From: Moniliella sp. 'wahieum'
Taxonomy: Eukaryota
Reading direction: 5' to 3'
Length of the DNA stretch: 64,000 bases
NCBI GenBank assembly: GCA_003971905.1
Contig: RSEE01000169.1
Coordinates: 1-64,000, forward strand
Numbering within the stretch: the stretch's first letter is position 1; every line of letters begins with the position of its first letter. The translations under genes were made by a program, and so were the position numbers. Shown in pieces: positions 1 to 64,000 of the stretch. The notes beneath the pieces are model-generated. The model was not told the DNA's origin and searched no databases. It worked only from the letters and a program-made list of their open reading frames with translations.

Positions 1-771
1 TCACCGCTCTTCCCTGAGTAATAGTCTCTCCGGAGTATCGCTCCCCCGTCAATCATCAAGGTGGCTGCGCCGACATCTCGAATCCCTATACTAAAGAAAT
101 AGCCTCTGCAATGACGAACCAACGATGTATAGATATATAACCTCTCCCCCTTTCACTATTCAGCACTCCGCTTCGCTGCCCCCTCATCTCGATTCCCACC
201 TATATAGAAGCTTTGCCAAGTCGTATAAACGATGTACATAGGCAGCATACGTACATTGATATGTGTTTAGGCGTGGGGTTTCCCTGCAACAGCCATAAGC
301 TCCGTCAATGATATGGATGTAGTAACTAGTAACTAGTAAGAATCAAAGATGATCGATGATCGATGACTTACCGGTTACTGCCTTCCCTTTCTTTCTGTGC
401 TCGTGACTACTCAAGAGCCACCCAGTCGCGATCGGCACCCACTTAGCGCTGCCTACGGCTTGATTGCCAGGCGACCTATATGCCATCATGCATCTCACCA
501 GAACTACGGTGCATCCGTGTCCTATCCCAGGAAAGGGAGGAGACCAGTCTGCCGCTGTACTCGGCAGCAGCAGAGGCAAGGACCGGTGATGAGGAATGCT
601 ATCAAGGGTAGGTATCGAAGCGTATATGATTGTCGGCTGTGGCCAGGAGGGGGGGTGGGTGGGTGAGAGAGGGATCGGATTGAATATTGAAGTGGGTCGG
701 CAAAACAAAGGGCCGAGCGCAAAAAAGCGCAACACAAAGGAAAGAAGAGGACCGGTGGCTCGCACGGTCCT

Positions 772-2025
772 TCAGTCCTTCCCACAGGGCCAAAGAGCTT
801 TCGTTTGTCGACCCAGTAGCGAGTGCGAATGGGATCGGCATTAACGAGGCGGGTGAGAAGGCGCAACGCACGAGCCCGATACGCATCCGCCTGGTCCGAG
901 GATAAACTAGGATCGCGTAACCGTGCTTGCAGACTATCCAACCTCCACTCTAGTGCATGCGGTGTCCCGTTGCCCCCCATATCGGCATCGGGAGAAGCTG
1001 CAATGTCTTCCTCCGAAGGACTGAGGCTGGAGGCGAACAAGTCCAGTTGGTCCCGTACCTGCGTGGCCAAACGTCCTTTGGACGTTGCGTAGGCCACTCG
1101 GTCCGGATCGTCCGAGTTGAGTATCCTGTTGGTCTCTTTCTCCAGTTGGGCATATGCGCCCCCCAAATACGCCCATGGCGACGCATTGTTCTTCGTCACA
1201 GCAATCTTGTTCTTGGTGTAGGTGATCCCCGCACACGCTCGCCAGGGGATCCGGCGTGGTGCTGAGCAAGCCGACGCCAAACTGAACAAAGTAGCGATGA
1301 TTCCATGCACTGTTGTTGAACAGGTCCGCAGCATCGCTTCGGTAAACTTGACCTCTTGGTCCCAGAGGGAGGGTGCAGTACGCGCCTGGAGCGAGCGCGC
1401 CGGACTCGCAGGACTGGATGCTTGCTCCGAAGGGTCCCGGCAAAGTACACCAAAGCCCATTCGCGGTGAATCCAGGTATGGTAGTTTTTGCCATCCTCAG
1501 CTAACACCGAAGCAGTTACCTCGAGCTCCGTGTTGGCCAGTTGGGACCACAGCGCATACGCCACGTCTTCCCCCTCCTCGGGGATACGAGCGAGGATGCA
1601 CCGCGCCAGCTCCTGCACCACGTTCTTGCGATGCTGCCACACTGGTACTGTTTCATGTGCTCGTGACACCGGTCGTCCAGAATGTCCATCTCGGCGGCCA
1701 AGCGAGCTTCGGTGGAGAGCACAGGGGGGAGGAAAGGGTCGTCGCGTGCCTGCTCGGGCGCAGGCAGCAGGTCGGCACACAGCAGCTGAAACCGGTAGGC
1801 CCAGATGGTGTAGTTGCTGCTGGCGAGTGTGGAGAGGAAGGTGGTGAGGCCGAGCGCACGCAGGCTCAGCTCGCCCTCGCGCGACAGGGTGCGGAAGAGG
1901 TCCATGGCGCGAGCAAAGTCGGGAGGATAGAGGATGGGACAGAGAGGCTCGTTGGTCTCCTTCTGCGGGGTGGGGGTGACGTCGGCCCACAAGGGACTGG
2001 CAGCGTCAAAGGCGGGTGGGTCCAT
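772..2025 (-). CDS. RAM2: Protein farnesyltransferase/geranylgeranyltransferase-I alpha subunit; frameshifted in the assembly, 3' end approximate
   Basis: Stitched frames: MDPPAFDAASPLWADVTPTPQ..PLCPILYPPDFARAMDLFR..SNYTIWAYR, KQYQ/VWQHRK, DGKNYHTWIHREW, DLFNNSAWNHRYF, NNASPWAYLGG and DPIRTRYW. These match prenyltransferase alpha (PPTA) repeats. Confidence 0.93.
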
Positions 2026-2929
2026 GGCCACGGCAGCGCGCGAAGGCGAAGGGAGGGGGGGGGAGAACGGGAAGAGGAAGAGGAAGAGGAAGAAGAAGGA
2101 GAAGGCGAAGGAAAGGCGAAGGAGAAGGCGAAGGAGCAGGAGAAGAAGGGGCTGGTGAGGATGCTGCTCTGGGTGGTTGGCTGGCTGTCTTGCGTTCGTG
2201 CCTGCTACGCCCCAAAGGAGTACAATCGGGGCCAACGACCGAACGGCGGGCGGGAGTAGCTAGCTAGTAGGCCCTAGTAGGCCCGAGTCCATGTGAGGGG
2301 GAGTGCCTGGGTTGAGTGCCTGGCCGCTGCACTGGCACCGGCAGTGTGCCATGTGACGTCAGATCACACGTGGCGACGGCTGACGCTGCAGCTGGGGCAG
2401 CCAACGCCGCGCCGGCGCGACGCCGGAAACCAACTGGCGCCATGGCGGGGGGGGGGGAGGCGCAACCCTAGGGGTGGGGTAGACTGCCCCCCCTGGCGCT
2501 GGGCTGCTGCGGGCGGGGCTAGGGCGCGAGGAGCGCAGCAGCGTTCTGGTGTGGTCTAGCCCTGGCGCTCCGAGTTGTCTGAGAGCGCAGCAGCGCGGCG
2601 GGCATCATGCATCAGCGATCAGCGATCAGCAATCGATCAGCTGGGATCGGCTGGCATCCCAGTGCTGCCCCCACCGCAAGAAGAAAGACTATACGACCCG
2701 AGTAGGGTTAGGGCGTAGCTTGTTTTACGTTTCATCAGCCAACCCCATCGCATACATCACATCCACCCACCACATCACACCTGTCCATTCCATGCTGGAA
2801 CAGTATAGTGGCCCATGTAGATGCCCATCATTGGCACCATCCCCTCTGCTTGCCGACCCCATCCCCATTCGGGGCAAGCGACGAGCGACGAGGGAAACTG
2901 CATGGCCAGCCTCGGCCAGTTCCTGCACA

Positions 2930-5171
2930 CTACAGCTCGCGCTGCTTGCCCACAATCTTCGTCTGCCGCGTAGACCGAATCCCGACTGTCTGCGTTCCCG
3001 TCCGTTCGCATCATCATGATCGCAAGCGTGTCAGCACATCCATCCTTCCCCCGTTTCCTTCTGTCCCCTCAGCGCTCAACCTCACCGCACCACTCCCACC
3101 GACTCGACAGACGTACCACACGGTTGCACCCAAACACATGGATGCGCTTCAAGCGGCTGTGGAGCAGCTGGCCAACCAACTCATCTGCCACGGCGCGTAC
3201 AAACGAAACATCGAGCATTTCCAACACGGGGATTTGGCCCACCAACTGAGCCAGTCCTGCCTCGCTCAGGCGGTCGTCCGAATTGACACAGACAGGTCAG
3301 TGTTTCTCCTGCATGTGCCAAGATCGCAGTCAAGACTTCATCCCCCACCTGGTCGATGCGACTCAGATCAAGGCTCTGCAGCTCGGCCCGTCCCCCTCGC
3401 CCTCGCCCTCGCTCTCGCCCTCGGACGGCGTCCAGGCCGTGAACAAGTCCACCAGCCCGTCCGAGGAAAGCCGCGAGAGCCGGGACAGGTTGAGCGAATG
3501 CAACCCCCGACTCTTCTTGACCCCCACCAACACCTTGTCCGTCAAGGCGGTGTTGCCGGAAAGGTTGAGGTGGCGTAGGTGGGCGCCGACATGGTCCAGC
3601 AGAGCCAGCACCTCGGGATCGTGCAAACTCTTAGGTGGGACACCGGGAGCCGAGACCCCGGATCAGAGATATCGAGGTACGTAAGGTGCGTCAACGTGCA
3701 GTGGCTGGAGCGCCTTGGCGTTCAACGGTCCAATTTGGGCCAAACCCAACTGGCTCACGTTGGGACAATGGTGCGCCAAGGCGCGTGTACAGGCTCGGTC
3801 GAACCGTGCCGATTCTCGGATCTTGAAACTGGTCAGGCCACTGCCCACCCGGCCAAAGAACCTCCGCCAAGCTTCTTGCCGAACCAGAAACGGACCGTAC
3901 AATTCCACATCCGTCAAGTGCCCTCCCCACTTGTCCCCCCACGAAGCCAGGACCGAATCGTCAACCTGCCCACACAGTTGCAGGTTGACGAGACGCACAT
4001 GGGGGCACACGTCCGGGAACGTGGAAAGCGTCCGAGATGAAAGGTCACTGCAGTCGTACAGTCGTAACTCGCTCACGTTAGGAGCAAGAAAGAGCTTCAC
4101 CGTCTCATTGTCCAACCGACGGTTCCGACACAGTGCTTGGGCCACTTTGTCCCTGTTTTCCCCCGTCACACAGCACAGGTCCTCCACCTGCTCAATGTGC
4201 CGACTCATGACATTGATACACATCTCCTGCAGCGTCGGCAACCTCTCTTCTTGCAATGCGAGCAGCGCCTTGCGCCGGGCGAATGCCGACAACGTCCGGG
4301 TACGAGTCGCCTTGGAGATAGGGGGCGTTGGCGTGGACGTATGAACGCCCTCTTCGGTGGCGTTGGCGCCACACACATGGCAGATCGGACCGTTGGAAAC
4401 GTAGGTGGTATACGTCGTGATGGCAAACCGTTTCTCGCATCCGGCGCAGTAAGCCAGCGCTCCATTCGGCCTGATCATCGAGGCAGACGGACGAATCGTG
4501 ATGAGCGAAGTGGCACTAGCTCTACCTGTGCGCAACCTCATCCTCGTCGTTCGCAGAGGCGCTTGCATGCCTTCTGCCCACTCCACTTCCCCACACCCCA
4601 CTCCTCTTCGCCTTCATCGGATTCATCAAATGTCTTGCGCTTCCGGCTGCCCACCTCCGCCGCCGCTCGCACCCCAGTCAACTTCTCCCACGTTGAATCG
4701 ATCCTACCGCTGCCAGACCCAGACCCGAACCTAGACCCAGATCCAGATCCAGATCCAGACCCAGATGCATACCCAGACCCAGACCCGGACCCAGGTGCAT
4801 ACCCATGCCCAGGTCCGGACCGAGCCTCGGTTTCCTCTCCCTGACCGTTGCCCTGCAGCTGAACCGTGTTGTCTTGCTCCTCATCCCCATTCCCCTCATG
4901 TTCACCTTCATGTTGATCCCCGTCCCCAACTTGGCGACGGGCAAAGCGGCTGGGGTGGCCGCGAGGCGTTATGCCGTTTTCCTAGTGGGGCGGCAGACAC
5001 GCGTGAGCAATTGAACCAAAGACGCACATGCAGCAGCATTGAGTACTAACTACTGATTGCTGATTATAGATGCCAAATGGGAAGGGGGGAGGGGAAGGAG
5101 AAGGGGGGGCGACGCACGCGGAGGAACTCGGTAAGTGCACTGGTATGACCGCGGACGTTGATGTTGGACAT
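2930..5171 (-). CDS. RAD7: Nucleotide excision repair protein Rad7 (LRR/RNI-like); at least 2 introns, frameshifted
   Basis: Exon 1 MSNINVRGHTSALTEFLR is followed by a GTGCGT donor. Then a CxxC..CxxC segment, LPTLQEMCINVMSRHIEQVEDL, ALCRNRRLDNETVKLF and leucine-rich repeats. Last exon TVGIRSTRQTKIVGKQREL* follows an intron at about 3116-2990. Confidence 0.9.
4714..4812. repeat. Degenerate hexanucleotide repeat (CCAGAY)n inside the RAD7 low-complexity N-terminal region
   Basis: ccagacccagacccgaacctagacccagatccagatccagatccagacccagatgcatacccagacccagac is seen directly. Confidence 0.85.
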
Positions 5172-5952
5172 GGTGCGCAGGCAGGCGAGTAGAACTCGTG
5201 GTGGAGGTGCAGAGGTGCGGGAGTGGGAGTGGGCGTGGGATCGAGAGCATAGAGGCTCAGGAGGGACTAGGGACTATTGAATGGCTGTGGCAACCCGCTT
5301 TTGCCATCCAGTCCTCTGCTTAACTAGCTTAATTGCTACCGCTTAACGCTTAAAGTGCGCGGCTACGTCATTGCGTAATTAAATTTACCTCACCAAGTCG
5401 CTAGTCGCTAGTTATAGTGACGCGTTTACGAGTAACTCACTGGGACGAGTCACTAGACGGGGACTAAGTGTTGGTCACCACGTTCTTGAAGAGCAACAGT
5501 CACTAGTCACTGGCCTGATGCACCTGATGAGACCTGGAGCGGCCTGGAGGCCTGGATCCCTGATGGTCCTGGATGGTGAGGCAATCGCACTGGTGGTGGG
5601 GTAGGGGTGGTGGTCTAAGATCTAATCCAAAGCTAACCAACAACACTTAGGCAAAACGGCAGGGAGAAAACAAAAGGAACTCCTGCTAGGCCTGAGGCTC
5701 AGGTTGAGCCCTCAGCCTTAGCCTGACGGGAACTGAAGCTTGAAGGGACGCTGGCCAAAATGCACGAGCCACCCGGGGGCTCAACCTAGTCACCAGCCAC
5801 TCTTTTGACTATAGTAGCTTCAAGCGTAAAGGACACGGCGGCTAGTTTGACGCTCAGTACTAGGTACTAGGTAGGCTGTGGTAGCAGTAGCAGTAGCAGT
5901 AGCCAGTAGCCAATAGCCAGTAGCAGACAGTGCCACCCTTGCCCTTCCCCAT

Positions 5953-5996
5953 CTCAACCTCTCAACCTCTCAACCTCTCAACCTCTCAACCTCTCA
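5953..5996. repeat. Tandem repeat (CTCAACCT)x5
   Basis: Direct reading of ctcaacct repeated five times. Confidence 0.9.
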
Positions 5997-6545
5997 CACT
6001 CTCATCGACCTCCCGCTATCGACTATCGACAAACGAGGTTGGGCCTGGGGGAGGTTATCATCCCACCTATCTGCCACGATGCCGCCCTGTTGGTCCTGGC
6101 GTCTCGCACTGGTACAACTCCTGCCGCATCCCTAACCCTGGCCGATATGACATGCGACATGTGAGCAGGCATGGGAGAGGAGACCCTTGAAGGTCAAGCC
6201 TAAGGGCCTAAGGCCTGATACTTGTACTTGATATACCATGCGTGAGGCGCTGGCCTGAGGCAGTACACACTAGGAAGGGAACGCGGGCGTGGGGGTAGGA
6301 CCAACGTGCGAACCGTGCGGAACCGTGCGGAACCGTGCGGAACGGACGAAACGCGCAAGAGGAGCAGACGGGTGGGAAAACGTAGCTCGCTAGCAACAAG
6401 CAAGGGATAGACCGACGAAGCAAGTGACCAAAGGGGAAACCCGCTTAAACGCATAAACACATAAACACATGAACACATGGACACCTCGCCCCTACCCGGT
6501 CCCCGGTCCCCGGTTCCCCCTCCCCGGTCGCCCTTCCCCCTTCAC

Positions 6546-7986
6546 CTATCTCCGCGCGGGCACGGTCCGGGAGGACAAGATGTTAGCCCAACCGGGTTCC
6601 TCGTCGTCGCTCAAGGCCAGCTCAGCGAGGGAGATGATCCGGCTCGGCGGACGCATAGCGCGGGACTTTTTGCGCAGCGTACGGGTACTTCCCGAGCCAG
6701 AGGACGCAGAAGCCGAAGAAGGTAGACCCAGGCCTGGAAGGTGGTTGACCTGAGAGGCAGGGGACGCAACACCATCACTGTCGCCCTCTTCGTCTTGCTC
6801 TTGCGCTGGCGGTTGAGCCTCCCTGCGTGTGGATCGGCCGAGCGAACTGGCTCTTGGAGGGATGCCAGGGATGGGGGAGGAGGCCGCACTAACAGGGGAG
6901 CAAGGTAGGTCAGTTGGCGGGAGCGGTTGGGGGGGCGTTGGGGCGGAGTGTGCGGTTGAGGGTGAGGGTGAGGTAGAGGCTGGGCTGGGGTTGCGGTTGT
7001 GTTGTTGTTGTTGTTGTTGAGTCGGAGGCTGCGCGGTAGGTGGAGATAGAGATGGTGATGAAGGCTGAAGCGGAGATGGAGATGGAGATGGAGATGGAGA
7101 CGGAGACAGAGACTGAGACTGAGACTGAGACTGGGACGGAGACTGGGATTGAGGTTGAGGTTGCTGCCGCGGTTGGTTTTGAAGAAGAGGTTGAGGTTGA
7201 GGTTGAGGTTGGGGCTGAAGTTGAGGGTTAGGGAGCTGGTAGGACGGCTGTTGGTTGGCTGCTAACGGGGCCGCACTGGAGAATGGTGGTGGGTCGGATG
7301 CGCAAGGGGGGGAGATGGAGATGGGCGGGGGCGAAGGATGGAACGAAGGTGAGACAAGCGGTTCTCCCGTCTGCTCTGCGTCGGGACCAGGACCAGAGGG
7401 GGGAAGAGCGAGCGTGGTGCCGGCCACAGAGTGGGCCGAGGAGGGGGAGGAGGAGCGAGGGTGGCTACGCGACAGAGAGGGGGAGGAGGCCGTGCGGGAC
7501 CGAAGCTGCTGCTGCTGGGCACCAAAGTAGTCGCTGGTCCAGTCGGGTTCGAGCTCGGCAAATGCGTCGCCGCCACCACGTACGTCGGGCGGGCGGTGCG
7601 GGCTGGGGAGCAAGGAGGACGAGGTGACCGAGCGGAAGGAGCGGAAGGAGGTGCCGCTGAGCTGGGCGCGGATGCCCGTCGGCTGCGGGCCGATGGTCTC
7701 GCCCCATGCGCCGGTGCCCTGGGCGCAACCTCAAAGTGGAACTGGCGGCGACGCTCGAGCGGGCGGGGGGGCGGGACGGGGGTGCCAAAGGGCGCGCGGG
7801 GCAGCAGCGGATCGGGCTCGGCCTGGGACTGGAAGCGCGCAATCTTGTCGCGCACAGGCGCGGCGGCGTGGGTGTCGTGCTGGGTGGCGGGCAGCGGCGG
7901 GGGGGTGTGTGGGCGCGCTCGAGCGCAGCGATGCGCTCGCGCAGCGTCTCCTTGCGCGCACGCGCCGGCAGCTGCGCAGACGCCAT
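6546..7986 (-). CDS. Hypothetical Pro/Ser/Gln-rich protein (frameshifted)
   Basis: MASAQLPARARKETLRERIAALER, PVRDKIARFQSQAEPDPLLPRAPFG, then a 355-aa ORF with QP, SQ and SP microsatellite tracts ending in SRIISLAELALSDDEEPGWANILSSRTVPARR*. No family recognised. Confidence 0.6.
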
Positions 7987-8638
7987 GGGCAGAAGGATGG
8001 ATGCGGCGGCGGGGGGGCAGCTGGCAAGCGTGGGTGTGGGTGTGGTGCGCGGGCCTCCACGTCAGGCAGGCGGGGGGCGTGGATGCGGGAATGAATAATG
8101 GCAGATCGGATGTGATCTGCCTGCGCACCAGTCCCACCGGCCTAGTTCGGGTGCGCTGGGGGCGGGCCGACTTTGCTATTGCGATTGCTATTGCGATTGC
8201 TATTGATTGCTATTGATTGCTATTGCTATAGCACTTCTGGGTTGATTCCGGCCTCGGGTTTGTTCGCCTCCTCGTGCCTGGGGGCCGCCGCTTGCTCGGA
8301 ATCGCAATGGGTCCTTACCTCACCACCCAGTCCGCCCATGCCAGCACACGCATACACACCACCATCTAGGCCTGGCGGACGAAGCAAGCAGCCACAGATG
8401 GCGGGGTCGGTCGCGGTGGGATGGCGGATGCATCAGATGGCACACTGGGGCGCGCGCAGAGATGAGGTAAGCACACACCCACATCCCGCCCTGCGTTCCC
8501 CCCATTCCCGCCCAGCCGCCCCCACCCCCCCACCCGCACCACTAGGGTTGCCGTGTGCGTGGCAGCCGCAGCCGCCCCCCCCACTCGGCGCCACGAAGAA
8601 GTATCCCACCACCACCCTCTCGCCCCCGCCCCCTCCCA

Positions 8639-11535
8639 ATGGCTGCGTCTGCTGTCGACGCTGGGTGGGCCCCCGACGCTTCCGTCTACAGCGGCTTCCT
8701 CCAGCTCCTCGACGCCACCACCTCCGCCGACCGCGATGCCCAGCAGCGCGTCCACGAAGAGGTCGCCCGCCTCCAGGCCAACGTGCCCGACTATGCCGCC
8801 TACCTCATGTACGCCTTTGCCCACATCCAGCCCCCCGGCTCCGCGGCCTCGGCCATCGCCGGCATCATGCTCAAGAACCACCTCAACGACCACTACGACG
8901 CCGTCCCCCCCCCCGTGCTCGACTATGTCCGTGCCGCTGTCTTCCCGCTCCTCGCCTCGCCCTCCGAAATGGTCCGCCGGTCCGCCGCCGGCGTCCTCAC
9001 CTCGCTCCTCGAGCTGGGCCTCGCCGCCTGGCCCCAGGGCATTGCCCAGCTCATCCAGCTCATGAACAGCAACAATCCCGACGAGATGGAGGCCGCGTTC
9101 AAGGTGTTTGCCAACCTGACCGAAGACATTGCGCCCACCTTGGAAAGCTTGGTCATCAACGGCGACAAACCCATCGACGTTCTCATCCCCGGCTGGATCC
9201 AGGCTGCAACGTATACCGAGAAAGGGTGCGCGTCCATGCGCTCAACTCGCTCAACCGCATGGCCGACCTGCCCTCGCTGACGTTCCAAACGCACATTGAC
9301 GCCTTTGTCAGTGCGCTCTTTGTCTTGGCCACAGACGAGGACCCTATGTCCGCCGCGAAGTGTGCAAGGCCTCTCCATCCTCTTGCACACCCGCTTTGAC
9401 AAGCTCGAACCTCACCTGGATGGCGTCGTGGACTACATGCTCTACTCGATGCAGGAGGAGAACGAGGACGTGAACCTCGAGGCCGCCGAGTTTTGGCTCG
9501 AGTTTGCTGAGGAAGAAGCCATCTCAGCGCGTCTGCAGCCCTACCTCGGCAAGCTCGTCCCAGGCCTGTTGCAAGGCATGACCTACTCGGAGGAGGAACA
9601 GCAACTGCTCGGCTCGGCCGAGGACGACGCTAACGTCCCCGATCGTCCAGAGGACATTGCCCCGCGGCATCTTCGTGGCGCTGGACACACGAATCAGCAT
9701 GTGGAAGAGACGACTGCCACGCAAAGCCGATCCCGCGCAGCTATCGATGCGCGCTTTGAGGACGATGACGATGAAGACGAATGGGACGAAGATGAGTTGG
9801 AAGATTTCGACGATGAAGATGCCCACCGGTGGAACTTGCGTAAATGCAGTGCTGCCACCTTGGACGTGCTTGCCGTCCGATTTGGCGAGACGTTGCTGGA
9901 ACCCTTGTTGCCACTGTTGAGAGAACGCTTGTTCAGCCAGGACTGGCTCCAGAGGGAAGTGGCCCTGCTCGCGTTGGTGCGGTAGCCGAGGGTGCCTTCA
10001 GCGGCATCGTTCCTCACCCCTACTCTTGTCCCACTTCTGCTTAACACCCTCTCGGACAGCCAGTCGTTGGTCCGCTCCATTACTTGCTGGACGCTTGGCC
10101 GCTACTCCAAGTGGTACGTCGCCGATGCCTCCCCGGAGCACTTGGCGACGTACTTTGCGCCTGTGCTGGAAGGCTTGCTGCGCATGATTCTGGACCGTGT
10201 CAAGCGCGTACAAGAAGCGGGCTGTAGTGCGTTTGCTACACTTGAAGAGGATGCAGGCGTCACAATCGTTCCCTACCTCCCTCACATTCTCCAGGCATTT
10301 TCCCAAGCCTTTCGCACGTACCAAAGAAGAACTTGCTGGTCCTATACGATGCGATTTGCGTCATGGCTGATGCCGTCGGCTCCGAACTCAACCGTCCAGA
10401 GTATCTCCAGACCCTTTTGCCCGTCCTGATGGACCGCTACACACAACTCGACGACGACGATACCAACTTGATCGCTCTGTTGGAATGCTTGTCGTCAGTT
10501 GCCATCGCATCGGGCACAGGCTTTGCCCAGTACGCTCCCACTGTCTACGTCCGCTGTGTGAGTATGGTGGCGGACGCGTTGCAGCGGTACGGGGGGCGAG
10601 GTGGACTTGGACTTTGATGATGAGCGGGACTTCGTCGTGACGTCGCTCGATCTCCTGTCGGGTCTGTTGCAAGGCTTGCAGACTCAAGCCCAGCCCTTGG
10701 TCGGGGACACATCGCATAATTTGATGCCGCTACTGGTGCTGTGCCTCCAAGTGCCTGACAGCAGTATTCGTCAATCTGCCTATGCGTTGATGGGGGATTT
10801 GGCCATCTTCGCTTTCCCGCAACTGGCGCCTTCGCTGCCCTACATCCTGCCTGAGATTGTGCGCCAAATCGAGCTGGCATCACAAGAAGAAGCCGTTCAA
10901 GTCTGCAACAACGCCGTCTGGGCCGTGGGCGAGATCGCACTACAAATCCCCCGGACGACCTCAAACCGTGGATCCAACCTTTGATTCAACGACTGGTCCC
11001 GCTCCTGCTCGGTCGGACCCACAAGTCCCTGACGGAGAATGCGGCAGTGACACTGGGTCGACTGGGACTGGTCGCACCCGAAGCGGTCGCTCCGCATCTT
11101 GAGGTGTTTGCCCAAGCTTGGTGCACCTCCCTCTGGGACATTCGCGATAACGATGAGAAAGATTCTGCGTTCCGCGGCTTTTGCCGCATGGTCGAACTCA
11201 ATCCCAACGCTATCACCAAGTCGTTTGGCTACTTTTGCATGGCCATCGTCCGCTGGCAAACGCCCAGCAAGGAGCTGAATGACCAATTCATCAGGGTACG
11301 TCCCCCCTAACCCCCTCCATTCTACCACTTCGCCTTCCCGCTCTATTCCTCTTTCTCTCCCTCTTTCTCTCATTTACGTATCCGTCGACTGACTTCCCCC
11401 CCCCCCCTTCCCTTGCCCTGTGCCAGATATTGAACGGGTTCAAGCAAAATGATCGGTCCCGCCGAATGGAAGCTAACAAACAGCAGTACCCCCCCCCTGA
11501 TCGCGGAGCGACTGGCGTCGCGCTACGGCCTTTAA
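8639..11535 (+). CDS. KAP104: Transportin-1 / importin beta-2 (HEAT repeats); one 3' intron at about 11296-11427, several indels
   Basis: VPDYAAYLMYAF, AGIMLKN, VNLEAAEFW, acidic loop VPDRPEDIAPRH..WNLRKCSAATLDVLA, VRSITCWTLGRY, KRVQEAGCSAFATLEE, NNAVWAVGEIA, ENAAVTLGRLG, DNDEKDSAFRG, ending ERLASRYGL*. Confidence 0.96.
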
Positions 11536-12245
11536 CTTTGAATCCCCTTGCGCTTTTCGCGGTGGGACAAAATGGGCCCAATTCACGCCTTTGCATTTGC
11601 ACGTACAATCTTGGACCCCTCTTCTCCCCCCCCCCTCCTACTCTTACCCTTACCCTTACCCTTCTCTCTCCTCTTACCCTTCCCTTCTCTCTCTCTTACC
11701 CTTACCCTTCTCTCTCCCCTTACCCTCCTCTCTACCCTTAACAACAACAACACCCGGTGCCTGGTTTTACACCTCGGCGGTAAAGCATGCAAAGACAAAG
11801 ACAAAGATGGAGGAAATCAGGCTGAAACGCCAGCTTACTCTCTTCTATCATATATCACCCCTCCCGCTTCTCACTTGCGCCTCCCGCTGACGCGCGCTCC
11901 AGTCCTGCTCCCTATCGCTTCGAGGTAGCCAGGTCACGCTCTCAGCGTTCAGCCAGCGTTCAACGTCCACAGTTCAACCTTCAACCTTCAACCTTCAACG
12001 TACAGAACCTTCATGCGTCACATACAACCCTTGAGTGATAGGAGATGGGAAGGCCGCTTGGTCGGATGCTGGTGTTGGGGCTGGGGCAGTTGCGCATGCG
12101 AGGCGGGATGGTGCCAACGCGGCTTACGCGACATGGGTTTGATACAGACACCTCACACGAGGTGGTGCTAGAAGATATAGATTTCCTCGTCCTGCCTCTC
12201 TCTTGCTCTTGCTGTAGTTTGGGTTTGAGTTGGCGTCGTCCCGCG

Positions 12246-14284
12246 TCACGTCCAACCTTGTGGCGAGATGAGCGCGTCTGGCGGAGAAGAGAGGAACGGG
12301 TGGAGGTCAGGGAGCGCGCTCAGACACGATTCCCAATTGGTAGGGATGGGGAAGAGGGGAGGGTGCTGGGTCGGGGCAGGCAACGTTGTAGGGGCGGAAG
12401 TTGCGCCGGCACTGTCGCTACCAGGAGCAGGGAATGAGAAGGTAACGATGGCGAAGGGTTGACGCCTCGGCGAGCTGTACGCACGCTCGAGTGGGAGGAT
12501 AAGAGCGGAGCGACCTTTTCCATGCGGTCCAACAGTGCCTGTGCACTTTCGCGCTCGGCAGGGTCGGTGGGTAAGATGCCCTGTGGGTTGAGTTGGGTCA
12601 GGATGAGGTGGTGACGCAGTAGGGCGGTTATGGACAAGACTGGGTGACCAAACAGGGCGAGGTTGAAGCCAATGTAAGGATGAGACTGGATCAAGTCGCG
12701 TGCCACGGTAGGCGTGAGCGTGTCGATAGGACAACTGGGTGCGAGGTATGCCCAAAACTGTAACACGTCTTCGAGATACGCCGGGACTTGAGGTAACACT
12801 CTTCGATTGAACTGCGGCGTCGCGCGTCGCGCCATCCCGTGACGTAGAACGGATGGTGCCACGAGATGACCATGTGGTGCGCACGGAAGCGCAGGAGAAG
12901 AGGGAAAAGATTAATCGACGAGGTTGTTTTCTGGGTGAGCGAGCGCTTGATGGAAGTTGCTCGGTAGGCTCGCATGCAGTTCGTCCAACTCCCTTTGCAG
13001 CTTGAGCGTCAACGCATACGATTCTTCTTCGCTCACCGTGGTCGCGCGTCGCGACGCACGCAAACATAGTCGCGAAATGTGGAAACGGTACATGATCGGT
13101 ACGGTCCAGAAACCAGATTGGTCGTTAGGCCACACCCAGGTATCGGTGTAGAGGAAGTAGGCGTAGGTTGGAGCAAGTCCAATGGCATCATTGGTCCTCG
13201 ACCGCCCTTGTACGTCCCTAGCATGTCAATCGTCATCAGCGCCACATACAAACGCATGTGGTCGTAGTACTCCTCCACTGTACAGTCGGGTGAGGATCGA
13301 GGTGCAGCTGGGCTGCCAGCCCGTTCTGCAGTACCCCAGTCGTCATCACGCTCGGCGTCCACAAGTTGGGCGAAAGGGACAAGACGAAGCACGCGACCAG
13401 CTCGACGCGCACAGTGTCGATGGTGGGACAGGAGCGGTGCTCAATCGATAGAAGAAGCTGCAGGGTAGCCTCCATAAACGTATGAATGGGCCGGCCGTGG
13501 TACGTGTCGTAGAACCAATGGTACAGCCCAGCGTTCGGAGAGAACACCATCCCCGACACGACCAGGGCAAGCACCAGAGCGAGGAACTCTACGTCGGCGC
13601 GTTCGATTTTCATTTGGCCAGCCCGGACTGCAGCCAAAAACGTCTCGTGCCGCTCGTACCGGCGCCAAAAGACAGAAGGATTGACGACTGCCAAACCATC
13701 AGCCGTAGAGTCAAAATATTCCTCGCAGCAGCGTCGTACCACCTCTTCCGCCGGGTAGATGTGGACCGCATGAAGGACCGTGTCAGTCGAGGAAGGGGTG
13801 GTGAGCGAGACCCAGAAGCTAGGGTAAAGGACAGAGGAGGTGACCTGCTGCGCCAGCACGCGCTTGTCTGTCACAGAGGGCGAGCCAGGAGGCGGTGGCA
13901 GCGCCGGCGGACGCAGGGGGGCGCCTGGGCCAGCGCGCGATTGAGGATAGACTCGAGCCGGTCGATGCGCTGGTGGATGGGCTGTGTGACGGGAGCCCAG
14001 GGCGGTGCGAGGGGAGGCGGTGGAGGCGCAGACGCAGGTGCAGGCGAAAGGGGACGCGGAAGGTAGTCGTCCTGGTACGAACAGCGCCTAGCCTGCCCAC
14101 GCGCAACACAGGTCCCACAGGCCGGCGCTACGCGGTCGCACTTGAGCTTTCGTTGGCGGCAGGTGGCGCAGGCGAGCTTGCGGGGCTTGCGGGGCGCCTT
14201 GCTGGACGGAGCAGATGGCGACGACGGCGTGCGCGGCGGCGGCGGCGAACGTTCCCGGCTGCCGCTCGGGCGGGGCGAAGACAT
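12246..14284 (-). CDS. Zn(II)2Cys6 binuclear-cluster transcription factor with a fungal TF middle-homology region; 3' end uncertain
   Basis: ACATCRQRKLKCDRVAPACGTCVARGQARRCSY, followed by the coiled coil RIDRLESIL. Downstream stitched frames (CEEYFDS..FLALVLAL..GLAAQLHLDP) resemble the fungal-specific TF domain. Confidence 0.88.
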
Positions 14285-14525
14285 GGCGGTCGTGTGGTGG
14301 CCGCGGTGGCTGGCAGCTTCGCGAGGGGGCTTAAGCTCTTAAGCCGCCCACTGACCCCCCGACGCGCCTTCCGTTTCCCGCCGCCACGCCCGTCCCGTTG
14401 CAGCCCGGCCGGTCACGTGCCGCTGCCCCACCGGACCGCCCAGTGAAACAGCCTGCCCCCCCCAAGAACACCGCCAACATAACCCTAAGGTATGACAGAT
14501 CTCAAAGGGCCTGCTTGACTGCCTC

Positions 14526-15009
14526 ATGACCGGTGACCCCCTTTGCGGCATATGGTATCCCTATCCTGGCCTCGGCCGACGCTTCTGCTTCTGCTTCTGC
14601 TTCTGCTTCTGCTTCTGCTTCTACTTCTGCTTCTGCTTCTGCCAGTAATGCCGGACCCCCCTTCCCTCCTACTGGCTACGCCCTACTTTATCCACCCAAG
14701 CAATCAGATCTCCGATCGCACGTCCAAGCGCCCCTTTCCCTCGCCTGGAAGCTGCTTCCAACCCCGCCGCGCCCAAGGCCGATTCACCCACCTACACCAC
14801 TTTCGTCCCGACGGCCTTTGGCACAGTTGCACCACCACCTCCTTCCACCTCTATCGCCCCCGACCTCCCTCCCCCGCATGTCGTGCCCTCCGGTGCCGTC
14901 CTGGGCCACGGGCCCCAACCGTCCCAGATTCCTTGGCTTCGGACGCATCGATGATCACGGGCCAAACGTGGTTCTCGTGCTTTGGTCAGAGGGACATGCT
15001 GGGTGTTGA
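14526..15009 (+). CDS. Possible orphan protein divergent from the TF (Ala/Ser repeat, Pro-rich); frameshifted
   Basis: ATG at 14526, (GCTTCT)n encoding ASASAS, and a frame over 14763-14954 with C-ending codons (PAAPKADSPTYTTFVPTAFG..). No homology recognised. Confidence 0.3.
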
Positions 15010-18000
15010 TACGGGTTGTTTGCCCCACATTGGATCGCGGGGGGGACGCGAACCTCGACCCAGCCTTGTTGGTATGGGAAGAACCGTTGCCGCCGCCCCC
15101 AGAGGCTCCGTCGCGGCCTCAGCTTCCTTAGCCAGAAAGAGAAGGTCTGGAATGGCTGCCTTGCAGTGGTTTGAGTTGGAGCAATTAAGTGTGTGCCCTG
15201 GGTGCTTCTTGATCATCCAGTCCAGTATGTCCGTCCAATCGTTACTCGGTACTCGTTACTCGTTACTCGTTAAGCACCAGCACCCTTGCTTTGGGTCGGA
15301 CTCGACGGTAGCAAATCAGCCTCCTGCTGCTTACCCCCTCCTTTGCCTACCACCTACTCACTACGAATAGGCAGCTGGTTCCACTGTCCCGGTGCATGTA
15401 ACCCACCCTGCATCGGCCCCACCAGTGAAAACGATATCTCACAAAGGAAGTCTGGTGGCTGTAGGAAGAGGCAGATGCAGAGATAGATGTACCAAGCCAA
15501 ACGTGAATGTTAGACTGTGATCCTGCAGCTGCTCTTATCCCGGCTCGATAGCGTAGTGGTAACGCATCTCTGGCCAATAGGCGATGACATGTGTTCGATT
15601 CCCATTTGAGCCTCTCTTTTCCTTACTGTTTCCCCCGGGTTGTGCCTTCTCACAGTGAATGGGACACAACGCCATACACACCTTACACACTTCGTGGTCT
15701 TCTTTCCCTCGTTTTTTACCACCTAAAGTACCTATTAGTACGCCCACATCGCCCTCACCCCCTTTGTCGGCTGTACCCTGTATGCGCTGCGGATAGCGCC
15801 TGTCCCATTGTCCTACTGTTTAGTAGTGTTCAACGTTTGCGGGTTGACCTCTCCCCCTCTCATCTCCATGCTACTACAGCCAATGCTTGGTATTGCCCAC
15901 ACAGGTTGATGTGGTGGACCGTGTGTCGTTTATAGCAGCAGCAGGAAGACGATGTATCACAGCATGGATGACAGTCTACCAAATAAGCGACTACTAATCT
16001 ACTTTCTCGTCTTTATCTCTATATGAAGAGTGAGCATTCCACGGCCAAAAGAAGGGCGACAGGGGTAGGTGAGCGCTGCGCGTGCAACTTCTCCCGTAGT
16101 ATCCCCTCTCCCAAATATCTGCAATGGGATATGCTGTGTCGTCGCGAACAACACAACTTTTGCCAAGGGACAATGGGCCTCCGTGATACCGTGTCATCCA
16201 AGTCATCCATGTCAGTCACATGTCATCATGTCATCTGCATGTCATCGATCCGCGATGATGCGGTGTCGAGAACCAAACGTTGAACACTTTTTGGTTGGGA
16301 TGGAAGACAATGGGCGGGATCCTGTATCTCTATCTGTTTTCTTTCAGTTCCTGAAGTTAAGATGTGTGTGACATGTCAATGTCAATCTAACTGCGACAGT
16401 GTCAATATCAATGTCAACAAACAGATGGCGAAGCGAGAGCTGGGCTTGGAGGCTTAGAGCTGCTGAGAGCTAAGAAGAATAGCCGAACGAGCAACTTTAT
16501 TCTTGTGTCGCGACGTTGAACGTGTTGAACGTTGAACGTTGAACGTCCTTCGCCCACGAGTGCCTGCGTGGGCACAAAAGATTACCGGCCGGTTAGCAGT
16601 TACCGGTTACCGGTTACCCGAGAAAGTCGGTTGTACCTTGTTGTACCCTCCCAGTTGTTTTCCGTTGTTCAGATGTTCAACGTATACTGTGCTGTAGTCT
16701 CCAGATGGCCACCGGATCAATGACCGAACATTCATCACACCTATGAGAAGACACACACCATCTGAGGAGAGCGATACAGAGCTTGCCACATATATATCCG
16801 TCTCGCACATGCAGCACATTGTGCTATAGTGTCTATGGGAAACGTCCAACAAAGACCTGAGGGCCTGAGGCCGGAGCGAGCACTGAGTACTGACGCGTGA
16901 CGTGCTGACGTGTTCTGAGGCTGACACACTACTTGGTTCAACTTCAGGGTCTAAACAAACAGAAAGCTGGGGAAAGAGAGGATGCGCTCGGGTGTATTCA
17001 ATCGCATACCAAGGAAGTGTCTGTCGGCGGCGACGACGTCGCCGCTCCGTTATTATATACGTGTGAACGTTATCTGCGTTATCCAACGTCTCTTCTCCCA
17101 TCAAAAACAATGGAGATGGTCCATGCGTGGCGCGGGATAATCGATACTAAGGTACTAAGGCTTAACGCATCTGGCGCGGGAAGGCGTAAAAAGCGCAAAA
17201 CGCGCAAAACAGATGTGCAACACCCGCCGGAGCGTGTGACATGTGAGTAGTATGTGAAGCCTGCACAGGACCTGAGAGTGGGACAGACTCTCTGTCAGCG
17301 CCTCAACGTACTCATCAACCTCTAATAAAGCTAAAGCTTAAAATTTGGTGAAGCTTTCGGAGCGTTTGAAGCTTACAGTTACATCCTCGCTCCACTGAAA
17401 AGAAAACACACACTATCTTCGCTGGTGATCTATCCCTTCCTACTCCTTGCTGCGGATGTGTAGGGGGGAGCGGGGTTTGTGCTGGGTGCTCAGCGAGCTC
17501 AGGCTGAGCGCGCTGATTAGGCTGAAGCATGGAAGGAAGTGGAGATGGGGTGTGTGCCTGTGTGTGGTCCTGTGGTTCTATGTGTGGTCTGTGCGCGTCC
17601 TGATGGAGATACGGTCTTGCACGTGGGAAGTTAGTTTAATCACCTGGAAGCTTCGATGTGACACGCAAATAAAGGCCACAACACTGCAAATATGCTCTTC
17701 CATCTTCCACCCTACCGTCCACCCCACAACGTCCAACCCCGCAGGAGAGGTGGTTACAGGGAAATTCACATACGGTCGGGGCGGCGTATACTTATTGGGT
17801 GTTGTTCTGAAATCTGAGACGAACGTTCTTCCTATCCTCTCCTTCTCGCTGCGCACGTTGTAGATTCTCAGCTTTTCAGGTTTCATATTCTCGCAATCGA
17901 TTAGCGACAATCGACAATCTTGAATCCCCCCCGCTTCTTAGAACCAGGGTAACATGTGTAAAAACTCTTCAAGCTTCTGGTTTCAAGCTCAAGGCCAAGG

Positions 18001-19400
18001 TTGGAGAAGACGAAATGTGATGAGATCTGAGAGATCTCGATGTGCAGTGGTTCAACGTCCAGTGTTAAACGTTAATGCTGTTGTGTGGCCCATATATTGT
18101 AGTGCGCACGCGGTTTGTCAGTTTGTCCTTGTGCCGGAGGTATCCGTCCTCTGCGGGGCAGCCTATCCGCCCGTGGGCAAGGCACACGTGTGCACTGTGC
18201 TTTCTGTGCACGTTGGCCTGCTGGGCAGGCTTTTGTTAGCGTTTATTACGCAGCTCAAACCAAGGCGTTCAAGCTTCCAGGCAGCTTCAGGGGGAGGTTC
18301 GCATCGGGGTGGCCGGTGGGCCGGGGTGGTGTGGCGGTGGGCACAGTGCTTGAAGCTTGAGGCGACGGCCAGGAGCTTGAAGCTTTGAAGCTTGAAGCAT
18401 TTGAGGCTGATGATTAATGAAGGGTTTTGCTGTCCGCACCGGTACAGCGCTGGGCTGCTACGTACGCCTGAGGCTAGCGCCTGGTCATAATGAGTACCGA
18501 GTAGTCACAGTGACTTGGTGACTAGCTATTAGTTACTGGTGGCTAGGCTGGCTGGTCACGGCGGTGACCAGTGACCTGACGCGGACGCTGACTATCGGGC
18601 TAGTCAGTGACTCCACCACCATCGACCATCCCACACCACGGCGCAAGTGCCATGTCACATGTCAGCAGGGGGGCAACGGTACCACCAACTCGCCCGCGGC
18701 CTGAGGCCAAGTGCCTGCATTGACATCGTCCACGGGCCCTGTCACATGTCAGCCATACACAGCCCAGCCAGCCCTGGACTGGATGGAGGCGCTATCGATT
18801 ATGCCCTCTTCTCCCTCAAACTTCAGTGAAGCTTCAAGCTCATGCACATATGCTTTTCTCAAGCTTCTAGCTTCGGGCAGCTTCTAGCGTCTAGCTTGCA
18901 GCTTGCCGCCCTAGCTTCCAGCTCGTCAAGTTGCAACTGCAACAGAGCGAGTTTCATGGCCTGTGCTCTGTCCTGGGATGCCACCCGGCAGCACGCGGCA
19001 CATGATCGATGTCGGTGATCCATGATGCCCACGCCCGCTGGCCAGAAGTATTGGCCACCTGCCCGGCCTGTCAGTGTCCTGAGCGGCCCAGCGCGGAGGC
19101 TGAGTTGAGCGGGCCTTGGCGACCGTACGTGGATCGGATCATCGATGGGCTTCATCCATTCGGCCTCCCCTGGGGCGTCGCATCCCAAAACATCTCCCCA
19201 CAGGCCCCACATCGCATCATCCATCCCCACCCTGCTCAGCGCTCGGCCAGGCGCTCAGCCCAGCGCTCTGTCTGCGCCATCCGAAAGTTTTCCCTTGCAA
19301 AGTCGAGCCATGCAGGGCACTGCGACAGCCTCCCAGCCCACCTGTCTCTTCGCACGGGCATGTCTATCGCCCCACCTGCGCTGCCCGCCTGCCCAATACA

Positions 19401-19406
19401 TATAAA
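19401..19406 (+). promoter_or_regulatory. TATA box upstream of the orphan gene at 19509
   Basis: TATAAA followed by a C/T-rich leader about 100 bp before an ATG. Confidence 0.45.
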
Positions 19407-19508
19407 CCCAACCCACCTTCTCATCCACCCACACCTGGCCCTGCTTCGTGCGATACCACCACCCCGCCTCCGCCCTGCTTCCCTCGCCCGCCGCTTCTCT
19501 GCCGACTT

Positions 19509-20463
19509 ATGGCATCCCCCCTCCAGCTCCAGTGTCTCCACGACCTTTGCGCCGCGTGCGTCCCCCCGGCCAGCCCAGCCTTGTCAATGGCATCGTTGTT
19601 GGATGGTACGTATGCCCACCACCGTAATGTGCTGGCTACTCTCGGTGCTAATCCGACCCCCCCCCCACCACCCCCTCCAGACATGTCTCCTCTCTCCACA
19701 CCCACCGACAGCGAAGCCCCCCCGTCCCCGCACACTGGCCGTGGCCGTGGCCGCGGCCGCAGCATGGCCCGCCGCACCTCGATGCACCGTGGCAGTGACC
19801 CTTGCCGGCCCACTGGTCTTCCGCAGCCAGCCCTTGCTCATGACGTTACCCTCCCCTCGGCTGCCATCAAAACCGTCTCCCTCTCTCCTACCCACGCCAC
19901 CAACACCCAGCCCGAAAATTCCATGGGTGCAGCCTGCTTCTCCCTTCTCACCAGCTACGCTTTGGGTCAAGACCCATTATCCCGTCCTCCCTCTCCACCA
20001 GAGGACGGTGATCCCGACTCGCTCTTCCCATGGAGATGGGCATGGAGATGGAGACGGAGATGGAAGTGGAGATGGACCTGTTTGGGGACATGAACAAAGA
20101 CCGCACAGCCCTATTAATCGAGACGCAAGGATGCCTTTTGGTTCTTCTTCCGACTTGGCTCTGGCTCCACTGGGTGCCCGTGCCCGTGCACGCACTTACC
20201 TCCCCCCGCCTCGACCTGCCGTGGTAACACGCAAATTCTCCACTCCTACTCTGCGTCCTGTGTATGGCAAGCCCTCCCTTGGCCCTGTGGTGGAAAAAGA
20301 GGTTCGGGTCAAACATACGCCCATTCCCCCCTCACATCGCGATGCTGCGTTGCCCCTGCAAGATGCCCTGCAGCCACGCCGACGCTCTAGTAGGCGAGCC
20401 CCTTCCATCGAGGAAGAGCGCAGAGGAATTCCCATCCCCATCCCACCGTCCCGCCAGCGCTAA
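19509..20463 (+). CDS. Hypothetical Pro/Ser-rich protein (one or more indels near the (GGAGAT)n tract)
   Basis: MASPLQLQ..MASLLDGTYAHHRNVLATLG..DPDSLFP is joined to ..RKFSTPTLRPVYGKPSLGPVVEKE..IPPSRQR*. There is an upstream TATA box and a pyrimidine-rich 3' region. Confidence 0.5.
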
Positions 20464-21090
20464 TCGATCATCGATAATCCCCCTCCCCCACCTCCACTCT
20501 ATGACCCCCCACCGCCACGACCCAGTCACTGCCAACCCCTGCCAAAGCTGTGGGGTTGGTAGTTAGTTTCTCGGGTGACGAAACGAAGACTTCAACTGCC
20601 TCTGGTATCGATCTTGGATCTCATTGATCTTATCCATCTTTTCTCTACTACCTCCGCTCCCCCCCTCCTCTCTTTGTCCCCCTGTCTCCCCGCTCCGGCG
20701 CTTTAGCCCTCAGCCTGAGCCCTCAGGCCTCCCACTCATCTCATCGCCCCCATCCGGCGGCCTCTTTGCCCCTCGCCGCGGTGTCAGACTTTCCTCATGC
20801 CTGATGTCTGATGCCTGGGTAGGAAAAAGACAAAAAGGACTACCGTTGGGGATTCTTCCCCCCCGCATACCTATCTTCCCATGGGCCCCCAGCCTCAGGG
20901 CTTCACCTCTTCGAAGTGATCATCCATATGACGTTCTACTATTTCGTGCTTTGGATAGAACGTTAATGCTGCTGCGGCCAACAGATGGCTAATAATAGTG
21001 GGACTGCTGGGCTGCCGGGCCGATGGGGGGAAAAGAGAGGCTCTCATGCTTTTGCTAGTTCTTTGGTTGGCTGTTGTGACTGGTCACAGA

Positions 21091-21120
21091 AGTGACTAGT
21101 GACTAGTGACTAGTGACTAG
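21091..21120. repeat. Heptamer array (TGA-CTAG)x4
   Basis: agtgactagtgactagtgactagtgactag. Confidence 0.95.
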
Positions 21121-21224
21121 ATACCCGATGCCCACAGAGTGGTTAGACGCCCACCGCACCTCTGCAACTCAGCCCCTCGGTTCGTTCAGCGTACGTCAAG
21201 TAAAATTGACAAGCGGGAAGTTTG

Positions 21225-21266
21225 AGCTTGAAGCTTGAAGCTTGAAGCTTGAAGCTTGTAGCTTGA
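21225..21266. repeat. Heptamer array (TGA-AGCT)x5-6
   Basis: agcttgaagcttgaagcttgaagcttgaagcttgtagcttga. Confidence 0.95.
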
Positions 21267-21586
21267 AACATATACCTCTGGCCTCAGGGTTGGGTGTACA
21301 AGATGGCCCCACCATCCACTCTCCCCACGTGTCATGGTGGGCCTTGCTGCGCCAGTGTTGCGTTGCTCTTACGTTCCCCCCCGGCGCCCCCAGCTAACAC
21401 AGGGGCTCCGGCACGGGTGCCGGGTGGCGGTTAAATACGAAAGACGCGTCTCAGATCTCAGGCACCGACAATCGGTGATTGCCACATCCTCGCACCAGAC
21501 CAGTTCATTAGTCATTGGTCACTGTTCACTAGTCACTGGTCCCTGAGTCTGGCCGTCTCAGACTCGATTTCAGATCTCAGACTCAA

Positions 21587-21658
21587 AGCTTAAGATCTAA
21601 GATCTCATGCATCATGCATGCCACATGTCACATGTCACATGTCACATGTCACATGTCA
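21587..21658. repeat. Compound heptamer array with AGCT, GATC and TGCA cores in one phase, followed by (CATG-TCA)x5
   Basis: AGCT-TAA-GATC-TAA-GATC-TCA-TGCA-TCA-TGCA, then CATG-TCA five times. Confidence 0.93.
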
Positions 21659-23611
21659 CGGATCTCACACGTCCCGACGTCACGCTTGGCATGGTATGCA
21701 CATGCGTGCTTGCGTGCTTTGCGTGTTTCGCCACCCGGCTTGGCTCTGGCGCTTGGCTCCGCCCCGCCAGTGCCCCGCCCCACAGACACCAGTGCACCAG
21801 TCGACACCAGCCCACCTCGGCCTAAGGCCCCAGGGCCTCACCACCGCTCGCTACCCCAACTTTGGATTTGACTACACTCGCTCTGAGCGACGGCGAGACG
21901 CACCTTGAAGCTTGAAGCTTGAAGCTTGAAAAGCTTGAAAAGCTTGAAACATGTAGGGGGTTCCTTCCTCTTGCCCCCCCCGTTTTAGTACTTAGTGGAG
22001 CGGTGGGGACGGGATGAGCGGCTGGGACATGGGACACACACGGCAACAGAGCGCAGCAAGATAAGAGCTTTAGCACAACGAAAAGCTGCGAAGCTACGAA
22101 GCTAAGATCTACTCTAGTTTAATAGGGATCTATCTGAAGATCTAGGATCTAGCAGCTAAAGTGTCCAAGCTACAGACAGCGCGCGTTGAGCTCTGATATG
22201 GAATGGGCCGAAAATGTCATCCACATACGCACCTTGCCCCCCAACCATTAACGTTTAGCCACACCGCCATCAAAAGTGTACGCAAGTTTATAACAAGTTT
22301 TTTATCTCTCTAGTCCCCGCAACCCCACCCGCAAGCACCTTCCCCCCCAGTGATAATGCGAACGTACGAGCATCTTTGATGGCCATGTGGCAAACACGTC
22401 ACATGTCACTTGTCACTAATTAATCACTCAAGCTTCAAGCTTCAAGCTTCAAGTTGCTAGAACTATATAAACTACGTGACGCGGGAACATCGATCATCGA
22501 TCACACGATCACGAGGCACTAGTCCCTACGAGCCGTTACGCGTTACGCGTTACCGGTGACCAGCCTCCGCGTGCGTGCCCACCATGTCCACACCTTTTTA
22601 TAGACTTGTCCACGTGCGCCCCCGTGGATTCGCCGCAGGGCACCATTGCTCGCCCCACACCTGCCACAGGGTTGGAGGTACGTTGAACGTTGAAGCTTGA
22701 AGGTCCAAGTTCTAAGATCTAACCTCTCTCCCCTTTCCGTCCTCAGGCCTCGGGCCCAAATACCCCACAAGTATATATATGGCACCACAGGCAAGTCCGC
22801 GGTCGTGGTCATCTCCAGAGAAGATTTGATATCGCTTCATTAATCATTGCACGCCGTGTGCCCCACACGCGCCCACATTCCATGTTGTGTTTGGGGATGT
22901 GGAGGGAGGTTGTTGGTTGGGGATTTGATGCTGCGTAACATGTTACAGGTAACATGCGTAACGGCCACAAAGAGACCCTTTTACGCCCCCACATTATGTC
23001 CTCAAAACAGAGGGTCAACGTCTGTTGAACGTTCAGTTGACCGTTGGAGCACGTGAGTACATGAGTTGTACACCCGTTACTTGTGTTACTTGTTCCTTGT
23101 TACTTGTTACCCTTTCACCCAACAAGTCCCTGACAACAGCGACAGCTGGGGGTGGGAAACTGAAACTGACAGGTCCTGCGGGCCGGTCATGGTCATGCAT
23201 CATGCATCATGTGAAGCGCCCCGCATGTGGAAAGCGTAACTGTGCCGAAAAAAAGCCAAAAAGATTCAAGCGCTTAGCTTCAAGAGCTTCAAGGCCATGG
23301 CTTGTGGGCAGGACCACCGCTGTTTTGCTTTTATATTTACCCTTGTTCATCCATTGCTACTAATGCACAAAATGCACAATAGCTCTCTCAGCTTTAAGCT
23401 TCAACAACGTTCAGCCATGCAACATGGAGGTACTGTGGGCAACTTTCCTTTGCCTGGACGTGTCGGCTACTTTACCTCGACGAGCAACAATGAGCAAGCG
23501 CAATGATTAATGAGCTGCAACAGTACCATCTGTGCATCAGCTGTGTATCGAGGACCCCCATCAGGCCATCATGTGCATCATGCATCATGACCTTATATAT
23601 GCACATCAAGT

Positions 23612-23959
23612 TTCAAGCTATCTTGAGGCTTCAAGCTTCAAGCTTCAAGCTTCAAGCTTCAAAAGCCAAGCCCCTCTCTCAGATCTCAGATCTCGGAGCT
23701 CACAGAGCTGATACATGCATTACACCCCACAGCGACCTCTTTATTTTCTCCCATCTTCCAGTCATCATCGATCGTCTCCCAACTCCCATCTTGTTCTCTC
23801 AGTCTCAGCTCTCAGTCTCAGCGGGAACGTCAGTTACGCGTCCCTGGCGGGGCCCCAGGCGCGGGGGAGCGCTGAGCTTCAGGCCTCCGCGTCTGAGATC
23901 TGACAGCCTGCCGCACTGATCGGCCGGCACCGGCCTCAGGCCTCAGGCCTCAGGCCTCA
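23612..23959. repeat. Cluster of heptamer arrays (TCA-AGCT)n, (TCA-GATC)n and (TCA-GGCC)n
   Basis: tcaagcttcaagcttcaagcttca at about 23631-23661, tcagatctcagatctc at about 23679-23694 and ggcctcaggcctcaggcctcaggcctca at about 23932-23959. Confidence 0.9.
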
Positions 23960-24576
23960 CCCCCGCGCCGCGAGGTGAGATATCAGAGCGAGAAAAATGT
24001 TAGATGAACTGATCCCGTCCAATCGACTCATTGGCTGTTGTCGTAACTAGTAACTTGATTGGTTATTGTTGGGTCATATGCGCGCCTGTCCTTTGAAGCT
24101 TGGAAGCTTTACGCGTTACGTGCCTTGCGTCTTCCATCTTCTACAATCGGTTAGGTACCGACTCGTACGTGTTCCCATGTCTGCTTAAGCCTTAGGTGTT
24201 CAGCTCGCCCTTTTCAGCTCGCCCTCGTTACCGAAACACGACCCCGTGCGGGCATTGCACGACCAATTCCCAGATACGAGAGGCCATTACTTCGTTACTC
24301 GTTCTATTCACATCTTTCCCACGCCCTTGGGCCGTCGCTCCACCAGCTTCACACACCCTCTCCCCCGGCCCAGATCGAACGAGGTGGAATATCCTAGTCG
24401 CGCGCAATCGCAGATTTTGGGCAGCACTTACTAGGCGCGCTCATCTCTGTCCCTTCTGCTGTGGCCAAAAGCAGACCGGATGCCCCCGTTCCTATCACTC
24501 ACCCCTACTGGCGGCGGTGCGGAAGCGGGAAGGGGGGGTGGGGGTTCGTTAGGGCCTTGCGGAGAGCCAATATGCG

Positions 24577-26473
24577 TTAGGTAGGATAGATGAAGCTGGG
24601 GTCTTGCAAGTCGGTCGCGTCCAGTGCAGCACGGTTGACGGCGAGTTTGGTCCCCTGGTCATCGACCACGTAACCCACCGTCTCGACCGGTGGGCAGCCA
24701 AGTACGCTTGGCGCACCTTGTTACGTCGGTGCAAGATGAGCCAAATCAGGCCGATGAGCAGTGGCGACAAGGTGAAGGAGAGCACGATTTGCACCACCCA
24801 CGCAGGCACGTACTTGGGTGCATCCCGGTCCTGCCACAGTTGCGGGGAGATGATGTTGGCTACGGAATAGGCGATGAGGATCAAAGCTTGGCGCGTCAAC
24901 CGTTTGGTAAAGCTCGCTCCGGCCGTAGTGGTGCTCCAGGAGTACATGCAAATCCATCCCACTCCAAACGATTGCGACGCCAACAGATCGCTGCTAGTAC
25001 CCCACCGAGTTGGACAGCGGGAGCGACACAGCGACAATCGACCCTACCCACGAAGGAAGCGTCGACCACATTACACACCACGCCGTCGTGTTGGGCCAAA
25101 TGGCTAGCGTGGTCGTAGCAAACAAGGCCCAGATTACTGCGTACCCGGCCCCGGCTTTCATCCCACCACGCACACACACACCACATACACCCTCTCGTTA
25201 GCTTTCTTACTACAGGAGAGTGGGTCGGGGCAAGGCACGTACCGACACTAACCAAGTGGAGTCCAAGTTGGAGATCCCGCCCATTTCAGTGAAAAGCAAG
25301 TTTTGCTGGTAGGGCAAGTTGTTGGCCAATTGCTGGAGGAGGAGGGCGAGGCAAAAGAGCCAAGTAATGGATCCAGCAGCGCTTCACCGCATGAGCATGT
25401 TTGAACCGATTTTTCTGTTCGATGGTGTTGTGCTGCGTCGCCTGCACACGTCGGATGGTCCATACTTTCTCTTGGGTCGTGAGGAACCGCGCTGTCACCG
25501 GGTTCGCGGGGTACGCGACCCATACCAAACCCGATAGCAGTAGCGTCACACCCCCAATGAGAATGTGTAGGATCCGGTACACCCCCATGCGCTCCACCGT
25601 TGCGCTGTGCGCATACAACAGCCCATACGAGATAAACCCAATCGGGATCGGAGCGGCCATACAATGCATACCAGAACGGCTGCGATGCCGCCCGTTCGTT
25701 CCGCGTCATGAACATCTGTACACAATATCACATTGAGTTAGCGATCAAGGTGAGGACTGTTGGGGTGTCACCGCCGGGGGCCTGGGGGGGACTCACGCCG
25801 TTTGTGGTGGTCAAGAGGGGGATTGCTGTGCTCTCTACAAAGCCAAGGGCAAAACGGAGAATGATCACACCAGCCGGGTTGTAAGCGGCGCACATGAGCA
25901 TCGTCAACGCCCCCCAAAGTAGGATCATGGTGAAAATGACCCGGTTAAGGGGCAGGAACTGCATGGCCAACAGAGCGGGGATTTGACCCAAGAGAAACCC
26001 GACATAGAAGAGCGTGTTGGCATCGTCGTACAATTGGTTAGTCAGATGGGTCTTGTCGTACAGCCCCATCACGGCCTGGTCTCCGTACGCTCTTGGGTCA
26101 GTGCTCTGCTGGAGGGGGCGAGGAATAAAGGAGGGGTGAGGGGGAGGGGGGGGTAAGGGTAAGGGGCGCACCGAGTAACTGAGAGTTGCTTTGTCAGTGT
26201 AGAGCACGAGACAGATGAGCCAGGTGAGGGCAAAGACGCGCAGGAAGACTTTGCGTCTCAGCCGCCGTTCCTGCTCAGGCGTGATGGGAGGGACCTGGGC
26301 ATCGTGCTCCTGCATAAAGGCGAGGGTGACATCGGCATCCTTGATAGAGATCTGGAGCTTATCTGTGTTGGGCAGCGGCGCGTGGCGCCGGGCTCGGGCT
26401 CGCGCGAGGACAGCGAGCCGTCCTTGGACACGGGCTTGTCCAGCGGACTGGACACCTCCTTTTCCACGTCCAT
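24577..26473 (-). CDS. MFS transporter of the allantoate/ureidosuccinate permease (anion:cation symporter, Dal5-like) family; about 3 introns
   Basis: MDVEKEVSS.., DADVTLAFM, RLRRKV..LYTDKATLSYS, LFYVGFL, LRFALGFVES, MFMTRNE..QPFWY, PANPVTARFLT, TTTAGASFTKR, YSVANIISPQLW..DAPKYVPAW, ending PSFIYPT*. Confidence 0.92.
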
Positions 26474-27705
26474 GGGGGAGTGGTGCTGGTGGTGGGAGGG
26501 GAAGGAGGACACGGGCGGCAGCGCTGGTTTTGATGCGCCAAGGGTGGGGTGGGGTCAATTTATCACGAGGGCGGTGGTGCGGCGCGGCGGACGAAGGCGG
26601 GGATGGGCTGGAGAAGCACGCCATGGGATGGGATTTTCAGTCGATGGGACCTGTCGAGACACACAGAAAGGCCGCAGCAAGCAGAGCAGCAGACCCCAGA
26701 TCGGCGCTGGGCAGCCCGCCGGGCGGAAGACGGAGGGGGGTTCGTCTGTCCATCAATCGACCGACCAGGCCTCCGCCCCCGCTCCGCATCCAGTTGGCTT
26801 GGGTTTGACGCAGCAACGCGTAACGCGTAACGCCTCAAAGGGCCGCGGCCGATATCCGTAGATGGTGCCACGTGCAGGGTGCCTATCTGTGTGCCTGACT
26901 ATCTCTGACTCGTTTGCCCGACGGGAGCCGCAAGGAGCCGCGACAGAGCAGTTGGACAGAAGCTTGAAGCTGCTCTGTAGGTCGCGGCGCCACTGGTCGA
27001 CTACTCACGAGTCACTCACGAGTCACTCACTACCCTAGCCACTTCGTTTCCTGCCACATGTTGCCACATGTCATCGATCATCGACATCGATTGTGCAATG
27101 GCGAATGAAACCGAGCACGCCACAGATAGCCGGCTCACTCGTCCTCAACGTCTCCACTAGGCCAGTCCATGGCGAAGCGATTGGAATCGAGGCGCCTCCC
27201 GGAGACGCCTGGGGCCTGGGGGCAGTGTCCCCACCCTCAGGGACCCCCCAAGAGCCGATACGAATATCGGAATGCGAACGACAGCGTAACCCTAGCTCTC
27301 TCTGCCCCCAGTCCGATGGCTTGCTCACGCGATGAGCCCAACTTAACCCTATCGCACATCCCCCGCAACTCCGCCGACAGCCGACAGCCAGAGCAAAAAC
27401 AGGGCGGGGTAAATGTTACATCCAGCACGCAGCTTCCAGGTCTGCTGTTCGCCTGCTGCTCCTCTCGGATCCATCCTCCCTCCCTCCCTACTCAGATCTC
27501 AGAACCAAACGAGGAGTGTCGTGTACAATGCAAATACAAAAGTCCATCCTTGGATAGAAAGGAAGATCAGACATCTCTCACATCTAGACCTCAGATCTCA
27601 CCCCGGACCGTCGTTCCCCTTGCAGACAGCCATCAAACGTCATTAGCCCCATCGCCATCGCATCGCCACCACCATCGCCATCACCATAGCCACCGCTCTC
27701 ATCCA

Positions 27706-30700
27706 TCAACGCGGCGTGCGCGCGCGCGTGTGCGACTGAGCATAGGCATAGGCATGGGAATGGGCATGGGAATGAGAGTGCAACGCCTGCAACCGCACCA
27801 TAGTACGGAACAGTCCGTCGCGTTCGGCCAACTGACGTGGCGTGCCTCGCTCCACCACCCATCATGAAGCACAATCACCTCGTCCGCCTGCGCCGCCACC
27901 GCCGCCACGCTCGGGCCGCACGCGACCCACTCGCAGACGCATTCACATGCGCCACGGCAATCGTCGTGCGCGCCCGCTGCGATGGTGCGGTCCGGTCCGG
28001 CTCAGACGCAGACTCAGACGCAGACTCGGACGCAGATTCGGACGCGGACTCGGACGCGGACTCGGACTCGGTTTGGGGTTGTGTGGTTTGGGGTTGTGTG
28101 GTTTGGGGTTGTGTTGGTTGGGTCTGGGTCTGGGTCTGGGGCTGGGGAACACAGCGGGCGCGAGCGCGACTTGGTCCAGAATGGCCTGGAGCGCCGCTTG
28201 GTGTTCCGGTTCCAGTCCGAGCGTAGGTTCGTCCAGGAGCAACAGGGGGGACGGCGCACGAGCGCGCGGGCCAGGGCGATTTGTTGTCGTTGGTGAGGCG
28301 GGAGGACGAGGACGCGGCCCGGTTGCTCTTCCCTGCTGGTACGGGGCGAGCCGAGGGGTGTAGCCTGCCCCGGTCCTAGTTGGGTCGCGGTCGAGGGAGC
28401 GCTGGTAACGCGACTGATCGAGTCGGGTGTCTCGCTGGCTTCGTTGGGGTTGGGCGAGATCCACGTCTCAAACCGTTCGGGGAGGGATTCGATCCAATCG
28501 AGGCAGCCGGCTTCGGCTGCCGCCTGACGTACCTGGGCCAACGGTACATTCAAATCCACTGCATCCACCATGGATTCAGGCGTCCACGTCAAGGCGGCCG
28601 CACCGAGTCGTATGTTCCACCCGATCGTACCTTCAAACAACGTGCCGCCCACCGTAGGCATGCCCCACCCTCGTGCCCACCTCGAGTCTGGCGCGAGGAT
28701 GGACATGCACTTCCTCATCTCGCCCGGGGGGACATTGGATATGTCGACCGAGTCCAGTTGGATCTGGCCGGCTGGGCTTGGGCTTGGGGTTGGGCCTGAG
28801 GCCGCAGGACCAGACTGGCCATCCGCTAGGTAAAAGCGCTCGAGCAGACTCATGAGCGCATGTGCGCCATTGGCCACGGCTTGGTGTTGCAGCTCGTGCA
28901 TGCTTACTTGGGCATTGTGCGACGCACTCCCGCCTGCACTCGCACTGATCACAGCCACATACGACCCGGGCAGCACGTCGAGCGTGAGATGTTGCAGCAG
29001 CGCCGGCGCTTGCGGTACGGGGATGATGGAAACTGATATCTTGCAACGTCACCCTCACCCCACGCGGTCCTTCGGGTTCCGTCCCGCCTGGCTCGCGTTC
29101 GCCCAGTTTGGTTTCCTCTTCGGCCGCTTCGGCGGCCGGCAAAAGACGAGCCACTTGAGGATCCGGATTGCGGCCAGTGGCGTTGAGTTCGATCTCGTTG
29201 CGTCGGTCGAGGAGACGGAAGATCTGGTTGCCAGCTCGACGCGCAACTTCAATGTCCGGCGCAAAGTTGAACACGTTGCCAGCTTGGATCGAACCAAAGA
29301 TGACGGCGGTCAAGACGGTGAAGAATTTTTCAATGGTAATGTGGCCATGCTCCAGCATCCGACTGCCATACCAAAAGCCAAGTGAAAGAACGAGAAACGC
29401 CAGACTTTGACTCAGTGCGTACACCCCATTGCCCCACCCCACAATATGGTACACCACCGCGGCAGGACTCATGCCACCGAGACGCGTGCCATGTTGGCTG
29501 GTGGATAAGGCCTGCTTGTACGCCTGCAGCAGTGTGCTGCAACTGCAAACTGTGCACTAGCCGTACCACGTCCCCATCGGGCCCGGCGACCGTGAAGAGC
29601 AAGCCCGACTGAATTGCCGAGCGCAAGTGCGCCCGCTTGATCGCCCCGTCCTTCAATACCACCAACAATCGACACGCTCCAGCGGACAACAAGAGTGGCG
29701 TACACGCAATACACACGCCAGCCATACGGGGACTGTAGATCAACGCAATAATGTACCCTGCCACCAACGTTGCGACACTCTGCACGATCGTGCCTAACGT
29801 AGCGCCCACCAAGCCGGTTAACTTGTTGGCTGCATCGGTTAACCCGGAAGCGTGGGTCAGCGCATACTCTGCTTCTCCGCCACCAGCATGGTCCCCTTCG
29901 CCTCCGCCCACCGTCGCGCCCGTCATGGCTCCCGCCAACGACATGGCATTGGGTCCGGCGGCCGTACGCGAGTGAATAAACGTCGGTGCGCGCGTGGCTG
30001 CCTTGACATCCCGCCCACTCGCATCGGGGAACGAGGAGGGTGTATCGGAGGGATTGTCAAAGTAGGAAATGTCGGCTCCGAGCAACTTGGACAGACACTG
30101 CGCTCGTACACGTTCAATCGTAATGGCGGCATTGAGCATCAGGTTGTGGGTTTGACCAAGATGGCCACACCAGCCAAAATGGCCACAATGAAAAAGTACA
30201 GAGCGTTGAGCTGGGCTTGGTGCTTCATCCGGTGGCGGTACGGCTCGGCACAGGCATGCGGTAACCGCGCCGTCTCGCGCGAGGAAAATACAAAGGTAGA
30301 CCCGGCCTCAGCCATGATCATAGGTGTGCACGTGGAAAAGTTGTGCAGCGAGCGACCAAATAAGATCGAATAGGCCGGGTAGGCACAGCCGGAACATGCG
30401 GCCGCCACTAGGCCGGGGGAAGAACAGCGGGATCAGCTTGTCCTTGTTGACCATAGCGAGGCGGTAAAGGAGGTACAAGGCACTCCATGCTTGGGACGGT
30501 GTAGGAAGGGAAACCTCCGTAGTCGGATCCAGAGCCGGGTGCGAAGCGGCGGACCTCGCACCTTGAATGGCACAACAGGCCGCGCGGTCTGGGTGTCAGC
30601 CAGTCGGTTGGCACGGTGAGACATCGTGGGCCTAGGGGACCTGGGTGACCGGGGTGACCGGGGGGCGGGGGGACCGGGGGGCAAGCGCGTGCGTCTTGTC

Positions 30701-33088
30701 CAGCGCAGCAGACGTCGCGTCGATCGTCTTGAGTTCGGGCGTGCCCGGGCGGGTCGAGTGCGAGTCGCGCAAGGACAGGTGATCCGAGCTCCCGAACCGA
30801 CGCATGCTGGTACCGTTGGCCGCCACGCGCGTACCTGATCCCGGATCCGTTGGGCCTCAATCAGTCGTGTGTACTCGCCGCCCAAGGCCATCAGCTCATC
30901 ATGCGTTCCGGTCTCAACCACCGATCCTCGGGCCATGACGATGATGTTATCAGCTCTTTCCAGGGTGCCACCGCCGCCCGCCTCGGCTAGACGCAGACGA
31001 TGCACAATTGAGATGGCTGTGCGGTTTTGCGAGATGGAATCGAGGGTATGTTGGACCAATTTGAGTTGTTCCTGTCCTTGGCCGTCTGGCTCTTCCCCTG
31101 CAGGCGCATCCATCGGGTAGTTGCTTCGTCGAGAATGATGACCGCAGGATCATGTACGATCGCACGGGCGATCGCGACCAGCTGCCGTTCACTGGAAGTA
31201 AGGTGTACTGAGCCCGGAACAGGAGGCGGAAGGAGACCAGGTGTCCCAGGTGGTGCAGCGACCACAGTGTCGTACCCGTGCGGCAGAGCCATGACAAACG
31301 CATGGGCATTGGCCAAGCGAGCTGCCTGCTCTACTTTCCTCCTCACCTCCCCGGGCTTTTGGTGTTCGATGCGACTGGTATCCAGGCCATAGGCAATGTT
31401 CGTCGCGATCGAAACACCAGGGAAGAGGATGGCGTGGGCTGCACCACCCCAATCCGCTGTCGCAGCCAACGCACATTCACATCTCGCAAATCCATACTGT
31501 CGAACCGGACACAACCCACGTCCGGATCGTAGAACCGGCTAATGAGTTGGGCGAGAGTGGACTTACCACTGCCGTCGGGACCGACGAGCACAGTCCGTGT
31601 CCCAGCGGGGAAATCCACACTGACATTCTTGAGCGCTGGACGGTCGAGGACAGCAGGGTAGGTAAAGTCGACTTGGTCAATTTCAATGTGCCCAATGCAA
31701 TCGGCTGGATCGACCGTTCGGCCTCTAGGATTGGTCGCGTCAATCTTTGGTCGCACTCTCTTGGTCACCGCCAGGATCTTGCCTGCAGCAGTGAGAGCAA
31801 AGGTGATGGCTTGCAAATTCGGCGCCAACATGGCCAACCCGAAGGCTCCCATCATCACACTGAAAATGCAGGTCATCACTGCACCCGACTCAATCTTGCC
31901 ATTGGCAATCAGGCGGTTGCCGCCGTACCAAAAGGCCAGCGCATACGCTGAATAGATGATGAGAAAGAACAGTCCCAACCCACCACCTTGGAGCAACGAT
32001 TTTTTCTGGGCGGCGTACGCGGGCCCGTGTAGACGGCGTACAAACGGGCCAGCACGGGGCCTACCCCGTACGCACGGCCAGTCAAGACGGCCGAGGGGTA
32101 GCGCAGCGCATCCTCCGCCACCGTTGCAGCGAGCGCCACATGGTCTAGCTCCAACGCTTCGTACTTGCTCATGAAAATGTTCATCACTACCGCACTGACG
32201 AGGATGCAGGGTATAATCGAAGTCAAGGCGCCTGCGAGCTGCGCGACAAAGTGTCAGTTGTTGGCATCGCAAGGCTGGTCGAAATTGGGGGGGGGGGGGA
32301 GGGGAAGGCGAACGTCAAAGGGGAAGGGGAGGCGGAGAAGAGACGTACGCGTGGACTCTCAACGTAGGCAACCACAAATCCGGCAATAAAGGTCGAAATG
32401 AACATGACGGTGGTGGGAATCTTATCGCTGATGCCTAGGAGGAGAGAGATGGGTTAACAGGTCAGTCAGAGTGTTCAACACGCGCCCTCAAAACACGCCA
32501 TTACCATACCCTCTTGGATCGTTGCCGCGTCTTCAATGAGGCGGGCGGCAATTTCGTTGGCGGTATCGGCTTGGGCCGGGGCGAGGAGATCAAAGTACGC
32601 AATGTCTTGGCGCATGGTGGCGTCGACATAGGCCAAGCGGATGCGGCGTGTCACGCGTTCGGCCGTGTACACCCACGTCGACATGTAGATCCACGTGACG
32701 CCAAACATGGTAGCGGCAATGTAGACGAGGTAGAGACAATTATTGTGCACGGCGCCGCGCAGCGCATGGCGCGCAGCGGCATGATACGCTGCGCGCTCGG
32801 TGGGGGTCGGAAGGGAGTTGGGAGGCTGGCATGCGCGTAGGCGAGCATGGCGGTGGTCAGCTCGCCAAAGACGAGGGCCATCAGGGGCTGGACGACGCCA
32901 GCTGCAACAGCGGCAACGAGGCCAAGGACGTTGAGGAGGCGCTCAAAGGGCGTGGCGTAGGCGAACACGTCCCTGAGCCGTGCTTTGTGGGGGGGCGGGG
33001 CCTGGGTGGGGCCGGGGGGAGGCCCAGAGCGGGCGGACTCGCCATCGCTGCCGGGCCGGGTGTGGGGGCCATCCAGGTCGCCGACCAT
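27706..33088 (-). CDS. Full-length ABCB (MDR/P-glycoprotein, Pmd1/Ste6-like) transporter with degenerate nucleotide-binding motifs; 2 introns near 32250-32505, many indels
   Basis: TMD1 (VFAYATPFE..AAGVVQPLMALVFG, AERVTRRIRLAY..RQDIAYFD, YALAFWYG); NBD1 (GPDGSGKST..RFYDP, DEAT); TMD2 (PAYSILFG, LGTIVQSVATLVAG, FWYG, FGSIQAGNVFNFAPDI); NBD2 (LLERFY, LFEGTIGWNI, IALARAL, LLLDEPT). Confidence 0.93.
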
Positions 33089-34142
33089 GGCGACTGGGGC
33101 GGGAGAGGGGCCGGAGAGACGGGAGGGGGCGGAGGGGGCAGCGAGGCAGATGGTGGGTGGGGGCGAGCGATGGTGGTGGTGGTGGTGGTGGTGGGGGGAT
33201 GGGCGCGGTGGAAGCGATGGAGAGGAGCTGGACGAGGAGAGGAGATGCGATGGGCGGCGGGCGAAAGAGGGTGGATGGATGCGGCTGATCGAGCGCCGGG
33301 CAGGACAGAGGATGGTGTAACTTTGGCGCGGGCCGGGGCAGGGCACGGCGCCAGTGTGTGCAGCGGCTGCCAGGGTGCTTTGTGCCTGGCCGCCCAGCGC
33401 ATCCGACACTGCCGCTGTGCCAGCAATCCAACCCTACATGGCAGGCGCTGACGCGTGACGGGTGAGGACGAGCAAGCAGGGGCCAGCGACGCGTGACGCG
33501 TGACTTCACGCGTGCCTGGTCGTCGCACCGAGGCACTCCCAGGCACTCCCTGCCCCTCCCCGGCGCTCCCGGGGACACCCCGCGGCTGCTGTGCGACACT
33601 GCCCCTGCGCCGCCCGCTGCGGCGTGCGGTTCCCCGCGCAACAGCCGTCGGCGCATCAGCGGGGGGCACTCTCGCCTGTCACACTCACATCACGCGCCCT
33701 ATGTCACATGTCACGCGTCACGCCTGCATTGGCCCGAACTGTGTCGGATTGTTGAAAGTTGCAGGGCTGGGGGTTAGTTCAGGCGACGTTCAGTTCAGCT
33801 TCAGCGTTCAATTGTTCACGTTCAGCGCGCTCAGCCGAGGCCTGCAACGGTTAATGAGGCTCAGTCTCAGCCCTGACGCTGGTTGGTCGGGCATCTAGTA
33901 GACCCACAGACAACCAACAAAAAGCAACATGGAAGCGAAGGAGGGTGGGGATGATATGTGTCCGTTGTGGCCAGCAGGGCAAGACAAACGAAGGATAAGC
34001 TAGAGTGCGGGGGAGGCATGGTCGATGGACAGTGAGGTATAGGCTAGGGGAAGGAAGAAATCGAAAGAAAACGAAAGAAAAACGAGAGGGAGGAGAGATC
34101 CTAGACGAGAAAAGAAGAGGGAAAAGAGATTCGGCCCTTTCT

Positions 34143-37127
34143 TCAAAACGACAACCAACGTCGTGGATCAGGCGCATCATCGTACGGCACGCGGCCGTCC
34201 TGGGCCACCTGCGCATCCACTTCCGCCGCGGCCTTGTCGGCCGCAGCAAACTCGCGCCAAGCTGGCCACCGGGCCGGCGGAGGTGCCGAAATCGCCTCCA
34301 TGAATCGCAGGAACCGGTCACCGTATCGGCCAGGTCGCACGGGGGAAATCCACTTGTGGCCAAGGTAGGTCGCCTTGAGCAGGTGCTCGGCCCGTTTGAG
34401 CGGCGTATACAGCGTAAACAGATCAATCACACCCAAGTAGTAGATCCAGTCGCCGGGATCATTCGAATCGGAATGGGAATGGGAATGGGAATGGGGATGG
34501 GAATGGGGATGGGAATCGGGATGGGAATGGAGTTGACAGGACGGGTACTACGCAAGCCACCTTCGTCTTGGTAAAACAGACAAAAATCGCGTTCCTTATC
34601 ATCTGTTTCGAGCAGGTCTTGGTCCACACTTCGTGGGTCCGAGCGTTGCACGGCTTGCCGCACCCGGTTCACCTCGCCCCGTTCTCCTCCCACCGACGAG
34701 GGCTGGAACACACTGAGCTTTTCTGCTCGTAGGTTCTCCGAATTGCCCCGGCGCACATCGTGCAGGCCAACCAGCAGACTGTAATCCATGATCCGCAGAC
34801 GCTCGAGCAGCGCCACGTCCACAGCTACCTGCTGATGGAACAACGTGTTCATTTCCGGTCCTAGTTCGAGGTGGCGGGCACGACGACGTAACCAGTTAAT
34901 GTCCTTCATGGTTGCCCCAGGTTTGTGGGCCAATTTGTCCTCGGGGTACTCGCGTCCTACCAGCGACCCTTTGAGGTCGTACGTCTCGTGAATGTCTCGG
35001 TGCGGGGGGAAGAGGTTGTTCATCACGACGAAATGGATCTTTCGACCGCCAGGTAACTTGACCCGATGCAGGCCAAAGAACCGACTGAGTAAAGTGTGCG
35101 GATGGGCACGTACATGCTCGTGGTACGCCGGCAGCATCGACAATAATACTTTCTTCTCCGACGGACGGATGGTCTTGATGATAAATCGATAGTCCCGACT
35201 AAAGTAAAAGAACGACCCGCTCTTGCCCGGAGACCCCAACTCACTGAGAATGTACTCGGAGGTGAGGGAGAAGAGATAATCGGCCGCGGTGAGGTGAAAT
35301 AGAGTGCGCAAGTCACGAAATACTTCACTACAATAACTCTTGAACTTAAAGTCGTACCGCGACTTGGGACCCAATTCGTTCCCGACACTGGAAACAGAAG
35401 AAAATAAACAGTAAACCAAGACAAGACGCGTCAATATCAATATCACTCTTCCATCCCCTCCCACTCTCCCTCTCCCCTTTGGAATCATTACCATTCCTCA
35501 ACCCAGAAGAACACGTACATATCAAATGTAAACTTGTGCGAAGCGCCATAATCGCTCTCCCTCAGCGGCCGACGCGGCTTGGCCTCACACCGCGACACGG
35601 CAATCCGAATGCCAGTAAGCATATTGTACATCAACACGTAATTGCCGTGCGTCTCGTCAATGATGCGGCCAAGAGCATGACGCGGTACCGAGGGTTTGCC
35701 CCCCTTAGGTGCAGGTGCTGGGCCTTGACTCGGCCTCGGATTGCGACTTGGTGCGTGCACTTGTACTTGAACTTGTACATGCGCGTGTGCCTGTGCCTGC
35801 GCTTGCGTCTGAGCAGGAACGTTGGCGAGACCAAGCTCATGCTGCTCATGCCCGGCCCGCACACCATGGGTCGGAGCAAGACCGGCACTGGGACCGGTCC
35901 GACCTTGTCGACCCTCATGCGCCAACGTCTTTTTCCGCCGCAACCGCTCCGCCGTCTTGTTGGCTTGCTGATCAAACGCGACATCGCCCGTGCAGATCGT
36001 CGGGGCAGTTGGTTTGGCGCCTGGTCGTGCGGGGTCAAAAGAGGTACTAGGTCCGACCAGACCCAGAGGACGAGATAACATCTCCCCCGCCCGTCCGATC
36101 GAGGGATCGATCGAAACGTAAATGTTTCCCTCGGCCGCCAGCCTCGTCCGATCCGGGCCCATGCGCGTGTCCAGCGGGGAGGACTGGGGCGGGCGCAGGG
36201 CTGGGCATAGGCTTGGGAAGCAGGTGCGCTTGACTCGGTCCACGCCCCATGGATACGGGCAAGGGAGGCGCGTCGGAAAAGAACGGAGGTTGGGACGAGG
36301 GAACAGTACCGATCGTAGATGCTGTGATGGCCGGCGATGGGGCCGAGTAGGTCGATAGCGCTTCGGTCGTAGACAATCGGTCTCCCAACCCCAATCCCGA
36401 CGGCGCCGAGCCGCCAGCAGAGGTGGAGGAGAGAGAACTAAACCTGGTCCGGCCGCTTTGGTTCGAGTTGCTCCGCATTCGCGAGGACCAGGGCGACAAG
36501 GGCACGCCGTGCTGCGCAACAGGATGCACGAGCGGCAGCGCGGCATGCGAAGGTGCAGATGCGGTCTCGGAGGGGACAACAGTGTCAGGGCCCAATGTAA
36601 TGGGGCCGCTGGGCTCTTGGGCAGACTCGGTCGGGCCAGGGGGGAGGGCGGAAGACGCATCCTGCGTCCCGCTGGCATGGTGTCTCGGGAGGAAACGCGG
36701 TGGCTGTTCCATGTGATAGGCAGAGCAAAGCCAGGGTCCGACGGGTTGGGGGGAAGGTCAGGCGCGGCAGAGGGCAGGGTGGGCACAGCATAAGGATCCG
36801 AGGGACTGATGTACACATCAAACACTTCGCCCGTCTCGGCCTCCATCACCCGAACCGTCTGAGAGGGAGCGGTAAGCGCACTGCGAATGCTCGAGATGGC
36901 ATTACACTTGTCCTCCTCTTCCTCGCTGCGGAGACCCAGGTTGAGCCGATGGCGGTGGGGTGTGGCCGGCCGCTCCACCGAGCGGTCGGGGGAGTCCGAG
37001 TCGTGGCGCGTACGGAAAAAGGGCGAGCGGGTCGGAGCGGGTGCGGGCTGGCGGAACGCCCACTGCTGCTCCCCACGGGGAACTTGGAGGGCAGCAGCCG
37101 GGGTGAAGGCGTTGCGCTGGACGACAT
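34143..37127 (-). CDS. MSS4: Phosphatidylinositol-4-phosphate 5-kinase; intron at about 35390-35518
   Basis: IIDETHGNYVLMYNMLTGIRIAVSRC, KFTFD, YDFKFKSY, SELGSPGKSGSFFYFSRDYRFIIKTI, HFVVMNNLFPPHRDIHETYDLKGS, IMDYSLLVG, GVIDLFT and ISPVRPGRYGDRF, after a long low-complexity N-terminus. Confidence 0.96.
34468..34529. repeat. (GGGAAT/GGGGAT)n hexamer tract inside the MSS4 kinase domain (encodes IPIPIP)
   Basis: ggaatgggaatgggaatgggaatggggatgggaatggggatgggaatcgggatgggaatg lies between GGLRST and the YYLGVID motif. Confidence 0.9.
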
Positions 37128-37505
37128 GGGTGGTGGCGGAGTGCTGGGTGCTGCCCGGAGCAGCTGCGGGCTGAGTGACGAGAGTACTGAGTGGGAGTGG
37201 CGAGTGGGCAGGGCAGTGTGATCAGCAGAAGGCAGCGCTCTGCCAGGTGACGAGGGTGGCGAGGCGAGGGATCAATGATCGATGGAGAGGGAGGATGCGC
37301 TTCGAGTCCGATGGGTGATCGGTGATCTGCCATCGCCTGTGGCGTTACATTTGCAGCGCCTCGTTCCTGGCCGCCAACAGGCAGCAACAGACTGTCCCCC
37401 TGCCATCCACCCACATCCATCCACCCATCCACCCACCCATCACATCCATCCATCCATCCATCCATCCATCCACTCCCACCGCCATCAAATACCATCCTGT
37501 CCTTT

Positions 37506-38010
37506 CTACTCGGTCCAGACGCACACCCCGCGTTTCTCCAGCCACGCACGCAGCGCCAGCCGGTCCCGGCCAGTCAGTGCCACCGTCCACCGCGGCTGGC
37601 CAGGTGCTCCACCACGCCGCCAGTTCCGCCAGACCGACCGGTTCCAAGCGCAGGATGCGTTCCCACAGTGCGCTTGGCGGAACGCTTCGGCCACCTCGGC
37701 ACCAGGAAGCGTGGTGGTTTCCTTACGTGCAGACAGGGTGAGGATCAAGTCCGTGCTGTCGCTGCCCATGCGCGCTTCGGCCTCGGCTCCTTCGTCGTCC
37801 GACCAAGCGGGCGTGGTGGCCTGGTCCGCATGGGCGAAGCGAGCGCGGGATCGCTCGGATCGCCCCCCCCATCGTGCCTGGGACGGGCGTGGGGACGCTC
37901 GGGGGAGGCTCCTTCTCGACGCGGGGCGACGCGGACGATGAGGAGGACGAAAGTGAGGACGCGGAGGAGGAGGAGATGAGGTCGATCGTCTCGGGCCCCG
38001 GGGCTGGCAT
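37506..38010 (-). CDS. SLX4: Small Slx4-like protein (structure-specific endonuclease subunit, C-terminal Slx1-binding domain only)
   Basis: Stitched: MPAPGPETIDLISSSS..EVAEAFRQ-ALWERILRLEPVGLAELAA..DRLALRAWLEKRGVCVWTE*. The W/Y-x-x-IL-x-LEP and WL-D/E-x-x-G-V/I pattern matches the Slx4 conserved C-terminal domain as I recall it. Confidence 0.65.
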
Positions 38011-38844
38011 GCGTGCACCACGGCGGTTGCTAGTGACGGTCGCCAGGATAGGAGCAGCAACGTGAGGGTAACATGTACACCCGCGTTCCTGTTCGCAATT
38101 CTGACGGACGCGCGAAGCCCTGGTGTCACGTGACGCGTGATGCATGATGATCGGTGAGGCGACGGGGGCTGCGTTGCTGGCTGATTCCGCCGATGATGAT
38201 GCATGGTGCATGATAGGAGATGGATGATGCATGATGGATGTGATTTGAGATTTGAGATTTTGAGATCTGCTGGGACGGATGGGAGTGCGTGGGGGGACGT
38301 GGGGAATGGGTTGTGAATGAGATGCTTATAAGATCTGAGAGTTGTGGTGGCTTGAGCGTATTAGTGTAGGGTTGCAGCGCAGGGAAACGACAGAGAGGGA
38401 TGCGAGGTCGGCTGTATCTCGCTCGCCCTCGCCAAGAAAACTCGGGCGAGCGGAGTGGGATGGACAGGATGGCACGCTTTTGTTGGCTGCGCAAAGGAGA
38501 CGAAAGAAGAGGGTAGGGTAGGGATGGTGCGGGCGGGCGCTGGCGCGACCAATCGACGTACTCTATAACTACCCTCGAGCTACGGCAGTTGAAACGCCAC
38601 ATGACCCACCACGCTTGCTGGGAAGTACATACTACAGTTATCGATTCGACCACAGGGGCACTCGGCCTGGCGCCGCGTCTTCGCCACTTCCAACTCTATC
38701 TGCTCTGCTGCCCATCAGGGAAGAGACAGCAGCACACACCCCGTCTTCTCTCCGTTTCAGCCACCACCACCAGCCCATCTCTCGCTCTTCCTCTCCTCGC
38801 CTCTCCTGCACGCCGTGCTTGGCCTGATCTGATCCCGCTCCCTC

Positions 38845-39782
38845 ATGGCGCACTACTCCAGTCCTCCCCCACCCTTCGACGCAAGCTTGTCGTTGTCGGC
38901 GACGGCGGGTGCGGCAAGACGTGTCTCCTGACAGTCTTTAGCAAGGGCTACTTCCCCACCATCTATGTCCCCACCGTGTTCGATGTACGTATTTGATTGG
39001 TTTGTGTCCCCCCCCTTCGTACCTCGACCATCTGACACCTGACCGGCTGACCCCTTCCCCTCCCGCATCTCCTCACCACACAGAACTTTAGTACGTTCCG
39101 CTCTCCATCGCCCTTCCCTTCCACATCCGTGGGGCGTGGTTACCCCCCCCCCCTCCTCATTCCTTCGCATTGATCCCCTACTGACGATACACGCAGCAAC
39201 CGAGCTCGATGTGGACGGTACGGCGGTGGAGCTATCGCTGTGGGACACGGCCGGGCAAGAGGACTACGGTCGTCTGCGTCCTCTGATCTATTCCGACTGC
39301 GACGTGATCGTCATGTGCTTTGCGGTCAACAACCGTGACTCGTTCCTCAATGTGGGAACGGTGTGGGTTCCCGAAATTTGTCACTTTTCGCCCCATTCCC
39401 CCTACATCCTCGTAGGATGCAAGACCGACTTGCGTCACGACGGATCGTTTTCTCCTGGTGCCACGACCAGCTCGCCCATGGTCACGTATCATGAAGTATG
39501 TCACCCCCCCTCCTTTGTGCTTCTTGCTCGGTTCCGTCTGCGTGGTCAAGGCTAGTCACTGACTTTGACCATGTATGGTTTGTTGTGCTGTGTTGTATTG
39601 GTGTTGTTGTGTGGTTGTGTTAGGGTGCCATGCTCGCCCAACGCTACGGCGCTCGGGTTTTCCTCGAATGCAGCGCCAAGACCGGGGCAGATGTACATGC
39701 CGTATTTGAAGCGGCAGCACGAGTTTCCATTCCTCCTCCGCCGTCTCGGAAGCCACGGCGCGCGCAATGCAGGCTGCTTTGA
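38845..39782 (+). CDS. Rho-family small GTPase (Rho1/Rho4-like) with a CAAX box; 3 introns and a 7-nt microexon
   Basis: [56 protein letters not shown] and C-terminal [11 protein letters not shown]. Donors are GTACGT/GTATGT and acceptors CAG/TAG. Confidence 0.93.
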
Positions 39783-40293
39783 CCACTCCCTTTACGACCT
39801 CAGGCTGAGCTCTGTTCAGCCCCGGCCTGCTCTTTTCTCCCCGGTGGATATCCACCGTCCCTCATCTTTGCCTTGCCTCCTCTGGGGCTCTTCGCGCCCC
39901 ATCGGAACGCACACCAACACATCATGCGGTTCGTGTCAAGAAGAGGCGCCGAAAGGCATCATCTTCCCCGTACCTCCCCCCTGTGCTCAACTTTATCACA
40001 TCTTTCTTGTTCTTCTCCCCTTTCCCCGCGCCATCCCCTTCTCCCACCATACCCTGTGCATTGGATCCTGAAGGCGAGAGCGTGCGCTCCTGGCTCTTGC
40101 TTGCCTGAGGACCCATGAGATGTACAGATTTTTCCCTTTGCAGGGTTTCACTTGAGGTGTGCAATGTAGGACCGGTGAGAGGTAGATCCACAGATCCAGA
40201 GCGTTGGGTTTGGGAAGACGTTCTGTCACAGATCTCAGTAGGCATGTGTGGCAGAGATAGTTGGAGGTGATGTTAGCTATGGGGCTCACAGTT

Positions 40294-40393
40294 GTCGGGT
40301 TAGCTCAGATGGGAGAGCGTGAGATTGAAGAAAACTTCAATATCCGATCCATTGGATTCCTCAAGGTCCCCGGTTCGATCCCAGGACACGACA
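40294..40393 (+). tRNA. tRNA-Phe(GAA) with a 27-nt intron (40331-40357); three stem mismatches, possibly a pseudo-tRNA
   Basis: D-arm GCTC-AGATGGGA-GAGC, anticodon GAA at 40327-40329, an intron containing CTTCAAT complementary to the anticodon loop, variable loop AGGTC, T-loop TTCGATC and a downstream T6 Pol III terminator. Confidence 0.85.
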
Positions 40394-41038
40394 CTTTTTT
40401 GTCCAGTGGTCAAGATTGGAGGTCGGTGCTTTTGCGTTACCTACGCTTCAGGTGAAGACATACTCAAACGAAGCTCGTGCCTTCAATGGCAACGGTAATA
40501 GGAAAGTATTTGCGACAATGCGAAACGCGAAAGCGAACAGGGCAAACTTCATCGATCATCGACGCCTTGGTCACTAGTATGCATAAGAGATGTTTCCGGG
40601 GTGCAGCGACACCTACCCTGCGATCACTCCCGAGAGTTGAGGGCAGCAAGAGGGGGACTACCCTCGTATCATTCGAGACTTGTCCCCTTCGTCATGGAAG
40701 GCTATACGGTGACACCTAACCAATGCGCTACCTCCGCACGCTACATTGAAGCTTGAAGGTGGCTCATTCAGAGCCCTACATGAAGGTGCGATAAAGGAAT
40801 GGAACTGTTGCAAGACCCCGTACCCGCCGTACGACGGACAGGGCGATGATTGCATTTTGGGGGTGCCGACTGATCGAACGTGACATCGTTCTCCCATGGG
40901 CAAGGTTAGCCACAAGAAGGGTACGCACGCTCAAGTCACTGCATGGTGTTACAGTCGAACTTAGCGGGACCTGGAATGGGCAAGCGAGTCAGCATCAGCA
41001 CCTCATGCACGTAACAAGGTGCGCCAGTCAATTTCAAC

Positions 41039-41473
41039 TTACTTGAAGTACTCGGTGAGAACGTTCAGGCCCTCCGAGGGCTCGCCAAAGTCACGAACGA
41101 CAACGCACGAGCAGCCAACGACCTTGCGGGGGTTGCCCTCCCGGTCAATCTTGGCCAGACCAGCCCAGGTACCGAGCGTCTTGGCGTCCGACACCTTGAG
41201 CAGGTCAATCTTGTGGTCATTGCAAAGTGCCTCGATCAGCTTGATGTACTCGCCCTCGGTGTTGGTCTCAACAAGCACGCACAGCTGGGCGTTGCCACGG
41301 TCAAGGGCGTGGGCGCACTCGCGCAGGCCACGCGCCAAGCTGTCGTGGATAAGAGCCTTCTTGAGAACCTCCTGCAGGGCCTCCTCGATGGTCAGACCCG
41401 TCTTGACGGGCGCGCTCTCCTCAACGGCGACTTCCTCGACAACGTCGATTTGCTGCTCCTCAATGTCAGACAT
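41039..41473 (-). CDS. RPS12: 40S ribosomal protein S12 (eS12), intronless CDS
   Basis: [58 protein letters not shown]. Confidence 0.98.
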
Positions 41474-41952
41474 GGTACTGGATGCGGGTGGTGGGGATGA
41501 GCCTACCGACGTTGCCGATGGCTCCCTTGTTGCGCCTGGCTCCCGAGGCACCTCCACCTCCACCTCCCCTTCGCACAGGGCAGGCACTAGGCTAGTGAGC
41601 GGCGCACCCCGCGTCCAATTTCAATTGCAAACCCTTCTCGTTCTCCGGTGAAAATTTGGCGTAATAAAAAAGGCGGAGAGGGTGTAGTGGCCATGTGCTC
41701 CATAGGGTTGTGTTAGGCACAACGCCACTCTTGCTTTGCCTGGGCGCGGGGCGAGTGTGTTTTCGCCCTTTGCTTCGATGCACGACTTGGGAGGGAGCTT
41801 GCGGTCTTGAGCAAACCTCCACCGGTCCACGTCAACGTTGAAGTTCAACTAGGTGAGCGCTACTCCCTTTTTCCCTTTGGCTTTGCTACCTCTTCCTCTG
41901 GCCTGCCTGCTGACCCCCCCGCCTCCCCCTTGGTCTACCCGAAGCCTACACA

Positions 41953-42439
41953 ATGTCCAACGTTGAGCTTGGTGTGCAGCACGAGCGTGCTTTCCAGAAA
42001 CAGCCCCTCTTCCAGAACGCCAAGGTGGCCGCTGGCAAGAAGGTCAACAACAAGACCAAGCGCTGGCACAAGGACATTGGTCTTGGCTTCAAGACGCCCG
42101 CCGCTGCGATTGGTGGGACTACATTGACAAGAAGTGTCCCTGGACCGGTCTTGTGTCCATTCGTGGCCGCATCCTCACCGGTCGCGTCGTATCCACAAAG
42201 ATGACGCGCACTATCATCATCCGCCGGGAATACCTCCACTTTGTGCCCAAGTACAACCGGTACGAGAAGCGCCACAAGAACTTGGCCGCGCACTGCTCCC
42301 CTGCGTTCCGTGTGGACGTCGGTGACGAAGTGACTGTGGGCCAGTGCCGCCCGCTGTCCAAGACGGTCGGTTCAACGTGCTCAAGGTGACCAAGAACAAG
42401 GCCCTTGAGAAGGCTGCCAAGCAGTTTGGTCGTTTCTAA
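41953..42439 (+). CDS. RPS11: 40S ribosomal protein S11 (uS17); two indels; probable 5'UTR intron 41853-41944
   Basis: [84 protein letters not shown], ending KQFGRF*. Confidence 0.98.
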
Positions 42440-42864
42440 GCCGACTGTCATTTCGCTGCTGCGCTCCTGTCTGGTTGTGCTGGGTGCCCCCCCCCCCCCC
42501 CCCCTTGCTCGGTCTGGCTGCCATTCAGCTGCGTCACGTTGCGGTCCAGAGGTAGCCCCGCTCTTGCTTGGCGTTGCTTTGCTTTGCTTTCTACCTTTGC
42601 GTCCTGCGGGTTGGAAGGAGGGGGAAGAGCGGGGATGCATCAGGGGGTCATCCTGCGCCCCAACTCAGATAGGCCCGTTGCTCTGTACCATACCTACCTA
42701 TACATGCGGTGGCCTCTGGCTGCGCTATGAATGTTCTCGATGCCGGGCGGAGAGGCCCAATCCATGCATGATGCATTCTCCTGCTTGTGCCAGCAGTGAC
42801 TAGTGACTAGGGAGGACGAGAGGCGAGATGAGGCCTGAGGATGGTATTGGTGGACTGTTGCGTG

Positions 42865-43195
42865 TCGGGAAACTTGGGTGGTACTGCAGTGGGGTTGCTA
42901 GGATCTGTAGAATTAGACCGGCGCGGTATATTGTAGCCGGAACCTCTCGTTTGGTCCCGGTCACCCGGTCACGTTAGCCCAGGTTGCTGGGATGGACAAT
43001 GCAGGCGCGATACCCGGCGCGGACGGATGCGCTTGCGTCCACGTTCTTGCCTTAGGTTTGTTCTACCACGTTCACAAGGCAAGATCTCTTGGGTCAGGGC
43101 TGCCCCGGATGCGGGGCAAGCGGCGTATGCCGACGACTTAGAGGCTGCCAATGAATGGGCTTGGCTGTACCCACTGACCGAATAGATTGGCTGCT
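42865..43195. ncRNA. Candidate structured non-coding RNA (dense run of hairpins; weak RNase P RNA-like anchors)
   Basis: At least 6 inverted repeats in about 220 nt (listed in the finding), no credible ORF, located between two convergent 3' ends. Confidence 0.35.
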
Positions 43196-43649
43196 TTCGG
43201 AATTGGCGTTGGTGCGCACCACGTCTCGTGCGCTGTTACATGATTCCACCTACTCTCTTGCTACCTGCTCTTTGGCTATCGACAGACTACCGTAACAAAA
43301 TGTGGAGCTGAACACCGTGGGGAGGAACCAGTGGATCGATGAGGAGATGAGAGGAGAGGAGAGGAGCCCCCCAAGGAAAGCCGACATGATCGAGATGGAA
43401 GGGGAACAGAGGAAGAGACCCACCGCAAGAAGCGGGTGGGGAAAAGGAAAACGAGAAGGAAAGGAAAAGAACCAGAAAAAGGAGAAAAAGAAAAAAAGAA
43501 AACAGGAACTGTGAGACAAGGGCGAGGACGGATGAAGCTGTAAGCTCGAAGCTTGAAGACAAGAGGTGAGTGAAAAAAATTTTGGGACGAGACAAGAGTA
43601 GAGAGAAAAAATCAAGTTGACGGGGGGGAGGATGAGATTAGGTTACATG

Positions 43650-45218
43650 TTACAGGTCGACGGCAATCAAGACGAGACCAGGGGCGGGCACAAGGCCCTG
43701 GACACCAGGCAAGCCCATCGTACTCCCCTCGTACTCCGACTCGGATGAGGCTACCAGGGTCGCCCCGTCGTACTCGACACGGAAGGGGTGGAGGCATGAG
43801 AACGAGGAGAGGGGCGGGGAGCGGTAGCACGACTCGAGGCTGAGTGGAGGGTGTGGGCAGACGAGGTCCGAGGTAAGTCGGTCGGAGTAGCACGGGTGAG
43901 ACTCAACGCAGCATAAGCACGCTCGATTTGAGGTCCGTAGCTAACCACGTACCCCCCCATAACATAACCCGTGAAGCAGCGAGCGAAAGACCGGTGTGTC
44001 AGCGTTCACCGACAAGATCAGCCGATCGCATCGCATCGTTTCTGACGCATGGTCCATCACGCGTAACAGCCTCCCGTAGTTCCGTCGGCAACGACGCATC
44101 CACCGACCGAGGTCCAGCGGCAAACTCCGCCGAAGACGAGGAAGCGACACATACAACGTCCGTACCGCGCGCAAATTGTCTTCCTCCTCCTCGGACGAAT
44201 CCAAGTCGGCATCCGAACCGTCTGTGCCACGATGGGAGGTGCTAGAGTGTCGCACCGCCAACACCGCCCCGGTCCAGCCAGGCACCACGGCCCCACCTCG
44301 GCATCTCCAGCTTGACACTGTCCTCGTCCGGTTGGGCAGGAACGGCGAGCCTGCGCTGCGCAGCGCGGCGCGCTACACGGCGACGGGCACGAGGAAGGTT
44401 GAACCGAGGGAAAATGGTTTGCAAAAATTCCAAGCCCTTTTGCCCTAAGACGGAGGGATCGGGCTCGGCGTGTGCTTGGCGCGGGCTGCAGGCAAGGACA
44501 GTGGAGTACCGTAGGGCGTGGGCGGCAGGCTGGTCAGGTCCGTCGCACCAGTATCACTACCACTGCTAGAGGTGCTGTCGGTGCACGAAATGGGGTGGAA
44601 AGAAGAAGCTTGCTTGGTGACGGTGACCTTGGGAGGCACGGCATGGCCCTCTGGGCAGGGCGGGTCGGCATCGAGGGAAGAACGAAGACGAGAATCGCGG
44701 GAGATGATGGTCCGGACAGCGGCCGAAGCGGACAACGACATAGAGAGCGTGTCCGGGGTACAGGCCGAACGGCATGGCGTCGCGCAGAGCAGGGAGGGGA
44801 GTCGGCAGGGAGCAGCTCAGTGAAGAACAGGAGTGATGGGGATGGGGAGGAGTGGGGACCACAGATGACAACGGCGCGGCCTCTCTCACAGGCACATGCC
44901 GACCTAGCGCATGGGTGTCCGAACGGTGCGTGTGGATCCGAAGCAGTTGCGGTCAAGGCTTCGGGCACCGGTTGGGCGCCAGGTATTTGCACAGGAGCGA
45001 TGTCAGGTCCACCACTTGACCGGGCGGTCCGACGCTGAGAAAGGCCGGGCCTGCTTGGGCCCGGCAGAGAAGGAAGAAGCGAGGGAGGCGTCGGCGGCGA
45101 GGGCGGCCGAGCAAGCGCCAAGCAGGGTGGAGGGGCGGGGGCCGGCAGCGGCGCTGGGCTGGCCGGCTCCCGTGCGATTATTACTGGGGGTCGTACTGGT
45201 GCTGGGCGTTGTCGACAT
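43650..45218 (-). CDS. OAZ1: Ornithine decarboxylase antizyme, decoded by +1 programmed ribosomal frameshifting (ORF1 45218-45003, ORF2 in the +1 frame)
   Basis: ORF1 of 71 aa ends ..PVKWWT-UGA and the +1 frame continues DIAPVQIPG. The C-terminal antizyme domain reads ELREAV..VMDHASETMRCDRLILSV..FRSLLHGLCY(V)GGYVV..GLVLIAVDL*. Confidence 0.88.
45002..45014 (-). other. Antizyme +1 frameshift site TGG-TGG-ACC-TGA-C
   Basis: Reverse complement of gtcaggtccacca. Skipping the T of TGA restores a long open frame, and the position matches the ORF1/ORF2 junction typical of antizymes. Confidence 0.82.
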
Positions 45219-46008
45219 GGTGGCGAATGGTGGAGGGGCGACGGCGGGGCGGGGTGTGGAGTGAACCAACACGGCGATGGGCGCGGCGGGGCGGAGGCGG
45301 GCGGAGGAGGAGGAGGTGGTGGGTGGGTGGCTGGGTGGCGAGACAGTGACTACTTGCTGTGACTGGAAGCTGGAAGCGTCCCGGCACGCATCATGCATGC
45401 ATCATGCGTCCCATGTCACACGTGCTGCGCTCGCCCGGCTGTCTCCGCCTGGGGCGCAGAGCATTGGGCACGCCCAGTGCGCTGGTGGGAGCCCGTATGC
45501 GGCACGCCGGTTGCCTCATCGGTCTCATCGATCAGATCGATCATCCATCACCATCATGCGTCCTCCGCGCAGCCAGTCCGCACGGCGCCAGCCACGCGCT
45601 GGGGGGGACGCAGTAAGCACACACTGATCAAGTACAGAGTGCTGGACACTGCTCCGGCGCCCGTCCGCGGGCCACGTTCCACTGCGTCCAAATATTTGCG
45701 CTGCGTGCCGATGCGTGCCGATGCACGGAGAAGCCACCCCGAACGTGTGGGACCTGCAGTTGGACACTCGGCTGGTGCCCAGCCTTGGCACCGCCCCAGC
45801 CGCCGACTCATGACTAGTGACTAGTGACTGCGTCCTGTTCGCCCAATTTCCATCGGCGCGCCAGGCCCATTGCACCGATCAGCCCAGCCTGCCCACGGGG
45901 TTGTCGCGCGCGGAACTAGCGCAGGGCGGAATGGGCGTCCCTGCCCCACCCCCGCCCGCTCGCTTGCTCCACATTGGGGTCCCCACTCTCCAAAACGTCT
46001 CATGCATC

Positions 46009-46563
46009 ATGCCCGCTGAAGTGACGCACCACGCCCCCGCCCCCACCACGGAGCCGGCCACTGCCGCCGATGGCATCGCACAGGGCCCGGTACGACTGCC
46101 GACGACGACATGGCCGCCATGTTTGGCCCCATGAAGAAGAAAAAGAAGAGCAAAAAGACAGCCTAGAACTTTACTGACAACCTTGACAAATCTGCCCCGC
46201 GCCAGCGACGCTGTCGGGCAGGAACCCGCCCTCCCCCACCGGCTGACACGGATGCATCGGGACCATAAGCATGTGCAGGCGTTTGTTGGCTAAGTTGGGC
46301 ACGATCGGGAACGTAGATGGTACCGGCGGTTGATCATCAAGGGCCGTTTCCAGCAACAAGAGATCCAGAATGTGCTGCCCAAGTACATTGCCGAATACGT
46401 GCAGTGCAAAACATGCAAATCTGCCGACTCGGGAGCTCAGCCGGGAAAATCGGATTTTCTTCGTGAAGTGCAACACATGTCGCTCCAGCGGTCCGTTGAG
46501 GCTATCAAGATTGGGTTCCAGGCTATCACAGGCAAACGGTCCAGGATGCAGGCTGCAACGTAA
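46009..46563 (+). pseudogene. Internally deleted, diverged copy of translation initiation factor eIF2-beta (SUI3-like)
   Basis: One Lys box MFGPMKKKKKSKK is followed by TAG at 46164. The sequence then jumps to RMHRDHKHV..LGTIGNVDG..LIIKGRFQQQEIQNVL..EYVQCKTCKS..ENRIFFVKCNTC..IKIGFQA. The central region is absent. Confidence 0.7.
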
Positions 46564-47144
46564 CTGGTTCAACGTTCAGTGCGTTCACCCCCCCCTCTCG
46601 CACCCTCGACCCCTATGCATCATGCCCCTCTCGCTTTTAGACGGGGTGTCAGTCGTTTTACGCTTATGTTGTCTGCACGCTAGGTTCCCCACCTGGGCCA
46701 AGATGACGTTCACAGTCTAAACCCGCACCGGGCATACTCATACTAACGACATAGACGACATCTACACTGAGTACTGACTCCAGTCCTTCCAAGTGCACCA
46801 ATGTGAATCCTTCTGGGTTGGACGCATTGCACGGGCTCGGACATGCAGGTAGCGGTTCAGCTATTCAGACCGCCTACAAAGGGTACATCCACCTCCGCAC
46901 GTTCGTAAGCGCAGCATGGCCATGGGGGTAGAGATGGGTGCCATCGAGGGATCCTCTCAGGGAAGAGGCAGGTTTTGCATTGCCTATCGGCACCGGCAGG
47001 CCAGTGTAGGCAAAAGACGAGCAAGGCGTAGGGAAGAGGGGGGGGGAGGGGGGAGCGTAGCCTAACCAAAAACAAAATAACAATGGCCAGCACAAGAACA
47101 AGCCATGTGGCGGCTTTCTTGTCATTTTCTCCTCGTCACCTCGT

Positions 47145-47722
47145 TCACTCGTCGTCCTCCTCCTCCTCGTCACCGCCTTCGGCAGCGGCCTTGGCGCGCT
47201 TACGCTTGACGCGGCCTTCGCGGCCTCCGCCATAGGGCGAGTTGAGAGCAAAGTCAATGTGCTTCTGGCTGTCGAGACGGACGACAAACGAAGGCACATT
47301 AACAATCTGCTTGCCGACGCGAATGTGGCGCTGACGAATGAGCACGCGAGCATGATGAATCGATTTTGCCAGACCCGTCTTGAACACTTGGGTCTGCAAC
47401 CGACGTTCCAAAAAGTCTTCCACAGTCAACGACAAGACATAGTCCAGCCGCATCCGCGTCTCGTCCAGCACACCAATGCGAACCAGACGACGAATAATGG
47501 CGTTGCCCTCAAACAGACGCTTCGGGTCCTTCTCATCCAACTTGAGCAGCTCCCGAGCCGCACGACGGATCTTGGACAGCGTAAGCGAAATCCGCCAAAT
47601 CTCCGTCTTGTTGCGCAGCCCGTACTCGCCAGCCAACTTCAGCTCCGAGTCAAGACGCGACGCCTCAACGGACGACGCGGAACCTTGTAGGTCTTGGACT
47701 GCTTCCGGGGAGCGAGAGGCAT
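47145..47722 (-). CDS. RPS9: 40S ribosomal protein S9 (uS4), intronless CDS, one indel near codon 19
   Basis: [18 protein letters not shown](F)[67 protein letters not shown]. Confidence 0.98.
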
Positions 47723-49235
47723 GGTGCTGGACGGGGGACAAGAGAACGCCCTACCCCTCCCTCCACCCGGACCACTTCTCAACGCGCGCCGGACGAAGCA
47801 GGGCACGGAGAAGCCACGACGCAACCCTATTGACGTTCAGGTGGGAGTAGACTGGCCTTGTTCCCTCCTGCTGCGGCTGGCCGCACGGAGGAGAGAGCGC
47901 CCCTCCGCCAGACCCATTATTTTGCAACCGTAAGGAATTCAGACACTCACCCCATACTGTGGTTTTGACGGGCCAACGTACCTCCCTCCAACCCTACCCC
48001 TTACTCGGCAGACGCCGCGTGCCACTGCCGCGTGCCACTGGCCTCCCTCGCTGTCCAGGCCTGCGACAAGACGGCGCGGTTGAGCTATCAGCAAGGGTGG
48101 TGAGGCCACCAAGCCCCAAGTAAAGTAGACAGTGTCAACGCTTCTTTCTTTCTGAGTTCCGTGTCCTCGTTGAGTAGGCGAGTGGGGGAGGCGAAATCGA
48201 CGGTCCCGGTGCCCCTTCCGGCCCTTCCATCCCAAGAGGTCGGGACTCCGGACTGAGTACTGAGTAAGACGCAAAGGTTCGGCCGCTGAGGACTGAGGTT
48301 GCGGGAGGATCAAATGGCGAGTGCGCCCCTCCCCAACCCCCCCTGGGTCAGCCGGTTCGACTGGCTTGTGACGTGCACACGTGTTGGGGGACAGGAGAGG
48401 CTGTTGAGCGGCTGAGCCCTGAGCTGAGGAGAGAAGACACTTGTTTCGTTACCGTCACCGTCACCGTCACCGTGTCCGTATCCGTCCGCACGGCTTGTTC
48501 CAGCTGTTCCAGCTGTTCAAGCTGTTCAAGCTGTTCAAGCTGTTCAAGCGTCGGTTCCCCCGCCTTCGCCCCCTCGTTCATTAGTCACTAGTCACTCCAC
48601 CTACCTACCTTATCCGTATCCCGTAGGCAGGAACAACAATAGCTTCCAAAGGGAGTCACAACAATGGCGCAGGGCAACCTGAAGCACTCTACAGAGCGCA
48701 CGAGGTGCAGAGGAGAGGGAACAAGAGGGGGGGGAAACCAAAAAAACACAAAGGCAAGAAGGAGCCGTCAAGCTTCAGCGTCAAGCCTTCAAGCCTTCCA
48801 AGCGTCAAGCTCGCGTCAAGCTCGAAGCTAGCTTCCAGGAAAGATAGAACAGGGTGGCAACTAAGGTACCGTCGTACCAGCCGTACCACCGTATCAGACG
48901 CCTAAGCTCATGGGAGTTTGCCAAGCAACAGCAACCCGAAGCCAGAATCGGCGAAAGGATAGAAAAGGATATGGGGGGGCGGTGACGCAGTCAGATGGGC
49001 ATGGAGCATGGAAGAAGAAAGGGGCGGCTAAGGGACGGAAACAAGAAAACAAGATGCCCGATGTGGCATGGACCATGGACCATGGATTATGGTTCATGGT
49101 TCATGGTTCATGGTACATGCATCGTTGGGGCCTGTCATCCGATCCTTTCATCGATCACAACATGGTGCCCAACCACATTCGAATCGGCGGGCGTCGCCTC
49201 GTCTGCGTCCGCATGGGGCCCTGCAGCTACTCTGC

Positions 49236-50876
49236 TCAGTTTCCCTCCAGGAGAGGTTCCCATTTGAGCAGCAACGTGGTCGCGCGTGGGTAAACTGGTA
49301 CTGCGCCTCCAAGTCGGCCGGAAGCGTGGTTTTAATAATCAACTTGAGCACCTTGTGGATCTTACTGTGCCGGATGCCCTGGACCGTGACATTGGGCAAC
49401 GACTCGAGAGTGGTAAGGTGCTGGTGTACACGGCGCATTGACTGGAATAGCATACCCACGTTACCACGCAGTAAGTCAGTTAGTAAACAAGTACAGTAAG
49501 TTAACGCCCACGGACCAGAAGAGCCCAAGCATGCGCAACATAGCAACAGAATAACGTACGTCTACCATATTCTCCTCGCGACCCAAAAACAGTTTCTGTA
49601 ACTCAAAACGCAACCGCCTCAGGAAACGATCGGAGCTGACCGCCGAACTTGATGTCGATGTCGTTGTCGTTGTCGTTGTAGTTGTCGTTGTCGTTGGCGC
49701 TGTCGTTGGCGCTGTCGTTGGCGCTGCCGTTGGCGTTGTTTTGTCGACTGTCCTACTAGTCATGTCGGCTGTCATGTCAGTCGTGTCCGGCTCGGGTCCG
49801 GCACGCGGGTCCGGCACAGGCACCGGATCCAACCGTGGCGACTTGGTGCTGGGCAAGGAACCGTCAATCGCGCCCTCTGTCGCAGCGGCTTGTTGGACCA
49901 CAGGAGGCTGCTTGGAAGGACGTCCACGCTTCCGCGGCGCAGGCTGGGACGAAGGCTCCAAACCCTGGTGGGTCACGGGCTGAAAGGGAACAAACCGAGC
50001 CACTTTCAGGAGGGCGGTCGCGCTTGCGCGGCACAGATGGAGACAAGGGGGGTGGGATGGGGGCCGTCTCTGGCTTTGGCTCTGCTGGCTCCGGCTGTGG
50101 CTTTGGCTCTGCGGGAGCGGCATCAGTAGCGACAGCAGTAGTAGCGAGCGGTTCCGGCCTGGGTGGCACAGGCACTGACGCGGACGAAGGCTTGGGTCCT
50201 GGGGCGGTCAAAGCTGTCTTGGCGGTCTTGGCGGTCTTGGGGCGTCCGGGAGGACGGGTACGTGCCTTGACGCGGCTGCTTAGCACCTGCTTGGCTTGCC
50301 TCACGCGTTCGTCGTGCTCCCGTGCCCACGCGATCGGGTCGGCCAGGACAATCTCGTACGCTTGGAGCAAGCCGGTGGGGGGCAGGCGGGGAGCGTGTTT
50401 CTTTTGGCGAGGAATTCAGCCGCGTCGGCAGTAGTCAGGGGGGTGAGTTCAGATGTGTGGAAGAACGCGCTGCGGGGGGAGAGGAGAAGATGGTGAGTGA
50501 CGCGTGGTGTGGAGAAAGGAGAATGGAGAGGGAAGGCAGGGGGACGTACTAGTCGGCATCGGGGATGAAGCGGACAATGTTGGCCTTGGTGGCGTTGTGG
50601 CGACGTTGGCGAACGGCCATTACGTCGGATGGGACCTGGTCGGGTCGACGACCTGCAGGGCGCCAGCCAAGAGAATCGGTTAGCTCGGCCAGGGTGGGCC
50701 ACGCGAGGGAGGACATGTGCATACCATGGCGGGCCAGGGGCGGTATCCGCGCAGCTGCGCAAGCACGAGCGTGTCGCGTTCGCTGCGGAGCGTCGGCCAG
50801 GAGACGCGCAGAGGGTCAGCCAGTGTGCCGACGGAGAAGAGAAGAGGCAAACGTACAAGCGAGGCGATGCGTCCAT
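49236..50876 (-). CDS. PWWP-domain chromatin protein with a C-terminal TFIIS-N-like helical domain (Pdp3/Ioc4-like); about 4 introns
   Basis: VLAQLRGYRPWPAM|VVDPTQVP..IVRFIPDAD..FFHTSELTPL..LLQAYEI, an AT-hook-like RKRGRP, RRLRFELQKLFL and IRHSKIHKVLKLI..ATTLLLKWE. Confidence 0.8.
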
Positions 50877-51463
50877 GGTGGGTCAACGCGCAGTAACAAG
50901 TCGAGACGTCAGCGGCCAGCACACCCAATCCCACCCCCGCCCCTACCACTCAAGTCCTCTTTAATCCACGCTGTTCGCGGCGCGTCGGCTGCTTACGTAC
51001 GCCGTTGCTGGCGTCCCTCGGAGGCTCCGCACTAATAAAGACGTCGAATCCCGTCGTTGGCGTTGGACATGCTGAGCAATCAATCCCGCCCAGCACCACC
51101 AAGTCCCCGCGTCCACCCCATCGACCATCCTTCCCTCCTGCCATCTATCTCCACCGCGCATAGTATGCTCGGCGTCTTGCCCTTCGTACCATGCAAGCTG
51201 GTCATGATGCCAACCTCAGCATACAATTTTAGGACAGGCGCCTCCCCGGCCGTAGGCCTGCCAGTCTCCAACAGAAGAGCGTAGGCACAGCAGGCAGGTG
51301 ATCGAAGAGACCGCTGCCGCAACATACATCATCGGAGCAGCTGTTTCGCCCCACCAAGGTCCAGTCGGGCACAGCACAGTAGCAGCGCTGGGGACGAGAC
51401 CGAGGACCGAAACACCGCATGATCGATGACGAGGGAAGGACCTGCTGGTCCCAACCAGGCCAC

Positions 51464-51860
51464 TTAGATGTTCAGCTTGGTCCGGCGCCAGTTGCGGCGG
51501 AACTTATTGTACTGGATCTTGTTGTCCGTCTTCATGCGGAACCACTGGGGGATCGGGCTGGCAAAAAGCGAAAAAAAATCGGTCACAGGTTAGTTAGGAT
51601 TCCAAAGTCAACGGGGAAAAGACAATTGGAGTGCCGGCCGGCGCAGAGTCTGGCCTCGCACCTCGAACTCCCATCGCATCGCCCGACACGGCGTGCGGGA
51701 CGGCAAGGCACAAGGAATGCAAGCACCAGGATGTCTGCGTCCAGGAGAAAGAGGAACGCGGGAATGAGAGGGAGGAAAGGAGGGATCGATCTACGTACCG
51801 GTTCTTCCGGCCGGCCTTAGCCAGGGTGGACTTGGTCCGGAACGTCTTGTGGGAAGGCAT
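51464..51860 (-). CDS. RPL39: 60S ribosomal protein L39 (eL39); CDS intron 51558-51798 and 5'UTR intron 51866-51974
   Basis: [51 protein letters not shown], with canonical GTACGT..CTAAC..CAG and GTGAGT..CTGAC..CAG introns. Confidence 0.98.
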
Positions 51861-52520
51861 GGTCGCTGCACAGAAGGGGAATACGAGTCAGTAAACACAG
51901 CGTTCCAAGGAAGGCCCGTAGCCATGCACAAGGCCATGCACAGCAACGCCACCGTCCGGGCAGCATCCACTCACCTGGTCTCGCAAAGTTCAGGGCTGGC
52001 AGAACCAAAGACGAGTTGCGTCGCCGCTAGCGTCGATGGGCTGGCGCAAGGCAGGGCGGTAGGGTTGGACTGGCCATAACCCTACTAGTGCGATTGCGGA
52101 GCTGCCGCAGCTTTTTTCAGCCCCCGTGGGGCTGGAAGCTGGAGGCTGGTGGATGCATGAGGTGCCTGGATATGAAATGTTGAAGGCGGGATGGTAGGTA
52201 CCAGGTGGAAAAACCCCGCACGTGCCTGCTTGCAACGCGCTCGCTCGCCCCAGTCGGTTGCACCTAAGATCCAAGGACGGGCCATGGGCCATGCAACTCC
52301 GAGAGCCGTGCCACCGCCTCTACCCCACTCGACCGTAATGACGCCGTCGTCGATATGAGCCGGACGGACCAATTCCCTCCTTTGCTCTCTTGCGCATCGT
52401 TCTCACCAACCTCACATGCAGCCTGAGTCGGCGCCTACCTCATTACCATCATCCTCGTATGTGCATGCGATCGTTCTGCCTTTCCAGTTGGCACAAGTGC
52501 GATCCTTGCTTACAAGGACC

Positions 52521-53686
52521 TTACTCGGTCGTGAACACAATCTTCCTCACCTTGCGTTGGGAGAAGAGGTCGTAGTACGTCGCTGCCTCGTCCAGCGGGG
52601 CCACCTTCTCCACAAACGTGGCGAATCGGTCCACATTTTTGGCGAGAAGCGAAAGAGCCGGCTGGGAAAAAAGGTAAGGATGGGAATGGTTAGCAAGCGT
52701 CCTGTGGCTCTTAGATCTTATGTTGTAAGTCTCCTACTTACCTTGAACACGGAGCGGACGGGACAGCGGCCAAACTGAAGACGAATGTTCTTGTTGTACA
52801 GCGCTGGTCCGTTCAGGAGCACGTCTTGAGTAAAGATGCCGCAAGAGGCCACCGCGCCAAACGGACGAACCAGGTTGATGGCCGTGCGAAGGGCAGAAGG
52901 TGCACCCACCTTCCAACGCAGCATCCGCCCCGCGTCCCTCTGTCAATTCCAACACCCGCGTCTGGACCGACGTAGCATCCATATCCGCAGGCAACTGCAC
53001 CGTCTCGTCTGCGCCCATTGTACGTGCTTCCTTCAGTCGGTCAGGACCGAATCAATCGCAATCACATGCCCAAAAAACGATTTGGCAGCTAACACTGCGC
53101 ACAAGCCCACCGGTCCACACCCAACCACCACGGCCGTAGTGGGCTTGGAGCGCTCCACCTCGTTGAGCAAATTGTACGCATTGGATGCGACAAAGTAACC
53201 AGTCGGAACCACGTCGGCCATAAGTACCTGCAACGGCAATGGCACCACCGACTCGTCCAGGGCATGGTACAGCGTCGTAGCAGCCAATTCAACGCGCACG
53301 TACTCGGCCTGTGCACCAGCTAAGAGCGGCGTACCAAAACATTTTCCACCCTGCAGGCACCGCCCCGACTCGCCCCGCTCACAGTAAAAGCAAGTTCCAC
53401 ACGACGTAGTGAAGGGCGACAAGACTTGGTCACCAGGCTTGAACTGCGTCACCGCCGATCCCACTTCCACCACTGTGCCGGTAAATTCGTGGCCCATGAT
53501 GATCCCGACCTCAGGCACTTTCTGACCACCGTGGTAGTAGTGCATGTCGGACGCACACAGCGCCGTACGGGAAACTTTGACGATGGCATCGGTGGGGGCT
53601 TGGATGGTGGGCGTAGGTACCTGCTCGACCGACACTTTGTAGGGTGCGTGCAGCACGACGGCTTTCATCTGGGTCGGGAGTGCCAT
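52521..53686 (-). CDS. Zinc-dependent medium-chain alcohol dehydrogenase (formaldehyde dehydrogenase-like); one intron at about 52662-52741
   Basis: MKAVVLHAP, TALCASDMHYY, GHEFTG, structural Zn site CGTCFYCERGESGRC, GAQAEYVRV, ADVVPTGY, Rossmann GCGPVG, GRGADA, NKNIRLQFGRCPVRS, ending RKIVFTTE*. Confidence 0.95.
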
Positions 53687-54517
53687 GGCGCAAACAGAGA
53701 GGCGAAGGAGAGAGGGAGGGAGAAAGGGAGGGCGGGAAACAGAAAGGCGGGGGGATGGTGGCTCCCTTTTTTGGTGGGGGTTGGGGTGGGAAGAGATGGG
53801 ATGGCTGTGTAGGAGCGATGTGGGGCGACAGGCGACACGCATCATGCATCACTTAGTCACTCTGGGGCAGTCGGGCACAGGGACACAGGCGGAGAGGGTC
53901 GGAGAGGGTCCGTGCGCACCCGGCTCCTGCCTGGACCGAGGGGAGCGCTTGGGCTGGATGGCTTGGGAAGCACAGTGCGTATCCAACCAATACCGGCTGT
54001 GATGGGGCGCGTGGGCCGGTGGTCACACGTCACACCCACCGCCCATCGATCCAATCCCCCCACACGCCTTGGCGACGGGAGCGCATCCCGATTAGGTAAT
54101 GAATGTGACCAGCCGGGTTACAGGTCTTAGCGTGGACGAGCTCAGGAAAGGTGGAGGTGTGTGTGGTAGCTTGTTCATTCAGAGCATAGCAAAGCATCTC
54201 CTTTTTATACCCCAAAGAAAGAGGGTAAGCGAACGTATTGAAGATAAGGCAAGGCAGATTCGGGATTATGGAGGAGAAAAACGTGAGATAACGTGAGATA
54301 GGACGGAGGAGGAAGAACACAGCAGTACTATACACAAAAGAGCCTGAAATACTACAAGTTTTCTCGCACGTGGTAAAGTATTGTGTGATGACAGTGGAAC
54401 AGACAAACAAAGGCAAAGAGGAGGATAATCGATAACCCAAACGAGTGATGGATCCTTGTATGTACCTCTTCTTGAAGTTATTGATGGCTCCAGCAAAAAC
54501 GGCATCCACATCCCAAA

Positions 54518-54900
54518 ATGCGCGCGGATTATTATTGCACAATGCGAAATTGGCTCTGTTTTTTCCGAATGTCGAATGAGAAGACGAATCTCGTCAACTC
54601 AAAAGTCTATCTTGCCTCCAGCTACATGAGAGCGCAAAAATGGTGGACCTCCAGGCTGTGCTCACGTTTGGAAGCACCCAAGGACGGGACGTTTGATCCA
54701 TTTTGGGAAAACAACTGCACGGAAGAATTCTGCAAGAAATGGGCCACGACGCCAAAAAAAGGTCCAAGCTGAGCTTCGTAAAACTAACTACACACGGAAG
54801 AAGGACTATGAAGGTTATCATCTCATCACTAAGCAATCTCCAAGTGGACTCAAATGACAAACGTACACGAAACGTAAGCGGATGACGTTTGACGCCACAA
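54518..54900 (+). mobile_element. Decayed Ty3/gypsy-type retrotransposon gag fragment
   Basis: KVYLASSYM-RAQKWW..W..EEFCKK..VQAELRK(L) resembles the retrotransposon gag (capsid) pattern. It is broken by stops and indels and sits in lower-GC sequence. Confidence 0.5.
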
Positions 54901-57900
54901 GTCTCAAAAAATGGAAAGGCCATCTGTGTCGCCTTTGAAAGTTCCTTCCATGTGCGGAGGAGTGAGAGAGAGAAACGGAATTTCCTGTGGCCGTTTTTGC
55001 CCTACAAGTATATGGACATGACACTTCCTTGACGCGAAGTCGTCCTCATAGTCCTCGCATGCTGCGCCTGTACCTTCATATAGTATTCTCTGTCGGTACA
55101 AGTGAATACCGCATATGTGTTTCTTCTTCGTTCTGCCCTTCACCGGCCTGACCTGCATTTCTTTTTTCCTCATTTCTCACCCTGATTTGTGATTCTTTAC
55201 ATCGGTGGGAGGTGACTATGACTCGTCCACCTCGTGCCCTCGGCTTCCTCTCTGCCTACAACTTGGCCATCGCTGATGGAGACTGACTAAATGGAGTCCA
55301 CAGATCGGTGGGAGTGTCAGATTCATATATGCCGTGCCAGGGGATCCTTGGCCTAACCCCTTCACCCGCGTGGGAATTATAGCGTGATTCACGTACTGTA
55401 ACCACATCATTGACAAAGCTTATGGCTGAGAACAGCGGAGGCGAACTCGAACCGGCGAAAACATCGCACGTTAAACGGCCACCGGTCGCAACTCAATGCG
55501 TCTCAACTCAACGTACCTTAACGTACCCTTAACCCTCATCGACCTCTCTCATCGACTCAGCACTGGTACTCACAACGTTCAACGTGTTCAACGTCGTCCG
55601 CAGTAGGCCTCGTCCGGGCTTCCTCACTGTCACCTCCTGCACGAGAACTCACGCAACGTAGGTTAAATCAATGAAGGGATCAGTTTGACTGTACGCGGGA
55701 AGGAGAAGGGGAAACTGGTTATAGTACATCATATACGAAGGTATCCAGGTGGTAGAAAACCTTGAAGAAGAACTTGAATAGCTGTGTATTGTAAAAAGGG
55801 TGGGGGGTCTGAGACCCGGGTCACTTGAACCTTGAACAGCTTGAACGTGAGCGTTTTGAGCGCTGAGCGGATCAATGTGTTACATGTTTTTGTGATGTGA
55901 CATGTGATGCATGATGATCGAGATGATCAACACGTCGTTTCGGAAGCTTGAGACGCGTACAGTAGTGCGCGTATTAGCGCGTCAACGCGTCAACGTTCAA
56001 CGTTCAACGTTGCTGGCTGTATATGAGTACACTCAGGAGTATGAATATGGCGCCTGCGACATTGTGACTGTTACATGTGACGGTGGCAAAGTCATGAATC
56101 GAAGAACCGACGAACTTGTTGAACACGTTGAACGCACAAAAAAACTGCACGTCTGCTGTGCGGTGCCACCATTCCCAGCGTCGCTACGGAATAAAATCGA
56201 CGTGAATTGTTTACTGAAGACGCTGACATGTTCGCGAGCTTCACATTAGGGAACCGAAACCCTGGTTTTACGGGTCCCGCAGGGCTCTATCTGTCCGGAT
56301 TCGATACACCGACCCCCCTTCGGACCCCGCTGAGTACCGAGTAGTGACGGTGGGATTGCGGCATCTCATCGATCACCAGCGGAGACCTTCCCTGCCCATC
56401 GGAGACAATTAGACTCACTGAGAACTGAACGATGAGTTCCACAGATCCAAAGTCAAGGAACACTGGCGTGAATTTAGGAGGGCCGTGAGTAGTCCATTCC
56501 TAGTGGTCGGGCAGAGCCATGCAGCGTCCGGGAAGGAGACTGCGCGTTATAGGTTCCGGACGTGAAAGCGTGGAGCTTCAACGGGCGAAGGAGGCCTGCG
56601 AGCGAGCTGATTGAAAGGGAGGAAGATTATTTAGGGCCTAGAAGAAGGAGTAGGGGAAAGGGAGCCAAGAAGCAATAATAGCAACGATTATAATGATACC
56701 GGAGCGAAGGTGTGGCTGGCAAGGCGACTTCGTCGTTGCCCTACAGCCGTTACCACCTCCTAACAAGCTGGATCGGCATCAATATTTTTTGTGCCGGGTA
56801 CATATATGCTCTTGCTAAAGCTGCAATGTCCCCCCTATTCATCGCGCGCGCCCCTATGTTGAACACACACCAGGGACGTCAGATCTCAGAGATTTAGGTG
56901 AGGAAGTGGCAGTGGCAACGTACTTTTTTGGGATAGAGTGATGTTCTGTGGGCTTCTTCGGCTGGTGGTACAACGATATCATCTGAGGGTCTTGCGTTTT
57001 GTTTCTTGGAGCATTTTTTCTCGTCCGTAGTCGAGTAGTCCCAGTAGCAAACTATTTGGCCACCCATACCGAAAACTACAGCAGACTACTATAAACTACT
57101 GTCTATTAAAGCCCCCCTGCTCGTCACGTCCCATAATCTCAGTCACTGGCTCTGTCACATGCAGGGGCACCTTGTTCGAAGACGTGTCGCATCATTTTCC
57201 AGGTCACACACATGTCACATGTCATACGGCATACATTTGTTCTGGCGGGCTCGGGCCGTGTATTACAGAGTGCAGGTGATTTGCGTGGAGCTTGTGAACA
57301 GATGGACGCCGAACCTAGCTACCAAACAGGGTGCAACTTCCTCGTTCCCACGGTGTTCCCACGGTCAGTAACTGAATAATGCCAAGTGTAGTGCACTGCG
57401 CAGAACGTGTTTCCAACGCCCCGCAGTACCTCTTCTTCTTAGTGTGAAGAAAACGGGTGTGACGCGGCCAAAAAACTCTTCATGTGTAAAACAAGGAGAG
57501 AGCGATGAGGAAACCAAGTGAGCCTAATACTGTTATCGTCTGGTGTCCCATGTGCCTCTTCCCCCTTGGAAAATAACTATACCCGGCTATACTGCGTGTA
57601 CTCTATCGCATCGATCAGCATATCAACATGCGACTACATCTATAGGATTTTCCCGCTATTATACTACCAACCCCACATACCTTGTTCATACTGTGGACTC
57701 CGGCCATCGGCTGTCCCATGCCCCACGCTGTGTCGGCACGTCTGCACATCTCACCTCTCTTGGACTTCATAATAACCGTTTTCGGTTTGGGCAGGCGGGA
57801 TTGGACGCTGGACGTTGGACGAAGGTGTTGGAAAAAGAACTGTGTGTTGGGCCGGCAAACATGCATCCTCACAAACACGCCACGTCACTCGCGGTACGTG

Positions 57901-58803
57901 ATATGTGATACCAATTGTGCATGACAGTCTCGGACCTATGATGCTCACACATGCCATAATGGTAGCCATAGTGGATGGCATGCCACCTGCCGATCCCCCC
58001 CCTCTGGCATCTTCTGGGATCCATCCAGTGTCACATGTCACTAGTCGCTAGTCGCTAATCACTACATGTTCATTTGCCACACTTCACTCGCCACTAGTCA
58101 CTAGTCACTCGATGGGCGACGTGTCAAATGAACTTAGCTACAAGTATAGTAACTACTAGTAACTGCTAATGAATCAAACCGGCACAGGTTAAACCTCGTC
58201 GTCTTCGAGCGCGAGACACATGTTATGCACTCTCTGCGGCCCCGACCAACGTCCAACACTCACATGCATCACAACGACAGCAAGCACAAAAGAACCACAT
58301 CACAACTAATGTCACACGCATCACCTACTCCGACTTTTCAAAATCCGTACACACCGCTCACAACTCAGTATATACTCTGAGCGCTGAGCATGCGCGTACT
58401 CTCCCACTTCAAGCTTCACGCACCTTTTTTTGTAACGCTTGGAACGTTGAAAACGCACGTGTTGCAAGGACGCCGGCCGGCTATCCCCCCCCGCGTAAAG
58501 CGGGGTGACCGGTGAAAAGACACCTTCGTCGCTATATATACTTTGGCCGCTTTTATGCGTTACGGCTATTCACAGAAGGTAGTACCCAGTCCCGAGAGAA
58601 AGAGGTTTTGCAGGGAGGGAAAAGTCGGTGCACATTTAAGGGTGTCTACACCAAACCTCGCTATTACATGCTGAGAACATGAAAGGGGTGTATAGATGTG
58701 TGCCCCTGGTGTATAAACTTCCTCGAGGCGCATTTTTGGAGTGTTCTTTTCTATCGTGTGTGCTTCTCGTCTTCTCGTGACATGTGACAACTCTTCTGCT
58801 TAA

Positions 58804-59067
58804 TTGCTCAAGGCCATGGTGTCAACCAACCTCTCGTGGCCAAAGCGTCGCCTGCCTCCTCCTATTGTTCGAGAGAAGGGCCGACGTATACAATACAGTG
58901 CGTGTGAGGAGCCGTCGGTCATTGGTTATTACGGACACGTACAATACGTTTTCAAGCACAAAATCTCAAAAGCAACAAAACGAGCTTCACACACTCTCGT
59001 TCTTGTACTTCTTCTTGCCAAGATGCACACTGATGTGCTTATTGAAGGGCTTCTCGCCCCTCTGTAA
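58804..59067 (+). mobile_element. Possible DNA-transposon (CACTA/EnSpm-like) transposase relic
   Basis: IQYS..YYGHVQYVFKHKI..TLVLV resembles the YYG-x-V/I-x-x-x-F-x-H motif in C-terminal parts of such transposases. It is short and isolated. Confidence 0.3.
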
Positions 59068-60754
59068 TCCCGTGTATTTTTTGGTGCCTGTGTGTGTCAG
59101 TACTCATTACTTAGTAAATAGAAGCGCCGGGCCTTTGACAGAAGTACATATGTGTTGATCATGTTGATCGGCGAGCGCTCTAGGCTGATTAATTACTAGT
59201 GAAAAAAGCTGTTGAAGATCGAGAGATGAATGCATTATACGTTAGGCCTTTGGTCTCTCGATCGTTGATCTTGCCGATCGTGAGCACCAACCTATTGACA
59301 AGGCCTCCATCTTGTTTATTTGTCCCGCACAGATCTGCTTGGATCTGTTACTTCTGTCAGGTAGAATGGATGTGTTTAACATCTGCCCTATATCCTGCAT
59401 TCAATATTCGTATCCTTGGCGCCTTGGCACTGGCAATTACGGTATGCAGACACATCTCACATGTCACATGTCACATCTCAAGATCTCAAGCTTGAAGCTT
59501 GAAGCTTGACAGTCTCAGAGATCCCTAGCGTCGTTTAATGTTTAGTACTTAGTTGTTACCAGAGTTGGGACTACTTACGCAGCGTTACGCGTTACGCCTC
59601 TCTCGACAACATGAATTACGTGTTACGTGTTACGATCGTACCGGATGGGCGAGCTTCTGCGGTGTGCCGGACGTATATGCCTCGTGTGCCGAGCTCGAAA
59701 CTGTTTCGCGTTTCGTCCCAGTCCCTGGCACTTAGATCTATAAGCTTTTGCAACTGAGATGGATTCGACAGGTACCGCCGGTCCGTCCCGGCCATCTGGC
59801 ATGCAACACATGCACATCATTGATCACTCGATCACTGATCATCCATCCTGTTACAGTGCTCGTGACTAGTGCTAGTGATTGCCAGTGACTGTCACATGTC
59901 ACTGGGGAAAGTCGGGACAATGCTAGTGCCGGTGCAAGTGCTAGTGCTAGTGATTAGTGATGGATCAACAAAAGATCAAAAACCTTTTCTTGTGTTTCTA
60001 TTCCCGCAAAGCAACCCCAGGTTCCGATCAGCTGCTGAGCTCCGCCAGTCAAGCTACGTTTGGACGTTAGGTTGTGCGCAGTGGCGGTTCCTAGGTGCGA
60101 GGTATACTTACAGGAGGCTACATTCCAGTTGAGAAGGACGCAACGGTGATCATCTCACGGATCGATGATATGGTACTGCTTAGGCTAAGCGCTAAACCCC
60201 ACCATGAGTGCCTGTCTCGAGCCGTTCAATCTTATATGCGACGAGTTTTACACTACTTTCCTTCGTGCTACTCCATCTCAATGTGCTGGCTCGCTGCTTC
60301 GAGGCGCGAAGAAATGGTTCCGATTGCACGGCTCGTTGGAGGAGAGAGCAACATTCCGACCTCTTGTGTGCTTGAGCTCATGAGTGTCATGGCGTGCCTA
60401 CTTCAAGGTTATACACGTTTAACGTTTAACGCTTAACGACCAACGCTCAACCTTCAACGTTCAACATTAACTTCGGCCGGCGAATGTCGGCGACACAGAC
60501 CAGTTGTGGCCACACACCTACACTCAATAGATGACCTGCCCAACACAACAGCATGCCGCTGTCCAACCAAACACTTAGTTACTCAAAGAGGGGTATCCTA
60601 GGGTACCCTCCCGCCCTCTCTTCTCCTTCGCGACTGGGGTACCGTCGGTGATTGATGATTCTACAGAATCTTTGATCACCTCTTCTCTCAGATCTCACAT
60701 CGCATCGGCTCATATCGCTCTCTCTCTCCGTTCCTAGCCACGTGCGGAGGCACA

Positions 60755-60789
60755 TGAGTATTGAGTACTGAGTACTGAGTACTCATCGA
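60755..60789. repeat. Heptamer array (TGA-GTAC)n switching in phase to TCA-TCGA
   Basis: TGA-GTAT-TGA-GTAC-TGA-GTAC-TGA-GTAC-TCA-TCGA. Confidence 0.92.
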
Positions 60790-61535
60790 TCGATCATCAG
60801 CATACATGGGAGGGTACATGGCCTACCGTCACGCTCCCTTAACCATTATCGAGTATCGCAGAGAGAGCTATCATTTAGCAACTTAACAAACTGTGGGCCT
60901 GAGAGGCCTGAGATCTGAGACCTAGGGACCGGCACCGACAACCTTGGAGCTTGGCCGGACCAAAGAGACGGCAGTAGAGTACAGTAGAGCAACAATAGAG
61001 CGCACCACTAAAGCACAGCACTACAGCATTAGGGACCTGCAGATCACTTTGGAGCACTGTAGAGCACAGTGGAGCAACGTCGATCGAACAGATCAGCGGC
61101 ATATTATGCTTTCTGATATGGTACGAGCATCACATGCACTGTATAGCGTGCGGTCGGGGTTCCTATCTCATCAATCGTACCACCTTTTCTCTTCGTTTTG
61201 CCCTTCGTGTACCCTATACGTCGCCGCGCGCCGGGGTGTGTGAAGGACATGGGACGATGGTTGATTCACGAAGAACGCGTAACGAGGCAGTCGTGCTGCA
61301 ATTAAGGGGACAGGAAGACCCACCTACCAACAGAACGACAACATGTAATGTATTTGGAACAGAGGCACTCCCGCTCTCTGCCAGTGCTTTTCCTCCTCAT
61401 ATTGATTGATGCTTGTGTACCTCCCCCACCCCTCATATAAAACGGAGAGAGAGAGAGGCTTTCTATGGGATCCCCATCCCACTTGTCCCCCCTTCCACTC
61501 CTTTACACTCCAAGTGTCCCTCCCCAGGCCCCAAC

Positions 61536-63113
61536 ATGCACCTCCGCTCTTTTATTCCGTTCGTCGCATTCGCTTTCTCTTTGGCCCGTGCCGATCCCAT
61601 CCGCGGTGTCAGTCTAGGGTACGTTTCCCAGTATCTGTTTATTTATTTCCCCTTCTTGTATACTGCAAAATGGGGTATACGGGAGGCTGTGTGCTCCTTC
61701 ATCTGCTTCCCCGCGCACTATCCTACCCCGTATCTATTTCCGAGCGCACAGATCGAGAGACTGACACTGTTGATGGATTCCCGTACTCTTTCGTACACAG
61801 CGGCTGGTTGCTGGCTGAAAAGTGGATGGTACCATCGCTCTTCCAACAGACGGGTAACGATAGCGTAGTGGACGAGTGGACGTTTGGATCGGTCTCCAAC
61901 GCCCAGGAGTTGCTCACCAAACATTGGGAGCATTTCATCACCGAATCGGATTTCCAAAAGATGAGCGATGCTGGACTCAACTTTGTTCGGTACGTTTCTC
62001 TCCCCTCGTTTCCCTTGCCAAAGAAGAGGCTCTAGGCCATGCCGACGGAGGATGCCCATGATGCCCAGGAGAGGTGGTTTCAAAGCCACGGAACACTCAC
62101 TGACTTGCTGGAACATCAACCCGGCTACCCAACTACACAGGATCCCGATAGGCTATTGGGCATACGACAAGGATGACGACGAACCCTATGTCAAGGCCAA
62201 CCAGACCGCCTACCTGTCGCGTGCGGTTGGATGGGCCAACCAGCACGGAATCCAAGTCATGGTCGATCTGCACGGCGTGCCAGGCTCGCAGAATGGGCAA
62301 GCCACCTCGGGCCATAAGGGACCGATCGCATGGCAGAAGAGTGCCTCGAATGCCCAGCGCGCCCAAGCAGTTATTTCCCAAATCAGCAACGACCTCAAAG
62401 GCAAAGTAAGTCATATTGAACTGATCAACGAGCCTTTTCTCGACCGCCCCATTGCCAACTTGACCACCTACACCAAAAACTATTACGAGGCGGCGTACCC
62501 GACCACCCAGCCGAGCTTCACCGGGGTTCTGCACGACGGATTCCTTCCCCTGTCCAGCTGGGACGGCTTTTTGCCAGGAAGCATGCTGGATACCCATATC
62601 TACATTGGCCTGCAACCGTACCGTGGCATGGATCGTACGTCTCCTCCCCCCCTCCCCCTTTGTGCCGAAGCGAAAAGAGCGGCTGTTTTGCGCATGGTCA
62701 AGGGACTGTATAGCTGACCTCGGTTCACGTGCCCAGCCAATGCGACGGTCCCAGCGTACGACAACATTACCGACACGAACCTGCGGCAGATCTGCCAGCT
62801 CAAGGGCACGTTGGCCGCAAGCCAAGCGCACCACGCGACGCTGGTGGGGGAGTTTACGCTGACGCAGACCCCGTCTTCGGCGCAGCGGCGGGGGATGGTG
62901 GGGGTGCATAAGAAGCGGGCGACGCGGGACCAGGTGGCGTACCGCAAGGCGCTGTTTGACACGCAGCGGGCGGTGTACGAGGAGAATGGGGCGGGGTGGT
63001 CGATGTGGACGTGGAAGATGGACTATGCGAGTCCGTGGAGCTACGAGACGGGGCTGCGCAACGGCTGGATCACACGCGACCTCGCGTCACGGTGCGCGGC
63101 GGCTGCGTGCTAA
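61536..63113 (+). CDS. Secreted glycoside hydrolase family 5 exo-beta-1,3-glucanase (Exg1-like); introns 61619-61800, 61990-62140 and 62635-62736
   Basis: Signal peptide MHLRSFIPFVAFAFSLARA, IRGVSLG|GWLLAEKWMVPSLF, VDEWT, HWEHFITESDF, VR|IPIGYW, DLHGVPGSQNG, catalytic ELINEP and VGEF, GWSMWTWK. TATA-like CATATAAAA at about 61434. Confidence 0.95.
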
Positions 63114-63211
63114 GCCTTAGCGCTAAGGGTAGATTGGGATGGGATGGGATAGCAATGGGACACTGGCGATCCACATCGCAGGGATTACGTACAGACGCAG
63201 ATAGCGAGATA

Positions 63212-64000
63212 CTAGACGAAATGTTCAACTGCATTCCGCCGTGTCTGCTCCGCTGCGGCTGACCAGCGGTGGCCGCGACGAATGGGAAGAAATACGAGCA
63301 CTCGCTCCCGCTCCTCTGCCCGACCTTCCCGCCCCGCCCCGCCGCCCCACACGGGCGCCCATGGCCGCCCTCGCCACGCTCCGGCCCAGCCCGCGCGCGT
63401 CGCTCCTTGCGCGCCCCAGCCCATGCCCCTACACACCCTCCCTCCCCTCCCCCCGCGCCGCCTCCCCCCTTCCCTCCCCCCTCCGACCCGCTCCTGGCCA
63501 GCCTCCTGCGCAGCACCCCCCCGCCCCGCCCCGCCCGCGCCCCGCCCGCGCCCGCCCCCTTCCTTTCCCTGCACCTTTCCTCGCCCTCCCCCGCCCCCGC
63601 CCCCGCACGCCCCCGCCACGCCCCCCCCCGCCCACGCCGCCATCTGCTCTCGCTCCAGCGCCTGCGTCCACACTGACCGCCTCCTCCACCGCTGCTGCCG
63701 CGCCCTCTTGCAGCGCCGCCTCTCCCCCCAGGACGCCCTGCCCAGCTCTACCACGATCTCCTCCACGCCCTCCGCCCTGCGCCCGCCAGCGAGAGCGCAT
63801 CGCCAACGAGGCCGCTGTTCTTCTTCTCGCCCGCCTCGTCAGCATCAGCATGCCCGACCAGGCCTGTCTGCCGAAAAAACGCCGCCCCGCCATCCGCACC
63901 CTCAATCGGCCCACGTCGCCCGTTCCCTCCTCCCTGCCAAATCCGCCCCGTTCCAAGCACCGCGCAACCGGCCCCACTTCCACTCCCCGCTCCAGTACTG
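63212..64000 (-). CDS. 3' end of an unidentified gene running in from beyond the window (very G-rich, frameshifted)
   Basis: Overlapping open frames ending ..ERVLVFLPIRRGHRWSAAAEQTRRNAVEHFV*, convergent with the GH5 gene. No family recognised. Confidence 0.45.

Follow-up and report, generated by a model that had tools for sequence, protein, structure and literature searches.

Intergenic heptamer repeats with palindromic cores in a Moniliella contig: probable excision footprints of a DNA transposon with a TNA-centred 7-bp target duplication

Results

Heptamer arrays in the 64-kb window

The window analysed here is the whole stretch of 64,000 nucleotides. It contains short arrays in which T-N-A trinucleotides (TNA) alternate with palindromic 4-mers (pal4, the cores) with a period of 7 bp, and we refer to each TNA-pal4-TNA step as a scar and to steps with the same N in both TNAs as same-N events. 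The densest field of scars has 50 steps that take up 350 of 2870 bp (12%), and 44 same-N events lie between 21 and 24 kb. The features are listed below, all of them unstranded (.).

21091..23960 (.): stretch singled out by the first-pass annotation, ORF-poor, the densest scar field of the window; ORFs without Pfam match
21091..21120 (.): (AGTGACT)4.3, that is a TGA + CTAG array; TGA-CTAG four times at 21093
21225..21258 (.): (TGA AGCT) array, 4.9 copies; TGA-AGCT four times at 21229
21591..21619 (.): compound array, TAA-GATC twice, then TCA-TGCA twice; the right flank tg dictates the right core
21622..21659 (.): (TCA CATG) array, 5.4 copies, left-type, flank tg; TCA-CATG five times at 21628
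21904..21949 (.): (TGA AGCT), 3.9 copies, running into a period-9 array CT-TGA-AA + AG; TGA-AGCT four times at 21906
22428..22453 (.): (TCA AGCT) array, right-type
22534..22559 (.): compound array, TTA-CGCG twice, then CCGG-TGA
22684..22700 (.): compound scar gt-TGA-ACGT-TGA-AGCT-TGA-ag; each core built from the flank on its own side of one original TGA
23276..23293 (.): period-9 repeat CT-TCA-AG + AG, +9 class
23628..23662 (.): (TCA AGCT) array, 5 copies, left-type; five times at 23631
23932..23959 (.): (TCA GGCC) array, 4 copies, left-type; four times at 23936
16884..16900 (.): compound scar ac-TGA-GTAC-TGA-CGCG-TGA-cg
33704..33720 (.): compound scar tg-TCA-CATG-TCA-CGCG-TCA-cg
38131..38147 (.): compound scar cg-TGA-CGCG-TGA-TGCA-TGA-tg
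55898..55914 (.): compound scar tg-TGA-CATG-TGA-TGCA-TGA-tg
48802..48824 (.): +11 scar CG-TCA-AG CT CG CG-TCA-AG; both 7-bp copies retained, with 2 inverted bases on each side
45389..45406 (.): second +11 scar, CA-TCA-TGCATGCA-TCA-TG
48511..48549 (.): period-9 array GT-TCA-AG + CT, +9 class, repeated

Arrays of the form reported in the first-pass annotation are present at all coordinates that it listed, with an offset of a few bases at most, and we confirm that heptamer repeats between genes are real in the assembled sequence. Second-order Markov simulations of the window predict 98 occurrences of TNA-N4-TNA with any N4, of which 298 are found; with palindromic N4 and N left free there are 155 versus 5.8, and with the same N 134 versus 1.9, such that the claimed preference for palindromic cores holds against this background. 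In the same comparison, spacers of 1, 2, 7 and 8 between TNAs remain at background level, spacers of 5 and 6 are mildly elevated and a spacer of 3 is elevated (166 versus 98). Among perfect tandem repeats in the window, period 7 stands out as had been described (n = 76, versus 44 for period 6 and 25 for period 8); 43 of these 76 contain a palindrome of 6 bp when the unit is read as a circle, and 40 are of the form A-NNNN-T plus one base, where simple arithmetic leads one to expect about 2. The 155 TNA-pal4-TNA steps form 116 loci, of which 90, 15, 9 and 2 have two, three, four and five TNAs, respectively. Nearly all palindromic cores are in use, as stated before, but their number is 15 of the 16 possible rather than 12, with AATT the only one missing from the window; AT-only cores are present, TTAA occurring five times, and ATAT and TATA once each. 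Isolated near-perfect 12-mers that satisfy 8 of 9 constraints number 109 versus 7.5 expected, indicating scars of many ages. Altogether, scars make up about 1.7% of the window.

The arrays spare coding sequence, in keeping with the earlier impression that they are lacking from exons: only one of the 134 same-N events falls within the Pfam-supported ORFs (11,836 bp covered), and that one lies at an ORF end. Such near absence fits an insertion that shifts the reading frame. Stop-free frames of at least 120 aa, which make up 74% of the window, overlie 45 of the 134.

The core is predicted by the bases flanking one TNA

Writing the bases around a TNA as ab-TNA-cd and complemented bases with a prime, we found that the core consists of the reverse complement and a copy of the two bases beside one original TNA, on one side, i.e. 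rc(ab)+ab or cd+rc(cd). This holds for 120 of the 134 same-N events, in which the joint accordingly contains P nucleotides, the terminal bases of the flank copied in inverted order. The rule is symmetric: the core derives from the left flank in 40 events, from the right flank in 40, from both in 40 and from neither in 14, with an expectation of 0.05 for each of the first three classes, and when only loci with two TNAs are counted the numbers are 27 (left only), 28 (right only), 10 (both) and 14 (neither). A scan that makes no reference to TNA, for 5-mers repeated at a distance of 7 whose 2-nt spacer is the reverse complement of the first two bases, returned 255 cases versus 11.8 expected, and positions 3-5 of the 5-mer read TCA (69), TGA (64), TAA (17) or TTA (10). 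Of 8 arrays that combine two different cores, 6 have each core built from the flank on its own side, as expected for two events at one original TNA. Arrays begin and end in a constant register with respect to TNA, and single +7 events make up the majority of loci.

The remaining variants (+8, +9 and +11) are less common than this main form and comprise a complete 7-bp duplication of abTNAcd, to which each side contributes 0-2 inverted bases. The +9 form, abTNAcd followed by two inverted bases and abTNAcd, occurs 15 times versus at most 0.05 expected and includes the period-9 part of the array at 21904..21949; the +11 form, with inverted bases from both sides, occurs twice versus 0, and the +8 form 11 times versus about 0.2, 7 of its 8 (1,4) cases fitting a 1-nt microhomology as well. 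Plain, non-palindromic 7-bp duplications centred on TNA were found 9 times versus 0.15. In the +9 (15), +11 (2) and plain +7 (9) forms, each with an expectation of at most 0.15, the joint lies between complete copies of the target duplication; the copies kept in the +9 and +11 forms are the outcome of integration by staggered strand transfer that one would expect. Our model explains 45 of 76 perfect repeats of period 7, 9 of 25 of period 8, 7 of 17 of period 9 and 1 of 5 of period 11, versus 0 of 111 of period 5 and 0 of 9 of period 10. The scars are highly stereotyped, with one main form representing about 120 of roughly 170 model-fitting steps.

Other geometries are rejected by the junctions

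Several alternative geometries were evaluated on the same junctions. A 4-bp palindromic target with a 3-nt remnant of the element ends, as in Sleeping Beauty footprints, is rejected because pal4-TNA-pal4 without flanking TNA occurs only 9 times, versus 40 + 40 one-sided TNA-pal4-TNA. A 3-bp TNA duplication with perfect hairpins, as for PIF/Harbinger- or CACTA-like elements, is rejected with a single TNA-TN'N'A-TNA versus 0.1, and +3 duplications number only 52 versus 32. A symmetric joint with two inverted bases per flank (b'a'd'c') is seen only at sites that are already palindromic. A 5-bp duplication with one-sided P nucleotides predicts the same main product, but makes the +9 and +11 classes impossible. 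Transib elements duplicate 5 bp of target, whereas the copies in the +9 and +11 forms here are 7 bp long and +5 duplications number only 5 versus 2. Similarly, hAT elements of the Ac/Ds type duplicate 8 bp with the consensus nTnnnnAn, whereas the duplication here spans 7 bp, its T and A being two positions apart, and junctions of the odd-palindrome hAT chemistry are found 0-1 times versus 0.07-0.4 expected (the uninformative (1,1) junction 6 times versus 2.3).

Searches for an element and for similar arrays

A search of the window for an element that has inverted ends and is flanked by a 7-bp duplication yielded only self-matches of the arrays, and we detected neither a transposase domain in the 230 stop-to-stop ORFs of the window nor internal paralogues of at least 60 bp. 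The motif CTCACTG has 7 matches in the window versus 11.4 expected. CNIRT6 was rejected as the responsible element, as it is a CACTA element with 3-bp duplications and hence of the wrong type (PMC12810828).

When metagenomes were scanned with a triple AGCT heptamer as query, there were matches to at least 121 stretches, most of which, among the matches listed, share the queried array only; none of those listed has nucleotide similarity to the window. One 16-kb contig (L062) is Lactarius-like, with a helicase fragment 84% identical to a Lactarius deliciosus protein, and has 7 TNA-pal4-TNA loci that use 3 cores between them. Read by eye, 5 of these loci follow the flank rule, and the contig's perfect repeats of periods 4-10 are seven of period 7 and one of period 9, with no others. 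In the 59 metagenome loci of at least 3 kb, flank-obeying events with cores other than AGCT number 13 versus 5.4 expected, and a search of the listed loci for an element with inverted ends gave one weak 13/16 match only. Another stretch (L073) was set aside because it looks bacterial, with uninterrupted phosphoglucomutase-family and SSB ORFs. Overall, the metagenomes lend thin support to excision.

Discussion

We propose, with a probability of roughly 0.6, that the heptamer repeats are excision footprints of an element that duplicates a TNA-centred 7-bp target and, when it leaves, caps the flanks with perfect hairpins; in this view, the hairpins are opened 2 nt from the tip before end joining. 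The sequence rule, its left-right symmetry, the variant spectrum and the depletion from genes are read directly from the DNA, and from these we infer the element, its enzymes and the order of events as follows. A cut-and-paste element would insert at a 7-bp ab-TNA-cd site, with a mild preference for G-T-(G/C)-A-C, and duplicate these 7 bp; that the TNA pre-exists is suggested by the statistics and by the compound arrays. On excision, the transposase would cut exactly at the borders between element and flanks, converting both flanks into perfect hairpins, and a host nuclease would open each hairpin 2 nt from the tip, exposing self-complementary 3' overhangs of 4 nt that read cd d'c' at the left flank and b'a' ab at the right one. 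End joining would usually ligate one overhang to the opposite flank at its recessed 5' end while the second overhang is lost, giving ab-TNA-b'a'ab-TNA-cd or ab-TNA-cdd'c'-TNA-cd, a net gain of 7 bp with a palindromic 4-mer between two copies of TNA. As the TNA sites of a new scar would have flanks that give the same core, further visits, or ordinary slippage, could lengthen the array.

Excision through flank hairpins that leaves P nucleotides in the footprint is well documented for hAT, Transib, MULE and RAG, in yeasts as well, according to passages of PMC5499845 and PMC5873905. Footprints of the Coen hairpin model, described there for Ac/Ds in plants, budding yeast and Candida albicans, resemble the arrays in that the two copies of the duplication are largely kept at the empty site, and in the inverted flank bases at the joint, small deletions and use of microhomology (PMC5873905, in part). 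By contrast, Ac/Ds palindromes are odd and, in the same passages, centred on the complement of the element-adjacent base, whereas those in the window are even and without a complemented base (PMC5873905); the Ac/Ds duplication is 8 bp rather than 7 bp centred on TNA, and unlike in Ac/Ds one product dominates here and the scars are numerous enough to build repeat arrays. For Ac/Ds in Candida, 28 footprint forms among 128 revertants are given in a passage of PMC5873905, and we count this diversity, versus one main form here, against excision, together with the extreme scar density (50 steps in 2.9 kb), which would need very many visits or growth by slippage, and with the failure to find an element or a transposase domain in the window.

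The chemistry of the joint resembles that of RAG and Transib. In V(D)J recombination, Artemis:DNA-PKcs opens RAG hairpins for the most part 2 nt from the tip and leaves 4-nt 3' overhangs, as a section of PMC2175297 describes; the 4-nt palindrome in the arrays matches this inverted-repeat overhang, the main product of opening at +2. As with a Transib/RAG-type perfect hairpin at the exact cut edge, the palindromes cd|d'c' and b'a'|ab are even with no base altered, and the self-complementary overhang corresponds to the core. RAG differs in that it joins gene segments in lymphocytes and in the fate of the P nucleotides, which are lost from most V(D)J joints but are mostly whole on one side in the window. 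DNA transposons with 7-bp duplications occur in basidiomycetes, namely hAT7 in rust fungi and Kyakuja in Laccaria (passages of Kojima 2025, PMC12730594). They are cut-and-paste elements with the right duplication length, and hAT relatives are known to excise via flank hairpins. The text on hAT7 and Kyakuja in these passages describes neither footprints nor a TNA centre, nor the excision chemistry of Kyakuja (PMC12730594). The hAT-type odd palindrome is not seen in the arrays, and Kyakuja (KDZ) agrees with them in duplication length (PMC12730594, in part). Kyakuja is further marked by CA..TG termini and a KDZ transposase, and no such element lies in the window. MULEs, with 8-10-bp duplications and mostly precise excision in yeast assays (PMC5499845, in part), differ from the 7-bp copies and imprecise scars seen here. 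We found in print no characterised superfamily that combines a 7-bp duplication with perfect flank hairpins.

A break with the same hairpin chemistry made by a host or domesticated nuclease on TNA-centred sites, without a mobile element in between, would account for a window devoid of element and transposase and for scars that are extremely dense and stereotyped, and domesticated hairpin-making transposases such as Kat1 do occur in yeasts (PMC4763223, in part). Nevertheless, we consider it unlikely, as hairpins on both ends would not duplicate the bases between the cuts, whereas the +9 and +11 forms keep the 7-bp duplication. Replication errors without a break, in which template switching or slippage in quasi-palindromic DNA makes and expands the heptamers, are in our view quite unlikely as the origin: the units are nearly self-complementary, so that arrays could fold, and array length rises faster than independent hits predict (at least three TNAs in 26 of 116 loci), but the hairpin available at the initial step would have a stem of just 2 bp and a loop of 3 nt, too weak a structure to guide a switch, and T-N-A as the sole centre, the equal left and right types, and complete 7-bp copies with inverted dinucleotides in the +9 and +11 forms are left unexplained. 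Slippage microsatellites and minisatellites are also short tandem arrays in non-coding DNA, and slippage probably contributes to array expansion; however, they have arbitrary units and phase, whereas here many unrelated units follow one construction rule (A-NNNN-T plus one base in 40 of 76), array ends are fixed to TNA and single +7 events prevail. The first-pass annotation had offered a specific mutational process, of which the 7-bp duplication stands in outline while the replicative template switch does not, the junctions pointing instead to a hairpin-capped double-strand break and end joining.

Its other proposal, a DNA-binding or chromatin factor that reads the 7-bp spacing, finds no fixed word to read, as the core is predicted by two flanking bases, which a repair junction explains and selection for a binding site does not. 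Selected signals of A-NNNN-T palindromes spaced by 7 bp would suit the clustering of arrays in non-coding DNA and ACGCGT in some units, which we take to be a known palindromic motif. We hold them to be very improbable, given 15 of 16 cores in use without a shared consensus, single events at 90 of 116 loci, many decayed copies, and the fact that palindromy as such, across unrelated words, is not selectable by a protein. An assembly or base-calling artefact is scarcely credible, since it would not avoid coding sequence (1 of 134), would not be expected to copy flank bases in inverted, left-right symmetric fashion or to yield decayed copies, and would have to recur in an unrelated public contig (L062). 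For the suggested kinship with (ATTCACG)n heptamers of Ustilago maydis, no supporting paper was found by title or abstract opening.

In the full-text literature, searched by title and abstract opening with subscription journals and figures outside its scope, we found no paper on a genome-wide pattern of such scars. Such footprints are usually studied a few at a time in reporter genes, whereas here they apparently make up about 1.7% of the window and 12% of one intergenic stretch. If the repeats are indeed excision footprints, transposon traffic would be a measurable source of short tandem repeats and palindromic hexamers near genes, the target, duplication length and cutting chemistry of an element could be read from sequence alone even after its loss, and the host's preferred position of hairpin opening would be exposed. 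Going further, we tentatively entertain, as a possibility at somewhat less than even odds, a very active and possibly Kyakuja/KDZ-like family of basidiomycete cut-and-paste elements that targets 7 bp centred on TNA, forms perfect flank hairpins and has left a genome-wide record in which scars are better, perfectly symmetric targets and arrays grow by revisits. If so, this record would give rise in non-coding DNA to new tandem repeats with units of 7, 8 and 9 bp and to 6-bp palindromes numbering in the thousands, the scars would report naturally on how fungi open hairpins (at +2) and join ends, and transposon footprints could be a main source of microsatellite-like DNA.

Period-7 arrays with palindromic cores avoid genes

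Tandem Repeats Finder returned many period-7 arrays in the window, and among the perfect tandem repeats counted there period 7 was the commonest (76, versus 44 of period 6 and 25 of period 8), with a 6-bp palindrome inside 43 of the 76 and the form A-NNNN-T plus one base in 40. TNA-N4-TNA occurred 298 times versus 98 expected from second-order Markov simulations; a palindromic N4 was present in 155 of these steps (5.8 expected), and 134 also carried an identical N in both TNAs (same-N events, 1.9 expected), so that the period-7 arrays with palindromic cores described in the first-pass annotation are real. Its statement that many different cores are used also stands, though its count of 12 rises to 15 of the 16 palindromic tetramers, AATT alone being absent. 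The 155 steps (scars) occupy 116 loci, 90 of them with exactly two TNAs, and the central base of the TNA is G or C in 120 steps. Reconstructed sites have a G/C-centred TNA in 80% of cases versus 66% of background TNA sites, with a mild preference for G preceding and C following the TNA (37% versus 27%). Eight sites (e.g. 16369, 18827, 23026 and 41832) read TNA-pal4-TN'A with complementary centres, forming 10-bp perfect palindromes (2.05 expected), and could be joints that keep at least 5 inverted bases.

The first-pass annotation had noticed no arrays in coding exons, and they are indeed rare in genes: a single same-N event of the 134 lies inside Pfam-supported ORFs (11.8 kb), and 45 are overlapped by a long open frame of any kind, though such frames make up 74% of the window. 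The window DNA is nuclear and derives from a basidiomycete, and includes the following features:

34427-35497, minus strand: PIP5K ORF, named best matches Tilletiaria anomala (65% identity) and Acaromyces ingoldii (62%)
15542-15614, plus strand: tRNA-Trp (CCA) gene, the sole tRNA and sole Rfam match within the window

The PIP5K matches, which reach 76% identity for the best match without a name, place the source organism within, or close to, the smut-related Ustilaginomycotina. The remaining Pfam-supported ORFs are ordinary genes (ABC transporter, alcohol dehydrogenase, Ras, ribosomal proteins, a Zn2Cys6 factor and a GH5 cellulase). The tRNA-Trp gene borders an ORF-poor stretch rich in scars. 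Two long stretches of lower G+C (0.47-0.52), 54600-61400 and 15400-19000, contain many scars and almost no long ORFs, and the ORFs searched there gave no Pfam match; they may be decayed repeats or unannotated genes. Repeats of period 6, 12 and 30 at 7026-7226, 4713-4821, 14581-14642 [(GCTTCT)10] and 28001-28146 lie in DNA of high G+C under ORFs and are probably coding low complexity without relation to the heptamer scars.

The core is predicted by the bases flanking the TNA

Among the 134 same-N events, 40 cores consist of the reverse complement plus a copy of the two bases before the first TNA (left-type), 40 are made in mirror form from the two bases after the last TNA (right-type), 40 fit both flanks and 14 fit neither, the chance expectation being 0.05 for each of the three fitting classes. 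A scan with no TNA requirement, for 5-mers recurring at a 7-bp offset in which the 2-nt spacer reverse-complements the first two bases, gave 255 cases versus 11.8 expected; T-N-A occupied positions 3-5 in 160, and the other cases were other rotations within arrays. This flank dependence defines the basic event as ab-TNA-cd to ab-TNA-b'a'ab-TNA-cd, or its mirror image, where primes denote complements. In six of eight two-core arrays each core, left or right, is built from the flank on its own side, as if two hits had fallen on one original TNA. Two chains do not fit the rule, TAA-TCGA-TCA-TCGA-TAA (20461-20477) and TGA-TTAA-TTA-CTAG-TGA (59186-59202), and may be mutated or complex events.

Counted on both strands, the window holds 160 perfect 12-mers, and 109 isolated 12-mers meet 8 of 9 constraints versus 7.5 expected, an excess indicating that many scars are old and decaying. 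Scar steps cover 1085 bp across the window, of which 350 bp fall in the 2870 bp of 21091-23960. Loci with at least three TNAs (26 of 116) are more frequent than independent hits predict, either because scars are preferred targets or because arrays lengthen by slippage.

Joints point to a 7-bp duplication centred on N

We described each equal-TNA pair as a left flank keeping 0-4 bases of c d d' c' joined to a right flank keeping 0-4 bases of b' a' a b. In the two main classes 4 bases are kept on one side and none on the other. Minor classes, each with an expectation of at most 0.7, comprise 12 joints of +6, 11 of +8 [eight (1,4) and three (4,1), a 1-nt overlap also fitting seven of the eight], 15 of +9 (two whole copies of abTNAcd separated by 2 inverted bases), two of +11, in which both sides give inverted bases (e.g. 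48802-48824, CG-TCA-AG CT CG CG-TCA-AG), and nine plain, non-palindromic 7-bp duplications with a TNA centre. These classes show a duplicated unit of 7 bp with N at its centre of symmetry, and they account for Tandem Repeats Finder repeats of other periods: the model fits 9 of 25 perfect repeats of period 8, 7 of 17 of period 9 (about 0.85 expected by simple arithmetic rather than simulation) and 1 of 5 of period 11, and none of period 5 or 10 in the window.

Other geometries were tried and rejected. TNA-TN'N'A-TNA, the form expected if a 3-bp duplication were combined with perfect hairpins, was found once (0.1 expected); a +5 duplication showed no enrichment (5 versus 2 expected); and pal4-TNA-pal4 without adjoining TNAs, the form expected if the target were a 4-bp palindrome and the end remnant 3 nt, numbered only nine.

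Candidate elements and a possible joining mechanism

No inverted-end pair with a 7-bp duplication was found in the window, and no transposase domain among its 230 ORFs. Ac/Ds footprints are described as carrying a palindrome whose central base is the complement of the one adjoining the element (PMC5873905). Such junctions occur 0-1 times in the window, and the absence of this hallmark implies a cut exactly at the element border. A cut at the border is shared with Transib and RAG, whose duplications are however 5 bp rather than 7 bp. Basidiomycete elements with 7-bp duplications include hAT7 of rust fungi and Kyakuja of Laccaria, the latter with CA..TG ends and without inverted repeats (PMC12730594); their likeness to the scars lies in duplication length and basidiomycete host. 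CNIRT6 is reported to make duplications of 3 bp (PMC12810828).

Opened hairpins leave inverted copies of a flank's own end, and target duplications such as one of 7 bp arise when a transposase transfers strands at staggered positions. Flanking-DNA hairpins are described as established for hAT, Transib and MULE elements and RAG (PMC5499845), and P-nucleotide footprints as documented in yeasts (PMC5873905). The main opening position reported for RAG-made hairpins is 2 nt from the tip, which makes 4-nt self-complementary 3' overhangs the dominant product (PMC2175297). Such an overhang corresponds exactly to the palindromic 4-mer of the window. The element, its enzymes and the ancestral states are inferred, as is a joining step in which the opposite flank's recessed 5' end would receive one 4-nt overhang by ligation and the second overhang would be lost as a flap, yielding the left or right main class with equal probability. 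It is unusual among known footprints for joints to be so stereotyped and so dense (50 steps in 2.9 kb).

Similar arrays in metagenome contigs

Public metagenome contigs scanned for exact matches to three TGA-AGCT units gave at least 121 stretches; those listed show no nucleotide likeness to the window, and most show nothing beyond the queried array. Flank-obeying events with cores other than AGCT number 13 across the 59 listed loci of at least 3 kb, versus 5.4 expected. One 16-kb contig (L062) stands out among the matches listed, with eukaryotic genes split by introns and a helicase fragment with 84% identity to a Lactarius deliciosus protein. It has seven loci with three different cores, five of which obey the flank rule as read by eye. 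Between periods 4 and 10 the only perfect tandem repeats in this contig are seven with a 7-bp unit and a single one with a 9-bp unit. Another contig (L034) has three loci with three cores within 3.2 kb. A third (L073) carries two TGA/TCA-AGCT arrays, oppositely oriented and separated by about 400 bp (60-510); it was set aside as bacterial-looking on its phosphoglucomutase-family and SSB ORFs.

An assembly artefact behind the arrays is excluded only by indirect arguments, namely the avoidance of genes, the symmetry of flank copying, the presence of decayed copies and the similar pattern in L062. Among the papers listed by full-text searches, no title or abstract opening describes such a heptamer pattern across a genome or fungal repeats derived from footprints, and the Ustilago maydis heptamer mentioned in the first-pass annotation found no support in the papers listed for it. 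The metagenome contigs weakly suggest that the scar process extends past one genome or one assembly.
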